Shown: piece after piece, positions 1-64,000 of the stretch | Numbering within the stretch: the first letter of the stretch is position 1 | Layout: the number at the start of each line of letters is the position of its first letter | Assembly: GCA_937879955.1 (NCBI GenBank) | Contig: CALFMK010000001.1 | Coordinates: forward strand, 361,853-425,852 | Origin: an uncultured bacterium | GTDB taxonomy: Bacteria; Patescibacteriota; Minisyncoccia; Phycocordibacterales; Phycocordibacteraceae | Direction: 5' to 3' | DNA length: 64,000 nt | Program-made: the position numbers and the translations under genes | The notes under the pieces: model-generated | Seen by the model: the letters and a program-made list of their open reading frames with translations, nothing else | Databases searched by the model: none | What the model was told of the DNA's origin: nothing

Positions 1-870
1 GGTTCGGACAGCATCAAGAAGAACGCGAAGGCGCTCAGCATCAGCGGCATCGACGCCCCCACCGACCTCACCATCGGCGAGACCGGTACCTGGACCGTAG
101 ACGTGAAGAGCAAGGGTGCGGACGCGCTCCAGTACGCGGTCGTGTGGGGCGACGAGAATACCGCAGCTCGCTCCATGAGCGCCTCGAGCGCGACGCAGTC
201 CTCGGCGACGTTCACGCACACCTATGACGTTGCAGGGACCTATACCCCGACGTTCACCGTGACGGACAAGAGCGGCCGCACCGTCTCTAAGTCAGCAGCA
301 GCGGTTACCGTGCACGCGGAGGCAGCAGCCCATATCAGCGGCATCACGCCGGCGACCGGCCCTGCCGGAAGCACCGTGACGGTCTCGGGATACGGCTTCG
401 CGGATAGCGACGTCTATCTCGGATCCACGAAGATCGATACCGCGTCTATTACTGACGACGGCACGCTCAGCTTCGTCGTGCCGGCAGCGACCGCAATCGG
501 CACGTACGCCATCACCATCGATAACGGCAATGGCGTAAGCAACAGCGTCGACTACACGGTCACCGCAGCCGCGTCGAGCCGCCTCTCCGTGAACGGCATC
601 GACGCGCCGACGACGCTCGCGATCGGCGAGGACGGTACCTGGACCGTGAACGCGTCGAGCAGGACGTCCGGGAATCTCAAGTATTCGGTGGTGTGGGGCG
701 ACGAGAACTTCTTCGCCCGCGCCATGCAGGTCCTCCTTCCGGAGACCATGCAGTCCTCGGCGACGTTCGCGCACGCGTATGACGCGGCAGGCACCTACAC
801 GCCGACGTTCACCGTAACGGATGAGACCGGACGTTCCGTGTCCGTGAAGGCATCGGTCGTCGTGAAGTAG
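1..870 (+). CDS. 5'-truncated secreted repeat protein with PKD-like repeats and an IPT/TIG-like domain
   Basis: The reading frame is open from base 1, so the N-terminus lies outside the window. Two ~90-aa repeats share ISGIDAPT.LTIGE.GTWTV, VVWGDEN and AGTYTPTFTVTD, and a central segment (ITPATGPAGSTVTVSGYGF) looks like an IPT/TIG fold. Confidence 0.6.
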   Translation, partial: GSDSIKKNAKALSISGIDAPTDLTIGETGTWTVDVKSKGADALQYAVVWGDENTAARSMSASSATQSSATFTHTYDVAGTYTPTFTVTDKSGRTVSKSAAAVTVHAEAAAHISGITPATGPAGSTVTVSGYGFADSDVYLGSTKIDTASITDDGTLSFVVPAATAIGTYAITIDNGNGVSNSVDYTVTAAASSRLSVNGIDAPTTLAIGEDGTWTVNASSRTSGNLKYSVVWGDENFFARAMQVLLPETMQSSATFAHAYDAAGTYTPTFTVTDETGRSVSVKASVVVK

Positions 871-950
871 GCTTCCAGGAACAGTTCGCTAGAGCCAGCA
901 ACGAAGAACGCCCCTCGTGAGAGGGGCGTTCTTCGTTGTCTCTTCGGACC

Positions 951-1325
951 CTACACAGCAGGATCCATCCAGACCGCCTCGATATTGTTCCCGTCGAAGT
1001 CATGGACGAAGGCGGCGTAATAGCCGGGCGTATATTCCTTCCGGACGCCAGGAGCGCCGTTGTCTTCGGCACCGGCCGCGAGCGCTGCGTCGTAGAATGC
1101 GTGCACCTGTTCCTTGCTTTCGGCGACGAACGCGACGTGCACGCCCGCTGATGGCATCTCCCTCTCGCTCACCCAGAAGTCCATCTTCCCTCCCTGGCTG
1201 TAGCCCGCCACCTTGTACTCGTCGAGCGCCATCCCGAGTGTATAGCCCAGCGGAGCGAGCATCTTCGAATACAGCTTCTTGGATTCTGGATAATTACTGA
1301 CGGTTACCGATGCATGAGAGATCAT
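951..1325 (-). CDS. VOC (glyoxalase/bleomycin-resistance fold) family protein
   Basis: 124-aa ORF whose composition and motifs (HVAFVAESKEQVHAFYDAA, GYYAAFVHDFDGNNIE) are typical of the vicinal-oxygen-chelate fold. Confidence 0.55.
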   Translation of the reverse strand: MISHASVTVSNYPESKKLYSKMLAPLGYTLGMALDEYKVAGYSQGGKMDFWVSEREMPSAGVHVAFVAESKEQVHAFYDAALAAGAEDNGAPGVRKEYTPGYYAAFVHDFDGNNIEAVWMDPAV

Positions 1326-1352
1326 GGGGAGAGTATACCTGACGGATTCGCT

Positions 1353-2570
1353 CTAGTGTCCGTGGCCCGGCACGATGATACCGTCGAAGATCGTCTTGTC
1401 CTCCGGCCCCGTGACCGTAAGCATGCCCCAGGCTCCGCGTTCCGTACGCGCGAGCGCATGATCGACGAGCATGTAGCTGCCTGGGACTTGGGTCACGAAT
1501 TCGACCGCGGTCGCTCCACCTGCTGGCACCGCGGTCGTCTGTATGTCTTCCGCAGGCGAAGAGAGTGACCCTTCCCGATACACGCGGTCGAATATCTCGC
1601 CGATGACATGGAAGGACGATACGAGGTTAACGCCGCCGTTACCGAAGTAGATGCGCACGCGATCCCCCACCTCGGCCTGCATGCGGTTGCTGAGCCCTCC
1701 CGTCTTTCCATTGAAGACGACGTATGTCGGCCTGCCATCGAGCATCGCCTGGGCATCGAAGAGCTGGAGTCCCTTGCGACCCATGCCGCCGCTCGCATAG
1801 AACTCGCCCTGCATGACGTAATACTCCTTATCGACCTCTGCGAGCCCCTCGGCCGGCTCCACGAGGATGAGTCCGTACATCCCGTGCGTCATATGATTCG
1901 GAACGTTCGGGGTCGCGCAATGATAGACGAACAGGCCTGGATTCAGAGCCTTGAACGTAAAGGTTGCAGATTCTCCGGGCGCGACCATGCTCGCGGACGC
2001 GCCTCCGCCCGGGCCGGTCACCGCGTGCAGGTCTATGTTGTGATGGTGCAGGCTGGTCGGATCATTATGGAGGGTCAGCTCGACCGTATCTCCTTCGCGC
2101 ACACGGAAGAACGGTCCGGGCACGGTACCGTCATAGGTCCAATAGTTCATGAGCACGCCGGGGGCAATCTCCGCTATCACTTCCTTCGCCGTAAGCTCGA
2201 GCTTCACGGTAGCAGGCTCGGTACGCCCCGTCGGCGGCGGCACGTCATTCGGATCGCGTGCGATATCCTCGACCTTCTCGAACGAATCGAAATGCGTGAA
2301 GAAGCTGATGACGTTCTGTACCGGCATCGTCGGTCCGGAAGCGGTGCCATAGGTCCGCATGGAGAGCGGGAACTCAACGCCATTGGGTAATCCGTTCGGC
2401 ACATAGAAGAACATGGAGACGCCGAGGAACACGATGACGGCGGTGATGCGCATCCAGAACGAGTGCAGCTGGCGCAGTGCGAGATAGATGAAAATCGCAG
2501 CGAATATGAAGGCGATAGCCAGTCCCGCTACCTGTACGAAATATGACCAGGTATAGGCAAATAGTTGCAT
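1353..2570 (-). CDS. nirK: copper-containing nitrite reductase NirK (multicopper oxidase type) with N-terminal membrane anchor
   Basis: Type-1 and type-2 copper ligand motifs are present (HHHNIDLHAV; HCATPNVPNHMTHGMYG). There are two cupredoxin domains and two predicted TM helices in the first ~60 aa. Confidence 0.85.
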   Translation of the reverse strand: MQLFAYTWSYFVQVAGLAIAFIFAAIFIYLALRQLHSFWMRITAVIVFLGVSMFFYVPNGLPNGVEFPLSMRTYGTASGPTMPVQNVISFFTHFDSFEKVEDIARDPNDVPPPTGRTEPATVKLELTAKEVIAEIAPGVLMNYWTYDGTVPGPFFRVREGDTVELTLHNDPTSLHHHNIDLHAVTGPGGGASASMVAPGESATFTFKALNPGLFVYHCATPNVPNHMTHGMYGLILVEPAEGLAEVDKEYYVMQGEFYASGGMGRKGLQLFDAQAMLDGRPTYVVFNGKTGGLSNRMQAEVGDRVRIYFGNGGVNLVSSFHVIGEIFDRVYREGSLSSPAEDIQTTAVPAGGATAVEFVTQVPGSYMLVDHALARTERGAWGMLTVTGPEDKTIFDGIIVPGHGH

Positions 2571-2754
2571 GGGTATGTAGTTGTTATTTCGATAAGCAAT
2601 GACGCTAATCGCACTACAGACCGATTCTCCTTAGGAGACGGCGGGTTGGAAGAAGGATATCTTGCCAGCTGTGCGACCCGCAGCCTGGATGAGGCTACAT
2701 GCATGGTACCACTCGATTTCATGACCCAAAGGATATGCAAGGGCCCTTAACTGT

Positions 2755-2780
2755 AAAACCGCCCTTTCGGGCGGTTTTAC
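2755..2780 (-). terminator. intrinsic terminator hairpin (CCGCCC-TTTC-GGGCGG) flanked by A/T runs
   Basis: A GC-rich 6-bp stem and tetraloop with AAAA upstream and TTTT downstream, so it can act on either strand. It sits 3' of the minus-strand tRNA genes and before nirK. Confidence 0.55.
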
Positions 2781-2786
2781 TTTGTG

Positions 2787-2860
2787 CGCGGTCGACGAGA
2801 CTTGAACTCGCAACCTCCCGCGTGACAGGCGGGTGCTCTAACCAGTTGAGCTACGACCGC
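2787..2860 (-). tRNA. tRNA-Asp (anticodon GTC)
   Basis: Hand-folded cloverleaf: acceptor GCGGTCG/CGACCGC, D-arm TAGCTCAACTGGTTAGAGC, anticodon loop CTGTCAC, T-loop TTCAAGT. Confidence 0.8.
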
Positions 2861-2927
2861 ACGAAACGGGCCGAAGCCCGTAACGTTGGTACTGTACCGG
2901 TTTTGCCCTCTGAGGGCAAGATGGGTG

Positions 2928-3001
2928 TGCCGACGCCAAGATTTGCACTTGGGACCTTCTCTTTATGAGTGAGATGCTCTAACTACCTGAGCTACGCCGG
3001 C
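2928..3001 (-). tRNA. tRNA-Met/Ile2-like (anticodon CAT), possibly aberrant (G at T-loop position 55, A31-A39 mismatch)
   Basis: Acceptor GCCGGCG/CGUCGGC, D-arm TAGCTCAGGTAGTTAGAGC, anticodon loop CTCATAA. The T-arm is CCAAG-TGCAAAT-CTTGG, i.e. G instead of the conserved U55. Confidence 0.5.
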
Positions 3002-3002
3002 C

Positions 3003-3695
3003 TTATTTCTCCTGCATTCCGACCTCCGCAATACGCGCTATCTGGGCAAGGATCTTATAACGTATATCCTTACCCTTCGAGACGCGTAACGCTAAAACAC
3101 CATAATACATATCGCGGTTTTCGTAAATCTTCTTGCCTTTATCCAGGAATATCATCTTCCTGAACTGTGATCGCGGGATAGCGAGGGTCGTGGCCCAGTA
3201 TTCCGTAATTATCTCCTCCCGGTCGCGGTGCGTATCGCTGATGAACACCCGTGGCATGAACCGTTCCCGCTCGACTCCGTAGCACTCCAAGAACCATCGG
3301 ATCATGAGCACGATGACCCGGGGATCAGAGTTGACCACAGCCAGAGAGCTGCTGCTTTCTGCTTTGGCTCCCTCTCCCCAATACAGCCCGAGGCCGACGA
3401 AGAAGAGCTGCTCCGGGGAAAGAGACCGTATGGCTTCTCGTGCTTCAGATTCGGCTATCCGTATGCGTGCCGCCTTCTTCTCCTTATTCGCCTCTGCACC
3501 CATCATGCGACCCTTATGGCCCGCTGCAATCTGCCGCTCTCGGAGATGGGCTCTTTGAGCTGCCGTGAGGGGGACATCACGGGTCCAGATGCTCACCGTG
3601 CCGCTCGATACGCCGAGCAGCCTCGCGATCTCCTTCACGCTCTCTCCCTTGCGTCTAAGCTCTCGGGCACGGATACGCTCCAATGACTTCGCCAT
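3003..3695 (-). CDS. HTH-domain protein with a LAGLIDADG-like motif (possible degenerate or single-motif homing endonuclease)
   Basis: An N-terminal helix-turn-helix (SVKEIARLLGVSSGTVSIWTRD) is followed by LFFVGLGLYWGEGAK, which resembles a LAGLIDADG block. It abuts the tRNA-Met-like gene. Confidence 0.4.
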   Translation of the reverse strand: MAKSLERIRARELRRKGESVKEIARLLGVSSGTVSIWTRDVPLTAAQRAHLRERQIAAGHKGRMMGAEANKEKKAARIRIAESEAREAIRSLSPEQLFFVGLGLYWGEGAKAESSSSLAVVNSDPRVIVLMIRWFLECYGVERERFMPRVFISDTHRDREEIITEYWATTLAIPRSQFRKMIFLDKGKKIYENRDMYYGVLALRVSKGKDIRYKILAQIARIAEVGMQEK

Positions 3696-3757
3696 GGAAC
3701 GACGATACGCGACCGTAGATAGGGAGAACCTCTAGAAGATATAAGGTTGTGTATGAC

Positions 3758-4453
3758 TTATCCCCTTCGTGCGAGCGCCTCCTCTGCACGCGGCAAATCT
3801 TCCGGGGCGGTTATCTGGAACCAGAAGGACGCCTCTACCACCGCGAGCGGGATGCCTCCCGTGAGGGACGCGGCGAGCACCGTCTGCGGCAGGCCGTACT
3901 CGTCGCTGCCGATGGCCTTCGGGACCATGGGGTGCTCGAATATCCGAGGATCGAGCGCGAAGAGGTTCGTGTTCATGAGGCCCGGCTTCCCCACATGATC
4001 CCCCTCCTCGATCTTCACGAGATGCCCGGTCTCGTCCATGACCATGCGGCCGCCGGACGCCATGGAGTCCGTGCTCTGCACGAGCACGCTCCAGTTCGGG
4101 GCCGCGAAGCAAGCCTCGATGTCCTCGCGGCAGTAGAGGTCGTCCCCCATCATGACCACGAAGCGGTCCGTAAGATAGGGGGCGGCGAGCGCGAGCGCGC
4201 CCATGGTGCCGTCGAGCAGCTCCTGCTCGACGTAGCGGATCTTCCGTCCCTCGAACTCGTCGCCGAACTTCGCGCGTATCACGTCGCCCTGGTACCCGAC
4301 GACGAGGATTACCTCGTCGACTTCAGGCGGGAGGATGTCGAGCTTATGCTCGATGAGGGTCTTGCCCGCGACCGTGAGCATCGGCTTCGGGACCGACTCT
4401 GTCAGGTCCTTCATGCGGGTGCCCCTCCCTGCGGCGAGTATGACTGCCTGCAT
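3758..4453 (-). CDS. sugar-phosphate nucleotidyltransferase (NTP_transferase family)
   Basis: N-terminal MQAVILAAGRGTRM..PKPML signature of nucleotidyl-transferases, plus VMMGDDLY and a G-rich pocket. Confidence 0.75.
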   Translation of the reverse strand: MQAVILAAGRGTRMKDLTESVPKPMLTVAGKTLIEHKLDILPPEVDEVILVVGYQGDVIRAKFGDEFEGRKIRYVEQELLDGTMGALALAAPYLTDRFVVMMGDDLYCREDIEACFAAPNWSVLVQSTDSMASGGRMVMDETGHLVKIEEGDHVGKPGLMNTNLFALDPRIFEHPMVPKAIGSDEYGLPQTVLAASLTGGIPLAVVEASFWFQITAPEDLPRAEEALARRG

Positions 4454-4460
4454 ATGATTC

Positions 4461-5513
4461 CTAGAACGTGCGCATGGCGCTCGCAGGTTGCGTGCCGTCC
4501 GGCACGACTACGGTATCCATGTTCGTAGCATTGAACACGAGGAGGCTCAGCGCCACCAGGATGATGAGGAGGCCGCCGCCTGCCACCTCGAGGTACTGGA
4601 CCTTGAGGTGCGCCGCGATAGCGACGAGGAGCAGGATAGAGACGAGCGCGGCGAGGCCGGCAAGCACGTAGATGACGGTGTGCGTCGGGGACGCGGCCAC
4701 CTGCGCGAAGAAGCTCAGGGTCTCCGTGGCCGCACTCTTCTGCGCGGCCTCCGCCCTCGCCTCGTACTCGGTCTCGAGCATGGGCTCCTCGCCAGGCGCG
4801 GACGGCATGACGGTACCTATCTCGACGCCGAGGACCTCGCTGCCGGTCTCGACAGGCACCTCTGCGGGAACGTCCTCCGCAGTGGCGACCGTCGCCGGCT
4901 TCTCCTCAGGAACGCCTGCAGCCACCTGGTACGCCGCTACGGCGCGCGGCGTCGCGAAGAACTGCACCACGAACGTGGTCTCCTTCCCCTGGTATGTTCC
5001 CTGCGCTACGCCGATGCCGATGCGCGTGTACTGCGCTTTCATGATGTTCGCGTGGTGCGCGGGAGACTTCATCCATGCCTCCTCCACGTCCTCGGAGTCC
5101 GTGAAGTTAACGGCGAGGTTCTCGCCGGCGTAGGTGTAGTCGTAGCCGGCCTTGTCGAACCAGTACCACGGCTGGTTGCCGTCAGGGTCCACGTGCGAGA
5201 AGTATCCTCGCGCGGCCATGTCGTCCGCCTTCATCTGTGCCGCCTCGGAGAGGTGCGCATCCTCGACGAGCGCCGGGATGCCGTTCTCGGCGCGGTCCTT
5301 GTTCGTGAGGGTGGCAAGCACGCCCGGGAGGACTGACGCGAGGAAGTCCGTATCCTTGAAGACAATCCGGGTCTGCACGAAGTACGCGGCCTGGACCAGG
5401 AGGAGTACGAGGATCACGCTTCCGACGCCCGCGGCCGTGAAGAGGAGCGGCTTGAAGCCGTTCCCTTCGTGTGGGAGGAGATGGTCGCGCAGATGGGAGC
5501 GGAGGCGCTTCAT
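4461..5513 (-). CDS. CAP/SCP/PR-1 domain membrane-anchored protein
   Basis: CAP-domain motifs (GYFSHVDPDGNQPW, GENLA, WMKSPAHHANIM) flanked by N- and C-terminal hydrophobic helices. Confidence 0.65.
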   Translation of the reverse strand: MKRLRSHLRDHLLPHEGNGFKPLLFTAAGVGSVILVLLLVQAAYFVQTRIVFKDTDFLASVLPGVLATLTNKDRAENGIPALVEDAHLSEAAQMKADDMAARGYFSHVDPDGNQPWYWFDKAGYDYTYAGENLAVNFTDSEDVEEAWMKSPAHHANIMKAQYTRIGIGVAQGTYQGKETTFVVQFFATPRAVAAYQVAAGVPEEKPATVATAEDVPAEVPVETGSEVLGVEIGTVMPSAPGEEPMLETEYEARAEAAQKSAATETLSFFAQVAASPTHTVIYVLAGLAALVSILLLVAIAAHLKVQYLEVAGGGLLIILVALSLLVFNATNMDTVVVPDGTQPASAMRTF

Positions 5514-5585
5514 GCGTAATATAATACAATACGAATTTGAAACGGCAAGGCGCTTACCTGCGCTTCCCTTCCTGGTGGGGATAAG

Positions 5586-5617
5586 AAAAAGCCCCGTGCA
5601 AGACGGGGCTTTTTTTC
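5586..5617. terminator. bidirectional intrinsic terminator (AGCCCCGT-GCAAG-ACGGGGCT with A5 upstream and T7 downstream)
   Basis: Perfect 8-bp GC stem with a flanking poly-A and poly-T, lying between the convergent ends of the 4461..5513 and 5636..8152 genes. Confidence 0.7.
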
Positions 5618-5635
5618 CTTAGAGCAAGGCGTGGA

Positions 5636-8152
5636 CTATGCCGCGTCCTTCTTCATCGCATCGAGCTTCTCCTGAAGCTCCTTCACCTTCTCAAGGATGT
5701 CCTTGATGAGGGCTGCGCGAGCCTCTTCGGTCATGGTCGGTGCCGGGGTCGCTGCGGCGATTGCAGCCATGGTGAGCGGGCCGAAGAATCCGGTCGCCGG
5801 TACGCCATGCGCTGCCTGCCATGCCTTGAGAGCCTCGGTCGTCATAGGACCGAAGAATCCGGTAGGCGCAGCGATCTTGAGGAGACCTGCGTCGATCAGC
5901 ATCTGCTGGAGCGCGTTCACGTCAGCTCCGTTAGAACCAGCAGAGAGGTTCGCAGAGAAGTTGTACGTGGACGCACCGAGGACCTGGCCTCCGTCTACTC
6001 CGCCGGCAGTACCGGTGCCGGTGTTAGTGGCAGTCGAGCGGCTGCTACCGCCAGAGCGGCCGCGGCTCGGCTCTTCAGGACGAAGAACGTAGACACGTCC
6101 GGTAACGGCGCCGGAAACACGCTCGGAAGAGACATACTGACCGTTCGTATCGATCACCGACACGTTAGCTTTGGCGATGTCATCAACCCAGATCGCGTCG
6201 TTCTCATCATGCTTGCTTACGCCGTTTACGGTGAGCTCAGCGGCAGTCACGACGTTCACGCCACGATCGACGTTCACACCGTTCCAACCGTTACCAGAGG
6301 TGGTGAGGTTCGTGACGGTCACGGTCGAGCCATTCACGAGAAGTCCGGACTTGCCGCTACTCTTAACGGTTACATCCGTAAGAATCACGCCAGTCGTAGC
6401 ATATGCCTGGATACCGTGAACACCTGCCTTACCAACAACCGTGAGGTCGTTCACGGAGACGTTTGCTCCAGTGATGAGAACGACCGACCCCGTGAGAGCA
6501 CCGGAAGCCGTGATGGTCTTTCCGTTACCGTTGATAGTTACGGCGTGATCAGCCGTCACCTGAGACGAGACCGAGAAGGAGTCGCTAAGAGTGATGGCTG
6601 GGATATGAGCTGCGAGAGCCGCATTGAGCTCTGCCTCGCTCTTAACCGTGTTGAGGTAGTACGCCTTAGCAGGTGCCTGATCAACAACGGTGTACTGTGC
6701 ATCTGCGTTGACACTGCCCTTGTTGGTGTCATCAACGAAAATCGCAGGGCCGATATCGGAATGCGAGCTCGTACCAGTAACGGTAAGGACTGCTGGAGTC
6801 GTTACGCCAGAACCCTGGTCAACATTGATGCCATGCCAGTTGTTTCCAGACGTGGTGACATTGTTAACGGTAACGGTCGAGCCGTTGACCATGATTCCGG
6901 ACTTGTTCGCGTTCTTCGCGGTTACGCCATCGAGCGTGACATTGGTTGCGACATATGCCTGGATACCCTGAACCGGAAGACGCGCTGCATCTACCGTAAG
7001 GTTCTTGATAGTTACGTCGCTAGCCGTGACGAGTACTACAGAACCGGTGACTCCGGTAGCTGCGGTTACGGTATGGCCGTTACCCTCAATGGTTACCTTC
7101 TTGTCGACATTTACCGTCGTGGTCTCGGTGACGTCATGGTTGAGCACGATGGTGTCGCCAGCGTTTGCTGCAGCGATAGCAGCGCTAAGCGTATCGAATG
7201 AATTCGTTACACCCATGTCGCTCCACTGAACCGTGTAAGGACGGTTACCGAACACGCCATCGGCTGGAGTTCCCTCTGCACCGTAGTTGTACTGGTTAAG
7301 GATTACCTCCTTGATAGCGCTAGTGCCTGCGGTTCCATCGAGAGGCACCTGACTAAGCAGGTCACCGTTGATGTAGTAGTTCCAGTTTCCATCAGCGACC
7401 TCTACCCGAAGTACGTAGGTCTGACCAGGAACAGCTTCCATGACGGGAGTCCATGAGCCGCTACCCCTGGAGTCCCAGACACGGAATACTGGATCCTTAG
7501 TAAGACTTGCGCTGTTTCCAGCGGTATATCCAGCAGCGCTGGTGTAGTCGATGATTCCCCACTCACCTACTGCGCCGTTTCCGGTCGCCCAGAGGCCTGC
7601 ACGGACAGCCGTGTTCTCCCATGCCGGATCGATATAGAGAGATGCCTCTACGGAAGAAACATTGTTAAGCGAGGCCTTACGTCCTTCGGTGCGATAGAAC
7701 GCGCTTCCATCCTGCTGAGCATCAAGCGTACCGTCGATTACGACAACACCACCATTCCAAGAATCCGGTGCATGACGGTCAATCGCCCAACTACCATCGA
7801 TAGCAACAGCGCGATCGATAGTCACCTTAGCTGGCTCGGGAGCAACAACAGCATCGAGAGAGATATCATCAACTGCCGAGAAAAGGCTTGCGACAGAATT
7901 GATGACTTCCTCAACGATCCCTGCCTCTTCCTCGACAACGGGGGTCTCTTCCTGATTAACAATCTCTTCGGACTCCTCGATAGGAGCCTCTTCAACAACG
8001 GGAGTCTCGATGACAACATCAGAGATGACCTCTGGCGTCGTCTCGACGACCTCGGCTGGTGCCTCCTCAGCGAAGACAGCCGCCGGAACGAACGATGCGA
8101 CGAGCGCGAGAAGCGTGAGCGCGCTCGCGAGCTTGGTAAAGAAATTGGTCAT
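5636..8152 (-). CDS. large secreted right-handed beta-helix repeat protein with C-terminal peptidoglycan-binding domain
   Basis: Signal peptide and acidic linker, then a lectin/jelly-roll-like segment. Two ~170-aa internally duplicated blocks carry NGSTVTV.N.TTSGN.W.G.NVD parallel beta-helix rungs. The C-terminus has a PG_binding_1-like motif (LQQMLIDAGLL...TGFFGP.T..A.KAWQ). Confidence 0.7.
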   Translation of the reverse strand: MTNFFTKLASALTLLALVASFVPAAVFAEEAPAEVVETTPEVISDVVIETPVVEEAPIEESEEIVNQEETPVVEEEAGIVEEVINSVASLFSAVDDISLDAVVAPEPAKVTIDRAVAIDGSWAIDRHAPDSWNGGVVVIDGTLDAQQDGSAFYRTEGRKASLNNVSSVEASLYIDPAWENTAVRAGLWATGNGAVGEWGIIDYTSAAGYTAGNSASLTKDPVFRVWDSRGSGSWTPVMEAVPGQTYVLRVEVADGNWNYYINGDLLSQVPLDGTAGTSAIKEVILNQYNYGAEGTPADGVFGNRPYTVQWSDMGVTNSFDTLSAAIAAANAGDTIVLNHDVTETTTVNVDKKVTIEGNGHTVTAATGVTGSVVLVTASDVTIKNLTVDAARLPVQGIQAYVATNVTLDGVTAKNANKSGIMVNGSTVTVNNVTTSGNNWHGINVDQGSGVTTPAVLTVTGTSSHSDIGPAIFVDDTNKGSVNADAQYTVVDQAPAKAYYLNTVKSEAELNAALAAHIPAITLSDSFSVSSQVTADHAVTINGNGKTITASGALTGSVVLITGANVSVNDLTVVGKAGVHGIQAYATTGVILTDVTVKSSGKSGLLVNGSTVTVTNLTTSGNGWNGVNVDRGVNVVTAAELTVNGVSKHDENDAIWVDDIAKANVSVIDTNGQYVSSERVSGAVTGRVYVLRPEEPSRGRSGGSSRSTATNTGTGTAGGVDGGQVLGASTYNFSANLSAGSNGADVNALQQMLIDAGLLKIAAPTGFFGPMTTEALKAWQAAHGVPATGFFGPLTMAAIAAATPAPTMTEEARAALIKDILEKVKELQEKLDAMKKDAA

Positions 8153-8379
8153 AGACAGTGCTAATGAAGTAATCGCCCGTATTACTCCAGGAATGAGAAT
8201 TCCTGCCCCAGTAATAGCCTCACCCTATTCCTATCGCATCATTTGTCAATGAAAAATCTGTCATGTCTACACTATAAAAAATCCAGATTTTCTTTATCTT
8301 TTCTGTCCTTTAGGACAACAATGAATACGCCATTTCCTGACGCCTGTCCTATATATAGGTATGCGCTACTATTCCTTCT

Positions 8380-9507
8380 ATGAATATCCGCACCGCAGCA
8401 TCCGCACTCTTCGCAGGTCTCCTGCTCTTCGCACCGTCCGTCTCCTTCGCCCAGGACTTCCCTGCCGTTGAGCAGCAGTACCTCGAGAAGGCGAAGGTTA
8501 TCGAGGCGACGCCTTCGGTAGACAAGACCGTTGAAGGCACGAGCGTCGTGACGAAGACGCAGACCCTCACCGTGAAGGTGCTCGAGGGCGTGGACGAGGG
8601 GAAGATCGTCTCCTTCGAGAACGACTACACCCAGCTCGAGACCGGAGACGTGTTCTACGTCCGGCACATCGTGGGTGGGTTCGACCTCGAGACCTGGTCC
8701 GTATCCGACCCGTACCGTCTCGACGTCCTCATCGGCATCGGTGTTATATTCCTCCTCCTGGTATTCCTCTTCGGCGGCATCCAGGGCGTCCGCGGCTTAG
8801 CCTCCCTCGCCGGCTCACTCGTGCTCATCTTCTACGTCCTCCTTCCAGGGATCCACGGCGGCATCTCCCCTATCCTCGTCTCGCTCGGCGTAGCGATGCT
8901 CATAATCGTGGCCGGGTCCTACATCACGCACGGCTTCACCAAGACGACGACCGCCGCCATGCTCGGCATGCTCGCGACCATCGTGATAACAGGGATCGGC
9001 ACCTATATAGCCATCCACATGGCACAGCTCTCCGGATTCACCTCCGACGAGAACGTCTACCTGAACTTCAGCTCGGACGGGACCATCGACATGATCGCGC
9101 TCCTGTTCGGCGGCATCCTGATCGGCCTCCTCGGCGTCCTCTACGACTGCGCCATCGGCCAGGCGGTCGCGGTCGAGGAGCTCTTCGCGGCCAGCAAGGA
9201 CTACACGCGCAGGCAGGTCTACCTACGGGGCCTTCGCATCGGGCGCGAACATATCGGCGCGCTCATCAACACGCTCGCTATCGCGTACGTGGGCGCGTCC
9301 CTCCCGCTCCTCCTCCTTCTCAAGCAGTCCACCGCGAGCCCGCTCTACATCCTCAACGGCGAGGTATTCGCCACGGAAATCATCCGCATCCTCATGAGCG
9401 GCATCGGCATCATCCTCGCCGTTCCCGTAACGACCCTCATCGCCACCACGATGCTGAAGGACGCGAAGCGCTCGGGCATCCCGGCACACTCCCACGCGCA
9501 CGGGTAG
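8380..9507 (+). CDS. YibE/F family membrane protein
   Basis: Signal peptide plus soluble N-domain, followed by about 7 TM helices with a YibE/F-like topology. Confidence 0.55.
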   Translation: MNIRTAASALFAGLLLFAPSVSFAQDFPAVEQQYLEKAKVIEATPSVDKTVEGTSVVTKTQTLTVKVLEGVDEGKIVSFENDYTQLETGDVFYVRHIVGGFDLETWSVSDPYRLDVLIGIGVIFLLLVFLFGGIQGVRGLASLAGSLVLIFYVLLPGIHGGISPILVSLGVAMLIIVAGSYITHGFTKTTTAAMLGMLATIVITGIGTYIAIHMAQLSGFTSDENVYLNFSSDGTIDMIALLFGGILIGLLGVLYDCAIGQAVAVEELFAASKDYTRRQVYLRGLRIGREHIGALINTLAIAYVGASLPLLLLLKQSTASPLYILNGEVFATEIIRILMSGIGIILAVPVTTLIATTMLKDAKRSGIPAHSHAHG

Positions 9508-9556
9508 CGCGATTGACTCCCCTGGCATTTGCTATAGAGTAGGGATAGCTCTATAC

Positions 9557-9569
9557 GCAATTTATTTGC
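9557..9569. promoter_or_regulatory. candidate Fur-family operator box GCAATTTATTTGC (copy 1, upstream of the CDF transporter)
   Basis: A near-palindromic AT-rich 13-mer, identical to a copy at 11947..11959 in the divergent promoter of the Fur-family regulator. Confidence 0.5.
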
Positions 9570-9594
9570 AGGTGCTATCCCGAAGGAGTGACTG

Positions 9595-10236
9595 ATGAAT
9601 ATCACCATGTCCGCAGACCACGCACACGACACCCCGAACAACCGCCATATCCCGATCTATACGTACGTATGGCTCTTGAGCCTGGGCATCGTGTCGCTTG
9701 AGCTCGCCGGATCCTGGTTCTCAGGAAGCCGCGCGCTCCTCGCTGACGTCGGCCACGTCTTGAGCGATACGCTGCTCGCGCTCGTGCCGCTCACGGCAGC
9801 GCTCTTCATGCGCGCGGGCGTGAGCAAGAAGCGCGTCGCGTTCCTGGCGAGCCTGGCGGCGGTCGCACTCCTCGTCTACGTCGGCCTGCACGTCGGTGGC
9901 GAGGCCTGGGAGGCGCTCATGGGCGAGGCGCATCACGAGCACGAGGTGAACGGCCTCATGCTGTTTGCGTTCTCAGGAGCGGCCGCGATCATGAACGTGT
10001 TCCAGCATCGCCTCCTCTCCCGGATCGATCCGGAGCATCACCATGGCGCGCACAAGGGGCTCCACTTCCACGTCCTCATGGATCTCGTGAAGAACCTCGT
10101 GCTCCCGGTGCTCGGTCTCCTCATCGCCTTCGAGCTCCTTCCTGACCACGCGGACCTCTGGGCAGCGCTCGCGATCGGCGGCCTCCTCATCGTCCGCGCG
10201 ATCATCCTGCTCGTGGGTATCCTGAAGCGCCGATAG
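9595..10236 (+). CDS. cation diffusion facilitator (CDF) family metal efflux transporter, TM domain only
   Basis: ALLADVGHVLSD and HGAHKGLHFHVLMDL motifs typical of CzcD/ZitB-type CDF TM helices II and V. It is His-rich and lacks the usual C-terminal cytoplasmic domain. Confidence 0.65.
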   Translation: MNITMSADHAHDTPNNRHIPIYTYVWLLSLGIVSLELAGSWFSGSRALLADVGHVLSDTLLALVPLTAALFMRAGVSKKRVAFLASLAAVALLVYVGLHVGGEAWEALMGEAHHEHEVNGLMLFAFSGAAAIMNVFQHRLLSRIDPEHHHGAHKGLHFHVLMDLVKNLVLPVLGLLIAFELLPDHADLWAALAIGGLLIVRAIILLVGILKRR

Positions 10237-10290
10237 GCACCGCAATGAATAACCCCCGTCGCTATCGCGACGGGGGTTTTATCTATTGCG

Positions 10291-10983
10291 CTACGCTGCG
10301 ACGCGCTCGAGCTTTCGCTCCCGGAGGAACGAGATGCCCGGGGCCGCGAGCGAGCGGAGGTCGGTATCGCGACGCGGGAGCCCGTACAGGATCCCCGCCA
10401 TCTTCTGATACGAGGCGATCTCCGCCCTACCCATGTCGAGGCTCCGATCCGTCCATCCGGCGTCCGAGAACGTCGGGACCCGGACGATCGCCGTACCTGC
10501 GGACTCGGCCAGCGAGCGCAGATGGTTCACCTGCGCGTACGCCGGAGAGCCGAGGATGTCGGCCTCGAAGCCGTCGCTGATGCAGCCGCAGTCGCAGACC
10601 AGGCGCAGCTGCATGCCGAGCTCGTCTCGCAGGACGCGGTCGAGCAGGTCCATGTTCCGCTCGGCGAGCGCCATGGACTCGAAGACCGTATGGAACGCGG
10701 CCATGTCCTCGGTCTGCACCCGCTCGAGCGTATCGAGGTCGAGTGCCGAGAACGGCATCATGGCCCACGGGTACATCCCGTGATCGCGGTGCTTGGCCCG
10801 GTCCATCATCTCGAGCACGGCGATGAGGACCGCCGGCTGCGGGACGTGATGGTCGGTGATGGCCGTCACGATCGAATCGATGGCCTTCGTCCCGAGGCAC
10901 TTCTGGTAGCGTGCGGCGATGAGCGGCACGTCGTCCGCGTGGAGCGGACGGTCGTAGGACGTTCCGGTAGCTGCATGGCACAT
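10291..10983 (-). CDS. hypothetical protein with CDCGC cysteine motif (possible metallocentre protein or assembly partner)
   Basis: Start chosen at the first Met after the 17-bp palindrome (alternative start at 11085). No recognisable family. Conserved-looking LVCDCGCISDGFEAD and HH/HRDH motifs. Downstream of the CooC-like ATPase on the same strand. Confidence 0.45.
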   Translation of the reverse strand: MCHAATGTSYDRPLHADDVPLIAARYQKCLGTKAIDSIVTAITDHHVPQPAVLIAVLEMMDRAKHRDHGMYPWAMMPFSALDLDTLERVQTEDMAAFHTVFESMALAERNMDLLDRVLRDELGMQLRLVCDCGCISDGFEADILGSPAYAQVNHLRSLAESAGTAIVRVPTFSDAGWTDRSLDMGRAEIASYQKMAGILYGLPRRDTDLRSLAAPGISFLRERKLERVAA

Positions 10984-11032
10984 GGCCAGCTCCTTATGGC
11001 TGCGTGAAAGGACAATGATGGCGCTGATGCAT

Positions 11033-11079
11033 CCATCGCCCGCGCCTCCTCGCTCTATACGCGGAGGCGCGGGCGATGG
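11033..11079. repeat. 17-bp perfect inverted repeat (CCATCGCCCGCGCCTCC / GGAGGCGCGGGCGATGG) with 13-nt loop
   Basis: Seen directly in the sequence. It lies between the CooC-like gene stop and the next gene start on the minus strand. There is no T-run, so it is not a canonical terminator. Confidence 0.7.
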
Positions 11080-11087
11080 GAACATCG

Positions 11088-11942
11088 CTAGAGCTTCGCC
11101 TTCTGTCGCTCCTCTTCGAACGCGCGCAGGCGCGCGAGCGTATCTTTCCCGTCTGCAGCCTTCTCCCGCAGGGTCGCGAGCATGGCCGTGCCTGCTGCGC
11201 GCGTCTCCTCGGAAAGGGCGGACATATCGTACGCGAGGAGCCCCGGATCGGCCGGGAGGCGACCGACGATACGGTCGCCCCACTCAGCATCGATCGCTTC
11301 CGTGAGCTCGGTCGCGCCCTGGACCTTGTTCACGACGACATAGAGCGGAAGTCCGGTGCGGTCGGCTATGCCCGCGACCTGCGCGAGCACGCGGATGCTG
11401 TTGCCATGCGGCTCGACCACCACGACCACGGCGTCCGCGCCGAGGAAGAGCCCGAAGTTCATCATGTCCGCGCCCGCGACGCCGTCGATGATCACGTCAG
11501 CACTGTTCCCTTCATCGAGGAGCGGGAGATAGTACTTGAGCGCGGCCGAATGCCCGTGCGCGCAGCGATCCGAGAACAGCACGTCCTCGCTACCGAGCCC
11601 GACCGCGATAAGGTCGACATTGTCCGAGACCGGCATGGAGACCTCGTCCGTGTACGGGTCCTTCGGCGACACCGTGAATGTCGGGAGTGCGCGGCCGTCG
11701 AGGACGATATCCTGCCAGCGTCGGTCCTCCCTCTGCCCCACCATCGCGCGGAACTCGTCATGACGGCGATGCATCGTCGGCGTCTCGCTCGTGACCGTAG
11801 CGCCGAGCAGGGACGCGAGGTCCATATTGTGGTCTGCATCGATGGCCAGGACCTTCCGTCCCTGTTCCTCGAGCAGCCGCGTTACGAGCCAGCTCACCGT
11901 ACTCTTCCCGCTCCCTCCCTTCCCGATGAATGCCAGTTTCAT
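11088..11942 (-). CDS. CooC/MinD-ParA-type P-loop ATPase (putative metallocentre insertion ATPase)
   Basis: Deviant Walker A (GKGGSGKST) then VLAIDADHNMDLASLLG, matching CooC-family nickel-insertion ATPases. Confidence 0.6.
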   Translation of the reverse strand: MKLAFIGKGGSGKSTVSWLVTRLLEEQGRKVLAIDADHNMDLASLLGATVTSETPTMHRRHDEFRAMVGQREDRRWQDIVLDGRALPTFTVSPKDPYTDEVSMPVSDNVDLIAVGLGSEDVLFSDRCAHGHSAALKYYLPLLDEGNSADVIIDGVAGADMMNFGLFLGADAVVVVVEPHGNSIRVLAQVAGIADRTGLPLYVVVNKVQGATELTEAIDAEWGDRIVGRLPADPGLLAYDMSALSEETRAAGTAMLATLREKAADGKDTLARLRAFEEERQKAKL

Positions 11943-11946
11943 ATAT

Positions 11947-11959
11947 GCAATTTATTTGC
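11947..11959. promoter_or_regulatory. candidate Fur-family operator box GCAATTTATTTGC (copy 2, divergent promoter between the CooC-like gene and the Fur-family gene)
   Basis: Identical 13-mer to 9557..9569, and the flanks also agree (ATA.GCAATTTATTTGC). Confidence 0.5.
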
Positions 11960-12015
11960 GTTTACTATACAGGGGAGGGGAAGTAATTGCAAACGGCTTG
12001 CGTTTGTTCCATACT

Positions 12016-12444
12016 ATGTCCATGAAAGCCACCGCGATCGATCCTGCGTCCCTCCTGCGCGAGGCCGGGCTCCGTGTCACCCCGGGCCGCCTCGAGCTCC
12101 TCAGCATCCTCGCGAGAGAGCCCAAGCCCCTCGCCGTCCACCAGATCGAGAAGAAGATGAAGGGCGCGCTCAACCAGGTCACGCTCTACCGCGCACTCGA
12201 GGCGCTCGAGAAGGCCGGCATCGTCTCGCGCGTGAACCTCGAGCACGACCACGCGCACTTCGAGCTCTCCGTAGGCCGTCCGCACCACCATCACGCGGTC
12301 TGCCGCGCCTGCGGGCTCGTGGAGGATATCGAGGTACCGCATGCGGCCCTGCCCCAGAAGGAAGCGGCGAAACAAGCGAAGGCGTTCGCGTCCATAGACC
12401 GCTACTCTCTCGAGTTCTTCGGCCTCTGCCGCGGCTGCGCGTAG
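12016..12444 (+). CDS. Fur-family metalloregulator (Fur/Zur/PerR-like)
   Basis: Winged-helix N-domain (LRVTPGRLELLSILA...VTLYRAL) and a C-terminal metal site (HHHHAVCRACG...CRGC). Start set at the first ATG after the divergent promoter. Confidence 0.75.
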   Translation: MSMKATAIDPASLLREAGLRVTPGRLELLSILAREPKPLAVHQIEKKMKGALNQVTLYRALEALEKAGIVSRVNLEHDHAHFELSVGRPHHHHAVCRACGLVEDIEVPHAALPQKEAAKQAKAFASIDRYSLEFFGLCRGCA

Positions 12445-12559
12445 ACGTTCGCGAATCCCCACCGCTTCCCCACGCCGGGGCGCATTCTGCTACACTACTT
12501 CATGAAGATAAGGTGAGGCGCGCGTCTTGTCACCGTTACCTGCTAGCACCTAATCACCC

Positions 12560-13228
12560 ATGAGAATCCTAGTGATCGAGGACGAAGAGAAGATCTCCCG
12601 CTTCCTGCGGGACTCGTTCGAGGCCGAGTACTTCGCGGTAGACGTCGCGGAAGACGGCGAGCGCGGCTCTCTCTTCGCCCGCACCAACGAGTACGACCTC
12701 GTCGTGCTCGACAACATGCTCCCGAAGAAGGACGGCCTTCAGGTCTGCGAAGAGATCCGTGCAGCCGGGAAGACCATGCCCATCCTCGTCGTATCGGTGA
12801 AGACCGACGCGATGGACAAGGTCGACCTCCTGAACGCGGGCGCCGACGACTACCTCGCGAAGCCCTTCGTTCTCGAGGAGCTCCTCGCCCGCGCCCGCGC
12901 GCTCATGCGCCGCCCCGTCTCCATTGAGAGCGACGTGCTCACGGTCGAGGACATCACGCTCGATACCACGAGCGGCACCGCCAAGCGCGGCGACCGCGAC
13001 CTCGGACTCACCCGCAAGGAGTACATGCTCCTCCAGTACCTGATGCGCAACGAAGGCATCGTGCTCTCTCGCGGCATGATCCTGGAGCACGTGTGGGACA
13101 TGAGCGTGGACATCTTCTCGAACACCATCGAGTCTCACATCCTCTCGCTCCGCAAGAAGCTCAACGACATGGGACGCGAGCGCCTCATACAGACCGTATC
13201 GGGCCGAGGCTATCGCATCGGCGTCTAA
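12560..13228 (+). CDS. OmpR/PhoB-family response regulator
   Basis: Receiver domain (VIEDEE, DLVVLD, K-105 region) plus a C-terminal winged-helix (ILSLRKKL...SGRGYRIG). Confidence 0.85.
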   Translation: MRILVIEDEEKISRFLRDSFEAEYFAVDVAEDGERGSLFARTNEYDLVVLDNMLPKKDGLQVCEEIRAAGKTMPILVVSVKTDAMDKVDLLNAGADDYLAKPFVLEELLARARALMRRPVSIESDVLTVEDITLDTTSGTAKRGDRDLGLTRKEYMLLQYLMRNEGIVLSRGMILEHVWDMSVDIFSNTIESHILSLRKKLNDMGRERLIQTVSGRGYRIGV

Positions 13229-13374
13229 CCCATCGGTACGAGAATGCGCCTGCCGGCACATCGCTGGCAGGCGTTTTCGTATGTATGCACTCACCCGTGA
13301 CTTTATCTTTTTTCTAGATTTTCTTTATAAAAAATTTATCTCTTTGTTATGTTCTCTTCAGTATCTTCATACCT

Positions 13375-14064
13375 ATGAAGAACACAGGGACACTCGCGTT
13401 CGGCGACATGCGCGATGCTACGGTGCGCACGCGCGCCGAGATAGGGTTCGACGAGCGGGATACCTGGCGCGACGCGTCAGCCACGTTCACGGATCATACC
13501 CTCACGATCCAAGGTCACCCGGTGATGGAAGACTGGGAGGAGGGGTACATGAAGCGCCTCGCGCACATCTGCGCGGCGCAAGGCGGAACCGTCCTCGAGG
13601 TAGGATTCGGCATGGGCATCTCGGCGCGCCACATTCAGCGGCATCCTATAGACCGGCACATCGTGATAGAGGCGAACTGGGACGTCTTCGAGCAGCTCGT
13701 CTCGTTCGCGAAGTCCGCTGCGCATCCGGTCTCTCCCCTCTTCGGGTTCTGGGAGGACACGACCGCCCTGCTTCCGGACGCGAGCGTCTCCGGCATCCTC
13801 TTCGATACCTATCCGCTCACAGAGGAGGAGATACACAGGAACCACTTCCCGTTCTTCAAGGAGGCGCATCGTCTCCTGCGCCCTGGCGGCGTACTCACCT
13901 ACTACTCAGACGAGATCGACCGCTTCTCTGCAATGCATCGCTCCCTGCTCGAAGAGGCCGGGTTCTCCGACATACAGGGAGAGATATTCCCGGTCACGCC
14001 GCCCGCGGACTGCCAGTACTGGAAGAGCGCGACGATACTCGCCCCTATCGTACGAAAATCATGA
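13375..14064 (+). CDS. guanidinoacetate N-methyltransferase (GAMT)-like class I SAM-dependent methyltransferase
   Basis: Matches eukaryotic GAMT along the whole length (HPVMEDWEEGYM; GGTVLEVGFGMGIS; ILFDTYPLTEE; PPADCQYW; C-terminal APIVRKS). Confidence 0.7.
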   Translation: MKNTGTLAFGDMRDATVRTRAEIGFDERDTWRDASATFTDHTLTIQGHPVMEDWEEGYMKRLAHICAAQGGTVLEVGFGMGISARHIQRHPIDRHIVIEANWDVFEQLVSFAKSAAHPVSPLFGFWEDTTALLPDASVSGILFDTYPLTEEEIHRNHFPFFKEAHRLLRPGGVLTYYSDEIDRFSAMHRSLLEEAGFSDIQGEIFPVTPPADCQYWKSATILAPIVRKS

Positions 14065-14474
14065 CTACACTCCCGAAAGGCGCATATGGACTCCTGCTCG
14101 CGTTCGACGGCTACGATGCCTCGAGCGAACGGTGCGCCGATGTCGACCTGCTGCGCTCGGTCCTGCTCGAGCTTCCCGAGACCATAGGCATGCGCAGGCT
14201 CGGCGAGCCGCACACGGTATCCGTCGACGAGCCAGGCATCTCCGGGCTCTCCGGATTCACGTTCATCATGGAGTCGCACATAAGCATCCATACGTATTCC
14301 GAGCGCGGATTCGTCACGGCGGACATCTATTCCTGCAAGTGGTTCGACGCCGACGTGGCGGCGCGCTTCCTCGCCGACGCGTTCGCGATACCCTCCTATG
14401 AGACCAGCCATGTCGTCCGCGGCCTTCGTTTCGACAAGCTCCCGATCGCTTCAGGGGCGCGCGAGCGTCCCTGA
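14061..14474 (+). CDS. speH: class 1b pyruvoyl-dependent AdoMet-decarboxylase-like proenzyme (SpeH-like, which could equally be an Arg/Orn decarboxylase)
   Basis: The self-cleavage motif FIMESHISIHTYSE (ES-H-S) is present. ATGA overlap with the upstream methyltransferase. Confidence 0.75.
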   Translation: MTTLPKGAYGLLLAFDGYDASSERCADVDLLRSVLLELPETIGMRRLGEPHTVSVDEPGISGLSGFTFIMESHISIHTYSERGFVTADIYSCKWFDADVAARFLADAFAIPSYETSHVVRGLRFDKLPIASGARERP

Positions 14475-14485
14475 ATAACTGTTCT

Positions 14486-15235
14486 TTGACCAACTGGGAG
14501 AGTGCTATGACATCAGCGATACAGGTACGGAACGTCGAGAGGAAAGACCTGGCGACGCTCGCTCAACTAGAGACTGCCGTATGGACGGGCCTCGGCACGC
14601 CCATCCTTACGGAGAGCGTACTGACTGAATGGTTCGACGACGGGTCGCCGTTCTTCTTCATCGCGGAATTGGACGGCGTACCCTGCGGCTACTACTTCGG
14701 ACGCCGCATACGGTTCTCGATGGAAGAGCACCGCGCGTTCTTCAACCCTGCGCTCATGACGGGCCAAGGATGGAGCGCGCACCCGCATGTCCCTGACGGG
14801 AACTGCCTGTATGGGATCAATATCGTTTCCACCATACGAGGATCGGGACGGGCCCTGTACCAGGCCGTGCATGACCTACTCGAGGTGATGGGTCTCGATT
14901 ATTCGGTTGGCATCACGCGCCTCTCGGGCCTCGACGCCTATCTCTCTGGCATCGAGGCCAGAAACGGCGGGATCCTTCCATACGAGCAGGATGCGATCGC
15001 GCTCTGGTACGCGCACGAGAGCGCCGAGCGTCTCGGGCTTCGTTCCTGGAGCGAATGCCAGGCGAAGCCGGAGCTCGAAGGGCTGCCAGCACTCGAGAAT
15101 CCTGACCCCGTGCTAGCATTCCATGTACAAGGCACGACGTTCGGGATCCTCGGCATCCTTCCGGGATATATCGTTCCGGACCCGGAGAGCCGGGACTACG
15201 GAGCGACGATCGTATCCGCCTTCCCTCACCGATAA
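14486..15235 (+). CDS. GNAT-family N-acetyltransferase
   Basis: Motif A R/Q-x-x-G-x-G/A is present (TIRGSGRALYQ), with a beta-alpha architecture typical of GNAT. Confidence 0.55.
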   Translation: MTNWESAMTSAIQVRNVERKDLATLAQLETAVWTGLGTPILTESVLTEWFDDGSPFFFIAELDGVPCGYYFGRRIRFSMEEHRAFFNPALMTGQGWSAHPHVPDGNCLYGINIVSTIRGSGRALYQAVHDLLEVMGLDYSVGITRLSGLDAYLSGIEARNGGILPYEQDAIALWYAHESAERLGLRSWSECQAKPELEGLPALENPDPVLAFHVQGTTFGILGILPGYIVPDPESRDYGATIVSAFPHR

Positions 15236-15238
15236 GCC

Positions 15239-17227
15239 ATGTTCGCATTCACCTACGCAGCTGCCATATTAGCGACCGCATTCGCGGTTGCGGCAGCTGC
15301 TCTTCTTTTCAGGAGACGACGCATGCTCGACCTCGCGCTCGCGGCATATCTCTTCTCCGGGACGCTCTGGATAGGCGGGAACGCGGCAGCTGACATTTCC
15401 TACGTACCCTGGTTCCTCGTGCTCTCGAGCCAGATCGCCTTCTTCGGCGGCATCCTCAATCTCTTCTGCTTCATCCTGCTCGTGGACCTGCTCCTCGACA
15501 ACGCGTTCCCGCCATGGCGCAGGCTGTTCCTCTACGGCATACCGTGCCTCGTCCTTGCCGTATTCGGCTTCTCGCCGTACGGGATCGTGAGCATGTCCTT
15601 CCCGGCCGGCATGCCCGCGCAGATCGTCCCGGGCGTGATCTACTCGTTCGCGCTCGTCTTCTACATCGCGGGCCTGGCGTACGGCCTCATACGCCTGTGC
15701 CGCAGCCTTTCCCGCGAGTACGACCAGCTCCGCCGCACCCAGCTCCTCTACGTCCTCATCGGCCTCATCCTCACCATGACCGGGCAGGTGGTCTTCGACG
15801 TGATCCTGCCGCTCCTTGGCGAGCTACGCTTCTATACGGTAGGTCCGCTCACTTCGGTATTCTTCGGCTTCGGGTGCGCGTACGCGATCGCGCGGCATCA
15901 TCTCCTCGATATACGCATCGTGGCGCAGCGCGGCCTCATCTATTCCGTCCTGCTCGCCGGGATCGTCGGGCTCTATGTCGGGCTCGTGATGATGATGAGC
16001 CTCGTGCTGAGCGACTCGACCAGCGCGAGCATCTTCTTCTCGGCAGGTATCACGGTCGTCGCAGGCATCTTCGGTGCGCCCGCCGTCGAGCGGTATTTCC
16101 GGAAAGCGACCGACCGCTTCTTCTTCAAGGATATCTATGACTACGGCGCCGCGCTGCACACGCTCTCGAGCGTGCTGCACGCGAACGTCGCCTTCGCGGA
16201 CCTCGTGCGCGAATCGGAATCTGCGCTCCGTGAGATCCTCCGCGCCACCTACGTGCACGTCACGCTCGGCAGCTCCACAAGGAACGCGCCTGCGAAAGAC
16301 GCGTCCTTACGCATCCCGATCGAGCTCGATGGGGATGATATCGGCTGCATCTATATAGGAGAGAAGCGTTCAGGCGACCCCTACTCCCCCGAGGACATCC
16401 AGCTGCTCGAGACGTTCGCGTACCAGGCCGCGACCGCGCTCTCCCGCGCGCAGCTCCATGCGGAGGCGGAGCAGCATGCGGCAGCCCTCGAGACGAAGGT
16501 ACGCGAGCGCACCCGCGAGCTCTCCGAGGCCCATGACCGCGAGCGCCAGATGATAAATGACATATCGCACAACCTGCAGACCCCGCTGACCGTGCTCCAG
16601 ACGAAGCTTGACCAGCTCAAGCCCACCATGAAGGACGCGGCGGAGATCCGCTCCTTCGAGCAGTCTCTCGCCGGCTTCTCCGCGTTCGTGTACGACCTCC
16701 TCGCGCTCGCCCGCCTCGAGGGCGGCAGGAAGCCCGAGTTCGAGCCGGTCTCCTTGAGCGCGCTCCTGCGCGACCTCGCCGAAGAGGTTGAGACGATCGC
16801 CGCGGATCGCGGCATCAGCGTGAAAAGAGACATCGCGAACGGCATGCGCGTGTCAGGCGACGAGCGCAGGCTCCGCGAGGCGTTCATGAACGTCGCGAGC
16901 AACGCGCTCAAGTACATGCGCGAGAGAGGCGAACGGCTCGTATCGCTCGTCGCGCATGCCGAGGACGGCATGGCCGTCGTCACGATTAAGGATACGGGTA
17001 TCGGGATCGCGAAGAGCGACCTTCCTCATGTGTTCGAGCGCTTCTATCGCGGCAAGGAGACACCGAAGGAGATGAAAGGCACGGGCCTCGGCCTCCCTAT
17101 CTCGAAGCTCATCGTCGAGCAGCACGGAGGCACTATCGCGGCCGAGAGCGAGCCCGGAGCCGGTACCATCATAGAGATACGGCTCCCGCTCATGCACGGC
17201 CAGGAGCGCTCCAGCCTCACCGACTAG
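15239..17227 (+). CDS. sensor histidine kinase with multi-TM (about 7 helices) N-terminal sensor domain
   Basis: H-box HNLQTPLTV and HATPase_c N/G boxes (NALKYM, DTGIGI, GTGLGLPISK) are present, and the N-terminal 280 aa are hydrophobic. Confidence 0.85.
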   Translation: MFAFTYAAAILATAFAVAAAALLFRRRRMLDLALAAYLFSGTLWIGGNAAADISYVPWFLVLSSQIAFFGGILNLFCFILLVDLLLDNAFPPWRRLFLYGIPCLVLAVFGFSPYGIVSMSFPAGMPAQIVPGVIYSFALVFYIAGLAYGLIRLCRSLSREYDQLRRTQLLYVLIGLILTMTGQVVFDVILPLLGELRFYTVGPLTSVFFGFGCAYAIARHHLLDIRIVAQRGLIYSVLLAGIVGLYVGLVMMMSLVLSDSTSASIFFSAGITVVAGIFGAPAVERYFRKATDRFFFKDIYDYGAALHTLSSVLHANVAFADLVRESESALREILRATYVHVTLGSSTRNAPAKDASLRIPIELDGDDIGCIYIGEKRSGDPYSPEDIQLLETFAYQAATALSRAQLHAEAEQHAAALETKVRERTRELSEAHDRERQMINDISHNLQTPLTVLQTKLDQLKPTMKDAAEIRSFEQSLAGFSAFVYDLLALARLEGGRKPEFEPVSLSALLRDLAEEVETIAADRGISVKRDIANGMRVSGDERRLREAFMNVASNALKYMRERGERLVSLVAHAEDGMAVVTIKDTGIGIAKSDLPHVFERFYRGKETPKEMKGTGLGLPISKLIVEQHGGTIAAESEPGAGTIIEIRLPLMHGQERSSLTD

Positions 17228-17283
17228 CGCTGCTTCCTCTGCGTGCGAGCCATCGATATAATCAGCAAAGACCGCCCCATCCG

Positions 17284-17560
17284 CATCGATATCGGGCTAG
17301 CTTCTATCCGGCTTTTAATAAAGCTGGTGTTGCGCGAGCTAGCCCGATATCGGCACAGGTAGGACGGTCGTTTGTGTCAGGAACAGATGTAGTCTACGAA
17401 TACTCCTTAAAGAAATTCTAAAGTTTAGATAAAGAAAAAATAAAACCACATGGTACGTTCTTACCCTTAAAGAGCCACGGCAGCGTTCACGCACCGATAT
17501 CGGACCGGCTCCAGCAGCTTCCAAAGAAGCAACCGGGGCGCGAGCCGGTCCGATATCGCT
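17284..17560. repeat. two long perfect inverted repeats sharing a CGATATCGG core, flanking an AT-rich stretch, in a 445-bp convergent intergenic spacer
   Basis: IR1 is CGATATCGGGCTAGC...GCTAGCCCGATATCG (15 bp). IR2 is CGATATCGGACCGGCTC...GAGCCGGTCCGATATCG (17 bp). Between them lies AAAGAAATTCTAAAGTTTAGATAAAGAAAAAATAAAA. Confidence 0.7.
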
Positions 17561-17619
17561 TCGCGAACCCGGGCATTCTACGCACCGCACGCTAACGGAA
17601 ACTTAAAGTTTGCATAGCG

Positions 17620-17656
17620 AATAGTTAAGAGCACGGGCCCCATGGACCCGTGCTCT
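17620..17656 (-). terminator. intrinsic terminator for the 17673..18392 gene (GAGCACGGG / CCCGTGCTC hairpin followed by a T-rich tract on the minus strand)
   Basis: 9-bp GC-rich stem immediately 3' of the stop codon, then TTAACTATT on the minus strand. Confidence 0.5.
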
Positions 17657-17672
17657 TACCTGAGAGAACGGA

Positions 17673-18392
17673 TTATGGATTGAACGTGAGGAAGCCGGCG
17701 ACCTTCGCGAGCTCGATCGGAAGCGCGACCGAACCGAGCGCGCCTACGCCCACCTCGTACTTGTCGAAGTAGATCGTCATGACGCCATCATTGATGGACC
17801 AGTCAGAGAGCGAATCGATCGTGAGCTCATCCACGTACTCCGGCGACACGACCATCTCGGTCGCGTCTCCCGGCCGCCAGTCGAGCAGCTGCTGCTTCAC
17901 GAGCGCGACGAACGCATCCTGCTGCTCCGGCCTCACCGCATCCTTGATGCCGAGCACGGTATCGCTTCCCTTCTTCGCGGTGAAGACCTTGTAGAGACTC
18001 ATGCCGTTCGCGCCCCCGGTATAGAGATACTCGGCCATGACGATCGATTCGGTAGCGTCGCCCGCAAGGTACGTGGCCTTGAGGTCGATCGAGTAGTGCG
18101 CGGGCGGCGCATCGTCCCCGAACTGCGCGCGCATCTCGGGCACCTGCTCGTCCGCGGATGCCTTGAACGTCGCGACGGTCTCGTCGACGAACATGCGCGC
18201 CGCGACCGCGACCGCGCTGTCTCCTGTTATCATCGGACGCGTGCCGGTGAAATTCGGCTCCTGGATGTCCTCAGGCACGATCGATACCGGAACGGCTTCC
18301 TTGCCGGGCTTCATGACGACGAAGGACGCGATGCCTACCGCGATGATGATAAGCGTAACGATGCCCAGGATGATCGTGTGAGAGGTTTTCAT
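17673..18392 (-). CDS. membrane-anchored DUF3298/DUF4163 (RsiV-like) domain protein
   Basis: N-terminal TM helix and extracytoplasmic domain. Composition resembles RsiV-type anti-sigma / peptidoglycan-deacetylase-associated domains. Confidence 0.45.
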   Translation of the reverse strand: MKTSHTIILGIVTLIIIAVGIASFVVMKPGKEAVPVSIVPEDIQEPNFTGTRPMITGDSAVAVAARMFVDETVATFKASADEQVPEMRAQFGDDAPPAHYSIDLKATYLAGDATESIVMAEYLYTGGANGMSLYKVFTAKKGSDTVLGIKDAVRPEQQDAFVALVKQQLLDWRPGDATEMVVSPEYVDELTIDSLSDWSINDGVMTIYFDKYEVGVGALGSVALPIELAKVAGFLTFNP

Positions 18393-18718
18393 AGGAATGT
18401 ATGTCTTCTAGCGTACGACTCCTCACGAGAAACGCAACGACACGCGGAACAGAAAGCATGAAAGCCGCCCGATACGGGCGGCTTTCTCTCTAGGAGGAGA
18501 TATGAGGCGAGCTGTTTACGGCTTAGTTGTAAAAAGGTTCCAGCGCGAAGCCGGAAATAAGCCGTAAATAGCTTGTCTCAAACGTCCTGTCAACATAATA
18601 CCCCGAAATGACGCGCGGGGCAATCAGGCCGTACGCTCTAAGGTTATGCACCGTGCCGCCGGACACCTCTATCGTGACCCGCCTATACTTAGAGCATTAT
18701 CTTTAAGGTCCTATCCTC

Positions 18719-18934
18719 ATGAACCACCTGAACACCGCTCCCGGATGCCATTGCAAGCATCATGTCGTACTGCCGATCCTCATCATCTTCTTCGGCATCC
18801 TATTCCTCCTAAACGCGCTCGGCATCGTGAGCGACGGATCCACCGCTCTCACCTGGCCGATCATCGTCATCTTCGGCGGCCTCGCGAAGCTCAGGGCAGG
18901 ACACTGCCGCTGCTACATGAATCCGTCTGCATAG
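18719..18934 (+). CDS. small membrane protein with CHCKHH and CRC motifs
   Basis: 71 aa with one central TM segment. Coding potential is modest. Confidence 0.3.
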   Translation: MNHLNTAPGCHCKHHVVLPILIIFFGILFLLNALGIVSDGSTALTWPIIVIFGGLAKLRAGHCRCYMNPSA

Positions 18935-18988
18935 GACACGGATACGGAGCAGCAAGAAAGCGCCCGCGAGGGCGCTTTCTTTATCGTG

Positions 18989-19059
18989 TTGCGGGGGCCG
19001 GAATCGAACCGGCGTCTGGAGGTTATGAGCCTCCCGAGGTACCTCTCCTCTACCCCGCT
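18989..19059 (-). tRNA. initiator tRNA-Met (anticodon CAT)
   Basis: Acceptor and T-arm are near-identical to E. coli tRNA-fMet (GCGGGG...GGTTCGATTCCGGCCCCCGCAAC). Position 1-72 is unpaired (A.A), and the anticodon loop is CTCATAA. Confidence 0.75.
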
Positions 19060-19098
19060 ATAGGCATATAATACGCCACTTCGCGCCTTTTGCAACTC

Positions 19099-19692
19099 CT
19101 AGATCTCGCCGTGCTCGCGCATCACGACCTCGTACTGCGCGATGGTGCGATGCGCGAGGCGCTCGGTGAGCTGGAAGGCCGATCCGCTATGCGCTATCTC
19201 GTTACGCACCTTGTGCGCCTCCCAAGCATGCTGGAGCGAACGGAACCGTTCCGGATTCACCGCCTTGAGCTTCTCCCCCACCGATTGGCCCGGATATCCG
19301 AGCTGGGACAGGAGGTCGTCGAGCATGATGTCCGCCTCGATGATGGCCTGGCGCCATTCGCTCTCGTTCGGCCCCTCGACGAGCGAACGCACGTGCGCCC
19401 AGCGGCTATGGTCGCGCGCCTCCTCGGCCACATCCGCATGGATCGTCGCGTAGCGCGGCTCCTCGTCCTTGAGCGTCTGGTGGTACCGGAGCACGGCGTT
19501 CACGAACACGATCAGGAGCCCGATGGATACGATGAGGGAGATCGCGGTCGCGAACAGCCACACCTGGCTTGCGAGCTGCAGCAGGTCTCCTTGGAACGAC
19601 ACGCTGCGCGCCTGCACGATCAGCTCGTAGAGGAGCCTGAAGAAGTACTCGACGTTTATGAAATGGACCGCGGGCTCGGATGCGCTCTGCAT
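19099..19692 (-). CDS. membrane-anchored protein with C-terminal HEPN-like Rx4H motif (VRNEIAH)
   Basis: One TM helix (LFATAISLIVSIGLLIVFV), then a helical domain ending in ..AWEAHKVRNEIAHSG. Start set at MQSASEP. Confidence 0.4.
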   Translation of the reverse strand: MQSASEPAVHFINVEYFFRLLYELIVQARSVSFQGDLLQLASQVWLFATAISLIVSIGLLIVFVNAVLRYHQTLKDEEPRYATIHADVAEEARDHSRWAHVRSLVEGPNESEWRQAIIEADIMLDDLLSQLGYPGQSVGEKLKAVNPERFRSLQHAWEAHKVRNEIAHSGSAFQLTERLAHRTIAQYEVVMREHGEI

Positions 19693-19699
19693 CCCTCGA

Positions 19700-21127
19700 T
19701 TATAGCGTCTCTCCGGACACGAGCGCGCCGATTCTGAACAGGAGGTCGTCCGCGCCCAGCGGCGCGGTGAGGTGGATGCCGGTCGGGAGCGAAACGCCAT
19801 CGCGCTCCACATCACCCATCGGGACCGAGATTGCCGGCATGCCGGTCAGGTTCGCCGTCACCGTGAACACGTCCTCGAGGTACATGGAGACCGGATCGGA
19901 CTTCTCCCCGAAGCGGAACGCCGGGGACGGCGTCGTCGGGAACGCGATCACGTCGCAGGACTCGAAGGCAGCATCATACTCTGCGCGGAGCACGCCACGC
20001 GCCTTGTCCGCCTTGCGGTAGTACGCGTCGATGTATCCCGAGGAGAGGACGAACGTGCCGAGCAGGATGCGGCGGACGGTCTCCGACCCGAAGCCCGCCG
20101 TCTTCGACTTCACGTAGTCCTCGAGAAGGGTCGCTCCGCGCTCGGCGAGGCCGTACCGCACGCCGTCGAAGCGCGCAAGGTTCGTGGACGCCTCCGCCGG
20201 CATGATCACGTAGTACACCGGGAGCGCGTAGCCGCTCGTCGGGAGCGACACGTCCACGAGCGTGTGGCCCAGAGCCTCGAGCTTCGCGAGCGTCTCCTCG
20301 AAGCGGGCGAGCACGTCGGCGTCGAGACCCTCCAGGAGGAGGTGGCGCGGCACGCCGATGCGCAGGCGCTCCCTTGCCTCTTTCGGGGCATAGGTATAAG
20401 GCGTGATGGTCGTCGCATCCATGGGATCGGTCCCCTTCATGGCGTCGAACAATATCTTCGCGTCGGCCACCGACTTGGCGAGCGGGCCTGCCTGGTCGAG
20501 GGAAGAGCCGAGCGCGATGAGGCCGGAGCGCGAGATCGCGCCGTAGGTAGGCTTCAGTCCCACGAGTCCGGTATGCGCCGCCGGCTGACGGATCGAACCG
20601 CCCGTGTCCGTACCGAGTCCGGCGATGGCCATATGCGCCGCCACCGCTGCGGCCGAGCCGCCGGACGAGCCGCCTGCGGTGCGCCCCGTATCGATCGGGT
20701 TCTTCGCGGGACCGTACGCGGAATGCTCCGTGGAGGAACCCATGGCGAACTCGTCCATGTTCGCACGTCCGACGAAGAGCGCGCCGGCATCCTTCAGCTT
20801 CTTCGTCACGGTCGCGTCGTAGGTCGCGACATGGTTCGCGAGCATCTTCGAGGCGGCAGAGGCGACATGGCCCTCGACGAGGATATTGTCCTTCATGGCG
20901 AGCGGGATGCCGCAGAGCATAGGCGCGTCTCCGCGGTCGATGCGCTCCTGCGCGGCGATGATAGCCGCGTCATCGGCGTCGAAGAGCTCGAGGTACGCGT
21001 TGAGCTCCGGATTCTTTGCTGCAGCAGCGGACGCGCACGCATCCCAGAGCTCGCGCACGGAGAACTCCTTGGCGCGCAGGCCCTTCGCCGCTTCGGTTAT
21101 GGTGAGCTCGTTCAGGGGCTTAGTCAT
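19700..21127 (-). CDS. gatA: Asp-tRNA(Asn)/Glu-tRNA(Gln) amidotransferase subunit A
   Basis: Amidase signature GGSSGGSAAAVAA and a Ser-cisSer-Lys triad context, with full-length similarity to GatA. Confidence 0.9.
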   Translation of the reverse strand: MTKPLNELTITEAAKGLRAKEFSVRELWDACASAAAAKNPELNAYLELFDADDAAIIAAQERIDRGDAPMLCGIPLAMKDNILVEGHVASAASKMLANHVATYDATVTKKLKDAGALFVGRANMDEFAMGSSTEHSAYGPAKNPIDTGRTAGGSSGGSAAAVAAHMAIAGLGTDTGGSIRQPAAHTGLVGLKPTYGAISRSGLIALGSSLDQAGPLAKSVADAKILFDAMKGTDPMDATTITPYTYAPKEARERLRIGVPRHLLLEGLDADVLARFEETLAKLEALGHTLVDVSLPTSGYALPVYYVIMPAEASTNLARFDGVRYGLAERGATLLEDYVKSKTAGFGSETVRRILLGTFVLSSGYIDAYYRKADKARGVLRAEYDAAFESCDVIAFPTTPSPAFRFGEKSDPVSMYLEDVFTVTANLTGMPAISVPMGDVERDGVSLPTGIHLTAPLGADDLLFRIGALVSGETL

Positions 21128-21422
21128 GGCTGATGATCTTCTTCACGGAGAGGCTGTCGCCCTCCTTCTGCGGGAACTGCGCGACGAGCGCCTTAGTCCA
21201 CGTACCGGACTCGTACTCGCCGCCGTCGGTGCGCAGCACATTATGGAGCGGCGGGACCTCGAGTCCTGCCTCGGGGAGCGTGAGCTCGTCGAGCTTCCCC
21301 ACGTACGCGAGGATGCTGTCGAACTCGGCCGCGAACCGCTCCAGGTCGGCTTCGGGGACATCGACGCGCGCGAGCGCCGCTAAGCGCTTCACGTCCTCGC
21401 TGGTTGCCTTGGCTGTGCTCAT
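21120..21422 (-). CDS. gatC: Asp/Glu-tRNA amidotransferase subunit C
   Basis: About 100 aa, overlapping gatA by 8 bp, with the typical GatC motif DV.RLA.LARV. Confidence 0.8.
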   Translation of the reverse strand: MSTAKATSEDVKRLAALARVDVPEADLERFAAEFDSILAYVGKLDELTLPEAGLEVPPLHNVLRTDGGEYESGTWTKALVAQFPQKEGDSLSVKKIISHD

Positions 21423-21434
21423 AGGAGCAATCTA

Positions 21435-23462
<2,028 letters not shown>

Positions 23463-23485
23463 CTACGTCATCGGGGCGCTCAGGG

Positions 23486-24751
23486 TCAGTAGGAGATGAC
23501 CACGAACCCGCCGCCGCCTGCGCCGCCTGTCTGCGTGCCCGAATAGCCTGCCGCACCGCCGCCGCCTGCGCCGCGCCCGCCCGCACCGCCGTTACCGCCA
23601 TACCAGCCCGCACCGCCACCGCCGGCACCGAATCCTCCTGCGCTGCCGTTCATGTTGTTCGGAGCCGATGATCCAGAACCCGGACCGGTACCCGGTGTGC
23701 CAACCGGCGATCCTGCTGCCGTAAGCGCCGCAAAGAGCCCGCTGACATCTGTCGGCGTTCCTCCGGTCCCGCCAGCAGCGCCACCTGACGCCCCGCTACC
23801 GCCACCTATCGATCCACCGCCACCGCCACCCGTATCCCCGGACGTGCCGGAACCGGAACCTCCAGTTGCACCGCCGTCGCCGCCCGAATATGATCCGCCA
23901 CTTCCTGCAGAGCCGCTATTGTAAGAGCCTCCTGTCCCGCCGTTTCCAGATATCGTCGTACCGCCAACGGTAACGGTCGTATTGCCTCCGGAGGTACCGT
24001 TACTGCTCGAGGAGCCGCCGGCGCCGGTAGCACCGATAGCATAGGAAACCGTACTGCCGCCAGTCACGACGAACGTCCGGTACGACACGCCGCCTGCGCC
24101 GCCTGCGCCGCCCGACGTGCCGTCATTAGCAATCGAACCTGCGCCGCCGCCGCCGCCGCCAACTGCCCACACCTTGATCGAAGTTACGCCCGTCGGCACG
24201 GACCAGCTCGTCCCTGACGTGAGGAGCACACTTCCGCTCGGCACCACGATCGGCGGAATGGCCGTCGTCGAGGCGTCGTAGGTCACCTTGAGCCCGCGCT
24301 CGATGCGTCTCGGGTCCGAGGTACTGCAGGAGTTGTAGCCGGTAGCATAGATGCAGCTGGTCGCCGACGTGCCGCTACAGATGGGACCGTTCGTCTTATA
24401 GACCGTCACGGAACCGCTCACGCCGTTCGCGCAGGGCGTCGAGAACGTCGTCGTGCGAATACCTCCGGAGACGCTCGTCACGGGCGTTATGTCGGTCGCG
24501 GCGCATCTGATCGTAGAGAGCGGAGTCGTGTAGTCGAACGCGTTCTGCTTCTGGTCCCAGTAGAGGGCGCATTCCATGGCGGCGTCGGCGGCATAGAACG
24601 CGTACTGCGACTGGCGGGCGGTCGAGGAGAGCGTCACCTGCTTGTATGAGATATCGAGGAGCGCGAGGCCGATCGAGAGGAGCACCGAAGTGAGCACCAC
24701 GGCGACCAGGAGCGCGAATCCGCGTGTCTGCGTGTTCATGAGGTTCATCAT
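23486..24751 (-). CDS. PilX-like minor pilin with extremely Gly-rich (GGxGG) C-terminal half
   Basis: PilX_N-like hydrophobic N-terminus (TRGFALLVAVVLTSVLLSIGLALL). About 200 aa of Gly/Ser/Thr/Ala low-complexity repeats at the C-terminus. The ORF-track 5' extension is antisense junk. Confidence 0.6.
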   Translation of the reverse strand: MMNLMNTQTRGFALLVAVVLTSVLLSIGLALLDISYKQVTLSSTARQSQYAFYAADAAMECALYWDQKQNAFDYTTPLSTIRCAATDITPVTSVSGGIRTTTFSTPCANGVSGSVTVYKTNGPICSGTSATSCIYATGYNSCSTSDPRRIERGLKVTYDASTTAIPPIVVPSGSVLLTSGTSWSVPTGVTSIKVWAVGGGGGGAGSIANDGTSGGAGGAGGVSYRTFVVTGGSTVSYAIGATGAGGSSSSNGTSGGNTTVTVGGTTISGNGGTGGSYNSGSAGSGGSYSGGDGGATGGSGSGTSGDTGGGGGGSIGGGSGASGGAAGGTGGTPTDVSGLFAALTAAGSPVGTPGTGPGSGSSAPNNMNGSAGGFGAGGGGAGWYGGNGGAGGRGAGGGGAAGYSGTQTGGAGGGGFVVISY

Positions 24752-25284
24752 AGCCAATCGTAGAGGCGTTCGGTTATCACCACGGTGCGCGCCTGCCCGC
24801 GCGAGGTCCAGGCGACCGTGACCGTGAGGACCATCTCCGTAGTGCTTCCCGCCACGGCCGTGAGGCGGACCGTGCGGGTATACGGGGTCGTCGTGCCTGA
24901 TCCTCCCTGCCCATAGAAGCCGGACGCGTCGAGCGTCATGGGCGCGACCGTCCTGCTCACGGTGTTGCGCACGATGTCTACGACGCAGTCCCCCGTTATG
25001 CAGTTCGCGTACGTGGTCGGGTACCCGGCAGTCCCGTCGACGCCCGCGAGCCAGGTCCGCGCGCCCGGGTTCGCGATGTTGTAGAGGTAATTGCTGTCGC
25101 GCATGGCCCGGACGTACTCCACGCCCTCCTGGGCGAGCGAGGACGCGACGAGCTGCTCGCGCGCATTCCTCGATATGTTGAGCGACTGCTGCACCGCGTA
25201 CAAGGGACCCACGATAGCCGTCAGGATCACCGTGATGGCCACGAGCGTCTCTACGAGCGTGAATCCTCTCATCGGTGTCATCAT
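24748..25284 (-). CDS. type IV minor pilin (prepilin-type N-terminal cleavage/methylation domain)
   Basis: Prepilin N-terminus MRG-FTLVETLVAITV, with ATGA overlap to the PilX-like gene. Confidence 0.7.
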   Translation of the reverse strand: MMTPMRGFTLVETLVAITVILTAIVGPLYAVQQSLNISRNAREQLVASSLAQEGVEYVRAMRDSNYLYNIANPGARTWLAGVDGTAGYPTTYANCITGDCVVDIVRNTVSRTVAPMTLDASGFYGQGGSGTTTPYTRTVRLTAVAGSTTEMVLTVTVAWTSRGQARTVVITERLYDWL

Positions 25285-25835
25285 ATCTCGAGATAGCGCT
25301 GGGTCGCGCTCGTCTGCACGGCGAAGTTCGTCGTCTCCCCCGCATCCGTCGTCATGGTGCCCTTCAAGGCGAAGGTCACCTGCGGCTGGATGCGGTCGGT
25401 CGCGCCGACGCCGACCACGTAGAACTTGAGCGAGGTGATCGAGATGCGCGGGTCAGTGAGCGAGACGGCGGTCGCGCTCGTGCACACGCCGCCCGTGCAC
25501 TGACCGATGCTCCCATTGGACTTCAGGAGGTAGGTTACCGTCTGGCCCTGCGCGTCGACGAAGGCGATGCTCGTCCCGCCCGACGAGCAGTTGGGCGACG
25601 AGCTGCTCTGGTTGCACATGTAGGTCGTGCCGGTGCGCATCGAGCGGGCCATGCTCTCCACCGCGAACGCGAGCGTCGCCGAGAGCTGGTTGCTCGCGCG
25701 CGACTGGCGATCGAGGCTGATGAGCGTGAGGTACGCGCCGGTGACGACCACCATCACCATGCTGAAGAGGCCGAGCGATACGATGAGCTCGACCAGGGTA
25801 TATCCGCGCTTCGTCCGTGCGTTCATCATGGGCAT
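25281..25835 (-). CDS. type IV minor pilin
   Basis: Prepilin N-terminus KRG-YTLVELIVSLGLFS, and a Cys-containing C-terminal domain. Confidence 0.7.
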   Translation of the reverse strand: MPMMNARTKRGYTLVELIVSLGLFSMVMVVVTGAYLTLISLDRQSRASNQLSATLAFAVESMARSMRTGTTYMCNQSSSSPNCSSGGTSIAFVDAQGQTVTYLLKSNGSIGQCTGGVCTSATAVSLTDPRISITSLKFYVVGVGATDRIQPQVTFALKGTMTTDAGETTNFAVQTSATQRYLEI

Positions 25836-26524
25836 TCCGTATCTCCCTTAGTATGCACCGAGACCTGCCCGACGCGTGAGACGTAGATGCACCGCTCGAC
25901 CGCGCCGTCGGGCGACTGGACGCGGATGGTCGCGTCCGAGAGCGGGACGCGCACGCCCGCGCGCACGCCCGTCACCACGGACTGCGTATTCGGGCGCTGA
26001 TAGACGATATCGAGCGCATCGAGGTAGTCGTTGCAGCGCAGGGTACCCACGCCCGTCTCGACGCCGCAGAAGCTCTTTATCTTGAACCCGCCGTTGAAGC
26101 TGTACGTGCGCACGATCTCCGAGGCGAGCGTCTGGATGCAGTCTCCCGGCTTCGCCTCAGGGCCCGTGGAGACCGTATGCCCCGGACAGACGGATGCCGT
26201 CTGCACGTTGCCGGCTGCGACCGGCGAGATGTCGGCGAAGAGGCTGTACGCGTTCAGGGTGCCGGACGAGAAATGGACCCCGTACCCCGCGTTCTGTACG
26301 CTGCTGAATACGCGGCTCGAGAGGCCGAGCGACTGCGCCTCGCGCACCAAGAACGCGATCGTATAGGCGGTATCGGTGAGCGTGAGGGAACGGTTGAAGG
26401 AGGTCTGTCCGAGCAGCGCGATGGTCGTGATGATCACCATGATCGACACCACCACGAGCATCTCTACCAGGGTGAACCCTCGGGCAGGCATGGGGCTTAG
26501 AGTGTGAGGAAGAGAGGGTTCCAT
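25826..26524 (-). CDS. type IV minor pilin (GspH/FimT-like)
   Basis: ARG-FTLVEMLVVVSIMVI prepilin N-terminus. An alternative start at 26491 would avoid overlap with pilD. Confidence 0.65.
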   Translation of the reverse strand: MEPSLPHTLSPMPARGFTLVEMLVVVSIMVIITTIALLGQTSFNRSLTLTDTAYTIAFLVREAQSLGLSSRVFSSVQNAGYGVHFSSGTLNAYSLFADISPVAAGNVQTASVCPGHTVSTGPEAKPGDCIQTLASEIVRTYSFNGGFKIKSFCGVETGVGTLRCNDYLDALDIVYQRPNTQSVVTGVRAGVRVPLSDATIRVQSPDGAVERCIYVSRVGQVSVHTKGDTECP

Positions 26525-27255
26525 TGGGTGAAGAACGCGAGGAGGTATCCCGCAGCGAGGAACGGCACGAAGGGCACTTCAATACCCATTCTATGGCCTT
26601 TAGGGGTAGCGGCCAATATCGCTATCCCGACAAGCGCGCCGATCCAGAACGAGAACAGGAGTCCCGGTATGGCGAGCGAGCCGCCGACCAGGATCGAGAG
26701 CGAGAGCGCCACGGGCGCGTCCCCGAGCCCCATGGCACGCCCGCCGGAGAGCGTGTGGAGGAGGAAGAAGCCGAGCGATATCACGCCCGCTACCATGAGC
26801 GCGAGACCGAGCTGCACTCCCCACCCCATAGAGAAGAGCGCATACAGGAACGAGAACGCGAGGAGCAGCGCAGAGGAGGCCATGGGCACTATGGTGTGCC
26901 GGAGGTCGTACATGACAATGAAGGCGAGGACCGTGAACGCGGCGAGGAGCGGCGCGAGCGGAAGCATGAGACCGACCTTTATATACGCGAGCGCGAACGC
27001 GGTCCCGAGCAGGAACTCGCCGAGCGTGTAGAGGAATGGCACCCGCGCATGGCACGTGCGACACCGCCCGCGGAATGCGAGCCAGGAGAGGACCGGTACC
27101 AGATCAGGCGCCGAGAGTTCCCTGTTGCAGGAGTTGCAGTGCGAGCGCCCCTTCGCCCAGGACTGTCCGGTATAGAGGCGTTCAGCAATCACCGCCATGA
27201 AGCTCGCGAGGATGGAGCCGAGCGCGAAGAAGGCGAAGGCGATGAGGTACGTCAT
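26497..27255 (-). CDS. pilD: prepilin peptidase (A24 family) with N-terminal zinc-finger
   Basis: CNSC...CRTC tetracysteine motif, a polytopic membrane domain and catalytic Asp contexts (GLGDAP). Confidence 0.8.
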   Translation of the reverse strand: MTYLIAFAFFALGSILASFMAVIAERLYTGQSWAKGRSHCNSCNRELSAPDLVPVLSWLAFRGRCRTCHARVPFLYTLGEFLLGTAFALAYIKVGLMLPLAPLLAAFTVLAFIVMYDLRHTIVPMASSALLLAFSFLYALFSMGWGVQLGLALMVAGVISLGFFLLHTLSGGRAMGLGDAPVALSLSILVGGSLAIPGLLFSFWIGALVGIAILAATPKGHRMGIEVPFVPFLAAGYLLAFFTQWNPLFLTL

Positions 27256-27337
27256 GAGATCAGTATACCTCGCATACTGAAGGCAAAAGAAAGAATCCGC
27301 CTCAAGGCGGATTCTTTCTTTGAAATCACGAGACTAC

Positions 27338-27817
27338 TTAGTTGCAGTCCTGGTCGCCACTGGCAATCTTGTAGGTTGCCGTAGTAGTAGCGTCTCCGCT
27401 CGAATCAACGCAGTAGAATCCCGACGTCTTAAGAGGGACAGAAGCAGCCCATGCCGTTGCGGTCGCGAAGCAAGTCTCAGCCACGGTGTCATAGGAAGTG
27501 TTGCTACGACCATACGCGGTAATAGCAGCATCAACGCCATCTCCGATGACGTTCACCCCTACCGTGTTGCAGACGCTGGCGTAACTGTTGTTATTGCCGT
27601 CAAAATACAACTCAGCCTCCGCACGAGCATTCGCGAGGTTCGACTTCACTGCTGCGTCCGCGCCGCGATTACGCGCCGTGTTGAGGGACGCGAGCACTAC
27701 TGCCGAAAGGATACCGATAATTGCAATCACGACGAGAAGCTCGATGAGCGTGAAGCCGCGGGAAGTGTTGGGTGACGACATAATATTAGGATTCTTCATG
27801 AACGTACTATACGACAT
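27338..27817 (-). CDS. type IV pilin (major-pilin-like), paralogue 1
   Basis: SRG-FTLIELLVVIAIIGILSAVVLASLNTARNRGADAAVKSNLANARAEAELYF, then a variable Cys-containing C-terminal domain. Confidence 0.8.
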   Translation of the reverse strand: MSYSTFMKNPNIMSSPNTSRGFTLIELLVVIAIIGILSAVVLASLNTARNRGADAAVKSNLANARAEAELYFDGNNNSYASVCNTVGVNVIGDGVDAAITAYGRSNTSYDTVAETCFATATAWAASVPLKTSGFYCVDSSGDATTTATYKIASGDQDCN

Positions 27818-27905
27818 ACTTGCTACCCTTTAGGCAGAGGGTATATGGGGATAACAAAAGCGCCCGTTTCGCGGGCGCTTTTGCAGGTAACAGAATCTGC
27901 AGGGC

Positions 27906-28376
27906 CTAGCAGGCGTAGTCAGTACCGCTTGTGATAATACCTACTGCAGAGGTCGTAGCAGCACCGGTGCTGTCGACACAGTAGACGGTCGTACCACCCT
28001 TGAGACCGACGGCCGCTGCCCAAGCAGTTGCGCTCGCGTTACATACCGCAGTCGAACCAGAGCTACCGGCGCTGTTTGTGCTGTAGGAAGTGAAGCCGGC
28101 AGCGGCAGCAGCAGCCTGAACACTGTCTCCGATGACGTTGGCTGTCGTCGTGTTCGCACAAACGCCGGTATAAACATTGTTGTTGCTGTCATAGAACAGC
28201 TCAGCCTCCGCGCGAGCATTGGCGAGGTTCGACTTAACAGCTGCGTCCGCGCCGCGATTACGCGCCGTGTTGAGGGACGCGAGGACGACGGATGAGAGGA
28301 TGCCGATGATGGCGATCACGACGAGAAGCTCGATGAGCGTGAAGCCGCGTTCAGCCTTAAGGTGTCCGAGAGTCAT
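27906..28376 (-). CDS. type IV pilin (major-pilin-like), paralogue 2 (tandem duplicate)
   Basis: N-terminal ~60 aa nearly identical to the 27338..27817 product. Its C-terminal domain has diverged. Confidence 0.8.
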   Translation of the reverse strand: MTLGHLKAERGFTLIELLVVIAIIGILSSVVLASLNTARNRGADAAVKSNLANARAEAELFYDSNNNVYTGVCANTTTANVIGDSVQAAAAAAGFTSYSTNSAGSSGSTAVCNASATAWAAAVGLKGGTTVYCVDSTGAATTSAVGIITSGTDYAC

Positions 28377-28497
28377 AAATGTCTATAAAAGTAAGTTATT
28401 GCGCAGGATGGGTAATATCCGCTTCCCTGCATTGTACGCCACGCCCTCTCTTCATATTCGGATTATGGGGATAACAGCTTGATTTTTATTAACTTTC

Positions 28498-29706
28498 TTA
28501 AGATATGCCTCCTGCCACGTTGTAGATAGGGATGAGTACGGACGCGAGGAGCGTTCCCACGCCGAGACCGAGCAGCACGATCATGAGCGGCTCAATGAGG
28601 TCCACGAGCGTATCCACGGCCGTGGTCACCTCGCGCTGATAGAAGTGCGCGAGCGTGTTGAGGATCTTGCCGAGCTCTCCGGTCTCCTCTCCCACGCGCA
28701 CCATGGCCGTCATGATGCCCGGGATCTCCGCATGGAGCGCAAGCGCGTCCGAGATCGAGGCGCCTCCCTTCACCGCCTCCCCCACCTCCTTCAGGATGTT
28801 CTCGTACGTCGGACTGCCCACGACCGATGCCGTAATATCGACCGCCTCGACGACCGGCACGCCGGACACGAGCATCGTCGCGAAGTTGTCCGCGATGCGC
28901 GAGAGGTAGAGCTTCTGGTACAGGTCGCCGATGTACGGCACGTCGAGCTTCGTCTTGTCGAAGAAGAGCCGTCCGGACTCGGTCTGCAGCGCGCGGTACG
29001 CGAAGAACGCCGCGACGCCGAGCCCCACCAGGAACAGGAAGCCGTAGTTCACGAGGAAGTCCGAGAGCCCGATGACGATCTGGGTATAGATAGGGATCGC
29101 CTGCCCCGAGTCCTTGAGGATGCTCGCGATGCGCGGGATCACCATCGTGAGCATGAGCGCCATCACGACGAAGAACACGCTGATGGTGAAGGCCGGGTAG
29201 ATGAGCGCGCTCGTCGCCTTGTTCATCACCTCGTACGTGCGGTCGAGATAATCCGCGAGATAGCCGAACGTCTCCGAGAGCTTTCCGGACTCCTCGCCCG
29301 AGCGCACCATGTTCACGTAGAAGGTCGTGAACACCTTCGGATGGCGGCTCAGCGCCTTACTGATCGGGCTTCCGCCCTGGAGGTCGTCGGCGACCTGCGT
29401 CATGATCTCCGCGAGATAGGTGTTGTCCACCTCCGCCGCGAGGAGGCGGAAGATGCGGAGCGCGGACACCTGCGCCTCGAAGAGCGTCGCTATCTGCCGC
29501 GACAGGATGACCACGTCCTTGTTCGAGACGTGCCGCAGGAAGCTGATCTCGACGTTGAAGCCGGCCTTCTTCTGGATCGGCTCTATGGACGAGACGATGA
29601 GACCGCGGCGCTGCAGGGTCGAGACCGCGACGTCGACGGAGAGCGCCTCCACCGTGCCTGCGCGCTCGCGGCCGTCCTTATCGAGTGCATGGTAGGAGAA
29701 GAGCAT
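28498..29706 (-). CDS. pilC: type IV pilus platform protein PilC (GspF family)
   Basis: Two GspF-like repeats with three TM segments, 402 aa. Confidence 0.85.
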   Translation of the reverse strand: MLFSYHALDKDGRERAGTVEALSVDVAVSTLQRRGLIVSSIEPIQKKAGFNVEISFLRHVSNKDVVILSRQIATLFEAQVSALRIFRLLAAEVDNTYLAEIMTQVADDLQGGSPISKALSRHPKVFTTFYVNMVRSGEESGKLSETFGYLADYLDRTYEVMNKATSALIYPAFTISVFFVVMALMLTMVIPRIASILKDSGQAIPIYTQIVIGLSDFLVNYGFLFLVGLGVAAFFAYRALQTESGRLFFDKTKLDVPYIGDLYQKLYLSRIADNFATMLVSGVPVVEAVDITASVVGSPTYENILKEVGEAVKGGASISDALALHAEIPGIMTAMVRVGEETGELGKILNTLAHFYQREVTTAVDTLVDLIEPLMIVLLGLGVGTLLASVLIPIYNVAGGIS

Positions 29707-29712
29707 AGGGTT

Positions 29713-30780
29713 CTATAGGTAGCGCTCGAAGGTCTTCGGGTCGTTCGCGCGCTCGTACGCGTGCTCGATCGTCACCTCGCCGCGACGCACCAGCTCGGCG
29801 AGCGAGCGGTCCATGTCGATCATGCCCTCCTGGGAGCTCGTCTGGATGACGGTCGTGATCTCGTGCGTGCGACCCTCGCGGATGAGGTTCGAGACGGCGC
29901 TGTTGTTGATAAGGAGCTCGTAGGCCGGAAGCTGCCCGCCGGAGATGCGCGGCACGAGGCGCTGGCTGAAGATGCCGGCGAGGGATCCCGCGAGCTGCAC
30001 GCGGACCTGGTCCTGCTGGTTCGGCGGGAACATGTCGATGATGCGGTCGATGGTCTGCGCCGCGTTGTTCGTATGGAGCGTCGAGAGCACGAGGTGGCCG
30101 GTCTCTGCCGCGGTCACGGCCGAGGATATGGTCTCCTGGTTGCGCATCTCGCCCACCATGATCACGTTCACGTCCTCGCGGAAGGCGGCGTTGAGCGCGG
30201 AGTGGAAGTCCGGCGTGTCGATATGGACCTCGCGCTGATGGATGAGGGACTTCTTCTGGTCGAAGATGTACTCGACCGGGTCCTCGATCGTCACGATGTG
30301 CTCGGCGCGCGTCTCGTTGATGCGGTCGATGATGGTCGCGAGGGTCGTGGACTTGCCCTGCCCCACCGGACCCACCACGAGGAAGAAGCCCTGGGAGCGC
30401 TGGCTGAACACCTCGAGGATCGGGGGCAGGTTCAGGGACTCGAAGGAGCGGATCTCGTGCGGGATGAGGCGCATGGCTATCGTCACGCCGCCCTGCACGT
30501 AGTAGCCGTTCACGCGGAAGCGGGATTGCGCCGTGTGCGCGTATGAGAAATCGATGGACTGCTCCTTCGCGAAGCGATCGAGGCGTGAGGCCGGCACGAT
30601 GCTCTTGAGATAGCTCTCCGACATCTCGGCGGTGAGCACCGGATGCTGGAGGAGCGGCACGAGCGAGCCCGAGATGCGGAGGATCGGGTTGCTGCCAACC
30701 GAGAGATGGAGGTCGGACGCGCCTTCGCTGACGACCGTATCGAGGAGGGCTTTCAGGCTTGCGGAGGCCTGCTCGTTCAT
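29713..30780 (-). CDS. pilT: type IV pilus retraction ATPase PilT
   Basis: Walker A GPVGQGKSTT, Asp and His boxes, about 355 aa (PilT/PilU size). Confidence 0.85.
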   Translation of the reverse strand: MNEQASASLKALLDTVVSEGASDLHLSVGSNPILRISGSLVPLLQHPVLTAEMSESYLKSIVPASRLDRFAKEQSIDFSYAHTAQSRFRVNGYYVQGGVTIAMRLIPHEIRSFESLNLPPILEVFSQRSQGFFLVVGPVGQGKSTTLATIIDRINETRAEHIVTIEDPVEYIFDQKKSLIHQREVHIDTPDFHSALNAAFREDVNVIMVGEMRNQETISSAVTAAETGHLVLSTLHTNNAAQTIDRIIDMFPPNQQDQVRVQLAGSLAGIFSQRLVPRISGGQLPAYELLINNSAVSNLIREGRTHEITTVIQTSSQEGMIDMDRSLAELVRRGEVTIEHAYERANDPKTFERYL

Positions 30781-31166
30781 GCCTTCGCCTCGATTATCTT
30801 CATGGTCTCCGCGAAGACCTCAGACGGGATGGCAGACGCCTTGATGATGTAGCCGTCCGCACCCAGCTGCTTGGCGTTCACGATATCGGACTCCTGGCCC
30901 TGGTTCGAGAGGACGATCACCTTCATCGTCGGCGCGAGGTTCTCGCGCTTGATGACCTCGAGGATCTCGAAGCCGGTCATGCCCGGCATGACGATGTCGA
31001 TGAGGAGCGCGTCAGGCGCCGGCTGCTCGCGAAGCGCCTTGAGCACCTCTTCCCCGCCCGAGAAGGCGGTCACCTCGTGCCCAGCCGCCTTGAACTTCAC
31101 GGCATACATATCGAGGAGGAAGCGGTCGTCATCGACGAGATAGAGGCGGTAAGGGTTCGTAGGCAT
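30777..31166 (-). CDS. single-domain CheY-like response regulator (PilH/PilG-like)
   Basis: Receiver residues DDD...D (LVDDD, LIDIVMP) plus K, overlapping pilT by 4 bp. Confidence 0.75.
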   Translation of the reverse strand: MPTNPYRLYLVDDDRFLLDMYAVKFKAAGHEVTAFSGGEEVLKALREQPAPDALLIDIVMPGMTGFEILEVIKRENLAPTMKVIVLSNQGQESDIVNAKQLGADGYIIKASAIPSEVFAETMKIIEAKA

Positions 31167-31177
31167 GATGGGTCGTT

Positions 31178-32965
31178 TTAGGCGGGAATCTTCTCCTCGT
31201 CCTCCAGAAGCGTCTGGCCGCCCAGGGCGTTCACTTCCTCGAACGGGATCAGTCCTGCTAACGCCTTAATGATAGCATCCTCGCGCATCGTAAACATGCC
31301 CTTCTTGCGGGCGGCGGCGTAGACGCTCTCCTCGGTCGGCTGGGTGAGCACCACATGCTCGAGCTCCTTGTCCATGCGCAGGAGCTCGAAGACGGCGAGG
31401 CGGCCGCGGGTGCCGTTCGGGCAGTCCGGGGACGGCGCGGCCGTGTAGAACGTCTCGAACTTCGGGAGCTTCTCGCGGAACTCGGGCGCCAGATCCGAGA
31501 ACTCGTGCTCGAGGAGCCCCTGCATGCTCTCCGTGAGCGGGAACGGCTTCCCTGCGCCCGGACAGAGCTTCCGCACGAGGCGCTGGCCGATGGCCGCGAT
31601 CAGGGTCGGCGCGATGAGGTACGGGTCGACGCCCATGTCCACGAGGCGCGGGATCACGCCGGCCGCCGTGTTCGTATGGATCGTCGAGAACACGAGGTGT
31701 CCCGTGAGCGCCGCCTGGATGGCGAGCTGCGCGGTCTCCTTGTCGCGGATCTCTCCCACCATGATGATGTCCGGGTCCTGACGGAGGATGGAGCGGAGGC
31801 CGGAGGCGAAGGTGTAGCCGATCTCGGGGCGCACCTGCGACTGCGCCACGCCCGGGATCTCGTACTCGACCGGATCCTCGACCGACACCACGTTCTCCGT
31901 CTCGCGATCGAGCTCCGAGATCATGGAGAAGAGGGTCGTCGACTTTCCGGAACCGGTCGGTCCGGCGATGAGGACGATGCCGTACGGCTGCTTGATGATG
32001 TCCCGGATCTGCGCGAGGTCCGCGGCGGAAAGGCCGATCGACTCGAGGGTCGTCACGGACTTCGCGCTGTCGAGGATACGCATCACCACCTTCTCGCCGG
32101 CCTGCGTCGGGAAGGTCGAGACGCGGAAATCGATGCGGCGTCCCTCCACGGTCGCGGAGAAGCGTCCGTCCTGCGGCTTGCGCTTCTCGTCGAGGCGCAT
32201 CTGGGAGAGGATCTTGATGCGCGCGACCACCGCAGGATGCACCTTCGCCGGAAGCTCGAGAGAGGTATGGAGCTCGCCGTCCATGCGGAAGCGCACGCGC
32301 GTCTTCTCGGGCGTCGGCTCGATATGGATGTCGGACGCGCCGCCCTCAACCGCGTAGCGCAGGATCGTGGCGACGATTTTCGTCACCGGCGCGTCCTCCT
32401 TTATGTTCGCCTCGGCCGCCTCCTCGGTCTTGTCCTTCTCTGCGCCCGGCGCGGCGGCGGCGGAGCCCTCGTACTGCGAGAGCGCCTCCCCCACCACGCC
32501 CGAGAGGTCCTCGTACTCCTTGAGCACCTTCTCGAAATCGGAGCGCGAGATCAGGAAGAGCTTGTACGGCATCCCCACGCGCGAGGATATGAACTGGAGC
32601 GCGTCGAGCGCCTCGATGTTGTCCGGGTCGAGTATGCCCACCTCGAGCGCGCCAGAGGCGTTCGCGATAGGAACGAACTGGTAGTGCCGTGCGGACTCCT
32701 CGGGGATATACGCGAGCACCTCCTGGTCAGCGAGCTCGGCTGGAAGCTGGCGGTACGGGATGCCGTACTTCTCCGAGGCCACCGCGTACGCCTTCTCGGC
32801 CGTGATGCCGTGCTTCTCGAGGACCGCCTCGAGATCGGTGTCGGGCGCGCGCGTCTCTTCGGTGATAGCGGCAACGTCCGCGGGCGTGAGCATGCCCTTC
32901 TCGGCGAGGAGCGTTACGAGGTTCATGCGCAAGGGCGCAGGCCGCTCGCCTGCGATGATAGGCAC
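31178..32965 (-). CDS. pilB: type IV pilus assembly ATPase PilB (GspE family)
   Basis: N-terminal GSPII domains, Walker A GPTGSGKSTTL and a tetracysteine-like region, 595 aa. Confidence 0.85.
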   Translation of the reverse strand: MPIIAGERPAPLRMNLVTLLAEKGMLTPADVAAITEETRAPDTDLEAVLEKHGITAEKAYAVASEKYGIPYRQLPAELADQEVLAYIPEESARHYQFVPIANASGALEVGILDPDNIEALDALQFISSRVGMPYKLFLISRSDFEKVLKEYEDLSGVVGEALSQYEGSAAAAPGAEKDKTEEAAEANIKEDAPVTKIVATILRYAVEGGASDIHIEPTPEKTRVRFRMDGELHTSLELPAKVHPAVVARIKILSQMRLDEKRKPQDGRFSATVEGRRIDFRVSTFPTQAGEKVVMRILDSAKSVTTLESIGLSAADLAQIRDIIKQPYGIVLIAGPTGSGKSTTLFSMISELDRETENVVSVEDPVEYEIPGVAQSQVRPEIGYTFASGLRSILRQDPDIIMVGEIRDKETAQLAIQAALTGHLVFSTIHTNTAAGVIPRLVDMGVDPYLIAPTLIAAIGQRLVRKLCPGAGKPFPLTESMQGLLEHEFSDLAPEFREKLPKFETFYTAAPSPDCPNGTRGRLAVFELLRMDKELEHVVLTQPTEESVYAAARKKGMFTMREDAIIKALAGLIPFEEVNALGGQTLLEDEEKIPA

Positions 32966-33041
32966 CTGATAGAGGAAGCGTCCGTCATGCTTATGAAAGT
33001 GTACTACGGCATCCGCGGTACGCGCGCGATGGCGCCGTGCA

Positions 33042-33353
33042 TTACTTCGACGACACGCCCGGGATCGGCGCGAACGGGTCAGGACGACCGCTCGGCTCGG
33101 GCACGATGACGGTCTTTATGTCGACGAGCTGGGTGAACCTTGGATCCTGGAGGATCGCCGTGTCGAAGCCGACCGGATCGAGCTGGGCCGCGAGCGTGAG
33201 GAACGTCGCCTGCGCCTCGTTGGTCGCAGCTCCCGTCTCGCCTACGGAGATAGGAGCCTCGCTCGCAGGACGCATCCAGAGGAAATACGCCACGAGGCCG
33301 AGCACGACGATGCCGCTCGCTATGAGGATGGTGGTGTTCTTGGAGATCGCCAT
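33042..33353 (-). CDS. small membrane-anchored protein in pilus locus (possible PilP-like accessory)
   Basis: One TM helix then a Pro-rich C-terminus. Its position between pilO and pilB is the only functional hint. Confidence 0.35.
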   Translation of the reverse strand: MAISKNTTILIASGIVVLGLVAYFLWMRPASEAPISVGETGAATNEAQATFLTLAAQLDPVGFDTAILQDPRFTQLVDIKTVIVPEPSGRPDPFAPIPGVSSK

Positions 33354-33363
33354 AGGGTACGGA

Positions 33364-33930
33364 TTAGCGGAGCCAGTAAATGCGGAACGTCATGGTGTAG
33401 GTATAGACGCCGGTCGCCGAGTCCTGCACGGAGAGCTCGACCACGTCGAGCGGACGCAGGCTCTTCTCGAGGCCGTTGAGGAAGACGCGGAAGGCCTCAT
33501 AGCTTCCCGTCGCGGAGACCGAGACCTCGAGCGAGTCCGTAGACTCGCCGCTCGTGAACACGGAGTCGGGGGTCGCAGCGGCGGCGGCGTCACCTGCCGC
33601 GGAATCCTCGCCGCTCACGCTGAACTGCGAGAGCTCGACGCCCGAGCGCGCGGCGAGCGAGTTGAGGTCAACGATGAGCTGCACGTTGTCGACGCTGTCA
33701 GGCAGCGCGGCGTTCAGGCGCTCGAGCTGGTCGGCAGGGATGGTGCTGCGCTCGCGCGTGAGCGCCACCTCCTTCTCCTTGAAATCGCGCGCGGCCTGCA
33801 GCGCGGTGTCGAGGCTCTTGTTCTCGGCGGAGAGCGTCGCTATCGAGCCCGAATAGGTCGGCTGGATGTACCCGAAGAAGAGGCCGCCAGCGGCAATCAC
33901 GAGGAGGATGGGAATGAGGCGGGAGATCAT
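33364..33930 (-). CDS. pilO: type IV pilus biogenesis protein PilO-like
   Basis: N-terminal TM, a coiled-coil and a C-terminal ferredoxin-like domain, adjacent to pilN. Confidence 0.6.
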   Translation of the reverse strand: MISRLIPILLVIAAGGLFFGYIQPTYSGSIATLSAENKSLDTALQAARDFKEKEVALTRERSTIPADQLERLNAALPDSVDNVQLIVDLNSLAARSGVELSQFSVSGEDSAAGDAAAAATPDSVFTSGESTDSLEVSVSATGSYEAFRVFLNGLEKSLRPLDVVELSVQDSATGVYTYTMTFRIYWLR

Positions 33931-34721
33931 AGCGCAGGTGCGGATACCGGTGGGGTCGATGTCCCCTTCGCAGGGGCAGTGGTCGTAGCCGTCTTGGTCG
34001 TCGTGGTCGCAAGCGGCGCGCCCGGGAGCGTCGCCGGCACGATGTTGCTCGCCGACGCCGGCTCTTCAGGCTCGCTTATGCCCGGAAGGACCTCCGCGGA
34101 CGTGATGAGGCGCGGCTCTATGCTGGCCGAGAGAGAGAACGAGACGGTCCCGTTCTCGTTCAGGGAGATGCCGGAGAAGATGGCGCGCTTGATCTGCTTC
34201 TCGGCGGCGAGCTGCGTGCTCTGCGCGGCGAGCGCGTTGAAGTTCTTCGCGACGCCCTCCATCTGTATCTCCGCCGAGCGGTCCTCGTCTACCGAGAGCT
34301 TGAGGCCGCTGAAACGGACGGTCTGGAGCGTGCGCAGCTCGAGCAGGTCGAAGAACTCGGACAGGATGACGTGCTCGTCGAGGAGCGATTCGAGCGCGGC
34401 GAGACGCCCGCGAAGGCGTATGAAGTCCTCGACCGTATCGATATTGACCGCCTTCTGCGCTTCTTCGAGCTGGACGGTCTTCGACGCGTGCGCGCCCTTG
34501 AGATAGAACTCGTACGCGAACACGGCTCCGGCGATGACGACGCTGGCCGCGGCGACGGACGCGCCGATTATCATGAATACGTTCACGCCGCTCTTCGCGC
34601 GGCGCGCAGGCGCTGCCGCGACCGGCTGCTTAGGGACGAACGAGGTAGGTATGGTCGGAGGAAGGGCCACGGTGGGTACAGTATACGGGAAAACGCGAGC
34701 GCTGGCTGCGCCCTTATGCAC
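33927..34721 (-). CDS. pilN: type IV pilus biogenesis protein PilN-like
   Basis: Single TM (VFMIIGASVAAASVVIAGAVFAY), coiled-coil, and a Thr/Pro/Ala-rich C-terminal tail. Confidence 0.6.
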   Translation of the reverse strand: MHKGAASARVFPYTVPTVALPPTIPTSFVPKQPVAAAPARRAKSGVNVFMIIGASVAAASVVIAGAVFAYEFYLKGAHASKTVQLEEAQKAVNIDTVEDFIRLRGRLAALESLLDEHVILSEFFDLLELRTLQTVRFSGLKLSVDEDRSAEIQMEGVAKNFNALAAQSTQLAAEKQIKRAIFSGISLNENGTVSFSLSASIEPRLITSAEVLPGISEPEEPASASNIVPATLPGAPLATTTTKTATTTAPAKGTSTPPVSAPAL

Positions 34722-34727
34722 AGAGCC

Positions 34728-35819
34728 CTACCCTCCCTCCTCCTCGAGCTTGCGGAGCGCGAGCCCGACCGCGACCGCGAACTCAGGGCCGATGGCCTGA
34801 AGCACCGGACGCATGAAGGCGGGCGCCTGGGTCTTCCCGAACGGGTCGGCGATGCGCACGTCTATCGAGAAGAAGGTCTTCGCGTACGCTTCGAGCTCCT
34901 TCGTGACGCCGCCGCCTCCCGTGAGGACGAGCCCGGAGATCTTCTTACCCTTAACGGACTCGTACTGGCTCGCCGCGCGCTTCGCCTCGTCGAAGATACG
35001 CGAGAAGACGAGCTCGATCGAGCGTCGGTCATACGCGCCGTCCGATTTCGCGAACCCGTGCTGCTTCTTCAGGGTCTCCGCGCTCCCCACCGAGATACCG
35101 CTCGACGTGGCGATGGTGCGCGTCACGTCCTGGCCGCCGCGCGGGATGTTGTGCGAGAGTGCGATGACGCCGTGCTCGACGACGTACATCTTCGTCGCGG
35201 AGGCTCCGATATCGAGCACGAGCACCGGCTTCACCGGCTCGTCCACGACCGAGCGGATCGTGCTGAATATCTCTATCTCGTAGAACGAGGCCTCGAGCTC
35301 GGTCTGGCGGACGACGCTCTCAAGGAGCGCGAGCTCGTCGTTATGGACCGCGACGAGGAGCACCTGGATCTTCGAAGGAGGCTCCGCGCCCTCCGGGATC
35401 GCGTCCGGGATGACGAACCAGTCGAGCTGGACCTCTGAGACCGGGACCGGGATGTACTTCCTCGCCTCGAGCTCGATGACGGTCTTCTGCTCTTCGGGAT
35501 TGTCCCGGCGAGGCAGCTCGACGAGCGTGAGCAGGGAGCGCGAGAACGGGATGGACATGCCCGTGTTCTTCGTCGTGACATTCGCCTCGCGCAGAAGGTC
35601 GGCGAGCGTCTCCGCGATCTTCGAGGCAGGCAGGTTCGTCGCCTGCCCCACCTCGACGCCGGCATACGGGCCGAGCGCGAGCTCGCCATACGTCTCGAGC
35701 ACCGCGACGCCGCGATCGCGACGGAGCTGCACCACCTTCAAGGAGGACGAGCCGATATCGATGCCGATGACGCTCCTCGATTTCTTGTTCCCGCTGAACA
35801 GTTTTGACAGGAAGCTCAT
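34728..35819 (-). CDS. pilM: type IV pilus assembly protein PilM (actin-like ATPase fold)
   Basis: IGIDIGSSSLKVV phosphate-1 motif and FtsA/PilM-like architecture. Start set at MSFLSKLF. Confidence 0.8.
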   Translation of the reverse strand: MSFLSKLFSGNKKSRSVIGIDIGSSSLKVVQLRRDRGVAVLETYGELALGPYAGVEVGQATNLPASKIAETLADLLREANVTTKNTGMSIPFSRSLLTLVELPRRDNPEEQKTVIELEARKYIPVPVSEVQLDWFVIPDAIPEGAEPPSKIQVLLVAVHNDELALLESVVRQTELEASFYEIEIFSTIRSVVDEPVKPVLVLDIGASATKMYVVEHGVIALSHNIPRGGQDVTRTIATSSGISVGSAETLKKQHGFAKSDGAYDRRSIELVFSRIFDEAKRAASQYESVKGKKISGLVLTGGGGVTKELEAYAKTFFSIDVRIADPFGKTQAPAFMRPVLQAIGPEFAVAVGLALRKLEEEGG

Positions 35820-35842
35820 TGGGGCGATTGTATCATGCAGAC

Positions 35843-36469
35843 ATGAAGGTATTCCGCGTATTCCTCGACATCCTCTTCCCTCCTCGCGCGAACGAGGCGC
35901 TCGTGACGAGTGCTTCGAGCGAGTCGCTCGGCGTGCATGCGCGCGCACGCGTGGCAGGCATGCACATCGCGGTCCTGTTCCCGTACCGCACCCGACTCGT
36001 CCGCGCCTGCGTGCTCGAGGCGAAGTTCCGTGACAGCGAGCGCGCCCAGCGGCTTCTCGGCCGCGCGCTCGCCGACTACCTGCTCGAATGGAGCGCGGAG
36101 CGTGAAGCGTTCACGGAAGGAGCTATCACCCTCATACCGATCCCACTCTCCCAGGAACGTATACGGGAGCGCGGATACAACCAGACGGAACGCATCGCGC
36201 GCGACGCTGCACAATCGACCCAGTCCATAGCGATCGACACCGGCCTCCTCGCCCGCCCGCGCAACACCCTTCCCCAGACAAGCCTCGGCAAAGCGGAGCG
36301 CCGAGAGAACCTCAAGGGCGCCTTCCAGGCTGTGAAAGCCCTGGATCCGGACCATACCTATATAGTGTTCGACGACGTGCTCACGACCGGAAGCACGCTC
36401 GAAGCTGCCATGGATGCGCTGCGAGACGCCGGGGCGCGCCGCATCTGCGGCCTCGCATTGGCGCATTAG
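35843..36469 (+). CDS. comFC: ComF-family competence protein (phosphoribosyltransferase domain, ComFC-like)
   Basis: C-terminal PRTase motif YIVFDDVLTTGSTLEA. Divergent from pilM. Start set at MKVFRVF. Confidence 0.7.
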   Translation: MKVFRVFLDILFPPRANEALVTSASSESLGVHARARVAGMHIAVLFPYRTRLVRACVLEAKFRDSERAQRLLGRALADYLLEWSAEREAFTEGAITLIPIPLSQERIRERGYNQTERIARDAAQSTQSIAIDTGLLARPRNTLPQTSLGKAERRENLKGAFQAVKALDPDHTYIVFDDVLTTGSTLEAAMDALRDAGARRICGLALAH

Positions 36470-36512
36470 AAATTATCGAGATTAATTTGAAATAGGATAC
36501 GTATCCTAGTGG

Positions 36513-37148
36513 TTGATGCGCTATCCAAACAAATCCCATCGTCATGCCGTTACACTGCCGTCGCCTTCTGTGGAATTGGCAGAGTTCATAGGCATCATGC
36601 TCGGAGATGGCGGACTAAGCAGGTACCAGGTCTCAATATCGCTCAATCAGGAGAGCGATTCTGAATTCAGTGAATTTGTTTGCTCCCTGATACAGGAGCT
36701 CTTTGCCGTCACGCCGAGCGTGTACGATCGCAGGAATCAGCTTCTTCGTACCCTAGTCATATCCCGAACCGAACTCGTAGAATATCTTCACGGCCTCGGG
36801 CTTCCCATAGGGAACAAGGTCTCGCAAGAGTGCGACATCCCCGATTGGATACGTCGCGACCGATCATTCCTTACGGCGTGCATCCGGGGACTTGTCGACA
36901 CGGACGGGTCCGTATTCACTCATCGTTACCGAGTGAACGGGAAATGGTATGCATACAAGAAACTCTCCTTCACCAGCGCATCGCAGCCACTTTTGCATTC
37001 GGTACTGGAATCGCTCATTTCATTCGGCATGCATGCGCGCATAGGCAGTGCCAAGGATGTCCGCATCGACAGCAAAGCCGATATGGAACGTTATTTCACC
37101 CTCATCGGGACGAGCAATCCTAAGCATTTGAGAAGATATGCCTTTTAA
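36513..37148 (+). CDS. LAGLIDADG homing endonuclease (two-motif, free-standing)
   Basis: Two LAGLIDADG blocks (FIGIMLGDGGL and IRGLVDTDGSV) spaced about 100 aa apart. Confidence 0.8.
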   Translation: MMRYPNKSHRHAVTLPSPSVELAEFIGIMLGDGGLSRYQVSISLNQESDSEFSEFVCSLIQELFAVTPSVYDRRNQLLRTLVISRTELVEYLHGLGLPIGNKVSQECDIPDWIRRDRSFLTACIRGLVDTDGSVFTHRYRVNGKWYAYKKLSFTSASQPLLHSVLESLISFGMHARIGSAKDVRIDSKADMERYFTLIGTSNPKHLRRYAF

Positions 37149-37166
37149 CCTATAGTAACGCTCATA

Positions 37167-37254
37167 GGAGACGTGGGTGAGCTGGCCGAAACCACCACAC
37201 TGCTAACGTGGCAGGGGGTAAAACCCCTCGAGAGTTCGAATCTCTCCGTCTCCG
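37167..37254 (+). tRNA. tRNA-Ser (anticodon GCT), class II with long variable arm
   Basis: Acceptor GGAGACG/CGTCTCC, 3-bp D-stem, anticodon loop CTGCTAA, variable arm GGGGG-TAAA-CCCCT, T-loop TTCGAAT. Confidence 0.8.
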
Positions 37255-37260
37255 CAAAGA

Positions 37261-37290
37261 AAAACCGCCTTCGGGCGGTCTTTTCATATC
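37261..37290. terminator. bidirectional intrinsic terminator (ACCGCC-TTCG-GGCGGT with A5 upstream and T4 downstream)
   Basis: Lies between tRNA-Ser (+) and the stop of the minus-strand methyltransferase gene. Confidence 0.65.
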
Positions 37291-38093
37291 CCTCGCGCAG
37301 ATGCCTTTCTGCACACCATGAGGAACGCATCGAGGACGAAGAGCTTCTCGGGCGGAGCTTCCTGTGAAAGGTACGGCAGGCGCGTGACGAGCACCGGGAC
37401 GAGTCCTGCAGGCCTGATCGCCGTCTCGTAGAAGTCGACGAGGTTCCGTTCCCACGACGCGTCCTCGATGGTGGCAATGCGCTCCTCGGGACGCGCACCA
37501 TGCTCGAGCACGCGCTGACGTATCGGCAGCGGGTCGCTCACGATGACGACGCCGTCGTCCTTGAGGAGGTCGATCGCATTCGAAAGCAGCGTCCGCGGAC
37601 GCGCACAACGGTCGAGGACGTTTAGTATCGATATCACGTCGAACGACTTTGGCTCGAACGAGGACACGCCGGATGAGAGATCGACATGCGCAGCGCGGAA
37701 CCCCTTACTCCGCAGACGGCGTACCATGGAACGCGACGTCTCCGCTGTCACGATGTCGGGGAACAATCCGCGCGCTCTCTCTGTGACGAATCCCTGCCCT
37801 GCCCCGACGTCGAGCAAGGACCCTCCCCGGAGCAGCTCCGGCACGACACGCTTCCATTGCGCCTCGCTCATGAGATGCATCGGATACATGGCGAGAAGCC
37901 CGTGCACCTCGTACGGAGGCAGGAATCTATAGAGGAGCGTGCTCAGCAGCTCTTCCATCCTGCTCAAGGGACGACGCTCGCATGACGCGACGAAATCCTC
38001 AAGCTCCTGGTCCATACCGAACTCGACCGCTACGGATGCGAGCTCAGGTGGAAGCAGGGACGTATCTATGCGGTATTCAAAAGCGCGGTCCAA
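37284..38093 (-). CDS. class I SAM-dependent methyltransferase
   Basis: Motif I LLDVGAGQG, an acidic loop, and motif post-I DIVTAE. Confidence 0.65.
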   Translation of the reverse strand: MDRAFEYRIDTSLLPPELASVAVEFGMDQELEDFVASCERRPLSRMEELLSTLLYRFLPPYEVHGLLAMYPMHLMSEAQWKRVVPELLRGGSLLDVGAGQGFVTERARGLFPDIVTAETSRSMVRRLRSKGFRAAHVDLSSGVSSFEPKSFDVISILNVLDRCARPRTLLSNAIDLLKDDGVVIVSDPLPIRQRVLEHGARPEERIATIEDASWERNLVDFYETAIRPAGLVPVLVTRLPYLSQEAPPEKLFVLDAFLMVCRKASARGI

Positions 38094-38110
38094 CGCGCGC
38101 AGTATAGCTC

Positions 38111-38827
38111 ATGGAATCCTTAGGATCGCGCGCGTATCATGGTCCGGCCATGGACCATGACTGGAACCTCTCGCCCCGGGACGCCATAGCCCTCCAGAAG
38201 AAGCTCAAGGACGAGGTGCGGCTCGTGCCGCTCGCCAAGGAGCCTCTCCTCCTCGGCGGCTGCGACGTATCCATGAACCGTTTCGCCAAGGAAGGGTTCG
38301 CAGGGTTCGTGACGCTCACCTATCCGGAGCTCGCCGTGATAGACCATGCAGTCGCGAAGGATACGATCCCCTTCCCGTACGTGCCCGGCCTCCTCTCCTT
38401 CCGCGAGATACCGATGCTCATGAAGGCCTGGGAGAAACTCGAGACGAAGCCGGACGTGCTCCTGGTGGATGGTATCGGCATCGCGCATCCGCGCCGGCTC
38501 GGCATCGCCTCGCATCTCGGGCTCATGCTTGCCATCCCGACCGTCGGCTGCGCGAAGAGCGTGCTCACCGGATACCATGACGAGCCCGGGCCAGAGCCCG
38601 GGGACGTCGCGCGCCTCATAGATCCGAAGACCGGCGAGGTTATCGGCGCGGCGCTCCGCACGAAGCGCAACGTGAAGCCGATGTTCATCTCTCCCGGGCA
38701 CCTCATAACCCTCGAGGATGCCGTCCGGCTCGTGATGCGGTGCGTACGCGCGCACCGCCTCCCCGAGCCCACGAGGCAGGCGCACGACACCGTGAACGCG
38801 TACCGGCTCGAGGACATGGGCTCCTGA
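38111..38827 (+). CDS. nfi: endonuclease V (deoxyinosine 3' endonuclease)
   Basis: Conserved GGCDVS, LVDGIGIAHPRRLGIASHLGL and PTVGCAKS blocks. An alternative start at 38150 is possible. Confidence 0.8.
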   Translation: MESLGSRAYHGPAMDHDWNLSPRDAIALQKKLKDEVRLVPLAKEPLLLGGCDVSMNRFAKEGFAGFVTLTYPELAVIDHAVAKDTIPFPYVPGLLSFREIPMLMKAWEKLETKPDVLLVDGIGIAHPRRLGIASHLGLMLAIPTVGCAKSVLTGYHDEPGPEPGDVARLIDPKTGEVIGAALRTKRNVKPMFISPGHLITLEDAVRLVMRCVRAHRLPEPTRQAHDTVNAYRLEDMGS

Positions 38828-38864
38828 TTCGTCTTCGCGCGCCATACCTGGTATACAAGAAGCA

Positions 38865-39722
38865 ATGCCTAAGCCTCTCAAGATCGTCCTTTTCTCAGCA
38901 CTCGTCCTGTTCGCCGGGATCGGCCTCCTCTTCACCGGCGTGTTCGTCGCGATGCAGTTCGGCCTCCTGAACGTGCGCGGCAACATACTCGACCGGAACG
39001 CCTTCTTCGATCAGGGCACCTCGACCCCGGCCGCAGCCGTGAAGAGCCAGCCGTGCATAGCCGCAGGCGAGGATTCCTGCGCATGGAACGAGACCCCTGA
39101 GTGGGACGTGGTCGAGGGCGGGATCCGGAAGGACGAGGCGGTCATCAAGCGCGTCGCCGCGGAGACCGGTGTCGATGCCCGCCTCATCATCGCGAGCGCC
39201 ATCCCCGAGCAGATCCGCTTCTTCACCTCCGAGCGCGAGGTCTTCAAGCGCTACTTCGAGCCGCTCAAGATCCTCGGCTCCCTCTCGCAGTTCTCGCTCG
39301 GCGTGTCCGGCATCAAGCAGGAGACCGCGCGGCTCGTAGAAGAGTACGCGTACGACACGAGCTCTCCGTTCTACCCAGGACCCGAGGCCGGCCGCCTCCT
39401 CGCCTACAGCGACCCGGTCGACAAGGACGGACAGCTCTATCGCCGCCTCACCGACGAGAAGGACCACTACTACTCCTACCTCTACACGGCGATCTATCTC
39501 AAGGAGATCGAGGCGCAGTGGAGGAACGCGGGATTCGATATCAGCGACGATCCGTACGCGCTCGTGACGCTCTTCAATATCGGCTTCGGAAACTCCGTAC
39601 CGAAGGCGGACCCGATGGCCGGCGGCGCCGCTATCACGGTAGGCGGACGCACCTACGCGTTCGGACAGCTCGGCGGTGACTTCTACACCTCCGACGAGCT
39701 TACGGACATCTTTCCGCGCTAG
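38865..39722 (+). CDS. membrane-anchored hypothetical protein
   Basis: N-terminal TM plus extracytoplasmic domain with good codon bias. No family recognised. Confidence 0.45.
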   Translation: MPKPLKIVLFSALVLFAGIGLLFTGVFVAMQFGLLNVRGNILDRNAFFDQGTSTPAAAVKSQPCIAAGEDSCAWNETPEWDVVEGGIRKDEAVIKRVAAETGVDARLIIASAIPEQIRFFTSEREVFKRYFEPLKILGSLSQFSLGVSGIKQETARLVEEYAYDTSSPFYPGPEAGRLLAYSDPVDKDGQLYRRLTDEKDHYYSYLYTAIYLKEIEAQWRNAGFDISDDPYALVTLFNIGFGNSVPKADPMAGGAAITVGGRTYAFGQLGGDFYTSDELTDIFPR

Positions 39723-40020
39723 ATTCCTTCACGCGCGCCTCATGCGCGAGCTCGTACCCTTCGAGGGTATGGAACGTCGATTACAGAGACCGAGCATAGA
39801 AGCGCGCCTCTCCCGCAGGCATCAGAACGTAGACGTGCATCCTGTCGCGAAGCGGCTCAGTGCCATTCCGGTCCTTGGCCGGATCGTTTCGGCCTGGATT
39901 CAGGCGACGCACAGCGAGGGACCGGCACGCCGCTGGGCATCCTTGCCGCCATTCGCCGCAGCGTAGCGCAATACGCGGTAGAATGTACGGAGCCGTAACG
40001 GCATAACCTTTCGCCTGCCT

Positions 40021-40506
40021 ATGAATACGAAGACCGCCTGGATCGCCCTTATCATCATCGTCATACTCGCTCTCGGAGCCTGGTACGCGCTCTCGCCGAA
40101 GCAAGCCGCTGCCCCGACCGATAGCGCAGCCATGCAGGAAAACACCATGAACGCTGACGCCCCGGTAGAAGAAGATGGCGGCCCAGCCTTCACCGTCGTG
40201 ACGCTCACCGACGCTGGATTCTCCCCTGCTACCGTGACGGTCGCCGTCGGCGAGACCGTCCGCTTCGTGAACGAGTCCTCGCGCGGCATGTGGATAGGAT
40301 CGAACGACCATCCGACGCACACCCAGTACGACGGCACCTCCACCCGTGAGCACTGCGCGGACGGCGCGAGCACGAACGGCACGTTCGACCAGTGCGCATC
40401 CGCGAACAAGGGCGACTACTGGGACTACACGTTCGAGAAGGCCGGGACGTTCGGCTTCCATAACCACGTCGGCGCCTCGAACACCGGCACCGTCATCGTG
40501 AAGTAG
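40021..40506 (+). CDS. membrane-anchored cupredoxin-like beta-sandwich protein (tentative)
   Basis: TM anchor, then TVTVAVGETVRFVN.S...H.H..G..GTVIV, which resembles plastocyanin/EfeO-type cupredoxin strands. Confidence 0.35.
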   Translation: MNTKTAWIALIIIVILALGAWYALSPKQAAAPTDSAAMQENTMNADAPVEEDGGPAFTVVTLTDAGFSPATVTVAVGETVRFVNESSRGMWIGSNDHPTHTQYDGTSTREHCADGASTNGTFDQCASANKGDYWDYTFEKAGTFGFHNHVGASNTGTVIVK

Positions 40507-40507
40507 C

Positions 40508-40882
40508 ATGGTGAATCCTCTACGCCTCCCACTCCCCGGGCTCGTGATGCGGCTCGCGGTCGCCTTCAGCTTCGTCTACCCCGCGGTCTCCGCATACTTC
40601 GACCCCTACGCCTGGATCGGGTACTTCCCCGGATTCCTCCTCACGCTCGCCGGCGGCCACGACCTCGTCCTCCTGCATGCATGGGGACTCTTCGAGATAG
40701 CGCTCGCGCTCTGGGTGCTCTTCGGAACGCGCGTCTACGTCCCGGCGATCATCATGGCGCTCGCGCTCGTGGCGGTCGTCGTCGCGAATCCGGACCAGTT
40801 CCCTATCCTCTTCCGCGACCTCTCCATCGCGCTCGCGGCGATCTCGCTCGCGCTCGTAAACAAGAAGAAGCATGGCGGCTAG
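40508..40882 (+). CDS. small polytopic membrane protein (DoxX-like size and topology)
   Basis: Four hydrophobic segments in 124 aa. The call is weak. Confidence 0.35.
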   Translation: MVNPLRLPLPGLVMRLAVAFSFVYPAVSAYFDPYAWIGYFPGFLLTLAGGHDLVLLHAWGLFEIALALWVLFGTRVYVPAIIMALALVAVVVANPDQFPILFRDLSIALAAISLALVNKKKHGG

Positions 40883-41303
40883 AGAGCGCACGGCGGGCGG
40901 GATCGTGCTCGGCGACTCGGGGACCGTCGCCATGGTCCGTCGCTCCGACGCCTGGCTCTTCCCGAAGGGGCACGTCGAGGAGGGCGAGACGGACGAACAG
41001 GCCGCGCGCCGCGAGATAGCCGAAGAGACCGGACTCGCGAACCTGGAGCTCATCGATGACCTCGGCAGCTACGAGCGTTACGCCATCACGAAGGAAGGCA
41101 CGGATGACTTAGAGCGCATGAAGGAGATACACATGTTCCTGTTCGCCGCAGAGCCGCATGCGGAGCTCGCACCGAGCCATGAGATAGCAGAGGCGCGCTG
41201 GGTCTCCTTCTCCCGTCTCATAAGCGAGATCGGGAACGCGAAGGATAAGGCGTGGTTCACCACCGTCTTCGAGCGCGTGCGGCACGCGATACAGCGCGAT
41301 TAG
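40872..41303 (+). CDS. NUDIX hydrolase
   Basis: Nudix box GHVEEGETDEQAARREIAEETG. Confidence 0.8.
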   Translation: MAARERTAGGIVLGDSGTVAMVRRSDAWLFPKGHVEEGETDEQAARREIAEETGLANLELIDDLGSYERYAITKEGTDDLERMKEIHMFLFAAEPHAELAPSHEIAEARWVSFSRLISEIGNAKDKAWFTTVFERVRHAIQRD

Positions 41304-41307
41304 GCAA

Positions 41308-41335
41308 GGCGCCGGTCTGAAACCGGCGCTTTTGC
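41308..41335 (+). terminator. intrinsic terminator (GGCGCCGGT-CTGAAA-CCGGCGC plus TTTTG)
   Basis: GC-rich hairpin and T-run immediately 3' of the NUDIX gene. Confidence 0.65.
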
Positions 41336-41362
41336 TTCAGTACAGGAACGTATCTAACCGAA

Positions 41363-41887
41363 CTAGGACGCGCACGTGGGCGAGAAGTACGATATGTCGA
41401 GATTAATATTGTCATTCCTGGTCGGCGACCCGCTCGATCCATGCAGCCCGTCCGGTCCGGCCGAGAATACGATGTCCTTCCTGCAATTGCCGCTCTCAAG
41501 CTCGTTCTCATCAATAAGATAGACATTCCCCCATGGATCCCTGAATCCGCTCGCGATGAACGCGTCCAGCATGCCTCCGGATGCGGTGTTTATCTTCCCG
41601 AACTGCGTCTGCATGAACGAGATGCAGCTTGCGCTATTTATATTTGCGTCGATGCATGCACCTGCGCTGTTGCCGGAGCCGGTTAGGTCGGAAAGTATCT
41701 TCCCGCTACTCAGTCGCGCCTGATCTATGGCAAGCGCAACCTGGCGCAGAGCCTGCCTGGTCGCTGCCACGCGAGCGCGTTCGCGGGCGGTCGACAAGGA
41801 CGCGAGCACCACCGCAGACAGCACGCCGATGATCGCGATCACCACGAGGAGCTCGATGAGGGTGAAGGCGCGGTATGCGGATCTCAT
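41363..41887 (-). CDS. type IV pilin-like protein (tandem paralogue A)
   Basis: N-terminus YRA-FTLIELLVVIAIIGVLSAVVLASLSTARERAR. The C-terminus has GFRDPWGNVY and a Cys pair. Start set at MRSAYRA. Confidence 0.7.
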   Translation of the reverse strand: MRSAYRAFTLIELLVVIAIIGVLSAVVLASLSTARERARVAATRQALRQVALAIDQARLSSGKILSDLTGSGNSAGACIDANINSASCISFMQTQFGKINTASGGMLDAFIASGFRDPWGNVYLIDENELESGNCRKDIVFSAGPDGLHGSSGSPTRNDNINLDISYFSPTCAS

Positions 41888-41940
41888 GCGTCTAATGATA
41901 CCAGAGGCGTCCTTTCGTTCAGGTTCGACCAGGAAGACTA

Positions 41941-42468
41941 TCAGGATGCGCACGTAGGCGAGAAGAAGGAGAGATACAAATTGATATTATCGAGACGCGT
42001 CGGCGAGCCGCTCCCTCCATGGATACCGTCGGGTCCGGCGGAGAAGACCAGGTCCTTAGTACTACAGGAGCCATTCTCAAGCTCGTTCTCATCGAAGAGG
42101 TAGACGTTCCCCCACGGATCCCTGAAACCGCTCGCGATGAACGCGTCGAGCATGCCTCCAGATGCCACATTTATCTTGGTAAATTGCGCTTGCATGTTTG
42201 CAAGACATCCCGCGCTATTCATATTCGGATCAACACAAGCAGCCGCGCTGTAGGTTGAATTAGTAATATCTTTCAATACCATGCCGCTCTGAAGACGCGC
42301 CTGATCTATGGCGATAGCCACCTGGCGCAAGGTCTGCTTCGCAGAAGCGGTCCGCGCGCGGTCGCGGGCGGTCGACAAGGACGCGAGCACCACCGCAGAC
42401 AGCACGCCGATGATTGCGATCACCACGAGGAGCTCGATGAGGGTGAAGGCGCGGTATGCGGATCTCAT
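41941..42468 (-). CDS. type IV pilin-like protein (tandem paralogue B)
   Basis: About 70% identical to paralogue A across the full length, with an identical N-terminus and C-terminal SPTCAS. Confidence 0.7.
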   Translation of the reverse strand: MRSAYRAFTLIELLVVIAIIGVLSAVVLASLSTARDRARTASAKQTLRQVAIAIDQARLQSGMVLKDITNSTYSAAACVDPNMNSAGCLANMQAQFTKINVASGGMLDAFIASGFRDPWGNVYLFDENELENGSCSTKDLVFSAGPDGIHGGSGSPTRLDNINLYLSFFSPTCAS

Positions 42469-42492
42469 GCGTCTAATGATACCAGAAGCGTA

Positions 42493-43656
42493 TTAGCGGA
42501 TGGCCTTCGCCACCGCCGGCACCACCCGCTTGTCGAGCACGTCCGGGATGATTTTCTTCGCGACCGGCTTCTCGACGAGCGCCGCGAGCGCCTTCGCTGC
42601 TTTCAGCTTCATCTCCTGCGTTATGGCGGAGACGCCGCGGTCGAGCGCGCCTCGGAACACGCCCGGGAACACGAGCGCGTTATTTATCTGGTTCGGGAAA
42701 TCGGACCGTCCTGTCGCGACGACGGCAGCACCGCCCTTCAGGGCCTCGTCCGGCATGATCTCAGGGACCGGGTTCGAGAGCGCGAAGACGATACTATCTG
42801 CGGCCATGGTCCTGATATCCTCGCTCGTGAGGAGACCGGGGCCTGAGACGCCGATGAACACGTCGCTCCCGGCGAGCGCCGTGCGCAGGTCTCCGGAGAC
42901 CTTCCTCGGATTCGTGAGGACCGCGAGCTCCTGCTTGCTGTGATTGAGGTCGGGACGTCCCTCGTAGATCGCGCCGCCGCGGTCGAGCATCACGATGTCG
43001 TCGATACCGGCCGCCTTGAGGAGCTTCGCGGTCGCGACGCCGGCGGCGCCTGCGCCAGAGATCACGACCCGCAGCTTCTTGAACGTCTTCCCCACCACCT
43101 TCGCGGCGTTGATGAGCCCGGCGAGCACGACGATGGCGGTGCCGTGCTGGTCGTCATGCATGACCGGGATGTTGAGCGCCTCGACGAGACGCTTCTCGAT
43201 CTCGAAGCACTGCGGCGCCTTGATGTCCTCGAGGTTGATGCCGCCCCAGCCCGGCGCGATGGCGAGCACGGTCCGGACGATCTCGTCCGGGTCCTGCGTA
43301 TCGAGGACGATCGGCCATGCGTCGATACCGGCGAGCTCGCGGAATATGAGCGCCTTACCCTCCATCACCGGCAACGCGCCATAGGGCCCTATGTTCCCGA
43401 GCCCGAGCACCGCGGAGCCGTCCGAGATGACAGCGACGCTGTTCTTCTTCACGGAAAGGTTCCGGGTATCCTCCGGATGCGCTGCGAGGTGTGTGGACGC
43501 CACGCCGACGCCGGGCGTGTAGTAGAGCGACATCGCCTCCTTGCTCGACAGCTTCACGCGTCCTCGGGTCTCTATCCTCGCGCCGGTCTTCTTGAAGGCA
43601 GCGATGATCTGGGCCGGGGTCTTCTTTGCGGGAGCGGTCTTCTTCGGCGTTGGCAT
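42493..43656 (-). CDS. maeB: NAD(P)-dependent malic enzyme (malate dehydrogenase, oxaloacetate-decarboxylating)
   Basis: Malic-enzyme N-domain (YTPGVG) and an NAD-binding domain (GAGAAG). Confidence 0.8.
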   Translation of the reverse strand: MPTPKKTAPAKKTPAQIIAAFKKTGARIETRGRVKLSSKEAMSLYYTPGVGVASTHLAAHPEDTRNLSVKKNSVAVISDGSAVLGLGNIGPYGALPVMEGKALIFRELAGIDAWPIVLDTQDPDEIVRTVLAIAPGWGGINLEDIKAPQCFEIEKRLVEALNIPVMHDDQHGTAIVVLAGLINAAKVVGKTFKKLRVVISGAGAAGVATAKLLKAAGIDDIVMLDRGGAIYEGRPDLNHSKQELAVLTNPRKVSGDLRTALAGSDVFIGVSGPGLLTSEDIRTMAADSIVFALSNPVPEIMPDEALKGGAAVVATGRSDFPNQINNALVFPGVFRGALDRGVSAITQEMKLKAAKALAALVEKPVAKKIIPDVLDKRVVPAVAKAIR

Positions 43657-43698
43657 GAGCGAGAAAGGATTAGCGCGTATGCGCGCAGTATCCCACGC

Positions 43699-45255
43699 CT
43701 AACTCGCCGCTGTCGAACACGCCTTCTGAAGGGCTGCCTTGGTCGCAGGACCGACGAGACCGTAGGATGCAGATGATGCCGTCGTGACCTTCTGCTGCAC
43801 CTGGAAGCGCTTCACGGCGGCGAGCGTCGCCGTACCGAAGTAGCCCGTGACCTTCCCTTCCGGATAGACGCTTGGGTCCTTCGCGAGGATCTGCTGGAGG
43901 CGCGTCACTTCGCCGTTGGTGTCCGCGTCGGTCGCCTCAGGCGCAAGCGAACTCGCGAACGCTGTACAGGTACCGGCTGACGCAGCAGGCGCACGCGCGA
44001 CCGATGCTGCGGGCGACTCCGTGGTGGCCAGGCCGTACGCGGTATTGAGCGCGCTTCGGGTCGCGTGATCGAGCGTGCCCGTCTGCACGATGCCCCTCGC
44101 CGCCTGAAAGGCCTTTATGGACGCGGGCGTACATACATTCATGAGCCCGGATACCGGACACACCGCGAGCGAAGACTCGGTGCCAGGATAGAAGCCCTGG
44201 TCACGGAGCGCGGCTTGCAGCGCATAGAGCCCGCGACTATCGGCGCTCGAGGACGCCGTAACGTCGGTCGTGAACTGGTACGGCAGGATGCTCGTACCGA
44301 AGCGGGGGCGGGCGGCGGAGCCGAAGAAATCCTTCACGCCGAGCGCGGTCGCATACGCGTAATCGGCGAAGACCTGCTCGCGCGCGCCGTCCGTGATGCG
44401 CGGTTCGTAGATATAGCCGTACTCGATGAGGAGGCTCGGCATGCTCGCCGTGTTGTACGCGCCGATGGCGATGAGCTCGCGGTCTTCCACGATACCCCTG
44501 GTCTCGAGGCCCGAGGTCGAGGTCGCGGTGTACGCGTTCAGGCGTTCGAATATGGGCTCCGCGATCGCCTTGGACGCCTTCGCGTTCCCGTAGATGCTGT
44601 CAGGCACGTAGATCGCGAGCCCGGTATGGTCGCCGGCCGCGTCAGCAGCATGACTCGTCTCGTCGTTGAGATGCAGGTGCAGTACGAGGTCGACGTCGTT
44701 CTCGTCCGCCCATTTCGATACGCCGTAGAGACGCAGCGCCACGTCCGAACGCGCCTCGTTGTGCGCGGCCTGCTCCTCGTTCTCCTTGATCCTCCCGCGC
44801 TTCTCGAGCTTCTCCATGGCTTTCTTGTGTTCGTCCACGAAACGCTCGATTTTCTTGCCCTGCCGGTCGAAATAGTATTCGAAATCGTCGTTCCATCCGG
44901 CGTTCCCGCGCGCGACGAGCACCTCGAGGTTCGGGTCGGTGCGCAGCTCGGTCGCGAGCTTCTCCGCGATGTCGACCGCGAACTCGCGCTCGTAGAAGCC
45001 CTTGTACTCGGCGCCGCCGAAATCAGGCTCATGGCCCGGCATGATGAGGATGCGCACCTTCTCGCCGCCGGCTGCGGCCTCCGCGTAGGCTTCGGCCAGA
45101 TCGTCGGCACTCACGGTCTCCGGGAACGCGGTCTTCGACGACTTCTTGGTCGCAGCCTCGAGCATGTGCGCGCTCGGCACGAACGCGATACTAGCAAGAA
45201 GCGCTACGGAAAGGATACGGGGAAAGAAGGTGCTCATATGGAGATACCGTAGCAT
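43699..45255 (-). CDS. N-acetylmuramoyl-L-alanine amidase (Amidase_3) with two C-terminal peptidoglycan-binding domains
   Basis: ILIMPGHEPDFGGAE, LHLHLN and E residues of the Zn amidase, plus two PG_binding_1-like repeats (L.ALRDQGFYPG; LQQILAKDPSVYPEG). Confidence 0.75.
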   Translation of the reverse strand: MLRYLHMSTFFPRILSVALLASIAFVPSAHMLEAATKKSSKTAFPETVSADDLAEAYAEAAAGGEKVRILIMPGHEPDFGGAEYKGFYEREFAVDIAEKLATELRTDPNLEVLVARGNAGWNDDFEYYFDRQGKKIERFVDEHKKAMEKLEKRGRIKENEEQAAHNEARSDVALRLYGVSKWADENDVDLVLHLHLNDETSHAADAAGDHTGLAIYVPDSIYGNAKASKAIAEPIFERLNAYTATSTSGLETRGIVEDRELIAIGAYNTASMPSLLIEYGYIYEPRITDGAREQVFADYAYATALGVKDFFGSAARPRFGTSILPYQFTTDVTASSSADSRGLYALQAALRDQGFYPGTESSLAVCPVSGLMNVCTPASIKAFQAARGIVQTGTLDHATRSALNTAYGLATTESPAASVARAPAASAGTCTAFASSLAPEATDADTNGEVTRLQQILAKDPSVYPEGKVTGYFGTATLAAVKRFQVQQKVTTASSASYGLVGPATKAALQKACSTAAS

Positions 45256-45306
45256 GAGGGGTATATCCCCAGTCTCGCCCGCGGCGCGTGATGCGCGCGT
45301 GAAGCC

Positions 45307-45684
45307 CTAGCGATCCTTCTTCGGATGCACGAACACCTTCGCGACGCAGGTCGTCCTGCCGCCGGGTCCCTCGAACGTCATCGGGAACTCGTGCTTGCCG
45401 AGGAACGCGATGGCGACGCGCTGGCGACCCTTCGTCGGCCACACCTTCTCGTCGCGCGTGAGCCCGGTCATGCTCGTCGCGTTCTTGCTCTCCCAGACGA
45501 TCTCCGTCACGGAACCCGAGGTCATGACCCTCTTCGTCGAGCGCACCTCGCAGGTCGGCGGTGCCTTCACGATCGTGATGCTCTTCACGGAAAGCGTGAG
45601 CGGGGTCGTCGTCGCCGCATGCGCAGGCAGAGCTGCGAGGAAGAGTATCGGCACGAACAGGAGCGCGCGGTATCGGTTGGTCAT
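45307..45684 (-). CDS. secreted hypothetical protein
   Basis: Signal peptide ending AHAAT. No family recognised. Confidence 0.45.
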   Translation of the reverse strand: MTNRYRALLFVPILFLAALPAHAATTTPLTLSVKSITIVKAPPTCEVRSTKRVMTSGSVTEIVWESKNATSMTGLTRDEKVWPTKGRQRVAIAFLGKHEFPMTFEGPGGRTTCVAKVFVHPKKDR

Positions 45685-45758
45685 GGGTATATGAGAGCAC
45701 GACAGGGGCGAGAATGCCAGATGCGGGCTGAAACGGCTGGACGGTATACTGGAGCGGC

Positions 45759-47939
45759 ATGAAGCCCGAGGACCTCGTCTCCCAGCATTTCACCCGCCTC
45801 AAGCCCGACCAGAAGCGGGCGCTCGAGAAGCTCGGTATCCGCACGATCCTCGACCTGCTCTATCACTTCCCCGCCCGCTACGAGGCGGCAGGTCCGACCG
45901 GTACCATCGGGAGCGCCACTGCCGGCAGCGAGGTGACGCTCTACGGCACCATCCGGAAGCCCGAGGCGAAGAGGGCGTGGAAATCGAAGCGGCCCATGGG
46001 AGAGGCATGGCTCGAGGACGCGTCAGGGCGCATGAAGCTCCGCTGGTTCTCGCAGCCCTACATCGCGAAATCGCTCGCGGACGGCATGGTGGTGAAAGCG
46101 TCCGGGAAGATCGCGGGGACCGGCGACAAGATCTACCTCGCGAACCCCGAGATAGACCGCTCCCCCGTGAACCCGGAGGACGTGCACGACACCCTCTTCA
46201 CGGCCGCGGACGAGGTCGGCACGCAGATCCTCGAGGACACCCTGTATGCGATCTACCCGGAATCGAAGGGCGTCTCCTCGCTCTGGTTCCTGCACGCGAT
46301 GAAGCGCGTGTTCGAGGCGGGCGTGCACGAGCGTCTCGCCGACCCCATCCCGAAGGACATGCTCGACCGGTACAGCCTCCCGACCCTCGCGACCGCGCTC
46401 ATCTGGATGCACGCGCCGAGGAAGCTGCCGGACGCGCAGGCGGCGAGGAAGCGCTTCGCGTTCCAGGAGGTGCTCTCGATCCAGCTCACCACGCAGCGCA
46501 GGAGACTCGAGGCGACGCAGGAGCGCGCGCTCCCGGTGGACGCGAACCGCGAGGCGCTCCGCGCATTCATGGACTCGTTTCCCTTCCCGCCGACCGACGC
46601 CCAGGAGTCGTCCATCGAATCGATCGTCGCGGACTTCGAGAAGCCGCACCCGATGCGCCGTCTCCTCGAGGGCGACGTCGGCAGCGGCAAGACCGCGGTC
46701 GCGGCCGCCACCGCCTACATGGTGGCGAATTCCCGCCCGCCGGGCCGCAAGGCAGGTACGCTCCAGGTCGCGTACATGTGCCCGACCGAGATCCTCGCGA
46801 AGCAGCACTTCTCGACCTTCGTCTCGTACTTCAAGGACCACCCGATCCCGATCGGCCTCATCACCGGCAGCGAGTGCCGGAAGTTCCCCTCGAAGGTGCG
46901 ATACGAGGAGTCCGCGAAGGTCTCGCGCGCGCAGTTCGCCAAGTGGGTGGCGAACGGCGAGATCCCGATCGTCATCGGCACGCACGCGCTCGTCTATAAG
47001 TCACTGAAGTTCCAGAATCTCGCGTACGCGATCATCGACGAGCAGCACCGCTTCGGGAAGGCGCATCGCCAGAAGCTCACCAGGAAGGACGGGCAGCTCT
47101 CGCCGCATCTCCTCTCCATGACGGCGACGCCGATCCCGCGCACGCTCGCCCTCTCCATATACGGAGACCTGGACCTCTCGCTCCTCGATCAGATGCCGCT
47201 CGGAAGAAAGCCCATCATCACGGAAGTGCTCGGTCCCGAGAAGCGCGAGCAGGCGTACGAGCGCGTGAAGAGCGAGCTTTCGGCAGGACACCAGGCATAC
47301 GTGATCTGCCCGCGCATCGACGAGCCAGACCCCGCGAAGGAGTTCGCCGTACAGGCGAAGAGCGTGAAGGCGGAGGCGGAACGGCTGAAGCGGGACGTGT
47401 TCCCTGACGCGGAGATAGACATCCTGCACAGCAAGATGACGCCGAAGGCGAAGGAGGACGTGATGAAGCGGTTCGAGGACGGCACGGTCGACATACTCGT
47501 AGCGACATCGGTCGTGGAAGTGGGCGTGAACGTGCCGAACGCGACCGTGATCCTCATCGAGGGCGCCGAGCGCTTCGGTCTCGCCCAGCTGCATCAGCTG
47601 CGCGGCCGCGTGATCCGCTCGAGCAACCAGGCGTACTGCTTCGCGCTCCCGAACTCCTACGGACCCGTCACGAAGGAGCGCCTCAAGGCCCTCACCACGG
47701 CGAAGAACGGATTCGAGCTCGCCGAGTACGACCTCGCGCTCCGCGGCGCGGGCGAACTCTACGGCGCGCGCCAGTGGGGCGTCTCGGACATCGCCATGGA
47801 GGCCCTCAAGAACATAAAGATGGTGGAGGCTGCCCGGAAGGAGGCGCAGGCGCTCGTGAAGAAGGATCCGGAGCTCAAGAAGCACCCGCTCCTGGCCGCG
47901 CTCGCGAAGGAGGCGGACGAGGAAGTGCATCCTGAATAA
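45759..47939 (+). CDS. recG: ATP-dependent DNA helicase RecG
   Basis: Wedge domain, Walker A GDVGSGKT, DEQH box and helicase C-terminal motifs, 726 aa. Confidence 0.9.
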   Translation: MKPEDLVSQHFTRLKPDQKRALEKLGIRTILDLLYHFPARYEAAGPTGTIGSATAGSEVTLYGTIRKPEAKRAWKSKRPMGEAWLEDASGRMKLRWFSQPYIAKSLADGMVVKASGKIAGTGDKIYLANPEIDRSPVNPEDVHDTLFTAADEVGTQILEDTLYAIYPESKGVSSLWFLHAMKRVFEAGVHERLADPIPKDMLDRYSLPTLATALIWMHAPRKLPDAQAARKRFAFQEVLSIQLTTQRRRLEATQERALPVDANREALRAFMDSFPFPPTDAQESSIESIVADFEKPHPMRRLLEGDVGSGKTAVAAATAYMVANSRPPGRKAGTLQVAYMCPTEILAKQHFSTFVSYFKDHPIPIGLITGSECRKFPSKVRYEESAKVSRAQFAKWVANGEIPIVIGTHALVYKSLKFQNLAYAIIDEQHRFGKAHRQKLTRKDGQLSPHLLSMTATPIPRTLALSIYGDLDLSLLDQMPLGRKPIITEVLGPEKREQAYERVKSELSAGHQAYVICPRIDEPDPAKEFAVQAKSVKAEAERLKRDVFPDAEIDILHSKMTPKAKEDVMKRFEDGTVDILVATSVVEVGVNVPNATVILIEGAERFGLAQLHQLRGRVIRSSNQAYCFALPNSYGPVTKERLKALTTAKNGFELAEYDLALRGAGELYGARQWGVSDIAMEALKNIKMVEAARKEAQALVKKDPELKKHPLLAALAKEADEEVHPE

Positions 47940-47959
47940 GGGTGCGATACAGTACAGGG

Positions 47960-48033
47960 GCACCCTTAGCTCAGTTGGTTAGAGCACCGAGCTTATACCT
48001 CGGCGGTCCTTGGTTCGAGTCCAAGAGGGTGCA
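47960..48033 (+). tRNA. tRNA-Ile with anticodon TAT (UAU)
   Basis: Acceptor GCACCCT/AGGGTGC, D-arm TAGCTCAGTTGGTTAGAGC, perfect anticodon stem CCGAG/CTCGG, loop CTTATAC, T-loop TTCGAGT. Confidence 0.7.
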
Positions 48034-48106
48034 CCGATTTACGGGAAGTGCGTAGACGGGGCTTTTCTGGTACGGTGCAATCAGGTAAGACAGAAGGAGT
48101 ACTGAT

Positions 48107-48352
48107 GTGCCTATAATGATTGCACTGTTCCTTTGGGGACCGATGGCGATCCGTGAAGGACGACGTGCAGGATGGTTCTACGCCCTCGCGATCGTCCTCA
48201 TAACCCTCATCGTCACCCTCGCGTACGTGACCTTCGCCATCGCCCCGACGCCGATGGCAAACTATGGCCTCGTTCCCGCAGCGCATCTCTGGTACGCGCT
48301 TGCTGGTACCCTGTACTGGCTCACGCGCAAGAGCTCGCTCGCGAAAACCTGA
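48107..48352 (+). CDS. small two-TM membrane protein (hypothetical)
   Basis: 81-aa hydrophobic ORF downstream of tRNA-Ile. Coding evidence is weak. Confidence 0.3.
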   Translation: MPIMIALFLWGPMAIREGRRAGWFYALAIVLITLIVTLAYVTFAIAPTPMANYGLVPAAHLWYALAGTLYWLTRKSSLAKT

Positions 48353-48421
48353 CCCGGTACGGTCACGATGAAAAGAATAATGGCGGACTCTCGCGAGTCC
48401 GCCATTTCCTTATAACTACCG

Positions 48422-50422
<2,001 letters not shown>

Positions 50423-50890
50423 ATGCTGGTACCCTTCCTATATATGAGCGCACTCATAGAGAACAAGAAGGCGCGCCTCCGGTTCGAGGTGCTTGAGACC
50501 TACCAGGCAGGCCTCGAGCTCCAGGGGTTCGAGGTGAAATCCGTCCGGGCGAAGCTCGGCAGCCTCGACGGCTCCCGCGTGATCGTGCGCGGGGGCGAGG
50601 CCTTCATCGTCGGCATGACGGTCCCTCCCTACCAGGCCGCGAACGCGCCCAAGACCTATGACCCAGAGCGTCCGCGCCGCCTCCTCCTCTCGCGCAAGGA
50701 GATCGTCGAGCTGCTCGAGGCAGAGTCGAAGAAAGGATTGACACTAGTGCCTTTGGAACTGTATAATAGTGGCAGATACCTGAAGGCACGCATCGCCATC
50801 GTCCGCGGAAAAGGCAAGGCTGACAAGCGCGAAGACATGAAGCGCATGGAGGCTAAGAAGGAAGCGGACCGTGCGATGCGCCAGAAGTAG
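50423..50890 (+). CDS. smpB: SsrA-binding protein SmpB
   Basis: Conserved SmpB blocks (IENKKA..F, GFEVKSV, RKLLL.K.EI). The real start is probably at 50444. Confidence 0.8.
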   Translation: MLVPFLYMSALIENKKARLRFEVLETYQAGLELQGFEVKSVRAKLGSLDGSRVIVRGGEAFIVGMTVPPYQAANAPKTYDPERPRRLLLSRKEIVELLEAESKKGLTLVPLELYNSGRYLKARIAIVRGKGKADKREDMKRMEAKKEADRAMRQK

Positions 50891-50913
50891 CTTGAGAGAA
50901 TGAATGTCTGAAA

Positions 50914-51138
50914 GTGACGAGCCAGATAACGGAGGAAGAGATGGCGAAGCACGAAGACGGTATGCGTATCGACCCGGCCGCGCGTGAGAGCGGCTGCCAG
51001 TTCATGGCCAAGATCGAGATGTCCGGAGAGGACGATCGGTACACCGATCCGATCTGGGACAGCGAGCAGCCCGGCTTCGCCGAGGACGACAGCGGCAGGA
51101 ACGATACCCGCCTGCCGCTCGACCAGCTTCTCCGCTGA
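50914..51138 (+). CDS. small acidic hypothetical protein between smpB and ssrA
   Basis: 74 aa with genome-typical GC3 codon bias. Very acidic. No family recognised. Confidence 0.3.
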   Translation: MTSQITEEEMAKHEDGMRIDPAARESGCQFMAKIEMSGEDDRYTDPIWDSEQPGFAEDDSGRNDTRLPLDQLLR

Positions 51139-51258
51139 CGCAGCGGCATCACTACCGGAGAATCGCTTGGGATAGCCGGCGATTCTCCTCACTTTCAGGT
51201 ATTCATTCTGTGCGGGCCCCTCCCGTTCTGGAACCGTTCTCCTGACCGGTTCCAGAAC

Positions 51259-51667
51259 GGGGGTGACCGGCTTTGACGGTCCTGTACTTTGAGAGACGTG
51301 CGGCGCGGTGGAAGGATGCTGACCACCTAAAAACGCATTCACCCAAACTTGCCAAGAACACTCTTGCAAGCGTGAAGTCCCCGTACTTCGGTATGAAGGA
51401 TTTCGCGTTCGCTTACGCGTAAAAGCTTCGCGCTTTCGCCTGAGCGACGTTCATGCAGTCCCGTTCCTTCAGGGGTCTGTATGGGCGGAATCATCTGAAG
51501 GATCGGTATCGCGGCTTTCCCAGGCCACGGCTTAAAAGACGGGATCAGGCAGGGGCGTTTTCGCTAACGTTCCTATTCCCCTGCCGAAGCTTCAACGTTA
51601 GCTACGCGCCGTAGACTCGCTCTTGAAGCAGGATTCGGACCGGAGTTCGACTCTCCGCACCTCCACC
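51259..51667 (+). ncRNA. ssrA: tmRNA (ssrA), standard one-piece
   Basis: 5' GGGGGUGACCGGCUUUGACGG matches the tmRNA 5' consensus. The 3' tRNA-like end is GGACCGGAGTTCGACTCTCCG-CACCTCC-A-CC, whose acceptor is complementary to the 5' end. It lies 370 bp downstream of smpB. Candidate tag ORF is ...KSPYFGMKDFAFAYA*. Confidence 0.7.
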
Positions 51668-51693
51668 GATATAGAACTATGTAGAAATACATA

Positions 51694-51733
51694 GAACATT
51701 AGAAAACCGCCTCATGGGCGGTTTTCTAATGTT
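51694..51733. terminator. 18-bp perfect hairpin (GAACATTAGAAAACCGCC-TCAT-GGCGGTTTTCTAATGTTC) between ssrA and the convergent DUF305 gene
   Basis: Seen directly in the sequence, with T-tracts inside the 3' arm on both strands. Confidence 0.55.
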
Positions 51734-51746
51734 CTACAGCTAGGAG

Positions 51747-52142
51747 CTACTTCCCGTACCAAGCTTTCTGCCAATCTTGCATCTCTTTAATCTCGGCGTT
51801 CTGTGCAGAGATTATGTTCTTTGCCAGGTCCTTTATCTCTTGATGCTTTGCATCCTTGAGGGCTGCCTCTGCCATTACTACTGCTCCCTGATGATGCATG
51901 ATCATCTCGCTCAAGAACGCTTGATCAAATGCATCTCCTGTTTTTCCAGAGAGACCCTGCATCATGGAATCCATTTCTCCCTGCATCCCGTTCATTGGAC
52001 CTCCCATGGTCGTTCCGTCGGCCATCATATGGCCACCAGTATTTACTACTGGCTCGGAAACCTTATTCATGCCCAGAGCGTATCCACCGCCGGCACCGAT
52101 AATAAGTGCGACGAGCCCGATAACAACTACGTTCTTTTCCAT
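51747..52142 (-). CDS. DUF305 family protein (secreted or membrane-anchored)
   Basis: DQAFLSEMIMHHQGAVVMAE...AEIKEMQDW matches the DUF305 signature. It is in a lower-GC region. Confidence 0.6.
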   Translation of the reverse strand: MEKNVVVIGLVALIIGAGGGYALGMNKVSEPVVNTGGHMMADGTTMGGPMNGMQGEMDSMMQGLSGKTGDAFDQAFLSEMIMHHQGAVVMAEAALKDAKHQEIKDLAKNIISAQNAEIKEMQDWQKAWYGK

Positions 52143-52182
52143 AGAGTTTAATTAGATTAGATAAGTAGAGAGTTTGCTAAAT

Positions 52183-52551
52183 CTATGGAGCCTTAGGGTG
52201 AAGAATCCCGCGTGAGAATAGCTCTTGCAACAATGGAGGTGCTGGATAGAAACGTCTGCGATATCCGGGCGGCCGTTCGGGCCTTGGAACAATGGGCCAA
52301 ACCCTTGCGAGAATAAAGACAGGTATGGCAAACGTGAGAATCTCGACAAGTGCGATAGTAAACGTATTCTGCCAGCTTGTTATGTGGTCCAAGGCTGACA
52401 TGGGACAGAGCGAAGTTTCACCCTGCATGAAGGGACATCCGCCAGGTGTCTGGTCCATAGGCATGGCCATTAAAAACAGCATCAGGAGAGGAACGGTGAG
52501 CACGAGGAGTAGCGTCCCCCAGGAACCAGCCCTCTGTATCTGCTCGGTCAT
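52183..52551 (-). CDS. small membrane protein with Met/Cys-rich motif (MPMDQTPGGCPFMQGETSLCPM), a putative metal-binding site
   Basis: Two or three TM helices. The Met-rich Cys pair is reminiscent of Cu(I)-binding motifs. Confidence 0.4.
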   Translation of the reverse strand: MTEQIQRAGSWGTLLLVLTVPLLMLFLMAMPMDQTPGGCPFMQGETSLCPMSALDHITSWQNTFTIALVEILTFAIPVFILARVWPIVPRPERPPGYRRRFYPAPPLLQELFSRGILHPKAP

Positions 52552-52630
52552 GCACTCATTCTATACCTATTGTTTATGGACAAAAGGTACACTTCTTCTA
52601 GGTATTACTGGCTCACAGCACATAAATTTT

Positions 52631-53089
52631 ATGACCCCCAGAGACACGTCATACGGCAAGCTGGCCCTAATGGCCGGACTTCACTTAATCGCAATGTTCT
52701 TCCTCATGTTCGCGATGGTAAATACTTTTGCGAACGCCATTCCGAATATTAACTTCGTCTATATGGCCGCTCTTATGACCGCGCCGATGCTCATTCTCGA
52801 GATACTTCTTATGGGAATGATGTACAAGGACAGGAAATTAAATGTGACGGTTGTTTGTTTTGGCCTTATACTCCTTGCGGTTTCATTCTTACTTATTCGA
52901 TTCCAGACAGGTGTTGGAGACAGGGGGTTTCTCCAATCCATGATTCCTCATCACTCAGGAGCAATTCTCATGTGCGAGAAGGCAAACATCACTGATCCTG
53001 AGATCAAACAGCTGTGCGACGACATTATTCTCAGCCAGCGACAGGAGATAACTCAGATGAAAGAAATTCTTAGTCGACTGGACCGATAA
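52631..53089 (+). CDS. DUF305 family protein (second copy)
   Basis: Two TM helices, then MIPHHSGAILMCE...QEITQMKEIL, which is the DUF305 signature. Start set at MTPRD, since the upstream ORF-track extension overlaps the minus-strand gene. Confidence 0.55.
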   Translation: MTPRDTSYGKLALMAGLHLIAMFFLMFAMVNTFANAIPNINFVYMAALMTAPMLILEILLMGMMYKDRKLNVTVVCFGLILLAVSFLLIRFQTGVGDRGFLQSMIPHHSGAILMCEKANITDPEIKQLCDDIILSQRQEITQMKEILSRLDR

Positions 53090-53324
53090 ATGGCAAATCG
53101 AGGTAGGTTCTAATCTGAAAGCACCCGACTTCCATGTTTGTATGGACTGGTTGGCCTCTGCTCATTTTGACACCCTACCAACTGTCCGCTACAGAAAGGA
53201 AATACGAAGCCCTGCTTTCCAGTCATGAGGCTCTAACTTCGTGTAGCCACTTCCATCCAGTTTCAATAAAAGGCCTCTTCGGAGGCCTTTTATGTTGGCA
53301 CGTCTTGACGGTTTTTTTGGGGTT

Positions 53325-53981
53325 TTATTCTGCGCGCAGACTATCTACTATCTGGTCCACAACACTATCAGGGATGACCTGATCTTCTGAGCGGTCATAC
53401 CACATGGCTATGACTGGATACGAGGGATTCTTTGTCTCGATGAACGTTACGAAGAAAATCTCATCGCCGCACTCTTCGAAACCATTGCACGCAGGCAGAT
53501 ACCCGACCTTAACTACCGTTAGCCCGTGGGCGTTGACGCTCTTGGCGCAGGAAAGCGGGTATAGACCCTGATCGCAATACTTGTGAATGTCCCAGGTGCG
53601 AAGCGTATCTTCACGCGAAGGCTCGCGCGGGGTCGGATACTGTGCGAACAATGCGCTCTCTGCCGACATGAACCAGAGCGTGCCATTCTTGCCGGCAACT
53701 CCTAAGTAACGGTGATCGCACTGATCTTCGGGGGTACGGAGTTCCGGCGGACAGTCGCCCCGCTCCCTCACCGCTTCCTCTATAGGGCTTTCGAGCGAGT
53801 ACTCGAAGGCGATGCCTAGGGCGGGGCTTACATAGGTGCGCGTAGAGTACGTATCTTGCACGCTGTGGTTCTCCCCTTCCCTGGTCACTCCTAGCATGAA
53901 TCCGAGAACTGCCACGATGACGAGCGCGACCCCGAGCAGCAGCGCGCGGAGGAGCGGAGAATTGATTATGGTCTTATACAT
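53325..53981 (-). CDS. membrane-anchored hypothetical protein with Cys-rich extracytoplasmic domain
   Basis: N-terminal TM and several Cys pairs. No family recognised. Confidence 0.45.
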   Translation of the reverse strand: MYKTIINSPLLRALLLGVALVIVAVLGFMLGVTREGENHSVQDTYSTRTYVSPALGIAFEYSLESPIEEAVRERGDCPPELRTPEDQCDHRYLGVAGKNGTLWFMSAESALFAQYPTPREPSREDTLRTWDIHKYCDQGLYPLSCAKSVNAHGLTVVKVGYLPACNGFEECGDEIFFVTFIETKNPSYPVIAMWYDRSEDQVIPDSVVDQIVDSLRAE

Positions 53982-53985
53982 ACGA

Positions 53986-54795
53986 TTATGTTGCTAGCCA
54001 GCCCCCGTCAACATAGAACGTTGCCCCCGTGCAATAGCTTGACTCATCGGAAGCAAGGAACGCGACCAGTGCTGATACCTCCTCTGGCTTTCCCATTCGC
54101 TTGAGCGGTATCCCTGCAAGCATCTGATCGCGCGTCTCACTCGTGGCATCGGAATTTCGCACCATGGGCGTATCTATGGCTCCTGGAGCGATCGCGTTTA
54201 CAAGAATGCCGTGCGGCGCAAGCTCGATCGCCAGCGCTTCAGTCATGGCGATAACTCCGCCCTTCGACGCCGCGTAATGCACGCCTCCAGCGATGCCGAT
54301 TCCCACCTGCCCAGAGGCTACGGAGGAGATATTGATTATCCTCCCGCCTCCATCCCTAGCCATCTCCTGTGCAGCGCGCTGAGCGCACAGGAACTGTCCC
54401 TTGAGATTCACATCGAGCATGCGGACCCATGCTTCTTCCGTAAGCTCAAGCGCAGGCGCGGTCTCGTAGATGCCTGCGTTATTCACCAGGATATCCAGCC
54501 GACCATACTTCATGATGATGCCGGCAATGACCTCATTGACTTCATGCTTCTGGGATACGTCGAGACGGAAGCAGGTGGACTCGCTATCGCACACCTCATT
54601 CACCTCCTGCATGACCCTGCGGCAATCGTTCAGATTCACATCGGTAATGATCACCGTTGCTCCCTGCTTGGCGAGCGTGAGCGCGTGAGTGCGACCCATT
54701 CCCCTTCCTGCCCCCGTAATGAGCGCGACTTTGTCTTTGAGGCTGAACATGCGCATGGCGTTAGGTTGGATAATGTATGGCGCGTCTTCTAGCAT
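53986..54795 (-). CDS. SDR-family oxidoreductase (short-chain dehydrogenase/reductase)
   Basis: TGAGRGMG cofactor motif, NNAG, and the catalytic S...YAASK triad. Confidence 0.85.
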   Translation of the reverse strand: MLEDAPYIIQPNAMRMFSLKDKVALITGAGRGMGRTHALTLAKQGATVIITDVNLNDCRRVMQEVNEVCDSESTCFRLDVSQKHEVNEVIAGIIMKYGRLDILVNNAGIYETAPALELTEEAWVRMLDVNLKGQFLCAQRAAQEMARDGGGRIINISSVASGQVGIGIAGGVHYAASKGGVIAMTEALAIELAPHGILVNAIAPGAIDTPMVRNSDATSETRDQMLAGIPLKRMGKPEEVSALVAFLASDESSYCTGATFYVDGGWLAT

Positions 54796-54857
54796 CGAGC
54801 GGTGCTCAGGAAAAGGAAAAGCACCTTGTCACGCGTGATGATCTCGTACGCCATATA

Positions 54858-55391
54858 TCAGTTCATGAGCATTACTGCGTAATTGATAGCCACGGCAATC
54901 ACGACCCAGGCGAGATAGGGCGCGAGCAGCCATGCAGCAGCCTTCGATGAGTTCTTCACCCGCAGGATAAGGACCAGCACGGATACGCCGACGACGACCG
55001 CTGCCCATAAGGCAGGCACGAGCTGATGAATCCCGAAGAAGAGATAGTTCCAGAGAAGGATCAGGAGCGCGTTGCCCATGTACACGAGCACCGTGCTCCG
55101 GAACGCTCGTGTCTGCTCTTTCTGCGCATCACAAAAGATGCTTAGCGATAGGACCGTAGTTACGAACAGCGTTCCCCATATGGCCGCGATGACGAGCTCG
55201 GGCGGAGTCCATAGCGGCGTATGCAAGCTTCCGTACCAACCCAGACCGAGAGTCGTGATGATGCCGATCGCAAAGAACACCAGGGTGGCTGCGTAGAAGA
55301 TGAAGAAGTCACGGACAACCCTGTCGCTAAACGCGCCCGGGGGCAGGCTCGTCACTGCAGGGATGTTAGGGGTACTCATGTCTTGGATCAT
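54858..55391 (-). CDS. tspO: TspO/MBR (tryptophan-rich sensory protein) family
   Basis: Five TM helices with Trp-rich loops (WNYLFF, LLAPYLAWV). Confidence 0.65.
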   Translation of the reverse strand: MIQDMSTPNIPAVTSLPPGAFSDRVVRDFFIFYAATLVFFAIGIITTLGLGWYGSLHTPLWTPPELVIAAIWGTLFVTTVLSLSIFCDAQKEQTRAFRSTVLVYMGNALLILLWNYLFFGIHQLVPALWAAVVVGVSVLVLILRVKNSSKAAAWLLAPYLAWVVIAVAINYAVMLMN

Positions 55392-55457
55392 AGTCGTAAT
55401 CTGAGGATAGCTTCCTATATGTTCGTCATGTAACCTTTCATGCCTTCCGCCGGGCTT

Positions 55458-55943
55458 CTACAGAGGCGGCTCCGCCGGATCGACTCGAGTGAGTACCTGG
55501 TCCGTGCCTGTACCGAACGTAAAGTCTCCCCACCTGACCCAGGCAGGCGAGAGGCGGTAGAACTTGAGCTCGCTGCTATCAAGATGCGATAGCGGTATGC
55601 CGTACTGCTTGTCGGTCATGAGCCTGTGCACGAAGCCAGTGAGCAGCGGGTCATTGGTGGCGGTGTACGTAAGGTCAGCAACATCCCCTTCTACCTGAAT
55701 AGTCTTCGGAGTTCCCGCCTCTGACACAACGAAAGCAGCTTTCTGATTGGAAGTCAGGTCGGCAGCCTTTCGAGTGTTCTTGAGGGTTATGAAATAAATA
55801 TTGAATGCGTCATCGCACGTATAGTAAATCGTGCGTGCGTGCGGTTCTCCGGCACGAGAGACAGTGGCCAACACGCCAACATCATGGTCGACCAAGAATG
55901 ACAGAGCCTCGTCTCGCTCTCCTTCTGTGTCTGACTCCTTCAT
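55458..55943 (-). CDS. pyridoxamine 5'-phosphate oxidase-like FMN-binding split-barrel protein
   Basis: GVLATVSRAGEPHARTIYY... is typical of the PNPOx-like / general stress protein 26 fold. Confidence 0.55.
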   Translation of the reverse strand: MKESDTEGERDEALSFLVDHDVGVLATVSRAGEPHARTIYYTCDDAFNIYFITLKNTRKAADLTSNQKAAFVVSEAGTPKTIQVEGDVADLTYTATNDPLLTGFVHRLMTDKQYGIPLSHLDSSELKFYRLSPAWVRWGDFTFGTGTDQVLTRVDPAEPPL

Positions 55944-56099
55944 GAAGCAATGGTACACCTTAATACAGCAACTCAATAGTCTGTATAGGAAGCCCGCTAT
56001 CCTTAAAACAAGGGTCCTAGGAGCCTGGCTTAAAAAGGGCTCTAGGAAACCACCTCCCTCTGGATTACAGCCTGTGTGAGTCCTTAATCAGAGCGCTAC

Positions 56100-56669
56100 T
56101 CAGTTCCCTCCGAGGCACCGCTGCTGGTAGACGCCGCTCTTATTCAGCCAGTCTGCACCGGTTCCGCTATATTTCTGCGCGCAATACGGCGGGTTGTTCC
56201 CCACTTCGTACGCGTTCGAGTAATAGCCACCATCGTTCGCGCCGATGTTCGTCTCTACATAGACTAAGAGCCCGTATGACTGCCGCGCATCGTCCGACTG
56301 TGACGCATAGGAATAGTAGTAGTTGCCCTGGGTCGCGTTCGAGAGCGATTCCGGTCTGATGGAGATGTACGGCGCGAGCGCGGTCGTGAGGGTATTGAGT
56401 CGGTCACAGTGCCCCCAGTTCTCCGTGAGCGATCCGCACGTGGACTCCGCACCGAGCCCGTGCTCGATCGCCGGATACGCGCCGTTCGCCGCATAGTAGA
56501 GCTCGAGCGCCTTCGCTATCTCTTTCGCCTGCGCGACGCGAGCCGCATCCCGAGCCTTCGCGCGCGCGGTATTGAGGGATGCCATGACCACCGACGAGAG
56601 GATGCCGATGATCGCGATGACCACGAGGAGCTCGATGAGGGTGAAGCCTGTAGGTCGATTCGTTTTCAT
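56100..56669 (-). CDS. type IV pilin-like protein (dispersed paralogue)
   Basis: PTG-FTLIELLVVIAIIGILSSVVMASLNTARAKARD N-terminus. Start set at MKTNRPTG. Confidence 0.7.
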   Translation of the reverse strand: MKTNRPTGFTLIELLVVIAIIGILSSVVMASLNTARAKARDAARVAQAKEIAKALELYYAANGAYPAIEHGLGAESTCGSLTENWGHCDRLNTLTTALAPYISIRPESLSNATQGNYYYSYASQSDDARQSYGLLVYVETNIGANDGGYYSNAYEVGNNPPYCAQKYSGTGADWLNKSGVYQQRCLGGN

Positions 56670-56813
56670 CGCCCTCAAGTATACAAGGCGTAGTGGCACG
56701 ATATGTCTGAGTCTGGTCCATGCATCTATGTACAATTTCATAAATATGTACTATAGTTACCACAAGGACGCCCGGATGGCGGGATAGGTCCTCAAGCTGA
56801 AGGATTATTCGGT

Positions 56814-57095
56814 ATGAAGAAAGCTCTTTTCGTGGGCGCCATGGCGGCCCTGCTCTTCACGAGCCAGGCCCAGGCCATCGGCCGCAACAGCGACAAGAAC
56901 CTCAGGATCGCCACCGCGACCAAGATCGGCGGCATCCTGAGCGACGACGTGACCCTGTCCGACGTCAAGCGCAAGATGCTGAGCGTGAAGTGGACGGCCA
57001 CGACGCCCTCCGGCACCTACCGCTGCGAAGCCGACGACATGGTCGAGCACGTCAACTGCATCAAGGTCGCCGCCACGGTCGCCGACAACAAGTAG
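56814..57095 (+). CDS. small secreted protein (signal peptide, two Cys)
   Basis: Signal peptide MKKALFVGAMAALLFTSQAQA and good codon bias. Followed by a terminator. Confidence 0.5.
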   Translation: MKKALFVGAMAALLFTSQAQAIGRNSDKNLRIATATKIGGILSDDVTLSDVKRKMLSVKWTATTPSGTYRCEADDMVEHVNCIKVAATVADNK

Positions 57096-57132
57096 CGAAG
57101 GCAGAACAACTCTTGCGTATCTATCACATGTA

Positions 57133-57162
57133 AGGCCCGATCTTCCGATCGGGCCTTTTTCT
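57133..57162 (+). terminator. intrinsic terminator (AGGCCCGATC-TTCC-GATCGGGCCT plus T5)
   Basis: 10-bp stem followed by TTTTTC. Confidence 0.7.
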
Positions 57163-57166
57163 ATAC

Positions 57167-57715
57167 CTAGAGTCGAAGGAGTACCTTGAGCGCGAGCGCG
57201 ATAAGGACGAGGGCGCCGCCAAGCTCGATGTGATTGCCGAACAGGTGCTTGCTTCGCCTTCCGAAATAGACCCCGGCGAGCGCCATGAGGAACGTGACGA
57301 TACCGATTACAGCGATCGCAACCGGAACGTTCACTGGCACGAAATTGAACGTGATACCCACGACGAACGCGTCTATGCTGGTCGCGACAGCGAGGAGCAG
57401 CAGCGTCGACGTCTTCGTGATATCCCTCTCACGCTCAGCATCCTCTTCGCCGAACGATTCGAAGAACATCTTGCCTCCGACGAGAAGGAGCAGGACGAAC
57501 CCGACGACGTGACCGTATGCGAGCAGATACTCGCGGAAGCCGAGCCCCAGCACGAGACCGAGGAGCGGCATGGCTGCCTGGAAGGCGCCGAAGAAGAGCG
57601 CGACCTTGAGCGCGGCGCGGGGCCGCACGTGCGCGAGCGCACCTGCACCAACTGCGACTATGGCAGCATCGAGTGCAAGGCTCACGGCGATGAGGACTAT
57701 CTCGAGAACTGACAT
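57167..57715 (-). CDS. mntP: manganese efflux pump MntP family
   Basis: Six TM helices with two DUF204 repeats (LALDAAIVAVGAG; TSIDAFVVGI). Confidence 0.7.
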   Translation of the reverse strand: MSVLEIVLIAVSLALDAAIVAVGAGALAHVRPRAALKVALFFGAFQAAMPLLGLVLGLGFREYLLAYGHVVGFVLLLLVGGKMFFESFGEEDAERERDITKTSTLLLLAVATSIDAFVVGITFNFVPVNVPVAIAVIGIVTFLMALAGVYFGRRSKHLFGNHIELGGALVLIALALKVLLRL

Positions 57716-57835
57716 GGCGTACCGAAGAGCATAACACCCGGATAGGAACCAGGCAGACGTCTCGCTATCGTATTCTTTATAGAGGACGCCGTATGCATCG
57801 AGTCCGAATACGGAACCTTGAGAAGCACAGCGGGG

Positions 57836-58342
57836 CTATTTTGCGGGACCGAGCAGGCAGTACCATCCCGTGCCCGCAGAACTCGTCGCGTACTGGGGAC
57901 GCGGACGCTCCGGGGAGAACGTCAGGACCCATTCGTAATCGTTGTACGATTGGCCGCCGCAGGATTGCGCCGAGCCGGTCACGCGATACGAGAGGATGTA
58001 GCACTTCCCGCTCGTCGGATCCTGCGGCACGGAAGGCAGGTACCCGGCCAAGACGAGCGGCGCGAGCACGGTCGCGACAGATCCACTGGTTCCCCATCCA
58101 TTGCAGGCAGGGTTGGCGTTCGCATAGTGCGCGCCGCCGCCTGCGATAGGGTTGCCCGTATCCGCGTATTGCATGCGGAGCGCCTGGTCGATAGTTCGCA
58201 TGTCCGACATGCGCTGCGTGTCGCGCGCGTTCATGCGCGCCGTGTTGAGCGACGCGAGCACCACGGTCGAAAGGATGCCGATGATCGCGATCACCACGAG
58301 GAGCTCGATGAGGGTGAAGCCTTTCGGGTGCGCTCTATCCAT
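57836..58342 (-). CDS. type IV pilin-like protein (dispersed paralogue)
   Basis: PKG-FTLIELLVVIAIIGILSTVVLASLNTARMNARD N-terminus. Start set at MDRAHPKG. Confidence 0.7.
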   Translation of the reverse strand: MDRAHPKGFTLIELLVVIAIIGILSTVVLASLNTARMNARDTQRMSDMRTIDQALRMQYADTGNPIAGGGAHYANANPACNGWGTSGSVATVLAPLVLAGYLPSVPQDPTSGKCYILSYRVTGSAQSCGGQSYNDYEWVLTFSPERPRPQYATSSAGTGWYCLLGPAK

Positions 58343-58471
58343 AGTTAGAGTATAGGGCATCAATGCCGCCCTAACCCGCCCATCAATCACCCTTGCGCCC
58401 GATTCATGAACCGTTCATGCTAAGGGGCGTAGAGTCGTCACTGTTAGACAGGCTTATCGTAACTATCAACT

Positions 58472-58768
58472 ATGGATTCCAAGACAAAGCTCACGCTCGC
58501 ATGGACGGTGGCCGGCATTCTGGCCGTGCTTCTCGCCATTACCCTCTTCTTCCTCATGAACCAGCCGAAGGACCTCGACCAGGTGCTTCAGGAAGGCAAG
58601 GAGGACATCACCGCCAAGCGCGACGAGGTGGCGAAGGCCTGCAACGGCTCGGACGCCGCAAGCAAGGCCAAGTGCCAGGACGAGCTCCGCGAGCTCTCCG
58701 ATATCCTCCGCGACTTCAGCAAGGATATCGACAAGGCCACCACGACCGCAGCCGAGAAGGCCCAGTAG
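58472..58768 (+). CDS. small membrane-anchored coiled-coil protein (hypothetical)
   Basis: One TM then a charged helical tail, with strong GC3 bias. Confidence 0.45.
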   Translation: MDSKTKLTLAWTVAGILAVLLAITLFFLMNQPKDLDQVLQEGKEDITAKRDEVAKACNGSDAASKAKCQDELRELSDILRDFSKDIDKATTTAAEKAQ

Positions 58769-58857
58769 CCCTCAGGACGAGAAACGTGCGGAAACGGCCC
58801 GGTATTTCCGGGCCGTTCCTTGTTTAGGGCCTATTTACGTGCTAGAATATAGGTACT

Positions 58858-59436
58858 TTGAGCAGCAATACCGAACGAATACGCATAAACCGCGAGATCC
58901 GGGCCCCGAAGCTCCGTGTCATAGGCGCCGAGGGAGAGAATCTCGGCGTCCTCGATACGGACGAGGCCTTGAAAGCGGCCCAGAACCTGGGTCTCGACCT
59001 CATCGAGATCTCGCCGAACGCGGCCCCGCCCGTTGCGAAAATCATGGATTATGGTAAGTTTCAGTACGAGCAGAAGAAGCGTGAGAGTGCCGCCAGGGCC
59101 AAGGTAAAGGTCTCAGAGACCAAGGAGGTCCAGATCAAGGTAGGCACAGGAGAGAACGACATGCGCCTGAAGGCCAAGAAGGCAGCCGAGTGGCTCGCCG
59201 AAGGCCATCGGGTCCGCATGGAGCTCTTCCTCAAGGGCCGGTACAAGGGGATGGAAGAAGCCTTCCTCAAGACCCGGCTCGAGAAGTTCATGCTCATGAT
59301 CCCGTACGCCTACAAGATCGCCGAGCCGGTGACGCGAGCCCCCAAGGGATTCGCCGCCATCATCGAGCGGGACCTGAAGGCCGCGGCGCCCGCGAAGAAG
59401 CAAGACAGTCCTGAAACAGAACCAACCCCAGCATGA
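58858..59436 (+). CDS. infC: translation initiation factor IF-3
   Basis: INREIRAPKLRVIGAEGENLGVL and the C-terminal domain. Followed by rpmI-rplT as in the canonical operon. Confidence 0.85.
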   Translation: MSSNTERIRINREIRAPKLRVIGAEGENLGVLDTDEALKAAQNLGLDLIEISPNAAPPVAKIMDYGKFQYEQKKRESAARAKVKVSETKEVQIKVGTGENDMRLKAKKAAEWLAEGHRVRMELFLKGRYKGMEEAFLKTRLEKFMLMIPYAYKIAEPVTRAPKGFAAIIERDLKAAAPAKKQDSPETEPTPA

Positions 59437-59624
59437 AAACCAACAAGTCATACACCAAGCGCATCCGAGTAACCCGCAACGGGGTGCTTATCGCGCGCAA
59501 GCCGGGTCAGGACCACTTCAACGCGAAGGAGCGCGGCCGCACCAAGGGCCTCAAGGGACGCGCGAACATCCTCAAGGTGCCGAAGCGCATCGTCCGCCAG
59601 TTCCTCAGCAAGACCAGCAAGTAA
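59433..59624 (+). CDS. rpmI: 50S ribosomal protein L35
   Basis: 63-aa basic protein in the infC-rpmI-rplT position, with a 4-bp overlap with infC. Confidence 0.75.
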   Translation: MKTNKSYTKRIRVTRNGVLIARKPGQDHFNAKERGRTKGLKGRANILKVPKRIVRQFLSKTSK

Positions 59625-59643
59625 TTTCAGTAAGTAACTACGT

Positions 59644-59994
59644 ATGGCACGAGTAAAAGGAGGAGTAACAGCATCGAAGCGCCGCAAGAACATCCTGCTG
59701 CGCGCGAAGGGATACCGCCACGGACGCTCCACGAAGGTGCGCCTCGCGAAGGAGTCCCTCGTCCACGCCGGAAAGAACGCGTTCAACCACCGCCGCGACA
59801 AGAAGACCGACTTCCGCCAGATCTGGATCGTCCGCCTCAACGCGGCTATCCGCGACCTCGGCTTCAAGTCCTACAGCACCTTCATCGCTGCGAAGGCGAG
59901 GGCAGGCATCGAGCTCGACCGCAAGGTCCTCGCCACCCTCGCCGCACAGGAGCCTGAGGTATTCGCTCGCGTCGCGAACAAGATCCAGGCGTAA
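59644..59994 (+). CDS. rplT: 50S ribosomal protein L20
   Basis: MARVKGGV..KRRK..L..AKGY.G conserved N-terminus of L20. Confidence 0.9.
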   Translation: MARVKGGVTASKRRKNILLRAKGYRHGRSTKVRLAKESLVHAGKNAFNHRRDKKTDFRQIWIVRLNAAIRDLGFKSYSTFIAAKARAGIELDRKVLATLAAQEPEVFARVANKIQA

Positions 59995-60015
59995 GCCGCC
60001 CGTTTTGCAAGAGAA

Positions 60016-60045
60016 AGGCCCCGCATGTGCGGGGCCTTTCTTATC
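60016..60045. terminator. intrinsic terminator (AAAGGCCCCGCA-TGT-GCGGGGCCTTT plus TCTTAT)
   Basis: 11-bp stem 3' of rplT. Also 3' of the convergent MBL-fold gene. Confidence 0.7.
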
Positions 60046-60053
60046 GGTTCCCT

Positions 60054-61445
60054 CTACCCTACCTTCTTCACTCCTTCCTTCGTGACATCCCACACGTCGC
60101 CCTGGCTCGGGACGATAGCGTTGCCGTCGAGGAAGTCATGGATGCGCTGCGCGAGGAACCGTTGCGCAGACGGCTCGCCGATAGACACGAAGATAGCCTT
60201 CGCGCGCGGGAGCGTGCCCTCCGCGAACCTGAGGAGTCCGTCCCTGTCCGCATGCGCGGACCAGCTCGTGAGACTCTCCACCTTCGCCCTCACCTTGATC
60301 TCCCGGCCGTCGAGCTTCACCTTGGGAGCGCCGTCCTGCAGGAGGCGTCCCGGAGACCCTGGCGCCTGGTATCCCACGATGAGGAGGGTGGTGGTCGGGA
60401 TTGGCAGGTACTTCGCCTCCCATTTCCCGATGCGCCCGCCGTGCGACATGCCGGCACCGGCGATGATGAGCTTGGGCTCCGGCTCTCCGGCGATCGTCTC
60501 CGAGTCCTCGCGGCTCTCGGTCATGGTGAGGAACGGGAACCGGAAGATGCTGCCCTCCTTCAGGGTCTCCTCCCTCGCCTTCGCATTGAAATACTTCCCT
60601 GCCCACTTCTCGTAGATACTCGTCACGTTGATGGCGAGCGGCGAGTCGAGATATACCGGGAACCGCGGAAGCTCGCCCGCTTCCATGAGGTTCGATATCT
60701 CATAGAGCATGAGCTGGGTGCGCTCCATGGAGAACGCCGGCATGAGGATGGTCCCGCCGCGCGCGAGCGCGCGCTTCAGGGTATCTCGGAGCTGCGGTAC
60801 CCGCTGGTCCACGTGCTCATGCACCCGGTCCCCATAGACGGCCTCCATGATGACCGCGTCCGCGTCGTCCACCCGCTCCGCGTCGTTCAGGTACGGGTTC
60901 GGGGAGTTCCCGATGTCTCCCGTGAAGACGACGCTCGTGCCGTCTGATATATCCCTCACGCGCACCGAGGCCGCGCCAAGGATATGTCCGGTGTCGCGCA
61001 GGTAGATGGAGAGCCCTGGAGCCGCCTCGCGCTCCTCGTGGTACTCGATGGTCTCGACGAGCTGCATGAGCCCTTCCACGTCCTGCTCGTCGTAGAGCGG
61101 GTCCTTCCCGTACCGCTTCGCCTCCTGCGCGAGCAGGGTGACGCTGTCACGCAGCATGAGCTCCATGAGGTCGCGGGTGGCGGCCGTCATGTACGCCTTG
61201 CCGCGGAAGCCCTCGCGGACGAGCTTCGGCACCCTGCCGATATGATCGAGGTGCGCGTGCGTTATCACGAGCGCCTGGATGGCGGACACGTCGTACGGGA
61301 ACGGCGCGTACATGCAGTCGACGCAGAAGTCCCGTCCCTGCTCGAGACCGGCATCGACCAGGAGCTTACCCTTCTCGCCCTCGACGAGAAAGTTCGAGCC
61401 GGTGACGGCGCCAGCGCCGCCATGGAAGGTTACGCGGAGCGCCAT
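60054..61445 (-). CDS. MBL-fold metallo-hydrolase with beta-CASP/RMMBL domains (RNA-processing nuclease-like)
   Basis: HxHxDH motif (ITHAHLDHIG), then beta-CASP motifs A-C and a C-terminal RMMBL-like domain. Confidence 0.7.
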   Translation of the reverse strand: MALRVTFHGGAGAVTGSNFLVEGEKGKLLVDAGLEQGRDFCVDCMYAPFPYDVSAIQALVITHAHLDHIGRVPKLVREGFRGKAYMTAATRDLMELMLRDSVTLLAQEAKRYGKDPLYDEQDVEGLMQLVETIEYHEEREAAPGLSIYLRDTGHILGAASVRVRDISDGTSVVFTGDIGNSPNPYLNDAERVDDADAVIMEAVYGDRVHEHVDQRVPQLRDTLKRALARGGTILMPAFSMERTQLMLYEISNLMEAGELPRFPVYLDSPLAINVTSIYEKWAGKYFNAKAREETLKEGSIFRFPFLTMTESREDSETIAGEPEPKLIIAGAGMSHGGRIGKWEAKYLPIPTTTLLIVGYQAPGSPGRLLQDGAPKVKLDGREIKVRAKVESLTSWSAHADRDGLLRFAEGTLPRAKAIFVSIGEPSAQRFLAQRIHDFLDGNAIVPSQGDVWDVTKEGVKKVG

Positions 61446-61789
61446 AGGGTATATCTAGCTGCCAGGTACGCGAGCGACATGCCGACCGCGTCCATGAGGA
61501 GGTCGAGCGCGGTGTCGAACGCGAAGTTCGCCTCCCGCTCGGCATTGATCGCAAGCTCGAAGAGCTCCCAGCCCACCGCGATCGCGAGCATGCCCGTAAG
61601 GAACACGATGGCACGATGCCTGTCGAGGAGCGCGATGCCGAAGCTCGCGACGGTGAGCCCGCCGAGGAAATGCATCACGGTGTCGAACCAGGGGTAATGC
61701 CAGTACCAGAGGTTCGCGAGCGCCTCATGCTGCAGGTACGCGAGCGCGCTTGCGAGGATGAGGGTGACGAGGAGCCAAGGGAGACGCAT
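61430..61789 (-). CDS. small polytopic membrane protein (hypothetical)
   Basis: Four hydrophobic helices. Start set at MRLPWLL. Confidence 0.35.
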   Translation of the reverse strand: MRLPWLLVTLILASALAYLQHEALANLWYWHYPWFDTVMHFLGGLTVASFGIALLDRHRAIVFLTGMLAIAVGWELFELAINAEREANFAFDTALDLLMDAVGMSLAYLAARYTLWRSA

Positions 61790-62066
61790 AGGGATAACTC
61801 TAGCATGACAAAAGCCGAGGCTCTCGCCTCGGCTTCTCTCATAGAACCGCCCCGTGTGGCAACGTTGTGATGCCACGTGGGTGCCCGCATCGCGCGCCGT
61901 TGGTCGTCCGAGGACGTCCGCAGAGGCGCGGGATATGAGGCTCCCGGAAAAGTATCAAGTTGCGTTTAGGGCGGCTCTGGAGCCAGTATATCGCTCCTCG
62001 CATGCCCGGGCAAAAGGAAGGCCCGGATCGCCATGATCCGGGCCTTCTTTCCATATAGCGTATGGA

Positions 62067-62675
62067 TTACTCCAGGATGCCGTCGAGGTTCACGTCGTAG
62101 AGCACCTCGTCGCCGATGAGGCGGTAGCTGATGAGCTCCTCCTCGCTGAACCAAAGCGCGATCTCGGTCTCCGCGTTCTCCGGGGTGTCCGAGCAGTGGA
62201 TGAGGTTGCGCACCGCGCGGTCGTCGATCGCCGCGATGTTATAGGAATCGATGGTGAAGTCGCCGCGGATGGTGCCGACGTCGGAGGTAGCCGGCTCGGT
62301 GCCGCCCACGAGCTTGGTGACGACGGAAACTGCGGAGTTACCCTCCCATGCCATCATCACGACCGGTCCTGCGGTCATGAACTTCTCGAGGGCACGGATG
62401 ATGTCCTTGCCGTACTCGATAGGCTCCTTCTCGGCCGAGAGGCCTGCCGCAGCGCGATCCTCGGCGATCTTGGTGCCCTTCTTGATGAACCAGGCGTCAT
62501 CCTTGTTGTAGTGCTTCCAGATGCGGTCCGCATCAAGGACCGTGAGCTTCATACCGATAAGCTTGAGGCCGGTGCGCTCGAAGCGCTTCACGATCTCGCC
62601 GACGAGTCCGCGCTGCACGCCGTCTGGCTTCACGATGACGAACGTGCGCTCCTTCTTCGGATGTGGGATTGGCAT
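62067..62675 (-). CDS. ndk: nucleoside diphosphate kinase
   Basis: ERTFVIVKPDGVQRGLVGEIVKRFE and an NxxH active-site region, with an insertion relative to the canonical Ndk. Confidence 0.75.
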   Translation of the reverse strand: MPIPHPKKERTFVIVKPDGVQRGLVGEIVKRFERTGLKLIGMKLTVLDADRIWKHYNKDDAWFIKKGTKIAEDRAAAGLSAEKEPIEYGKDIIRALEKFMTAGPVVMMAWEGNSAVSVVTKLVGGTEPATSDVGTIRGDFTIDSYNIAAIDDRAVRNLIHCSDTPENAETEIALWFSEEELISYRLIGDEVLYDVNLDGILE

Positions 62676-62752
62676 AGTGTCTATAGTAAAAATCGCCCTA
62701 GGGCGCTTGTATGTCCGCACTATACTACAGCCTCTGAGGGCTGTCAGCTTCC

Positions 62753-63055
62753 CTACTTCTCGCCCTTCAGGATGACTTTCCCGTCGAATCCGCCCCGCTC
62801 CTCCCGCTTCGCGAGACGTACCGCTTCGACATCCGCATACTCCGGAAGCATCTTCAGGGCCGCGATCACCTCGAGCACGTCGCCGAGCTCTTCGACGGAG
62901 GTTACCTCGGCGAACTCGCCCGCCTCCTCCACGAGCTTCTTCACGAGCTCGCGCTTGTATTCGCCGTCGTCAGCGATCCGCATCTCATACGGAACGCCTT
63001 TCGAATCGAGTAGATCCGGGATACCGTCGCGCACGAGCTTCTCGTACTGGGCCAT
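62753..63055 (-). CDS. MazG/HisE-like nucleotide pyrophosphohydrolase (all-alpha NTP-PPase)
   Basis: About 100 aa with an EE..E/D helix pair (LVEEAGEF; ELGDVLEV). Confidence 0.55.
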   Translation of the reverse strand: MAQYEKLVRDGIPDLLDSKGVPYEMRIADDGEYKRELVKKLVEEAGEFAEVTSVEELGDVLEVIAALKMLPEYADVEAVRLAKREERGGFDGKVILKGEK

Positions 63056-63059
63056 AGGA

Positions 63060-63845
63060 CTATCGTACCACCTCGCTCGGACGCCTCGTCACCACGATCG
63101 TGCCTTCCTCCTCGATGAGGAGCGTGTGCTCCGAGTGCGAGGAGATGGACCCGTCGCGCGTGCGGTACGTATGGCCGTCCGGCGCGAGGATGATGGAGCC
63201 CTTCCCCGCGTTCGCGATAGGCTCGAGCGCGAGCACCATGCCCGGCACGATCTCAGGGCCGGTCCCGGCATGGCCGAAGTTCGAGATGTACGGCTCCTCA
63301 TGCACGCGACGTCCCACGGCGTGCCCGCCGAGCACCTTCACGATGGAGAAGCCCGTGCCCTTGAACGCGAGCTCGGTCGCATGCGAGATGTCGCCGGTCC
63401 GGTTCCCCACCCTCGCAGCCTTGATGGCTTCTTCGAGGGCGTAGTCGGTCGCCGCGATGAGCGCGCTCGCCTGCTTCGATACCTTCCCTACCGGAACCGT
63501 GACAGCCGAGTCCGTGAAGAATCCGTCATGCACGATGCCGAAGTCGAGCGATACGATGTCGCCTTCCTTGAGCATGCGCGGCTTCTCGTTCGGGATGCCG
63601 TGCACCACCTCCTCGTTCACCGAGACGCAGAGCGCGGCCGGGAACGGACGCGGCGCGCCCTCGGGCGTATAGCCCTTGAAGGCCGGCTTATCGCCCGCCT
63701 CCTCGATGAGACGCATCGCCTCGTTCTCGAGGTCGAGCGTGGTGACGCCAGGCGCGACCATCCTCTCGAGCGCTTCGAGCATCACGCCGAGCCGGCGACC
63801 CGACTCGATGATGCCCGCACGCTCCTCAGGCGTCCGTACGATCAT
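63060..63845 (-). CDS. map: type I methionine aminopeptidase
   Basis: Metal ligands in DIVSLDFG, HGIPN, HEEP and EE contexts, 261 aa. Confidence 0.85.
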   Translation of the reverse strand: MIVRTPEERAGIIESGRRLGVMLEALERMVAPGVTTLDLENEAMRLIEEAGDKPAFKGYTPEGAPRPFPAALCVSVNEEVVHGIPNEKPRMLKEGDIVSLDFGIVHDGFFTDSAVTVPVGKVSKQASALIAATDYALEEAIKAARVGNRTGDISHATELAFKGTGFSIVKVLGGHAVGRRVHEEPYISNFGHAGTGPEIVPGMVLALEPIANAGKGSIILAPDGHTYRTRDGSISSHSEHTLLIEEEGTIVVTRRPSEVVR

Positions 63846-64000
63846 GCCGCTGGCGCGTTAAGGGCCGCGAGGATCGCCGCTTCCACCTCCTCGGGCGTCT
63901 TCGTCCCGTCGATCGTGACGAGCTTCCCCTGCTTCTTGAAATAGTCGAGGACCGGCGCCGTGTGCTCATGATAGGTCGAAAGACGCGCCTCGATCTGCTC
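63838..64000 (-). CDS. adk: adenylate kinase, C-terminal fragment (N-terminus beyond window end)
   Basis: Translation of the minus strand gives ...EQIEARLSTYHEHTAPVLDYFKKQGKLVTIDGTKTPEEVEAAILAALNAPAA*, the typical Adk C-terminus upstream of map. Confidence 0.7.

Follow-up and report, generated by a model that had tools for sequence, protein, structure and literature searches.

The convergent spacer and its hairpins

The stretch of DNA analysed here (the window; 64 kb) has a G+C content of about 62%, and a scan of its whole length found five tRNAs and one tmRNA. The nearest named relatives of its proteins come from Patescibacteria or "Paceibacterota" metagenome bins (43-57% identity). A histidine-kinase gene with GAF, HisKA and HATPase_c domains occupies positions 15239-17227 of the plus strand, and the left edge of the spacer under study is marked by the stop codon of this gene. 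The right border is formed by a DUF3298/PdaC(RsiV)-like gene on the minus strand (17673-18392), which is a variable gene of a hotspot. The kinase and DUF3298 genes thus converge and both end at the spacer (17228-17672), as the original prediction had it. The unusual length claimed for this spacer is also evident: it measures 445 bp, whereas gaps in a rough ORF map of the window have a median of 71 bp. In the same map it is the longest gap that lacks a tRNA or tmRNA; three gaps exceed 445 bp, and these contain the tmRNA, a tRNA, or ORFs that failed the GC3 filter.

The folding of the spacer is stronger than that of shuffled sequences on both strands (z = -8.2 on the plus and -7.2 on the minus strand). 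An ORF of 83 codons on the minus strand (17339-17590) was considered as a possible coding sequence and rejected because indels of -1 and +2 nt in a second strain, represented by contig L018, break its frame; hence the spacer is regarded as non-coding. Two other candidates were discarded as well. A diversity-generating retroelement, in which a hairpin follows the variable repeat, does not fit a window without a template repeat of the DUF3298 3' end, and avoidance of a restriction site is not indicated by GATATC, which is not depleted (30 observed and 21 expected). Among the Pfam matches listed for the neighbouring genes, none near the locus is a recombinase, RT or Tas signature.

Two long hairpins, H1 (17267-17372) and its paralogue H2 (17485-17568), the latter being the ancestral copy, dominate the spacer. 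The arms of H1 (17267-17302 and 17337-17372) are 36 nt long with 78% Watson-Crick pairing and include a perfect core of 16 nt (17287-17302 with 17337-17352). Its loop contains an inner hairpin, CCGGCTTTTAATAAAGCTGG (17308-17327), and its flanks are A-rich on the 5' side and U-rich on the 3' side on both strands. The arms of H2 (17485-17511 and 17542-17568) have 27 nt and are 89% complementary, with a perfect core of 17 nt (17495-17511 with 17542-17558), and its inner hairpin GCTTCCAAAGAAGC (17517-17530) can be extended to 17511-17536 on the minus strand. Both long inverted repeats had been predicted, with arm coordinates that turned out to be 2-5 nt off and perfect parts that are shorter than described. 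Common to H1 and H2 are CGATATCGG in both arms and GCGCGAGC at the junction of the loop and the 3' arm, while the stem feet read GTTCACG...CGCGAAC in H2 and AAAGAC...GTCGTT in H1. The further motif copy of the original prediction is present upstream of H1 as CATCGATATAATC (17251-17263), which we read in the sequence as a partial extra copy of the hairpin-arm start CATCGATAT.

H2 is followed by a linker with the motif TCTACG (17577-17582), which on the minus strand reads CGTAGAAT and resembles a -10 box, by a small AT-rich hairpin P (17590-17619; CGCTA..AAACT-TAA-AGTTT..TAGCG) and by a terminator-like hairpin T (17623-17661; 18-nt arms, 89%) situated 11 nt from the DUF3298 stop. T corresponds to the hairpin of terminator type that was expected at the 3' edge. 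Its stem is strong but its U-tracts are weak on both strands, each having only 3-4 U among the following 8 nt; the terminator scan of 17000-17900, which requires 5 T in 8, called neither T nor the H hairpins.

The segment between H1 and H2 is an AT-rich core (17373-17484; 27-37% GC) that is a decayed copy of the part comprising the linker, P and T. Its composition is as predicted (27% GC in 17400-17470 against about 62% for the window), and of the repeated motifs assigned to it, CTAAAGTTT (17419-17427) lies inside whereas ACTTAAAGTTT (17601-17611) lies outside, after the second hairpin. The core contains TCTACG (17393-17398), a palindrome P' TCTAAAGTTTAGA (17417-17429) and a remnant T' (about 17430-17480) in which the G+C-rich 5' arm is replaced by an A-rich run. 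The motif CCGATATCGG is enriched, with three occurrences in the 64 kb against 0.17 expected (0/100 shuffles), two of them in the spacer, and CGATATCG occurs nine times in the window against 3.5 expected, four times in the spacer.

A canonical bidirectional terminator (18460-18486, called on the minus strand) lies 1 kb from the spacer hairpins and is adjoined by a third long hairpin, H3 (18495-18588; arms 18495-18528 and 18555-18588). H3 has the architecture of H1 and H2 with a different sequence, is much more conserved in sequence, and is surrounded by promoter-like and terminator-like sites.

Tandem duplication and history of the locus

The spacer is, as judged from its alignments, a tandem duplication of a non-coding unit of about 200 nt with the order H-linker-P-T. 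Copy 2 (17480-17672) is intact, while copy 1 comprises an intact H1 and the decayed T'. Not only can H1 and H2 be aligned over their whole length, but the segments behind them are homologous too, which is why we deduce a duplication of the entire unit: the stretch after H1 (17373-17484) aligns to that after H2 (17569-17690) with a score of 43, compared with 19.7 +/- 3.5 for shuffles (0/500). This alignment spans TCTACG, the palindromes CTAAAGTTT/TTAAAGTTT and the pair CCACATGGTACGTTCTTACC/CCCCATGGACCCGTGCTCTTACC, and stops at ACGG before the DUF3298 stop. The AT-rich core and the repeated CTTAAAG motifs are therefore the leftovers of a duplicated P/T segment. CATCGATAT is repeated at 17251 and 17492 and found within H1 as well, as the junction of a duplication would lead one to expect. 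In L018, CATCGATAT and the start of H2 form a perfect direct repeat of 9 nt, and the CATCGATATAATC copy at 17251-17263 may mark the left junction.

The second strain supports the decay of the core. L018 is 97.8% identical to the window over 9.7 kb in the same orientation, its kinase orthologue being called 28 codons shorter at the N-terminus. In the core it has 20 differences in 110 nt, together with the -1 and +2 indels, against a mean of 2.2%, and this is the highest density of differences in the 9.7 kb shared by the two strains. By comparison, it shows zero differences in 17228-17371 (144 nt, with H1) and in 17572-17693.

Protein look-ups led to four related kinase contigs, to more distant loci and to two abutting short contigs (L035/L040). 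H2 orthologues were found in three related metagenomic contigs, L018, L020 (7875-7971) and, in part, L035. In L020, whose kinase is 75% identical, a single H2-like hairpin begins 10 nt past the kinase stop; after it come a small AT-rich hairpin, a canonical terminator and the long hairpin H3. In L035, where the DUF3298 protein has 80% identity, the loop and the 3' arm of H2 are present, with P and T after them beside the DUF3298 gene. The order along L035/L040 is partial H2, P, T, 150 nt, DUF3298 (minus strand), a pilin-like gene (plus strand), terminator, H3 and a LiaF-like gene. The linker motif is kept in L018 and L035, and in the alignment its place is taken by CGTAGACT after H1 and by CGTACGAT in L020. 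T is found beside DUF3298 in L035 and is absent from L020, which itself lacks DUF3298. The terminator and H3 lie beyond DUF3298 in the window (18460-18588), while in L020 they are in the same spacer as the H2 orthologue.

The spacer and its hairpin are absent from kinase orthologues at 85%, 70% and 59% identity and from a DUF3298 orthologue at 52%, and the H module is hence confined to a narrow clade. The assignment of this narrow lineage to Patescibacteria, the only place where the module was found, is probable from the names of its relatives. A scan of a genome collection with the kinase gave only Actinomycetota/Thermoleophilia kinases of about 30% identity and no syntenic relative. The locus is a hotspot whose gene content differs in every genome compared; in all three genomes with the module, its position is between converging genes and adjoining terminator hairpins.

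These arrangements indicate that the H module was ancestrally attached to the 3' end of the kinase gene and not to DUF3298. The comparison shows the ancestral state, kept in a related genome, with one H-P module immediately behind the kinase stop and ahead of a canonical terminator. In the lineage of the window, DUF3298 lies with its own hairpin T beside the H-P module, and the H-P-T stretch was subsequently duplicated. The original prediction had missed that the core is left over from a duplicated P/T, that H2 has orthologues, and that a third hairpin lies 1 kb away.

Conservation of the fold and searches for further copies

Five sequences were aligned, namely the window H2, the L018 H2, the L020 H2', the partial L035 H2 and the window H1. 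Identity between the window H2 and the L020 H2' is only 65%, and at third codon positions of the kinase and GatA genes it is 62-68%. Standard pairs nevertheless make up 94.3% of the pair cells in the alignment, and the covariation score of 0.32 exceeds that of shuffles (0.19; 0/500). When the partners are shifted by 1-3 columns, only 28-41% still pair. Compensatory base changes, the comparative sign proposed at the outset, were found as changes on both sides in 10 of the 36 pairs, counted over these five sequences, of which H1 and H2 are paralogues. For instance, the inner hairpin GCUUC/GAAGC has become GAUUC/GAAUC in L035, a GGAUCC-type stem in L020 and GCUUU/AAAGC in H1. Moreover, the inner stem of P (AAACU/AGUUU) is AAAUU/AAUUU in L035, again a compensatory double change. 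Invariant in all copies are CGATATCG in both arms, GCGCGAGC, and GCTCGCGC on the minus strand.

Because pairing is kept although sequence identity is about that of third codon positions, the structure is selected or otherwise actively maintained, with a few blocks constrained in sequence, as far as a set of only five sequences goes. The base pairs are thus kept by compensatory substitutions, as in structured RNAs in general. The same pattern of covariation would be expected if the hairpin functioned as single-stranded DNA, and compensatory change in DNA could in principle be mimicked when quasi-palindromes are corrected by template switching.

No known family accounts for the hairpins. At the gathering threshold of Rfam 15, the only matches in the window are the tmRNA and the tRNAs, and a permissive scan of 17100-17800 and 18380-18730 gave sub-threshold matches to microRNA precursors only, which reflect generic long hairpins. 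A covariance model (R1) was built from four full hairpins and run with filters off over the 64-kb window, about a tenth of a genome inferred from a 591-kb contig to be roughly 0.6 Mb, and about 37 kb of related loci. It recovered only H1, H2 and the orthologues; the matches that rank next (<=25 bits) lie at 11018-11095 and 51207-51274 and are long hairpins unrelated to H. The search recommended for other motif-bearing hairpins therefore gave none besides H1 and H2 in the 64 kb, nor any besides the orthologues in the approximately 37 kb of related loci. A metagenome scan with a two-arm pattern, in a set that does not include the L020 contig, gave 13 matches, all by chance and without a hairpin, most of which resemble coding sequence of unrelated G+C-rich organisms. 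In viral scans the H2 and H3 patterns gave one chance match and none, respectively, and blastn against phages and plasmids gave no match. The H module is new as a sequence family, yet of a familiar kind, an extragenic hairpin module at gene ends.

Possible functions of the hairpin module

The explanation that we favour, tentatively and at somewhat less than even confidence, is a lineage-specific, cis-acting structured module at the place where converging transcription units meet. It consists of H (about 85-105 nt, with an asymmetric loop and a small inner hairpin), a short linker, P and T, and we infer that it most likely acts in RNA. There it would either form a structure at the 3' end against read-through and exonucleases or serve as a processing site for double-strand-specific cleavage, with an effect that might be REP/BIME-like or sib-like. 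The invariant stem segment CGATATCG and the loop junction GCGCGAGC would then be the probable recognition site of a protein. Against this explanation stand the dispensability of the module and its invariant sequence blocks, for which a pure terminator or stabiliser would have no use.

The two kinds of evidence about the active strand disagree. Synteny favours the plus strand, as the module comes after the kinase stop and before a plus-strand terminator in both L020 and the window, a layout that would suit an element of the 3' UTR or an RNA derived from it. Folding favours the minus strand, on which the H2 orthologues are 11-13 kcal/mol more stable in all three genomes, mostly from G-U pairs that extend the inner helix. 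Wobble pairs counted on the alifold structure also favour the minus strand (13-14 against 1); since this structure was derived on the minus strand and the raw arms give a nearly balanced count of about 5:3, that asymmetry is not relied on. The structured small RNA named in the original prediction comes closest among its options, in that the hairpins are conserved with compensatory changes; what it lacks is a convincing promoter, as a scan of 17000-17900 gave no sigma-70-type promoter on either strand. The position fits an element of the 3' UTR, or one between convergent genes, at least as well as an independent sRNA.

Several other explanations were weighed against the cis-acting module. Each H might be an independent small-RNA gene on the minus strand, transcribed from a non-canonical -10 at CGTAGAAT/CGTAGACT/CGTACGAT, 8-15 nt before the hairpin foot, and ending in H1 with the U-rich tail GGUCUUUGCUGAUUAUAU. 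This is unlikely, for although a TAnnnT box stands at a fixed place before all H copies, the H2 orthologues fold more stably on that strand, the persistent G-U pairs of the inner helix are possible only there, and the neighbouring H3 has promoter-like and terminator-like sites around it, no -35 match was found at 16-18 nt in addition to the negative promoter scan of both strands, H2 has no U-tract on the minus strand, and the L020 hairpin lies only 10 nt from the kinase stop. It is slightly less likely still that H1, H2 and H3 together form an undescribed class of hairpin RNAs in Patescibacteria, acting as trans- or cis-regulators of variable envelope genes. Such a class would be recognised by a long stem, an asymmetric loop with an inner hairpin, a stem segment recognised by protein and a mid-stem free to covary, and it would be encoded at a hotspot of gene swapping that has an envelope-sensing two-component system on one side and a LiaF-like gene on the other. 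We consider it quite improbable that the hairpins are remnants of miniature mobile palindromic DNA (REPIN/REP-like, PATE-like or MITE) that a transposase encoded elsewhere would copy and that would function in the form of single-stranded DNA hairpins. Their length of about 85-105 nt, the two inverted half-sites around a spacer, the extragenic location between converging genes, the variable presence among relatives, the GTAG in the conserved linker and the hotspot of gene content would all suit an element of this kind. However, the covariance model found no further copy in the window or the related loci, both copies come from a local tandem duplication that included non-hairpin flanks, and an H2 orthologue is present at the same site in genomes that have diverged as far as third codon positions allow. 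Moreover, the GTAG is 10-20 nt from the stem and is GTAC in L020, scans of viruses, phages, plasmids and metagenomes gave no related match, and no transposase signature is among the Pfam matches listed for the neighbours. A remnant MITE, as had been proposed, is not supported: the element has no TIRs, neither a clear TSD nor another copy in the 64 kb or the related loci was found, and the repetition is a local tandem duplication. Read by eye, the extra 232-241 nt (17260-17491) do not end in inverted repeats.

A protein-binding array at the level of DNA is doubtful to a still greater degree. Here a dimeric regulator would use the four CGATATCG dyads (spacing 58, 150 and 56 bp) as its operators, and the hairpin potential would either aid binding as a cruciform or be incidental. 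The local enrichment of CGATATCG and the invariance of the CGATATCG and GCGCGAGC blocks amid stem positions that vary and covary speak for such sites. Against them, both neighbours end at the spacer, which hence has no promoter to regulate; complementarity is kept at changing stem positions, in the inner hairpin and in P, which a duplex site does not need; and L020 has a single hairpin in which one dyad has degenerated to CGATACCG. Just as doubtful is quasi-palindromic DNA that has no function, lies in a rearrangement hotspot and owes its complementarity to template-switch correction at replication instead of selection. The absence of the module from several close relatives, the visible decay of one part and the hotspot genes that differ in every genome are all compatible with a lack of function, but the H stem, the inner hairpin and P are three separate helices that have persisted despite the 62-68% identity at third codon positions, and a non-palindromic loop block (GCGC of GCTCGCGC) is invariant. 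Finally, an AT-rich core between inverted repeats might suggest an origin of replication, a site for partition or an invertible promoter with the inner arms of H1 and H2 on either side, but this is largely refuted and highly improbable. The cumulative GC skew is monotonic through 17 kb without a turn, no DnaA box or parS is seen by eye (no TTATCCACA or TGTTTCACGTGAAACA-like sequence), and the core is a degenerate, decaying duplicate and the fastest-diverging stretch, so that the replication or partition site of the original prediction is not borne out. Inversion is further opposed by the same orientation of the window and L018 and by the lack of a recombinase signature among the neighbours' listed Pfam matches, and both flanking genes point inward.

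The module resembles several known systems in part. REPINs consist of inverted half-sites around a spacer, are about 100 nt long and lie in extragenic positions between converging genes (PMC3337134, PMC3116915). In the part of the literature considered here, the REP palindrome is described with a conserved GTAG or CGTC tetranucleotide directly at its end (PMC3733652), and the effects proposed for REP and BIME sequences include transcription termination and protection of mRNA 3' ends (PMC3733652, PMC3337134). As far as these descriptions go, REP, BIME and REPIN sequences are like H in being extragenic, often between converging genes, and in forming a hairpin of about 100 nt from two inverted half-sites with variable presence. 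In contrast, REPs and REPINs occur in tens to hundreds of dispersed copies, whereas this locus has only two adjacent copies made in tandem and none elsewhere in the 64 kb; H also lacks GTAG or CGTC at the stem foot, has far longer stems and carries an inner hairpin within its loop. RAYT (Y1 transposase) genes usually have REPs on their flanks; no match to a RAYT is among the Pfam matches listed for the neighbours.

Integron attC sites and CALINs are likewise imperfect hairpins (57-141 nt) beside variable genes, with strand asymmetry, a variable centre and conserved ends. The R''/R' boxes (RYYYAAC ... GTTRRRY), however, are absent by eye, the GTT...AAC of the stem feet being the wrong way round, and the locus has neither an integrase signature nearby nor an array of cassettes in the same orientation, nor do the hairpins accompany every variable gene. 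TIGR stem-loop arrays (TIGR-Tas), with box C/D-like motifs twice per loop and an adjacent Tas (Nop-domain) gene, have been reported in Patescibacteria (PMC12045711). As with H1 and H2, their palindromic stems form an array and enclose loops that carry conserved short motifs. Here, however, no TGATGA or TCATCA is seen by eye in 17228-17672, only two units are present at a distance of 208 nt, and the place of dual spacers in the loop is taken by an inner hairpin. No Nop domain is among the Pfam matches listed for the neighbours, two of which have no Pfam match at all.

The form of bidirectional intrinsic terminators is shared by T and by the hairpin at 18460-18486, and the A-rich 5' and U-rich 3' flanks of H1 are of the same kind. 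The H loops differ in being 26-34 nt long and structured, with invariant blocks, and H2 has no U-tracts. Structures in 3' UTRs and sRNAs derived from them are known, such as CpxQ from cpxP, as is retroregulation through sib and RNase III in lambda. The module is similar to such sRNAs in that it comes directly after the stop of a signalling gene and has a terminator hairpin at its end, and the H duplex, with 27-36 bp of which 16-17 bp are perfect, is of the type cut by double-strand-specific RNases. It differs from 3'-UTR sRNAs in being absent from several orthologous kinase genes.

To our knowledge, almost nothing is known of non-coding regulation in uncultivated Patescibacteria with small genomes, in which long spacers are rare. 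The locus is a small and clean case, with a covarying module that belongs to no Rfam family, a duplication that can be dated and one copy caught in the course of decay. If it is not expressed, it would merely be a palindromic spacer restricted to one lineage. If expression is confirmed, H and H3 could seed new RNA families, and the locus would offer a handle on how converging transcripts are ended and processed in these organisms.

Long-stem hairpins at gene ends and around the tmRNA gene

In the source genome, the ends of genes seem typically to be marked by long-stem hairpins. The top non-homologous match (24.7 bits) of the covariance model built from the full H hairpins is a hairpin at 11026-11086, with 27-nt arms and a 7-nt loop, located between two minus-strand genes. 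Hairpins lie on both sides of the tmRNA gene (51259-51668, 94 bits), one with 28-nt arms before it (51212-51271) and a perfect 20-bp hairpin after it (51692-51736). The tmRNA region (51259-56000) could represent an island that inserted at ssrA. Within the same region, a stretch after the 20-bp hairpin was observed to be low in G+C, with 48-57% versus about 62%.

Gene calls, tRNA-Ile and direct repeats

In related contigs, the counterpart of the long ORF at 13281-14474 is called as two genes, one methyltransferase-like (229 aa) and the other AdoMet decarboxylase-like (137 aa). The mechanical list of ORFs has therefore fused these two or given them wrong starts. ARAGORN called a tRNA-Ile with anticodon TAT (UAU) at 47960-48035; this anticodon is uncommon in bacteria, where AUA is usually read with a modified CAU anticodon. 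Families of direct repeats (100-215 nt, 60-87% identity) were also found at 27570-28352, 41489-42491 and 56548-58327, as tandem pairs spaced 581-589 bp at two of these loci and as more distant copies at the third. They are probably paralogous small genes.

A gene-content hotspot beyond the kinase gene

The interval between the histidine-kinase gene and the block of terminator, third long hairpin (H3) and LiaF-like gene is a gene-content hotspot, its content differing in each related genome when window 17228-18718 was compared with L019, L020, L021, L035 plus L040, and L037. The window carries a DUF3298 gene, while the abutting contigs L035 and L040 carry DUF3298 together with a pilin-like gene. 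Elsewhere the interval encodes a 424-aa PG_binding/Flg_new protein together with a 66-aa ORF, a protein longer than 486 aa, or a 125-aa ORF. Several of these variable genes look envelope-associated.

The terminator and H3 block

A canonical bidirectional terminator together with H3 is found at 18460-18625 in the window, 8047-8207 in L020 and 505-670 in L040. H3 itself (18495-18588) is 90% identical to its L020 counterpart and 82% to that of L040, compared with 62-68% at third codon positions, so its sequence is under constraint. Its inner hairpin and a U5 run are flagged as terminator-like on the minus strand in all three genomes. Promoter-like boxes occur immediately right of H3 on either strand, as TTGCCC-17-TATTAT on the minus strand of the window and TTGTCT-17-TATAGT on the plus strand of L020. 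A search of Rfam gave no match for the H3 block. H3 is a candidate for either a small RNA of about 135 nt or a control site for the LiaF-like gene (18719-18934).

Follow-up and report, generated by a model that had tools for sequence, protein, structure and literature searches.

The window, by which we mean the whole 64-kb stretch of DNA that was analysed, very probably carries the core operon for the type IV pili of a Parcubacteria/Paceibacteria bacterium of the candidate phyla radiation (CPR), the counterpart of the PilT-containing T4P-1 of Saccharibacteria. ORF calls and family searches place 15 minus-strand genes between 23486 and 35819, in the order pilM, pilN, pilO, a gene for a 103-aa membrane protein, pilB, a CheY-type receiver gene, pilT and pilC, followed by two pilin genes, pilD and four minor pilin genes. 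All pilus genes named in the first-pass annotation are present at their coordinates and on this strand; it spoke of thirteen genes, and its own list sums to 15. Its reading of a complete pilus machine holds, as the type IVa-like set is complete, with both PilB and PilT, and is secretin-less within the 64 kb.

Organization and conservation of the locus

The locus, from a divergent comF through pilMNO, the small gene, pilB, cheY, pilT, pilC, pilA, pilD and four minor pilin genes to ligA, is nearly unchanged in about 25 related loci, including those in which PilB identity has dropped to about 50%. The conserved downstream neighbour, ligA (21435..23453, minus strand), encodes an NAD-dependent DNA ligase with Pfam ligase domains; it is taken here as context, and more than 20 related loci have it after the minor pilin genes. 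The closest PilB relatives are from Paceibacteria, Kaiserbacteria and other Patescibacteria MAGs, and judging by these relatives the organism is a CPR bacterium of the Parcubacteria/Paceibacteria. Promoter and terminator scanning of the pilus locus gave counts no better than shuffled sequence, and an Rfam scan found tRNAs and one tmRNA only, none of them within the pilus locus. Pfam or NCBIfam family thresholds are reached by PilM, PilO, PilB, PilT and PilC, and by PilD with its N-terminal domain. The coordinates of the pilus genes given below are all on the minus strand.

Motors, receiver and alignment complex

The extension ATPase PilB (31178..32965) combines a T2SSE domain (394.8 bits) with an N-terminal MshEN/GSPII_E_N domain (MshEN, 58.2 bits) and is taken as a PilB-type assembly ATPase. 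It scores 502 bits with the PilB model TIGR02538 (cut-off 675) and 507 bits with GspE, both under the equivalog cut-offs. The retraction ATPase PilT (29713..30780) lies above its cut-off (TIGR01420, 428.7 bits against 319.1) and carries 'AVSNLIREGRTHE', the PilT AIRNLIRE-type motif. Both motors reported earlier are therefore confirmed. The platform protein PilC (28498..29706) has two T2SSF domains (189.4 bits) and scores 343 bits with GspF and 298 bits with PilC of the Thermus type.

Between pilB and pilT lies the gene of a stand-alone CheY-type receiver (30777..31166; Response_reg, 78.1 bits), which is found in most, not all, related loci. In 18 orthologues D13, D14, D57, Y106 and K109 never vary, and position 87 is conserved as S/T (S87 here); these residues supply the acidic pocket, the Asp that accepts the phosphoryl group, the Ser/Thr, the aromatic switch residue and the Lys of a CheY-like single-domain response regulator. 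That a phosphorylatable receiver is encoded between the genes of the two motors suggests that a two-component system governs whether the pilus extends or retracts, and the receiver probably biases the motor between the two.

In the alignment complex, the actin-like cytoplasmic protein PilM (34728..35819) passes both of its thresholds (PF11104, 134.8 bits, GA 27; TIGR01175, 161.8 bits, cut-off 133). PilO (33364..33930) reaches PF04350 with 22.8 bits (GA 22); a profile of its orthologues matches M. xanthus PilO (3jc8, E 5e-11) and P. aeruginosa PilO (2rjz, E 0.007), and PilO also matches GspM, weakly. The PilN-like bitopic protein (33927..34721, start codon uncertain) scores 21.3 bits with PF05137, 1.5 bits short of the GA of 22.8. 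Of its 24 orthologues, 10 match PF05137 (best E 1.4e-7), and the place of the gene between pilM and pilO is conserved in related loci; the PilN profile has no match among PDB sequences. The PilM and PilO calls of the first-pass annotation thus withstand the HMM thresholds and that of PilN falls just below, and the PilM-PilN-PilO complex is recognised in full, PilN by way of its orthologues.

Pilins and the proposed glycine-rich tip

The major-type pilins PilA1 (27906..28376; G↓FTLIELLVV; N_methyl, 35.3 bits) and PilA2 (27338..27817; N_methyl, 38.6 bits) are 65% identical. Three minor pilins follow pilD in conserved order: minor pilin 1 (25826..26524; G↓FTLVEM; N_methyl, 27.4 bits), minor pilin 2 (25281..25835; G↓YTLVEL; 27.5 bits) and minor pilin 3 (24748..25284; G↓FTLVET; 21.4 bits, GA 21.2). 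The leaders are of the G↓F(T/A)L(I/V)E type, and N_methyl is at or above GA in six proteins of the locus. The prepilin peptidase PilD (26497..27255) scores 84.9 bits with A24_N_bact and 25.4 bits with Peptidase_A24, just under the GA of 26.5. The locus therefore holds a PilC platform, a PilD peptidase and pilins with class III leaders.

Some scores count against the pilus reading: PilN and the PilD peptidase domain lie just under the Pfam gathering scores, and the PilB score is about equal to that of GspE.

The fourth minor pilin (23486..24751) is PilX/GspK-like, has no Glu5 and ends in a glycine-rich domain of about 260 aa. Its start is at 24751 (MMNLMNTQTRG↓FALLV, 421 aa), with a 4-nt overlap with the stop of the preceding gene. 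PilX_N (17.1 bits against 25.5) and the glycine-rich PF21722 (Gly_rich_2; 15.9 bits against a GA of 24.3) are both sub-threshold; the PF21722 match spans the full model, and one orthologue (P0186) lies above GA with 26.8 bits. The protein also matches PHROG 863 (tail) with an E of 8.5e-6. According to the AF2 model, a pilin-type helix and sheet are followed by a beta-rich domain, and Foldseek returns the cyanophage Pam3 fibre as best match (7ypx, E 2.4e-4) and then LTK/ALK glycine-rich domains. The fusion of pilin and glycine-rich domain also occurs in P0186, P0188, P0197 and P0209, and the nearest relative (locus L001) has the pilin part alone, of ~150 aa. This tip pilin, variable among close relatives and with a domain common to phage receptor-binding fibres, is a candidate host-recognition adhesin.

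A small membrane protein beside pilO and pilB

The 103-aa bitopic protein encoded at 33042..33353, conserved upstream of pilB, is a member of a family without annotation. A TM helix at its N-terminus is followed by a short amphipathic helix and, towards the C-terminus, by a ...GR(D/N)PFaP motif, in which G89, R90, P93 and F94 are each at least 90% conserved. It has no match in Pfam, PDB or PHROG, and its 36 close homologues are all hypothetical. Described earlier as specific to this locus, the gene belongs instead to a widespread family: a search at E<=1e-3 gives at least 1149 cluster representatives, and of 80 fetched loci about 36 have a family member immediately upstream of pilB. The structure prediction that the first-pass annotation had proposed for the protein alone gave an AF2 model with no globular fold (pLDDT 71, pTM 0.28) and a predicted helix at residues 44-57.

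Its gene directly after pilO, its membrane anchor and its short helix resemble PilP, whose N-terminal part is described as an anchor plus short helix (PMC11525922). None of 33 family members matches PF04351 in a Pfam scan (hmmscan, max E 10, where the HMMER filters drop most matches above about 0.1), hhalign against a Pseudomonas PilP alignment gives a probability of 0.15%, and a profile search of the family against PDB sequences finds no PilP. Only a 6-residue RxPFxP motif aligns with PilP (E 0.077). The protein has a TM helix and no lipobox, its chain ends about 10 residues past the motif, and no beta domain in the AF2 model corresponds to the C-terminal beta-sandwich with which PilP binds the N0 domain of PilQ. 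Since the homology searches are negative save for this motif, we reject membership in the PilP family and keep PilP as an analogy only. A PilP-like lipoprotein after pilO in one related locus (L074) has 'VRDPF', yet Pfam does not call it PilP, and it was therefore excluded from the evidence. Apparent fusions of PilO with the small protein in three Moranbacteria loci (L036, L042, L044) match in the terminal motif alone (E 0.06), which is too weak.

Being very widespread beside pilO and pilB, the protein is a candidate for a missing machine subunit. Tentatively, and with the odds rather against it, it might be a conserved fourth subunit that has so far escaped recognition in the alignment complex of Parcubacteria. 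Anchored by its TM helix, it would bind the PilN-PilO coiled coil and do the work of the PilP N-terminal half; with the CheY receiver of the operon and the phage-fibre-like glycine-rich tip pilin it would then make up a CPR-specific version of the machine. As such a subunit, it would have no secretin-binding domain because there is no secretin.

The ComF-like gene and competence

Divergent from pilM, with 23 nt between the two start codons, lies a gene for a ComF/ComFC-like protein of phosphoribosyltransferase fold (35843..36469, plus strand; NCBIfam GntX, E 1.8e-19). The divergent position noted earlier is conserved in 30 loci; the ComFC identity did not survive equally well. The PRTase motif region is present, the scores are sub-threshold (TIGR00201 comF, 67.6 bits against 233.6; Pribosyltran, 26.1 against a GA of 26.3), and the N-terminal 4-Cys zinc finger is missing, its cysteines being lost in this clade and kept in more distant relatives. 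With this protein as the sole competence-related gene, the term competence locus was an overstatement.

The conserved ComF-like and ligA genes at the two ends of the locus might nevertheless belong to a dedicated ComG-type competence pseudopilus whose main job is DNA uptake, in CPR that have no nucleotide synthesis and keep ComEC, ComF and DprA in the core genome (PMC4508563, PMC6744442). We consider this unlikely, as ComGA scores 261 bits against 502 for PilB/GspE and ComGB 123 bits against 343 for PilC/GspF, ComG systems have neither PilT nor PilMNO, the ComF-like protein is sub-threshold and without its zinc finger, and ComEC, ComEA and DprA are absent from the 64-kb window. In addition, tested T4P-2 pilus mutants of the Saccharibacteria TM7x retained wild-type competence (PMC11623550), so that DNA uptake by the pilus stays an inference.

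Secretin and envelope

The ORFs called across the 64 kb contain no secretin, ComEC or ComEA domain, and the gaps left unscanned are all too short for a secretin gene. The 1.5 kb beyond the right end of the window, where a secretin gene would have counted against the first-pass annotation, holds only adk and gmk. The PilQ that marks the diderm form is thus absent from the 64 kb plus 1.5 kb, in agreement with the first-pass annotation. In Pseudomonas, pilMNOPQ and pilBCD lie apart, and since 64 kb plus 1.5 kb were inspected, it is by analogy with published CPR surveys alone that a secretin elsewhere in the genome would be excluded.

A cell with an outer membrane, its secretin and PilP encoded elsewhere, would fit the about 65 kb of genome seen and one report, cited in PMC4508563, according to which an OD1 organism has an outer membrane; we regard this as very improbable. 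In diderms pilQ normally comes after pilMNO(P), whereas in the relatives pilO is followed by the small protein gene and pilB, and the protein after pilO is without the secretin-binding beta domain of PilP. The CPR-wide survey found PilB, PilT, PilC, PilM, PilN and PilO co-localised and no PilQ (PMC6744442), and the Parcubacteria core includes a type IV pilus operon without PilQ (PMC4508563). The same sources report a probable lack of outer membrane for the group, which supports the monoderm or non-classical envelope proposed earlier. That the locus encodes a protein-exporting pseudopilus of the type II secretion kind, with no surface fibre, is hardly credible, for although the GspE and GspF models score equal to or above those of PilB and PilC and PilO weakly matches GspM, PilT exceeds its family cut-off, PilM is found rather than GspL, GspC and GspD are missing, the major-type pilins number two, CPR cells have been seen with pili in published work, and T2SS is an outer-membrane system.

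A model for the pilus

For the type IV pilus we favour, PilD would cut the class III leaders of the two major-type and four minor pilins. The cytoplasmic-membrane platform would be PilC with the PilM-PilN-PilO complex and probably the 103-aa protein. The fibre would be polymerised by PilB and depolymerised by PilT, with the phosphorylatable receiver probably biasing extension versus retraction. The pilus may retract in vivo and serve attachment, twitching and DNA uptake. The four minor pilins would prime the fibre and occupy its tip, where the last one would display its glycine-rich, phage-fibre-like domain. No secretin would be required because the cell would have no outer membrane.

The published picture, of a conserved type IV pilus in CPR that retracts, has no secretin and is thought to serve host contact, twitching and possibly DNA uptake, is unchanged. 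The value of the locus is modest and lies in three conserved, undescribed details, the small membrane protein, the receiver between the motors and the glycine-rich tip pilin.

Comparison with known systems

The Gram-negative type IVa machine of P. aeruginosa and M. xanthus (PilMNOPQ-PilBTC) is homologous in its motors, platform, PilM-PilN-PilO complex and prepilin peptidase, and in its four-minor-pilin set with a PilX/GspK-like cap. Unlike it, the locus has no PilQ secretin, PilP lipoprotein, TsaP or PilY1, and the position of pilP is held by the TM-anchored 103-aa protein. For Gram-positive type IV pili we know of no equivalent of the small GR(D/N)PF protein, no in-operon CheY and no conserved comF/ligA flanks. 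These pili (Clostridium, Streptococcus sanguinis; Melville & Craig 2013, cited in PMC4508563) are secretin-less, as here, with PilM/N/O, PilB, PilC, PilD and PilT.

Nanosynbacter lyticus TM7x belongs to a different class of Patescibacteria. According to PMC11623550, its T4P-1 has PilC, PilB, PilT, PilM/N/O, PilD and five pilins in one locus, likewise has no secretin, and of two systems is the one able to retract; it is essential and the inferred driver of twitching, and T4P-2 aids host binding. The PilX proteins of TM7x are similar to folds that bind or cleave carbohydrates, whereas the PilX-like protein here has a glycine-rich domain. The passages of that paper used here mention neither a receiver gene nor a small post-PilO protein for T4P-1.

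The closest match is the core operon of Parcubacteria (OD1) and other CPR (Nelson & Stegen 2015, PMC4508563; Meheust et al. 2019, PMC6744442). Neither the 103-aa protein nor the receiver gene nor the glycine-rich tip pilin comes up in the passages used here. In the same phylogenetic group, these papers describe PilB, PilT, PilC, PilM, PilN, PilO, PilD and pilins as co-localised, with a ComF gene nearby and no PilQ, and against that description nothing essential differs here. The locus is the standard, already described Parcubacteria pilus cluster, ordinary save for two small, little-studied add-ons.

Results

ORF listing and translation delineate a tight minus-strand array running from 35819 to 23486, in which the intergenic gaps are mostly ≤12 nt or overlaps, with four exceptions of 76–121 nt that flank the pilin genes or precede pilB. 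Together with Pfam/NCBIfam scans, this gives 15 operon genes rather than the 13 counted in the first-pass annotation. In order of transcription they encode PilM (34728–35819; PF11104, 134.8 bits against a Pfam gathering score (GA) of 27; TIGR01175, 161.8 against a cut-off of 133), a PilN-like protein (33927–34721; PF05137, 21.3 bits, 1.5 bits below GA), PilO (33364–33930; PF04350, 22.8 bits, GA 22), a 103-aa protein lacking any Pfam/NCBIfam match (33042–33353), PilB (31178–32965; T2SSE, 394.8 bits, plus an MshEN domain), a stand-alone receiver (30777–31166, from the Pfam/NCBIfam scans), PilT (29713–30780; TIGR01420, 428.7 against 319.1; motif AVSNLIRE), PilC (28498–29706; two T2SSF domains), two pilins with 65% mutual identity, PilD (26497–27255, from the same scans) and four minor pilins, the last of which starts at 24751. 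A profile built from 29 PilO orthologues matches M. xanthus PilO (3jc8, E 5e-11), confirming the assignment. PilN is backed at the family level only, by PF05137 matches in 10 of 24 orthologues, and its PDB search returned no match.

A ComF-like ORF (35843–36469, plus strand) is divergent from pilM, the two start codons lying 23 nt apart. Across loci L001–L053, of the 80 fetched for comparison, the ComF-like protein of this clade is seen to have lost its N-terminal CxxC...CxxC zinc finger, which is kept in more distant Parcubacteria (L007, L016, L019, L022, L024–L044). Next to it, a free-standing LAGLIDADG-type endonuclease ORF (36513–37148, plus) adjoins tRNA-Ser (37167–37255) and is likewise located next to comF in two fetched loci, L003 and L032. 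A candidate LAGLIDADG-like ORF (3003–3695, minus), called only by reading the sequence and with HTH domains as its Pfam matches, adjoins tRNA-Met (2927–3001).

Relatives were found by a PilB-based scan with one genome per species, and the best were uncultured Patescibacteria. PilB identity is 83% to the nearest MAG, 73% to a Paceibacterota MAG and 63–66% to Ca. Kaiserbacteria and other Paceibacterota; Taylorbacteria, Yanofskybacteria, Colwellbacteria, Moranbacteria and others follow. When all window proteins were compared with the 80 loci by tblastn, the order comF (divergent)-pilM-pilN-pilO-small protein-pilB-receiver-pilT-pilC-pilin(s)-pilD-four minor pilins-ligA was essentially invariant in ~25 loci. 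It holds down to ~50% PilB identity and is still recognisable in more distant Parcubacteria; the locus is therefore a core operon passed on vertically and is not peculiar to this genome. Many fetched loci (L039–L080) also carry a second, PilT-less pilB-pilC(-pilM) arrangement resembling T4P-2, one of the two pilus loci of Saccharibacteria TM7x.

No Secretin, Competence/ComEC or ComEA-type domain turned up when the ORFs called in the remainder of the 64 kb were translated and scanned in two batches, and the unscanned gaps in the window are all too short to hold a secretin gene. The 1.5 kb examined past the right window end carries adk and gmk, with no secretin there either.

The 103-aa protein had been described as locus-specific, but its homologues are widespread. 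A word-indexed search gave 36 close homologues, all "hypothetical" and free of Pfam domains, and a profile search of 1.84 billion cluster representatives gave 1149 matches at E≤1e-3 and 101 at E≤1e-10, mostly 90–150 aa long among the matches listed. A local HMM places a family member immediately upstream of pilB in ~36 of the 80 loci. Members share a TM helix at the N-terminus, which a variable linker connects to a conserved C-terminal segment with GR(D/N)PFaP at its end; G89, R90, P93 and F94 are each at least 90% conserved there, and a few members add a fibronectin-III-like C-terminal domain. The AlphaFold model (pTM 0.28) consists of the TM helix, a short helix (44–57) and an extended tail, and the protein is probably ordered only when in a complex. 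No PDB sequence match was found.

With its gene after pilO, its membrane anchor and its short helix, the protein recalls the N-terminal half of PilP, described as consisting of a lipid anchor and a short helix that packs on the PilN-PilO coiled coil (PMC11525922), and an R-S-P-F motif is present in PilP as well. A "PilP-N analogue" is a conceivable, though rather doubtful, description. Homology to PilP found no support: PF04351 matches none of 33 members, the hhalign probability is 0.15%, and the local alignment spans RxPFxP only (E 0.077). We therefore regard the protein as an accessory part of the Parcubacteria pilus machine, conserved and membrane-anchored. Separately, PilO-like proteins of three Moranbacteria loci (L036, L042, L044) have ~80 additional residues and a GRPNPF-like motif at their end, a hint of a PilO-small-protein fusion, but the match is confined to the motif (E 0.06).

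The receiver retains D13, D14, D57, S/T87, Y106 and K109 in 18 orthologues, from which it is predicted to be phosphorylatable. Its gene lies between those of the two antagonistic motors in most, not all, related loci. PilG and PilH are single-domain regulators, and some response regulators act on PilB or PilT. By analogy, the receiver most likely modulates extension versus retraction. The window contains one histidine kinase (15239–17227).

Minor pilin 4, the PilX/GspK-like product of the last operon gene (23486–24751), lacks Glu5 and matches PilX_N below threshold, as expected for a capping pilin. It carries an extra glycine-rich C-terminal domain of ~260 aa (about 23486–24270), on which Gly_rich_2 scores 15.9 bits, below GA, with the full model covered; the metagenomic orthologue P0186 scores 26.8, above GA. 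The protein also matches PHROG 863 (tail; E 8.5e-6). Its AF2 model shows a pilin-type helix and sheet followed by a confident beta-rich domain. Structurally this domain comes closest to the cyanophage Pam3 fibre (E 2.4e-4) and then to LTK/ALK glycine-rich domains, with the mycobacteriophage Bxb1 tail tip also among its top matches. The fusion recurs in metagenomic PilX-like pilins with the same pilin N-terminus (P0186, P0188, P0197, P0209), and the closest relative, L001, has a minor pilin 4 without the glycine-rich domain. We infer a variable, tip-displayed, receptor-binding-type domain, which would fit the proposed attachment role.

Elsewhere in the window are four more prepilin genes that do not belong to the operon (41363–42468, 56100–56741, 57836–58390). 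They have G|FTLIELLVV leaders, and two form a tandem pair of paralogues with a T2SSG-like domain. A secreted 839-aa protein (5636–8152) with beta-helix/pectate-lyase-like adhesive domains and a C-terminal peptidoglycan-binding domain is a candidate cell-surface adhesin. The membrane-anchored multicopper oxidase at 1353–2570, with two domains (Cu-oxidase_3, Cu-oxidase_2), is a candidate NirK-like enzyme; metabolically, such a gene would be unusual in a bacterium of the candidate phyla radiation (CPR) with a small genome. The tRNA-Ile at 47960–48035 has the anticodon TAT (UAU), an uncommon way for bacteria to read AUA. In the interval 51259–56000, the tmRNA gene (51259–51668; smpB, 50423–50890) is followed by a low-GC patch (GC 0.50–0.55 versus ~0.62 overall) that encodes DUF305 proteins, an SDR, TspO and a PNPOx-like protein. 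This patch is a possible island with the tmRNA gene as its integration site.

Discussion

The locus is a genuine type IVa-like pilus operon from a member of the Parcubacteria, complete, well conserved and secretin-less, and an ordinary example of an already described pilus system. The first-pass headline of a secretin-less pilus locus is therefore correct but already published, since the same content or the absence of PilQ is described in PMC4508563, PMC6744442 and PMC11623550; its competence part is something we would only infer. What still deserves attention is the unannotated GR(D/N)PF protein family, the receiver encoded within the operon, and the tip pilin with its glycine-rich domain.

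Nelson & Stegen (2015, PMC4508563) already count a type IV pilus operon, along with ComEC, ComF and DprA, as part of the core conserved among Parcubacteria, and name the secretin PilQ as the one gene missing. According to Meheust et al. (2019, PMC6744442), PilB/T, PilC, PilO, PilN, PilM and PilD are encoded close together in many CPR genomes, whose survey revealed no PilQ, an absence consistent with the lack of a Gram-negative envelope. For TM7x, PMC11623550 describes T4P-2 as lacking PilT and promoting host binding, and the pilus mutants tested (T4P-2) as competent at wild-type level. T4P-1, essential in TM7x and with an inferred role in twitching, has the same content as the window operon: PilC, PilB, PilT, PilM/N/O, PilD and five pilins.

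Follow-up and report, generated by a model that had tools for sequence, protein, structure and literature searches.

Modular pilins are adhesins (PMC8179133). PilB and PilC of S. sanguinis (PMC8179133, PMC9934059) are minor pilins encoded in the pilus locus, in which a pilin module is followed by a short linker and a bulky C-terminal functional module, vWA in PilB and lectin in PilC; both are predicted to be tip-exposed and are assigned an adhesin role. In Patescibacteria, the minor pilins named PilX1 and PilX2 of the Saccharibacterium TM7x are the largest in their loci and possess an extra C-terminal domain proposed as a tip adhesin, a beta-jelly-roll in PilX1 and an RCC1 seven-bladed propeller in PilX2 (PMC11623550). 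Deletion of pilX2 halves host binding, and this module-bearing PilX from one Saccharibacterium constitutes the sole genetic evidence so far for partner recognition in the ultrasmall Patescibacteria (PMC11623550).

The rationale for placing subunits that lack Glu5 at the top of the tip complex is given in PMC9934059. GspK and P. aeruginosa PilX, each the last of four core minor pilins, are without Glu5 and occupy the top position of a tip complex that shows an adhesin, PilY1 in the case of P. aeruginosa; S. sanguinis PilA is likewise without Glu5. In the diderm T4aP the adhesin role falls to PilY1, a protein of its own that is not a pilin.

Glycine-rich folds are known from phage tails. gp24 of cyanophage Pam3 (PDB 7YPX/7YFW) contains a TNF-like sandwich, the strands of which run on into a four-layer lattice of Gly-rich motifs; these motifs are conserved, the distal tips are hypervariable, and the tips are proposed to bind the host receptor (PMC9608196). 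The protein is trimeric, requires the chaperone gp25, and bears an N-terminal helical trimerisation and baseplate-docking domain (PMC9608196). Bxb1 presents the fold in the gp33 “tail wing brush” and the gp29 tail spike (PDB 9D93), both virion parts, and the function of the fold in gp33 is not established (PMC12646305). Pam3, Bxb1 gp33/gp29, the S16 adhesin gp38 and ALK have been grouped as Gly-rich PPII-helical bundles (PMC13243192).

The gene at 23486-24751 of the window (the whole stretch of 64 kb that was analysed, ~65% GC) unites features of these systems. Its product very probably has a two-module architecture and fold, laid out along the minus strand as follows.

23486-24751, minus strand: whole gene, modular PilX-type minor pilin, 421 aa plus stop, stop codon at 23486-23488.
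24719-24751, minus strand: leader peptide, residues 1-11 (MMNLMNTQTRG), putative prepilin-peptidase cut after G11.
24278-24718, minus strand: pilin module, residues 12-158, alpha1 helix and 7-strand sheet, Val at mature position 5, Cys at 61, 83, 107 and 142.
24230-24277, minus strand: linker, residues 159-174 (DASTTAIPPIVVPSGS), of low pLDDT in both models and absent from stand-alone orthologues.
23489-24229, minus strand: glycine-rich module, residues 175-421, predicted Gly_rich_2 / TNF-like sandwich with polyglycine-II-type lattice, as in phage tail-fibre tips.

What marks the protein as a modular pilin is that its stand-alone orthologues end at Y158, that a linker of low pLDDT spans residues 159-174, and that the C-terminal module is found in phage too, as well as in many proteins that are not pilins. 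As in S. sanguinis PilB and PilC, a pilin module encoded in a pilus locus is joined through a short linker to a bulky C-terminal module. In contrast to them, the carrier is a Glu5-less member of the PilX/GspK class, which surveys based on N_methyl/IPR012902 miss, and the module is, by sequence and model, a Gly_rich_2 domain of phage-fibre type. The likeness to the TM7x proteins is one of architecture, the modules of the latter not being glycine-rich lattices, and TM7x pilX2 is the closest experimental precedent for a PilX-borne adhesin module. GspK differs in having an inserted alpha-domain, and the diderm T4aP in keeping the adhesin separate, whereas the adhesin-like module is here fused to the pilin.

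The ORF at 23486-24751 is a real gene. Its start was set at MMNLMNTQTRGFALL by alignment with orthologues, and the stand-alone orthologues begin likewise (MMNPMDTSRGFALL); the start ATG shares the ATGA at 24748-24751 with the stop of the upstream pilin gene. A 619-aa ORF opening from 25345 in the same frame runs over the upstream pilin gene and was rejected as an artefact of high GC. Over the 771-nt Gly-rich stretch the annotated frame alone is open and each of the other five frames holds 4-9 stops, which shows that the reading frame is right; in alignment, homologues cover this entire stretch with 51-62% identity. A high-GC genome yields many spurious long ORFs, the nearest relatives of the N-module stop at Y158, and the exact protein is absent from the public gene-position collection, all of which would fit an assembly error, a frameshift that joins pilX to a separate gene downstream, or an ORF that does not code. 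Such an origin is nevertheless scarcely credible, since L002 and L003, which come from independent assemblies of ENA and JGI, carry this fusion at the same syntenic site, it occurs in 5 of 80 genomes, the sense frame alone is open, the module aligns end-to-end with hundreds of proteins, and linker and module follow in frame with no intervening stop or start. The alternative named in the original prediction, antisense junk with the true stop lying earlier, is excluded by the homologue alignment, the independent fusions and the sole open frame.

The gene is the last of a complete type IV pilus cluster, encoded entirely on the minus strand in the order pilMNO-pilB-pilT-pilC, two major pilins, pilD, three minor pilins and the PilX-type gene. 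The upstream members are listed below.

24748-25284, minus strand: minor pilin, PilV/GspI-like, 178 aa, Glu5 present; N_methyl, with TIGR02523 pilV (E 2.3e-6) and gspI (E 4e-4) both sub-threshold.
25281-25835, minus strand: minor pilin, 184 aa, Glu5 present; N_methyl E 2.2e-6, ComGE-like match.
25826-26524, minus strand: minor pilin, GspH-like, 232 aa, Glu5 present; N_methyl E 2.3e-6, gspH E 3.2e-5 (sub-threshold).
26497-27255, minus strand: prepilin peptidase PilD; A24_N_bact E 4e-24, Peptidase_A24.
27338-27817 and 27906-28376, minus strand: two major-pilin-like genes; N_methyl E 6e-10 and 7e-9.
28498-29706, minus strand: pilC; Pfam T2SSF.
29713-30780, minus strand: pilT; Pfam T2SSE.
31178-32965, minus strand: pilB; Pfam T2SSE+MshEN.
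33364-33930, minus strand: pilO; Pfam PilO, marginal, with no single stretch within the E-value limit.
33927-34721, minus strand: pilN; Pfam PilN, marginal, 21.3 bits against a cut-off of 22.8.
34728-35948, minus strand: pilM; Pfam PilM_2.

The pilD gene lies four genes upstream of the PilX-type gene, and ligA, gatC and gatA lie downstream; between pilM and ligA no secretin or pilY1 gene is present. The gene order of the cluster recurs in the related loci L001, L002 and L085. According to the translations, Glu5 is present in both major pilins and in the three upstream minor pilins.

Residues 12-158 are a minor pilin of the PilX/GspK class, the “carrier”. The N-terminus, MMNLMNTQTRG followed by FALLVAVVLTSVLLSIGLALL, conforms to the pattern of a class III signal peptide, with a polar leader, Gly at -1 and a hydrophobic helix. 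R10 and G11 at the putative PilD site are kept in at least 90% of 58 family members, and cleavage by PilD after G11 is putative; the four cysteines (61, 83, 107, 142) are invariant or nearly so in the 58-sequence alignment of the PilX family. PilX_N (PF14341) matches residues 10-60 over its entire profile (1-51 of 51), with 17.1 bits against a cut-off of 25.5 and E 5.5e-3, and precomputed matches to PF14341 are found in the homologues P0107, P0121, P0130 and P0189. With residues 1-172 as the query, 561 homologues were found. The best 120 of these are nearly all of ~150-190 aa, with up to 88% identity, and several relatives of the N-module are named “PilX” by their sources. The closest relatives are stand-alone proteins of ~155 aa that end exactly at the equivalent of Y158 (RIERGLKV[FT]Y, then stop). 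The AlphaFold2 model of the N-module, built from 58 sequences, shows a 60-residue alpha1 helix (residues 10-69) and seven strands with a pLDDT of 89.4, thus the pilin “lollipop” fold of a long alpha1 on an antiparallel sheet, and its best structural matches are the tip minor pilins GspK and PilA. The original prediction of a PilX-class minor pilin is borne out by this fold and by the position of the gene behind pilD and three N_methyl minor pilins, the PilX_N match being sub-threshold; two of its suggested checks, for the R-G-F cleavage motif and for a folded N-domain, turned out positive (motif present and conserved; 60-residue alpha1 with beta-sheet at the above pLDDT).

Glu5 is replaced by Val in the protein and is absent across its PilX family. 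By analogy, a Glu5-less subunit would be expected as the uppermost member of the complex of minor pilins by which the pilus is primed and capped. The same feature could be taken to indicate that the protein acts outside the pilus, with the PilX-like helix serving as a membrane anchor or as part of a short pseudopilus and the module held at the cell surface; scores against PilX_N and N_methyl are weak or absent, and the TM7x PilX proteins are not predicted to be PilD substrates (PMC11623550). We regard this placement as unlikely: the cut site keeps a conserved R-G-F, translation of the gene is coupled within a minor-pilin operon beside pilD, the pilin fold finds its best matches in GspK and PilA, and a top subunit normally lacks Glu5 (PMC9934059).

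The carrier is followed by a stretch that looks like a flexible linker only over residues ~159-173 (DASTTAIPPIVVPSG, ~15 residues), with pLDDT of 53-58 in the N model (low at residues 160-172) and ~75 in the first block of the C model. Beyond it, residues 176-421 contain 39% Gly, 14% Ser, 11% Thr and 11% Ala, so that G/S/T/A account for 75%. Glycine content of this order does not mean disorder, tempting as that reading is. The module of ~247 aa includes the conserved beta-strands SWSVPTGVTSIKVWAVGGGGGG, VSYRTFVV, VSYAIG, TTVTVGGTTISGNGG and FVVISY, a short helix (SGLFAAL) and 14 aromatic residues, and the strands and aromatics between the Gly motifs are conserved in the homologue alignment. 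The AlphaFold2 model, from a 30-sequence alignment, reaches a pLDDT of 94.3 and a pTM of 0.91 with zero residues below 50. Gly_rich_2 (PF21722) spans residues 179-421, that is, positions 3-225 of 226 of the profile, with 15.9 bits against a cut-off of 24.3, and the cut-off is passed by P0002 (36.4 bits), P0003 (41.4), P0001 (26.8), P0029 (48.7) and P0066 (51.3), homologues with whole-module alignments at E 1e-47 to 1e-59. Among 70 proteins homologous to the full protein, most contain PF21722. Alignments with close homologues extend over the full module at E 1e-47 to 1e-63 with 51-62% identity, and the family comprises 24,903 clusters at 50% identity (E ≤ 1e-3). Conservation alternates between the Gly motifs and variable stretches at 207-211, 246-252, 277-284, 318-336 and 344-372. 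In some non-pilin homologues (P0011, P0017, P0018) the module is circularly permuted, which fits N and C termini that lie close together in the fold. As modelled, the module is a compact folded Gly_rich_2 domain, a TNF-like beta-sandwich combined with extended Gly-rich strands that form a lattice. The homologous structures would further suggest polyglycine-II geometry and a location of the variable stretches in loops.

This fold bears directly on the proposal that the Gly-rich half is a disordered, flexible tether or spacer, the length of which varies by repeat slippage. The proposal draws on the composition given above, on short micro-repeats including (GCC)6, and on the DSSP assignment, which finds most of the region to be neither helix nor strand. 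The missing helix and strand are, however, what polyglycine-II/PPII strands would be expected to give (PMC13243192), no residue of the model falls below a pLDDT of 50, and conservation extends to the non-Gly positions and the beta-strands. The length of the module is constant (246-252 aa) in the closest homologues, and Tandem Repeats Finder detects micro-repeats of at most 25 bp and no longer tandem array, the longest regular one being (GCC)6 at 24142-24160. A disordered tether is thus largely refuted and very improbable. The original prediction had described a ~200-aa poly-Gly tail of almost pure low complexity: richness in Gly stands, while the extent is greater and the region contains strands, a helix and aromatics. 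Its view of the tail as repeat-prone is weakly founded, and a long flexible extension of variable length receives no support from micro-repeats together with conserved module length, nor from the compact fold with its near-complete Gly_rich_2 profile match. The suggestion that the C-terminal half could act as an adhesin fares better, being supported in spirit; the module may be an adhesin, only not as a flexible tether.

The compact Gly_rich_2 domain shares homology with the receptor-binding domains at the distal end of phage tail fibres (Pam3 gp24, Bxb1 gp33 and gp29) and, more distantly, to the glycine-rich domain of ALK/LTK (PF12810; PDB 7LRZ, 7NX3). A sequence profile of the module alignment retrieves Pam3 gp24 at E 4.4e-9 and ALK at E 0.03-0.08. 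Such a profile was needed to reach gp24, as phmmer with the whole protein gave no match among PDB sequences. A tblastn search of phage genomes gave no match either. Foldseek against BFVD returned 235 viral proteins at E ≤ 1e-3, among the names of which are glycine-rich domain protein, tail fibre, minor tail protein and syn9 Gp38. PHROG 863, of the tail category, matches the module at E 1e-5. P0008 shares 54% identity with the module and belongs to a cluster of phage tail-fibre genes in which DUF2793, Mtd_N and Peptidase_S74 also occur. In comparison with Pam3 gp24, the present module has an extra insertion of ~60 residues (~313-374, which holds the helix SGLFAAL), hangs on a pilin, and is presumably a monomer. 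An ice-binding role, considered by analogy with the PPII-bundle antifreeze protein of the snow flea, was dropped for lack of support.

The solved relatives of the module are all ligand- or receptor-recognition parts of phage tails or of a receptor ectodomain. This speaks against a folded module with a role other than adhesion, such as DNA capture for transformation, as proposed for the beta-solenoid tip pilin ComZ, or a structural or protective cap (PMC9608196 for the phage relatives). DNA binding is further argued against by the near absence of charge (3 K+R, 4 D+E, pI 4.6), and at the same site the orthologue L021 carries a probable discoidin-type domain, from a family that includes galactose-binding proteins. 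A non-adhesive role is therefore judged improbable.

The reading preferred here, to which we assign a probability of roughly 0.6, is that of a modular pilin at the tip, on which a receptor-binding module of phage type is displayed as a pilus adhesin. It is proposed by analogy with the GspK/HIJK tip complexes, the modular pilins of S. sanguinis (PMC8179133, PMC9934059), phage fibres and ALK. PilD would cut the pilin-Gly_rich_2 protein after G11; the mature protein and the three upstream minor pilins would nucleate the pilus, and the PilX-type protein would ride out on the tip while PilB polymerises the major pilins. The tip would then show one copy of the Gly-rich module on its short linker, with variable loop tips that may bind a ligand on a surface, the likeliest being that of a host or partner cell of the Patescibacterium, and PilT-driven retraction would draw the cell onto its target. 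The architecture is shown, and the processing by PilD, the tip location, the binding of a ligand and the nature of this ligand are inferred. Against the mechanism stands the fact that the Pam3 module works in a chaperone-dependent trimer (PMC9608196), whereas the pilus tip would carry a monomer. In the 64-kb window no second Gly-rich module was found.

The distribution of the module was followed at the PilX locus of 80 species-level related genomes, all of them Patescibacteria (Paceibacterota/Parcubacteria, Kaiserbacteria and MAGs labelled “Saccharibacteria”). PilX has no C-terminal extension in 73 of them, which indicates that the module is dispensable for pilus assembly; in the remaining 7 the extension is at least 155 aa long, and in 5 of these 7 it contains 35-42% Gly. 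Pfam scans covered four of the seven tails (L019, L021, L025, L046), and L018 and L053 were placed by sequence resemblance only. Gly_rich_2 was matched in L025 and L046, the latter closely resembled by L053. ALK_LTK_GRD (PF12810) was matched in L019 and also in the metagenomic homologues P0012, P0015 and P0016, a group that L018 resembles. The L021 tail gives an F5/8-type-C/NedA-like match at E 5e-6, marginally below the cut-off, and is, judged from this match, a probable discoidin-type sugar-binding domain. The L017 tail is Y/Q/S-rich and broken by an assembly gap.

The shared syntenic site comprises pilD, three minor pilins, pilX, ligA, gatC and gatA. At this site L001, whose N-module is 84% identical, has a 153-aa PilX without the module and ligA 51 bp further on, and L002 and L003 have a 437-aa PilX with Gly_rich_2. 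The same module is carried by at least three unrelated types of pilin: the present PilX family, other PilX-like proteins (P0002, P0003, P0224), and classical Glu5 pilins (P0038, P0191, P0199, P0221, P0226, P0250, P0302). P0003 lies in an equivalent pilT-pilC-pilin-pilD-minor-pilin operon. The distribution of the Gly-rich C-module is thus patchy and cassette-like.

A tentative extension is that Patescibacteria and phages share a pool of receptor-binding modules, with the C-terminal slot of PilX possibly serving as a swappable “host-range cassette” that sets the partner cell. The slot is either empty or holds Gly_rich_2, ALK_LTK_GRD-type, discoidin-like or, in TM7x, jelly-roll or RCC1 modules. 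If this held, the slot would set the partner of the episymbiont much as tail-fibre tips set the host range of a phage, and from the PilX cassette one could read off, or engineer, which partners uncultured Patescibacteria are specific for. Apart from this extension, the locus indicates that in another, Paceibacterota-like branch the tip-pilin slot can hold a domain family of phage tail-fibre tips, and the variable filling of the slot among close relatives makes it a testable candidate determinant of specificity. The catalogue of modular pilins is extended to Glu5-less carriers that N_methyl-based surveys would miss, and the polyglycine-II/TNF-like fold gains a cellular, non-viral context. A literature search of incomplete coverage found no paper on PF21722, Gly_rich_2 or polyglycine fused to a pilin; at that coverage, this result speaks only weakly for novelty. 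The preprint 10.64898/2026.03.03.709456 of 2026, on a “novel pilus system in CPR”, concerns a chaperone-usher-like pilus and has no bearing here.

Base composition differs between the two modules. GC3 is 0.63 in the Gly-rich module (0.48 at residues 251-325), against 0.86 for the pilin module; most neighbours lie at 0.81-0.93. The lower value was considered as a sign of recent horizontal transfer and set aside, since the same drop recurs in all nine other module-bearing PilX loci tested (9/9) and is thus a property of the module that provides no evidence of transfer. Perhaps the low GC3 of Gly-rich modules compensates for the forced G at codon positions 1 and 2. We also note that one protein, P0005, combines Gly_rich_2 with RCC1.

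The Gly-rich module of the target protein, the PilX-class minor pilin encoded at 23486-24751 on the minus strand, carries a subfamily-specific insertion of ~60 residues at residues ~313-374 (window about 23630-23815). A conserved D-[VI]-S-G-L motif lies within it, as does SGLFAAL, the module's sole helix. The insertion is missing in the shorter module variants of ~190 aa (alignment A1).

The order of the segments within the module also varies. In the homologous proteins P0011, P0017 and P0018, the module's final ~70 residues (GFG.GGGGAGWYGG...VVISY) precede its first ~175, and this swapped order indicates that the Gly-rich domain is circularly permuted. In P0005 and P0006, an RCC1 propeller of seven repeats comes after the Gly-rich module, for which identity is 62% in P0005. 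The C-terminal module of PilX2 in the Saccharibacteria strain TM7x is a domain of the same kind as this propeller (PMC11623550).

A further homologue is encoded on another contig, in a phage-like setting:
L084 8001-8918: P0008, 305 aa, 54% identical to the Gly-rich module

Its neighbourhood is a phage-like tail-fibre cluster with DUF2793, two Mtd_N proteins and Peptidase_S74. Since Cpn60, an M16 peptidase and EF-Ts are also encoded on the contig, it may represent a large phage.

In orthologous PilX proteins, the same fusion point is occupied by different C-terminal cassettes (loci L019, L021 and L017; proteins P0012, P0015 and P0016). These are ALK_LTK_GRD (PF12810), an F5/8-type-C or NedA-like galactose-binding-type domain, whose match falls just below threshold, and a low-complexity tail that is rich in Tyr, Gln and Ser and broken by an assembly gap.

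When GC at third codon positions (GC3) was compared between the two modules of each gene, the C-terminal module had the lower value in all 10 genes, by 0.02-0.25 relative to the pilin module; the comparison comprised the target (window 23489-24229) and the loci L002, L003, L018, L019, L021, L025, L046, L053 and L085, the module of L021 being discoidin-like and not Gly-rich. Overall GC is as high or higher in the Gly-rich modules. The lower GC3 seems to reflect the composition of such Gly-rich modules and not to be a signature of transfer.

Elsewhere in the pilus cluster, the two major-pilin-like genes (27338-28376, minus strand) have GC3 of 0.61 and 0.64, against 0.81-0.93 in the rest of the cluster, and local GC of 0.53-0.57 as opposed to ~0.65. 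These much lower values may be due to the genes having been replaced through transfer, or to selection acting differently on the exposed filament subunits.

The mechanical ORF list contains a 619-aa ORF at 23486-25345 (minus strand) in the frame of the target. Its first 198 codons, which are Arg-rich and overlap the PilV-like gene in a different frame, are spurious; such an extension is typical for this high-GC sequence.

We also note the following RNA genes in the window:
2927-3001: tRNA-Met(CAT), called
18988-19059: tRNA-Met(CAT), called
47960-48035, plus strand: tRNA-Ile, anticodon TAT (UAU)
51259-51668, plus strand: full-length tmRNA gene (Rfam RF00023, 94 bits)

A tRNA-Ile with the UAU anticodon is an uncommon means of reading AUA in bacteria.

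Follow-up and report, generated by a model that had tools for sequence, protein, structure and literature searches.

The 64,000-nucleotide window analyzed here contains a tRNA gene with the anticodon UAU (47960..48033, forward strand, tRNA positions 1-73), located in the gap between the convergent recG and ftsH genes. The upstream gene, recG (45759..47939, forward strand), was identified through its Pfam RecG_wedge, DEAD, Helicase_C and RecG_dom3_C domains and its match to PDB entry 1gm5 (E=3e-114); it ends with a stop codon 20 nt ahead of the tRNA. On the downstream side, inspection of the sequence and of the open reading frame list revealed a small ORF on the forward strand (48107..48352) encoding 81 amino acids, with a GTG start codon and an AAGGAG motif 7 nt upstream of it. 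This ORF, placed between the tRNA gene and the ftsH terminator, likely encodes a membrane protein. It is followed by an intrinsic-terminator-like site on the reverse strand (48379..48406), detected by consensus scan and consisting of a 12-bp GC-rich hairpin and a T-run directly past the ftsH stop codon. The ftsH gene itself (48422..50422, reverse strand; Pfam Peptidase_M41, AAA and FtsH_ext) has the tRNA at its 3' end, and is followed by smpB (50423..50890, forward strand; Pfam SmpB, E=2e-42), which is divergent from it, and by the tmRNA gene (51259..51668, forward strand; Rfam RF00023, 94.2 bits). A consensus scan of the region upstream of the tRNA gene detected no sigma-70 promoter.

The original prediction had proposed, from hand-folding, a canonical cloverleaf with anticodon loop CUUAUAC and anticodon UAU. 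Automated folding yielded the same anticodon, with ARAGORN calling a tRNA-Ile at 47960..48035(+), an end that includes a trailing CC, and assigning TAT (U34, A35, U36; 47994..47996, forward strand) at position 35 of the gene. The Rfam tRNA model RF00005 concurred that the locus is a tRNA, matching 47960..48033 over model positions 1-71 of 71 with 71.4 bits (threshold 29; E=1.3e-13 in a search of the whole window), the top score among the five tRNAs of the window. The gene encodes a canonical tRNA of 74 nt, its 5' half reading GCACCCU UA GCUC AGUUGGUUA GAGC A CCGAG CUUAUAC CUCGG and its 3' half, after the anticodon stem, CGGUC CUUGG UUCGAGU CCAAG AGGGUGC A. The resulting 7/4/5/5 cloverleaf is Watson-Crick at every stem pair and presents U8, A14, G18G19, a canonical T-loop and discriminator A73, as well as a 7-nt anticodon loop (C32-U-U-A-U-A37-C38; 47992..47998) with U33 and A37. 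Most of this cloverleaf was recovered in the single-sequence minimum free energy fold (z = -2.9). Only CC follows A73, so that the CCA end is incompletely encoded. Taken as a whole, the locus is almost certainly a real, functional AUA-reading tRNA-Ile gene, and it is part of the normal translation apparatus of the organism.

Based on its sequence, the window is assigned to the chromosome of a high-GC member of the Patescibacteria (CPR, Paceibacteria-type); homologs of its RecG at 76-96% identity all belong to metagenome-assembled genomes labeled Patescibacteria, Parcubacteria or Paceibacterota. The recG/ftsH gap holds the same tRNA in three such relatives, with RecG identities of 96% (L001), 86% (L168) and 76% (L169), and every copy, that of the window as well as those of all relatives, has T at position 34. 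Relatives of this lineage include the genome GCA_037200965.1 (contig JBBCGK010000001.1, 960 kb), with a RecG identity of 76%, and a 608-kb contig.

TilS, CAU tRNAs and the ftsH locus

In almost all bacteria, AUA is unique among the sense codons in that it can be read only once an essential enzyme, TilS, has rewritten a CAU anticodon. The original prediction had envisaged that tilS and a canonical tRNA-Ile2(CAU) might be found, with the UAU locus as a pseudogene, but neither gene was found within the ~64 kb examined. TilS was searched for in the window and in ~1.26 Mb of further loci with the PP-loop regular expression SGG.DS and by tblastn, using TilS sequences from Escherichia coli, CPR, Zixibacteria and Clostridium, and neither the window nor any of the UAU-bearing loci yielded a PP-loop or TilS homolog. 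Similarly, a Pfam scan identified no TilS domain upstream of ftsH in loci L099 and L100.

The window contains exactly two CAU tRNAs, one fMet-type and one Met-type; the same pair is present in related contigs, and a CAU tRNA of the Ile2 type was detected neither here nor in syntenic loci. The initiator tRNA-fMet (18988..19059, reverse strand; ARAGORN; Rfam, 58.9 bits) displays the A1xA72 mismatch and the A11-U24 and G12-C23 pairs that discriminate fMet tRNAs (PMC1635315). The second CAU tRNA (2927..3001, reverse strand; ARAGORN; Rfam, 60.1 bits) had been reported at 2928..3001 as having an aberrant T-loop and as a possible decaying Ile2 partner. The T-loop is indeed divergent (UGCAAAU, with G at the usual U55 site), and there is an A31xA39 mismatch. 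The acceptor stem (GCCGGCG; C3-G70, G4-C69) and the D-stem (GCUC/GAGC), however, speak against decay of an Ile2 gene: the fMet D-stem signature is missing, C3-G70 is a Met-type discriminator (PMC1635315), and C3 is kept in 36/36 related sequences with the same Met-Asp layout. Furthermore, the G55 T-loop is always paired with a D-loop A18, and 41 metagenome contigs share this combination while differing by compensatory changes in the stems. This tRNA is the normal elongator tRNA-Met of the lineage, in a conserved A18/G55 variant, and it is not decaying. Two Ile2-like CAU tRNAs with G55 (L139 and L159) were considered as a third CAU tRNA of the lineage and rejected, as no link to the lineage was found: L159 carries a single unannotated 495-aa ORF and no CPR marker, and L139, at 23% GC, lacks any ORF that reaches 80 aa.

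A TilS clade does exist within the CPR. In Berkelbacteria-like loci (L163-L167), which encode a short TilS, the gene order is tilS-ftsH-murJ, with tilS directly upstream of ftsH; these loci harbor two or three CAU tRNAs, one of them Ile2-type in 3/4 distinct loci, and no tRNA(UAU) was found in them within 15-21 kb. There is no tilS upstream of ftsH in the window, where smpB occupies the side on which TilS-positive CPR carry tilS. In other UAU-positive loci the region upstream of ftsH is likewise taken up by smpB or by different genes, and smpB is divergent from ftsH in 11 of them. The layouts of the ftsH locus in TilS-positive and UAU-positive CPR are thus complementary.

The tRNA-Ile(UAU) could nonetheless be a redundant decoder operating alongside tilS and tRNA-Ile2(CAU), a role put forward for that of Lactobacillus casei and L. 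plantarum, Cyanothece and Ferrimonas. Such coexistence is documented elsewhere, for instance in L. casei and L. plantarum (PMC3575796), TilS is present in part of the CPR, and the 64 kb analyzed here cover no more than roughly a tenth of the genome, judged from the 0.5-1 Mb contigs of relatives, which leaves room elsewhere for tilS and a third CAU tRNA. Several observations make this explanation unlikely. Besides the occupation of the canonical tilS site by smpB and the lack of tRNA(UAU) near ftsH in TilS-positive loci, the window and its relatives L001, L168 and L169 yielded no TilS and no CAU tRNA of the Ile2 type, and the same holds for ~95 CPR loci with tRNA(UAU) or the Met-G55 tRNA, with L129, a member of the TilS clade, as the sole exception. 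Moreover, among the best 120 of 5495 TilS matches, none was assigned to contigs of the window's RecG relatives. In our assessment, tilS and tRNA-Ile2(CAU) are probably absent from the genome of this organism as a whole, and tRNA-Ile(UAU) probably replaces, instead of supplementing, TilS in this lineage.

Conservation and distribution of the UAU tRNA

Comparison of the window tRNA with the L001, L168 and L169 copies revealed compensatory stem changes, including C28-G42 to G28-C42 and G1-C72 to C1-G72. Across 57 distinct CPR tRNA(UAU) sequences, double (compensatory) changes were observed at 16/21 pairs, the invariance of the D-stem in this set being imposed by the search pattern. The anticodon loop of the CPR homologs is CTTATAC in 36 cases and CTTATAA in 22. 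Synteny is also extensive: tRNA(UAU) has recG and/or ftsH less than 8 kb away in 35 loci, ranging from Paceibacteria to Saccharibacteria, and ftsH adjoins the tRNA in 27 loci besides the window.

A scan of GTDB species genomes with the D-arm and anticodon pattern returned at least 120 matches. Among the 120 matches listed, 55 are labeled CPR and 26 are archaeal, the latter mostly DPANN; Saccharibacteria MAGs are numerous among the matches. Most of the archaeal copies were missed by ARAGORN when run in bacterial mode. These results indicate that many CPR lineages carry a U34 tRNA-Ile gene at a fixed syntenic position, and the window gene appears from its conservation to have been vertically inherited. 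They also qualify the rarity originally ascribed to it. Among well-studied bacteria the gene is indeed an exception, since a survey of 1093 genomes identified TilS in 98% of them (PMC6063277) and the TilS-less species known to carry tRNA-Ile(UAU) numbered just nine in 2013 (PMC3575796), but with 55 of the 120 listed matches labeled CPR and a conserved position at recG/ftsH it is not rare in the host's own group. The original remark that it is known in a few reduced or unusual lineages agrees with the host lineage, which is a reduced one.

The same data bear on whether the gene might be an accessory tRNA of mobile or phage origin, recently gained to boost AUA reading. Copies of tRNA-Ile(tat) are indeed present in Planctomycetes arrays of 17-35 tRNA genes (L038, L053, L057), and one is carried by a Streptomyces plasmid (L021). 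The window gene, however, is a single gene amid the core housekeeping genes recG, ftsH, smpB and tmRNA, and it keeps this position in the 35 loci across deep CPR lineages. No integrase, repeat context or flanking att sites were seen, the surrounding 2-kb windows have the same GC content (0.64-0.65) as the rest of the window, and the absence from most relatives that would accompany a recent gain was not observed. We regard this origin as very improbable.

Isoleucine identity and AUA codon usage

The acceptor stem of the window tRNA carries A3-U70, C4-G69 and C5-G68, which are published Ile(CAT) discriminators (PMC1635315), together with A73. Its identity is 72% to CPR Ile2(CAU) genes, as opposed to 60% to Met and 57% to fMet genes, and 96/97 UAU tRNAs are nearer to Ile2 than to Met. 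The tRNA body is thus Ile2-type, with predicted isoleucine identity. A blastn search against E. coli genomes gave tRNA-Arg as the best overall match (75.7%), which implies that whole-sequence similarity alone does not provide a clean isotype call, and this assignment was rejected as uninformative. The main determinants for ArgRS are A20 and C35, and the window tRNA has neither, with U at D-loop position 20 and A at position 35.

Codon counts and comparison with homologous sites show that AUA is used and means isoleucine in the window, in agreement with the AUA reading originally proposed for this bona fide UAU tRNA gene. In 29 high-confidence genes the isoleucine codons comprise 82 ATA, 17 ATT and 540 ATC (an ATA share of 13%, and 7.8 AUA per 1000 codons), and the 11 Pfam-verified genes contain 47 ATA and 10 ATT codons. 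AUA accounts for 13-19% of isoleucine codons and occurs throughout the housekeeping genes. At window ATA sites, the homologous CPR codons (141 in total) include 29 ATT, 25 ATA, 22 ATC and 6 ATG, and the CPR amino acids are I (54%), L (21%), V (11%) and M (4%), a profile like that of ATC sites and unlike that of ATG sites (57% M). Likewise, solved RecG structures present I, L, V, F, A or Q at the five ATA sites of recG, and never Met.

The excess of AUA over AUU at a GC3 of ~0.85 was considered as a sign of special selection, an idea that was dropped because TilS-positive CPR use AUA equally. In relatives, the AUA share stays near 17-26% and ATT drops as GC3 rises from 0.45 to 0.80, and AUA use in UAU-positive CPR loci is not clearly above that of TilS-positive loci at similar GC3, which means that codon usage does not discriminate between the two systems. 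The pattern fits a simpler reading, in which the transition from AUU to AUC is synonymous and that of AUA yields AUG (Met); it is a sign that AUA is readable, and nothing exotic.

An even slimmer chance than that of a mobile origin attaches to some other identity for the gene, through reassignment of AUA (e.g. to Met, as in many mitochondria) or through mutation of a tRNA-Arg(UCU)- or tRNA-Met-like gene whose product would receive another amino acid. The E. coli match to tRNA-Arg and the fact that ARAGORN isotype names rest on the anticodon only would allow for it, but ATA sites align with ATT/ATC and with I/L/V instead of ATG/Met or Arg, and the acceptor-stem discriminators, the higher identity to CPR Ile2(CAU) genes than to those for Met and fMet, and the U20 and A35 residues all argue against it. 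That the locus is a pseudogene or a chance cloverleaf can be practically dismissed, the incomplete CCA end being the sole point in its favor, against the highest Rfam score among the window's tRNAs, perfect stems, conserved synteny, compensatory substitutions and the use of AUA throughout housekeeping genes.

Proposed mode of AUA decoding and comparison with known systems

Together, these results make it likely, in our assessment, that the window encodes a functional, vertically inherited and Ile2-derived tRNA-Ile(UAU) that has no need for lysidine and most likely replaces the tilS and tRNA-Ile2(CAU) pair. The gene would have originated from a bacterial tRNA of the Ile2 type (acceptor N-C-R3-C4-C5-C6) with U replacing C at position 34, a substitution that would dispense with lysidine. 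The tRNA would be transcribed from the convergent recG/ftsH gap and, because only A73-C-C is encoded, its 3' end would be completed by the CCA-adding enzyme. It would then be charged with isoleucine, presumably by IleRS, and read AUA through Watson-Crick U34-A pairing. The window contains no IleRS and no ORF longer than 840 aa, and a tblastn search with an E. coli IleS query detected no IleRS in CPR loci, only beside archaeal tRNA(UAU) copies. The query matched ValRS-like and MetRS sequences in CPR loci, and a fragment in locus L005 proved to be MetRS.

The original prediction held that such a tRNA needs anticodon modification to avoid reading AUG. Precedent does not bear out this requirement: U34 is unmodified in the Mycoplasma mobile tRNA-Ile2(UAU) (PMC3575796) and in a Bacillus subtilis delta-tilS suppressor (PMC3919564), and discrimination against AUG was observed on the cognate ribosome (PMC3575796, PMC3919564). 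By analogy, AUG misreading in the window's host could be avoided by an unmodified U34 in conjunction with properties of the ribosome and of IleRS.

More tentatively, many CPR lineages, that of the window among them, may have dropped the lysidine system and read AUA with an ftsH-linked U34 tRNA-Ile, with AUG discrimination arising through CPR-specific adaptation of IleRS or the ribosome, or through an undescribed U34 modification. If true, no other clade-level departure from lysidine-dependent AUA decoding among bacteria would be as large; the naturally TilS-independent bacteria described to date are a handful of scattered species. In the literature searched, we found no paper tying lysidine, TilS or tRNA-Ile(TAT) to CPR, Patescibacteria or Saccharibacteria. 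Should the absence of TilS hold genome-wide, the CPR would provide a natural system for studying how U34 avoids AUG, a tRNA-Ile(UAU) in these genomes would be no anomaly for annotators to flag, and such lineages would presumably lack TilS-based markers, one of which, the TilS N-terminal model TIGR02432, is part of the GTDB bac120 set.

U34-type AUA decoders are also found in other domains, in eukaryotes and in TiaS-less archaea with tRNA-Ile(TAT) (PMC3575796), and the 26 archaeal genomes listed above share the window's D-arm and anticodon pattern; the eukaryotic anticodon, however, is PsiAPsi, with Psi34/Psi36 being needed. Among bacteria, L. casei, L. plantarum, Cyanothece and Ferrimonas resemble the window in carrying a genomic tRNA-Ile(TAT), in their case with TilS alongside (PMC3575796), and Bifidobacterium and Neorickettsia carry it in the absence of TilS and feature a horizontally acquired eukaryote-type IleRS (PMC3575796). 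The B. subtilis suppressor, tRNA1-Ile G34U, is likewise a U34 tRNA-Ile, and it sustains AUA decoding without TilS and with little AUG misreading (Kohrer et al. 2014, PMC3919564), but it was derived in the laboratory from tRNA-Ile1(GAU), whereas the window gene is natural and Ile2-type.

With the canonical system of tilS and lysidine-bearing tRNA-Ile2(CAU), the window tRNA shares the reading of AUA as isoleucine and the same body type (C4-G69, C5-G68, R3-Y70), and both the window tRNA(UAU) and CPR tilS are physically linked to ftsH. It differs in having U at position 34 instead of the C34 that is the TilS substrate, in the lack of a detected tilS, and in the arrangement of the ftsH locus, with the tRNA on the 3' side of ftsH and, upstream, smpB in place of the tilS of TilS-positive CPR. 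M. mobile (Taniguchi et al. 2013, PMC3575796; Silva et al. 2006, PMC1635315) offers a parallel in a reduced genome that encodes an AUA-reading tRNA-Ile(UAU). In that organism tRNA-Ile2(UAU) replaces tRNA-Ile2(CAU) and TilS, as the window tRNA probably does in its own lineage. For M. mobile, the absence of TilS, an Arg865-type change in IleRS, an unmodified U34 and ribosomal discrimination against AUG have been demonstrated; Arg865 aligns with E. coli W905 and S. aureus W890 in the C-x-R-C-W zinc-binding motif. In contrast to this single species, the window's host is a high-GC member of the CPR and not of the Tenericutes, and its tRNA-Ile(UAU) is common to many lineages at a conserved locus.

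The tRNA-Ile(UAU) gene and its surroundings

ARAGORN reported a tRNA-Ile with anticodon tat at 47960..48035(+), and Rfam model RF00005 matched the same gene over its full length (47960..48033(+)) with 71.4 bits (threshold 29), the top score among the five tRNAs of the window. The two tools thus agree with the canonical cloverleaf and UAU anticodon of the original prediction. All 21 stem pairs of the cloverleaf (GCACCCU/UA/GCUC/AGUUGGUUA/GAGC/A/CCGAG/CUUAUAC/CUCGG/CGGUC/CUUGG/UUCGAGU/CCAAG/AGGGUGC/A) are Watson-Crick; the T-loop is canonical, as are U8, A14, G18G19, U33, A37 and A73, and a single-sequence MFE fold regained most of the structure (z = -2.9). The gene ends in A73-C-C-G, and the CCA end must therefore be completed post-transcriptionally.

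The tRNA is flanked by recG (45759..47939(+)) on one side and by ftsH (48422..50422(-)) and smpB (50423..50890(+)) on the other. A tmRNA follows smpB (51259..51668(+); Rfam, 94 bits); it was detected by Rfam and not by ARAGORN, which reports tmRNAs in several related loci. The window has a GC content of about 62%, and its RecG homologues with 76-96% identity all come from MAGs labelled Patescibacteria, Parcubacteria or Paceibacterota. Further genes, for a type IV pilus set (PilB, PilC, PilM), LigA, GatA, RNase J, a malic enzyme and a multicopper oxidase, are consistent with a Parcubacteria-type organism. The oxidase (1353..2570(-)) has two domains (Cu-oxidase_2 and Cu-oxidase_3), is possibly NirK-like and adjoins a tRNA-Met/tRNA-Asp pair. 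Between 52000 and 54000 the GC content falls locally to 0.50, and this stretch, which may be acquired DNA, holds a DUF305 protein (52292..53089) unusually rich in Met (20 ATG in 265 aa).

Conservation and distribution

In the closest relative (L001, RecG 96% identical) the same tRNA is retained, and one pair of its anticodon stem has been exchanged in a compensatory way (C28-G42 to G28-C42). L168 (RecG 86%) and L169 (RecG 76%; GCA_037200965.1, 960-kb contig) likewise have a tRNA-Ile(tat) in the recG/ftsH interval, which shows additional compensatory changes. In L001 (12246..15092, against 47940..48420 in the window) three extra genes, namely a dihydroorotate-dehydrogenase-like gene, an ORF of 373 aa and the gene of a CxxCxxCC protein, have been inserted near the tRNA in the recG/ftsH interval, on its recG side. 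Despite these additions, a short stretch directly 5' of the tRNA, GnTAnAGTACAnGG, is kept, which makes it a possible promoter element of the tRNA. GC3 diverges markedly among near relatives (about 0.45 in L168, 0.62 in L169 and 0.80 in the window), implying a fast and recent GC shift within the lineage.

A scan of one genome per GTDB species with a degenerate pattern (canonical D-arm and correctly spaced CTTATA) returned at least 120 matches, 95 of which fell in loci where ARAGORN confirmed a tRNA-Ile(tat). Among the matches listed, 55 carry a record title of the Candidate Phyla Radiation (CPR), including Kaiser-, Jorgensen-, Taylor-, Nomura-, Magasanik-, Uhr-, Curtiss-, Levyi-, Dojka-, Peri-, Shapiro- and Moranii-bacteria, Saccharibacteria and Paceibacterota. 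The others listed comprise 26 archaea (mostly DPANN), 9 Planctomycetota, 6 'uncultured Gammaproteobacteria' MAGs, 3 Chloroflexota and 2 Ignavibacteria, the remainder being scattered or unclassified. Alignment of 57 distinct CPR tRNA(UAU) sequences yielded the cloverleaf as consensus, with compensatory double changes in 16 of the 21 pairs. In 35 cases, which range from Paceibacteria to Saccharibacteria, tblastn detected RecG and/or FtsH inside the 8-kb locus, and in all of these the tRNA lies within or beside the convergent recG/ftsH gap, in an orientation that differs among lineages. Conservation in relatives, covariation and fixed synteny together rule out a pseudogene, a chance fold or a recent mobile acquisition; for its lineage, the gene is ordinary and to be expected.

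Outside the CPR, three Planctomycete contigs (L038, L053, L057) present tRNA-Ile(tat) in arrays of 17-35 tRNA genes, always flanked by tRNA-Lys(ttt) and tRNA-Lys(ctt), and certain tRNAs of these arrays are called with 4-base anticodons. Actinomyces sp. ZJ308 has a tRNA-Ile(tat) of 95 nt (L012, 2802..2896), whose anticodon stem is followed by 20 inserted nt that include CTGATAA, a GAU-type anticodon-loop motif. In three archaeal loci (L062 2518-4942, L074 1427-3858, L114 7045-7978; one 'uncultured archaeon' and two 'archaeon' MAGs) a co-oriented IleRS homologue, 31-37% identical to an E. coli IleS query, adjoins the tRNA(UAU) or pattern match.

tRNA body types and the two CAT tRNAs

Both tRNA-Met and tRNA-fMet carry C3-G70, tRNA-Ile(CAT) is marked by G3 or A3 and commonly has C4-G69 and C5-G68, and A11-U24 with G12-C23 marks fMet (Silva et al., PMC1635315). 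The acceptor stem of tRNA-Ile(UAU) has A3-U70, C4-G69 and C5-G68. On average it shares 72% identity with three CPR CAU tRNAs of the Ile2 type, 60% with 33 elongator Met tRNAs and 57% with 25 initiators, and 96 of 97 UAU tRNAs are nearer to Ile2 than to Met. In sequence, its body thus looks like that of a tRNA-Ile2 carrying U34.

One of the two CAT tRNAs of the window is an initiator (18988..19059(-)) with A11-U24 and G12-C23; it has an A1xA72 mismatch, as opposed to the usual bacterial C1xA72, and A29-U41 replaces the first of the three conserved anticodon-stem G-C pairs. The other (2927..3001(-)) is of Met type on account of its C3-G70 and G4-C69 pairs. Its T-loop is UGCAAAU, with G55, and its D-loop is AGGUAGUUA, with A18 in place of G18. 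U or Psi at position 55 is near-universal in tRNAs. When metagenomes were scanned with G55 required and positions 16-18 of the D-loop unconstrained, the variant turned up in 41 contigs ranging from 23 to 61% GC, with stems that vary compensatorily. Of 26 distinct G55 sequences of elongator type, all except one have A18, which suggests a swapped 18-55 tertiary pair at the tRNA elbow. As in the window, a tRNA-Asp comes next in 32 of these 41 contigs, and in the 20 distinct sequences with this Met-Asp layout 31-39 is always a purine-purine mismatch (A.A or A.G). The original prediction had regarded this gene as possibly decaying; given its Met-type body, recurrence, compensated stems and near-constant A18/G55 combination, it is a conserved, lineage-specific elongator tRNA-Met and no relic. 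Initiators in several G55 contigs (L123-L160) present matched D-loop/T-loop variants (AGAGGTA with TTCGATT; AGTAGTA with TGCAATT or TGCAAAT; AAAAGTA with AGCGTTA), suggestive of covarying elbow contacts.

AUA decoding, TilS and known systems

Genes in the window were called by GC3-GC2 contrast, and the codon-usage check showed AUA to be well used: 72 ORFs contain 169 ATA, 66 ATT and 784 ATC codons, 29 high-confidence genes 82, 17 and 540, and 11 Pfam-verified genes 47 ATA and 10 ATT (ATC not summed). We tallied the codons of other CPR loci aligned to window ATA sites in RecG, FtsH and SmpB. These codons (n=141) include 29 ATT, 25 ATA, 22 ATC and 6 ATG, and the residues are 54% Ile, 21% Leu, 11% Val and 4% Met, a profile like that of ATC sites and unlike that of ATG sites (57% Met). 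At the five RecG ATA sites, solved non-CPR RecG structures have I, F/A, L/V, I/L and L/Q. By these alignments inside and outside the CPR, AUA keeps its standard meaning. The excess of AUA over AUU has a mundane explanation, since AUU can drift synonymously to AUC by a transition, whereas the AUA transition yields AUG (Met). Across relatives AUA stays at about 17-26% of Ile codons, while GC3 rises from 0.45 (L168) to 0.80 (window) and ATT drops; its use in TilS-positive CPR loci is about equal.

Neither the window nor any UAU-bearing locus contained a PP-loop or TilS-like ORF. In one G55 contig (L129) a TilS gene starts directly after the fMet and Met tRNAs, and a protein search seeded with it recovered about 85 short TilS (318-355 aa) forming one clade, whose annotated members are named TilS of 'Patescibacteria group bacterium' or 'Candidatus Berkelbacteria' and beyond which scores fall sharply to generic long TilS. 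Four distinct TilS-positive CPR loci (L163 with its duplicate L164; L165; L166; L167) have tilS immediately 5' of ftsH, followed by murJ, with initiator and elongator Met tRNAs just upstream of tilS; an Ile2-type CAU tRNA (GGGCCYG...) lies about 5-8 kb away in L163, L166 and L167, and no tRNA(UAU) was found within the 15-21 kb retrieved around them. The conserved block in these Berkelbacteria-like loci reads clpB, YkuD, CAP, DivIC, tRNA-fMet and tRNA-Met, tilS, ftsH, murJ, and their TilS is short (~330 aa), lacking the C-terminal TilS_C domain. UAU-bearing loci present the mirror-image layout, with the tRNA at the ftsH 3' end, smpB or other genes upstream of ftsH, and CAU tRNAs of the fMet and Met types only. 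It is also suggestive that none of the best 120 of 5495 TilS matches falls on a contig equal in length to one that bears a RecG relative of the window; six of the latter contigs measure 0.5-1 Mb.

The best-supported reading is that tRNA-Ile(UAU) is the AUA decoder of the lineage, and probably its only one. A change of C34 to U in tRNA-Ile2 would have produced it and made TilS dispensable. No IleRS was found within the window.

TilS is described as evolutionarily stable, occurring in 98% of bacteria (PMC6063277), and tRNA-Ile(UAU) in TilS-less bacteria is already known. The library searched returned no literature linking lysidine or TilS with the CPR. The wider pattern, with its broad CPR and DPANN spread, fixed ftsH linkage and layout complementary to tilS, is moderately interesting and needs whole-genome confirmation. 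M. mobile has an unmodified U34, an IleRS with Arg865 where a Trp otherwise stacks on base 34, and a cognate ribosome that rejects AUG (PMC3575796); the U34 of a B. subtilis delta-tilS suppressor is likewise unmodified, and its binding to AUG is weak (PMC3919564). The anticodon modification that the original prediction held to be necessary is therefore not compelled.
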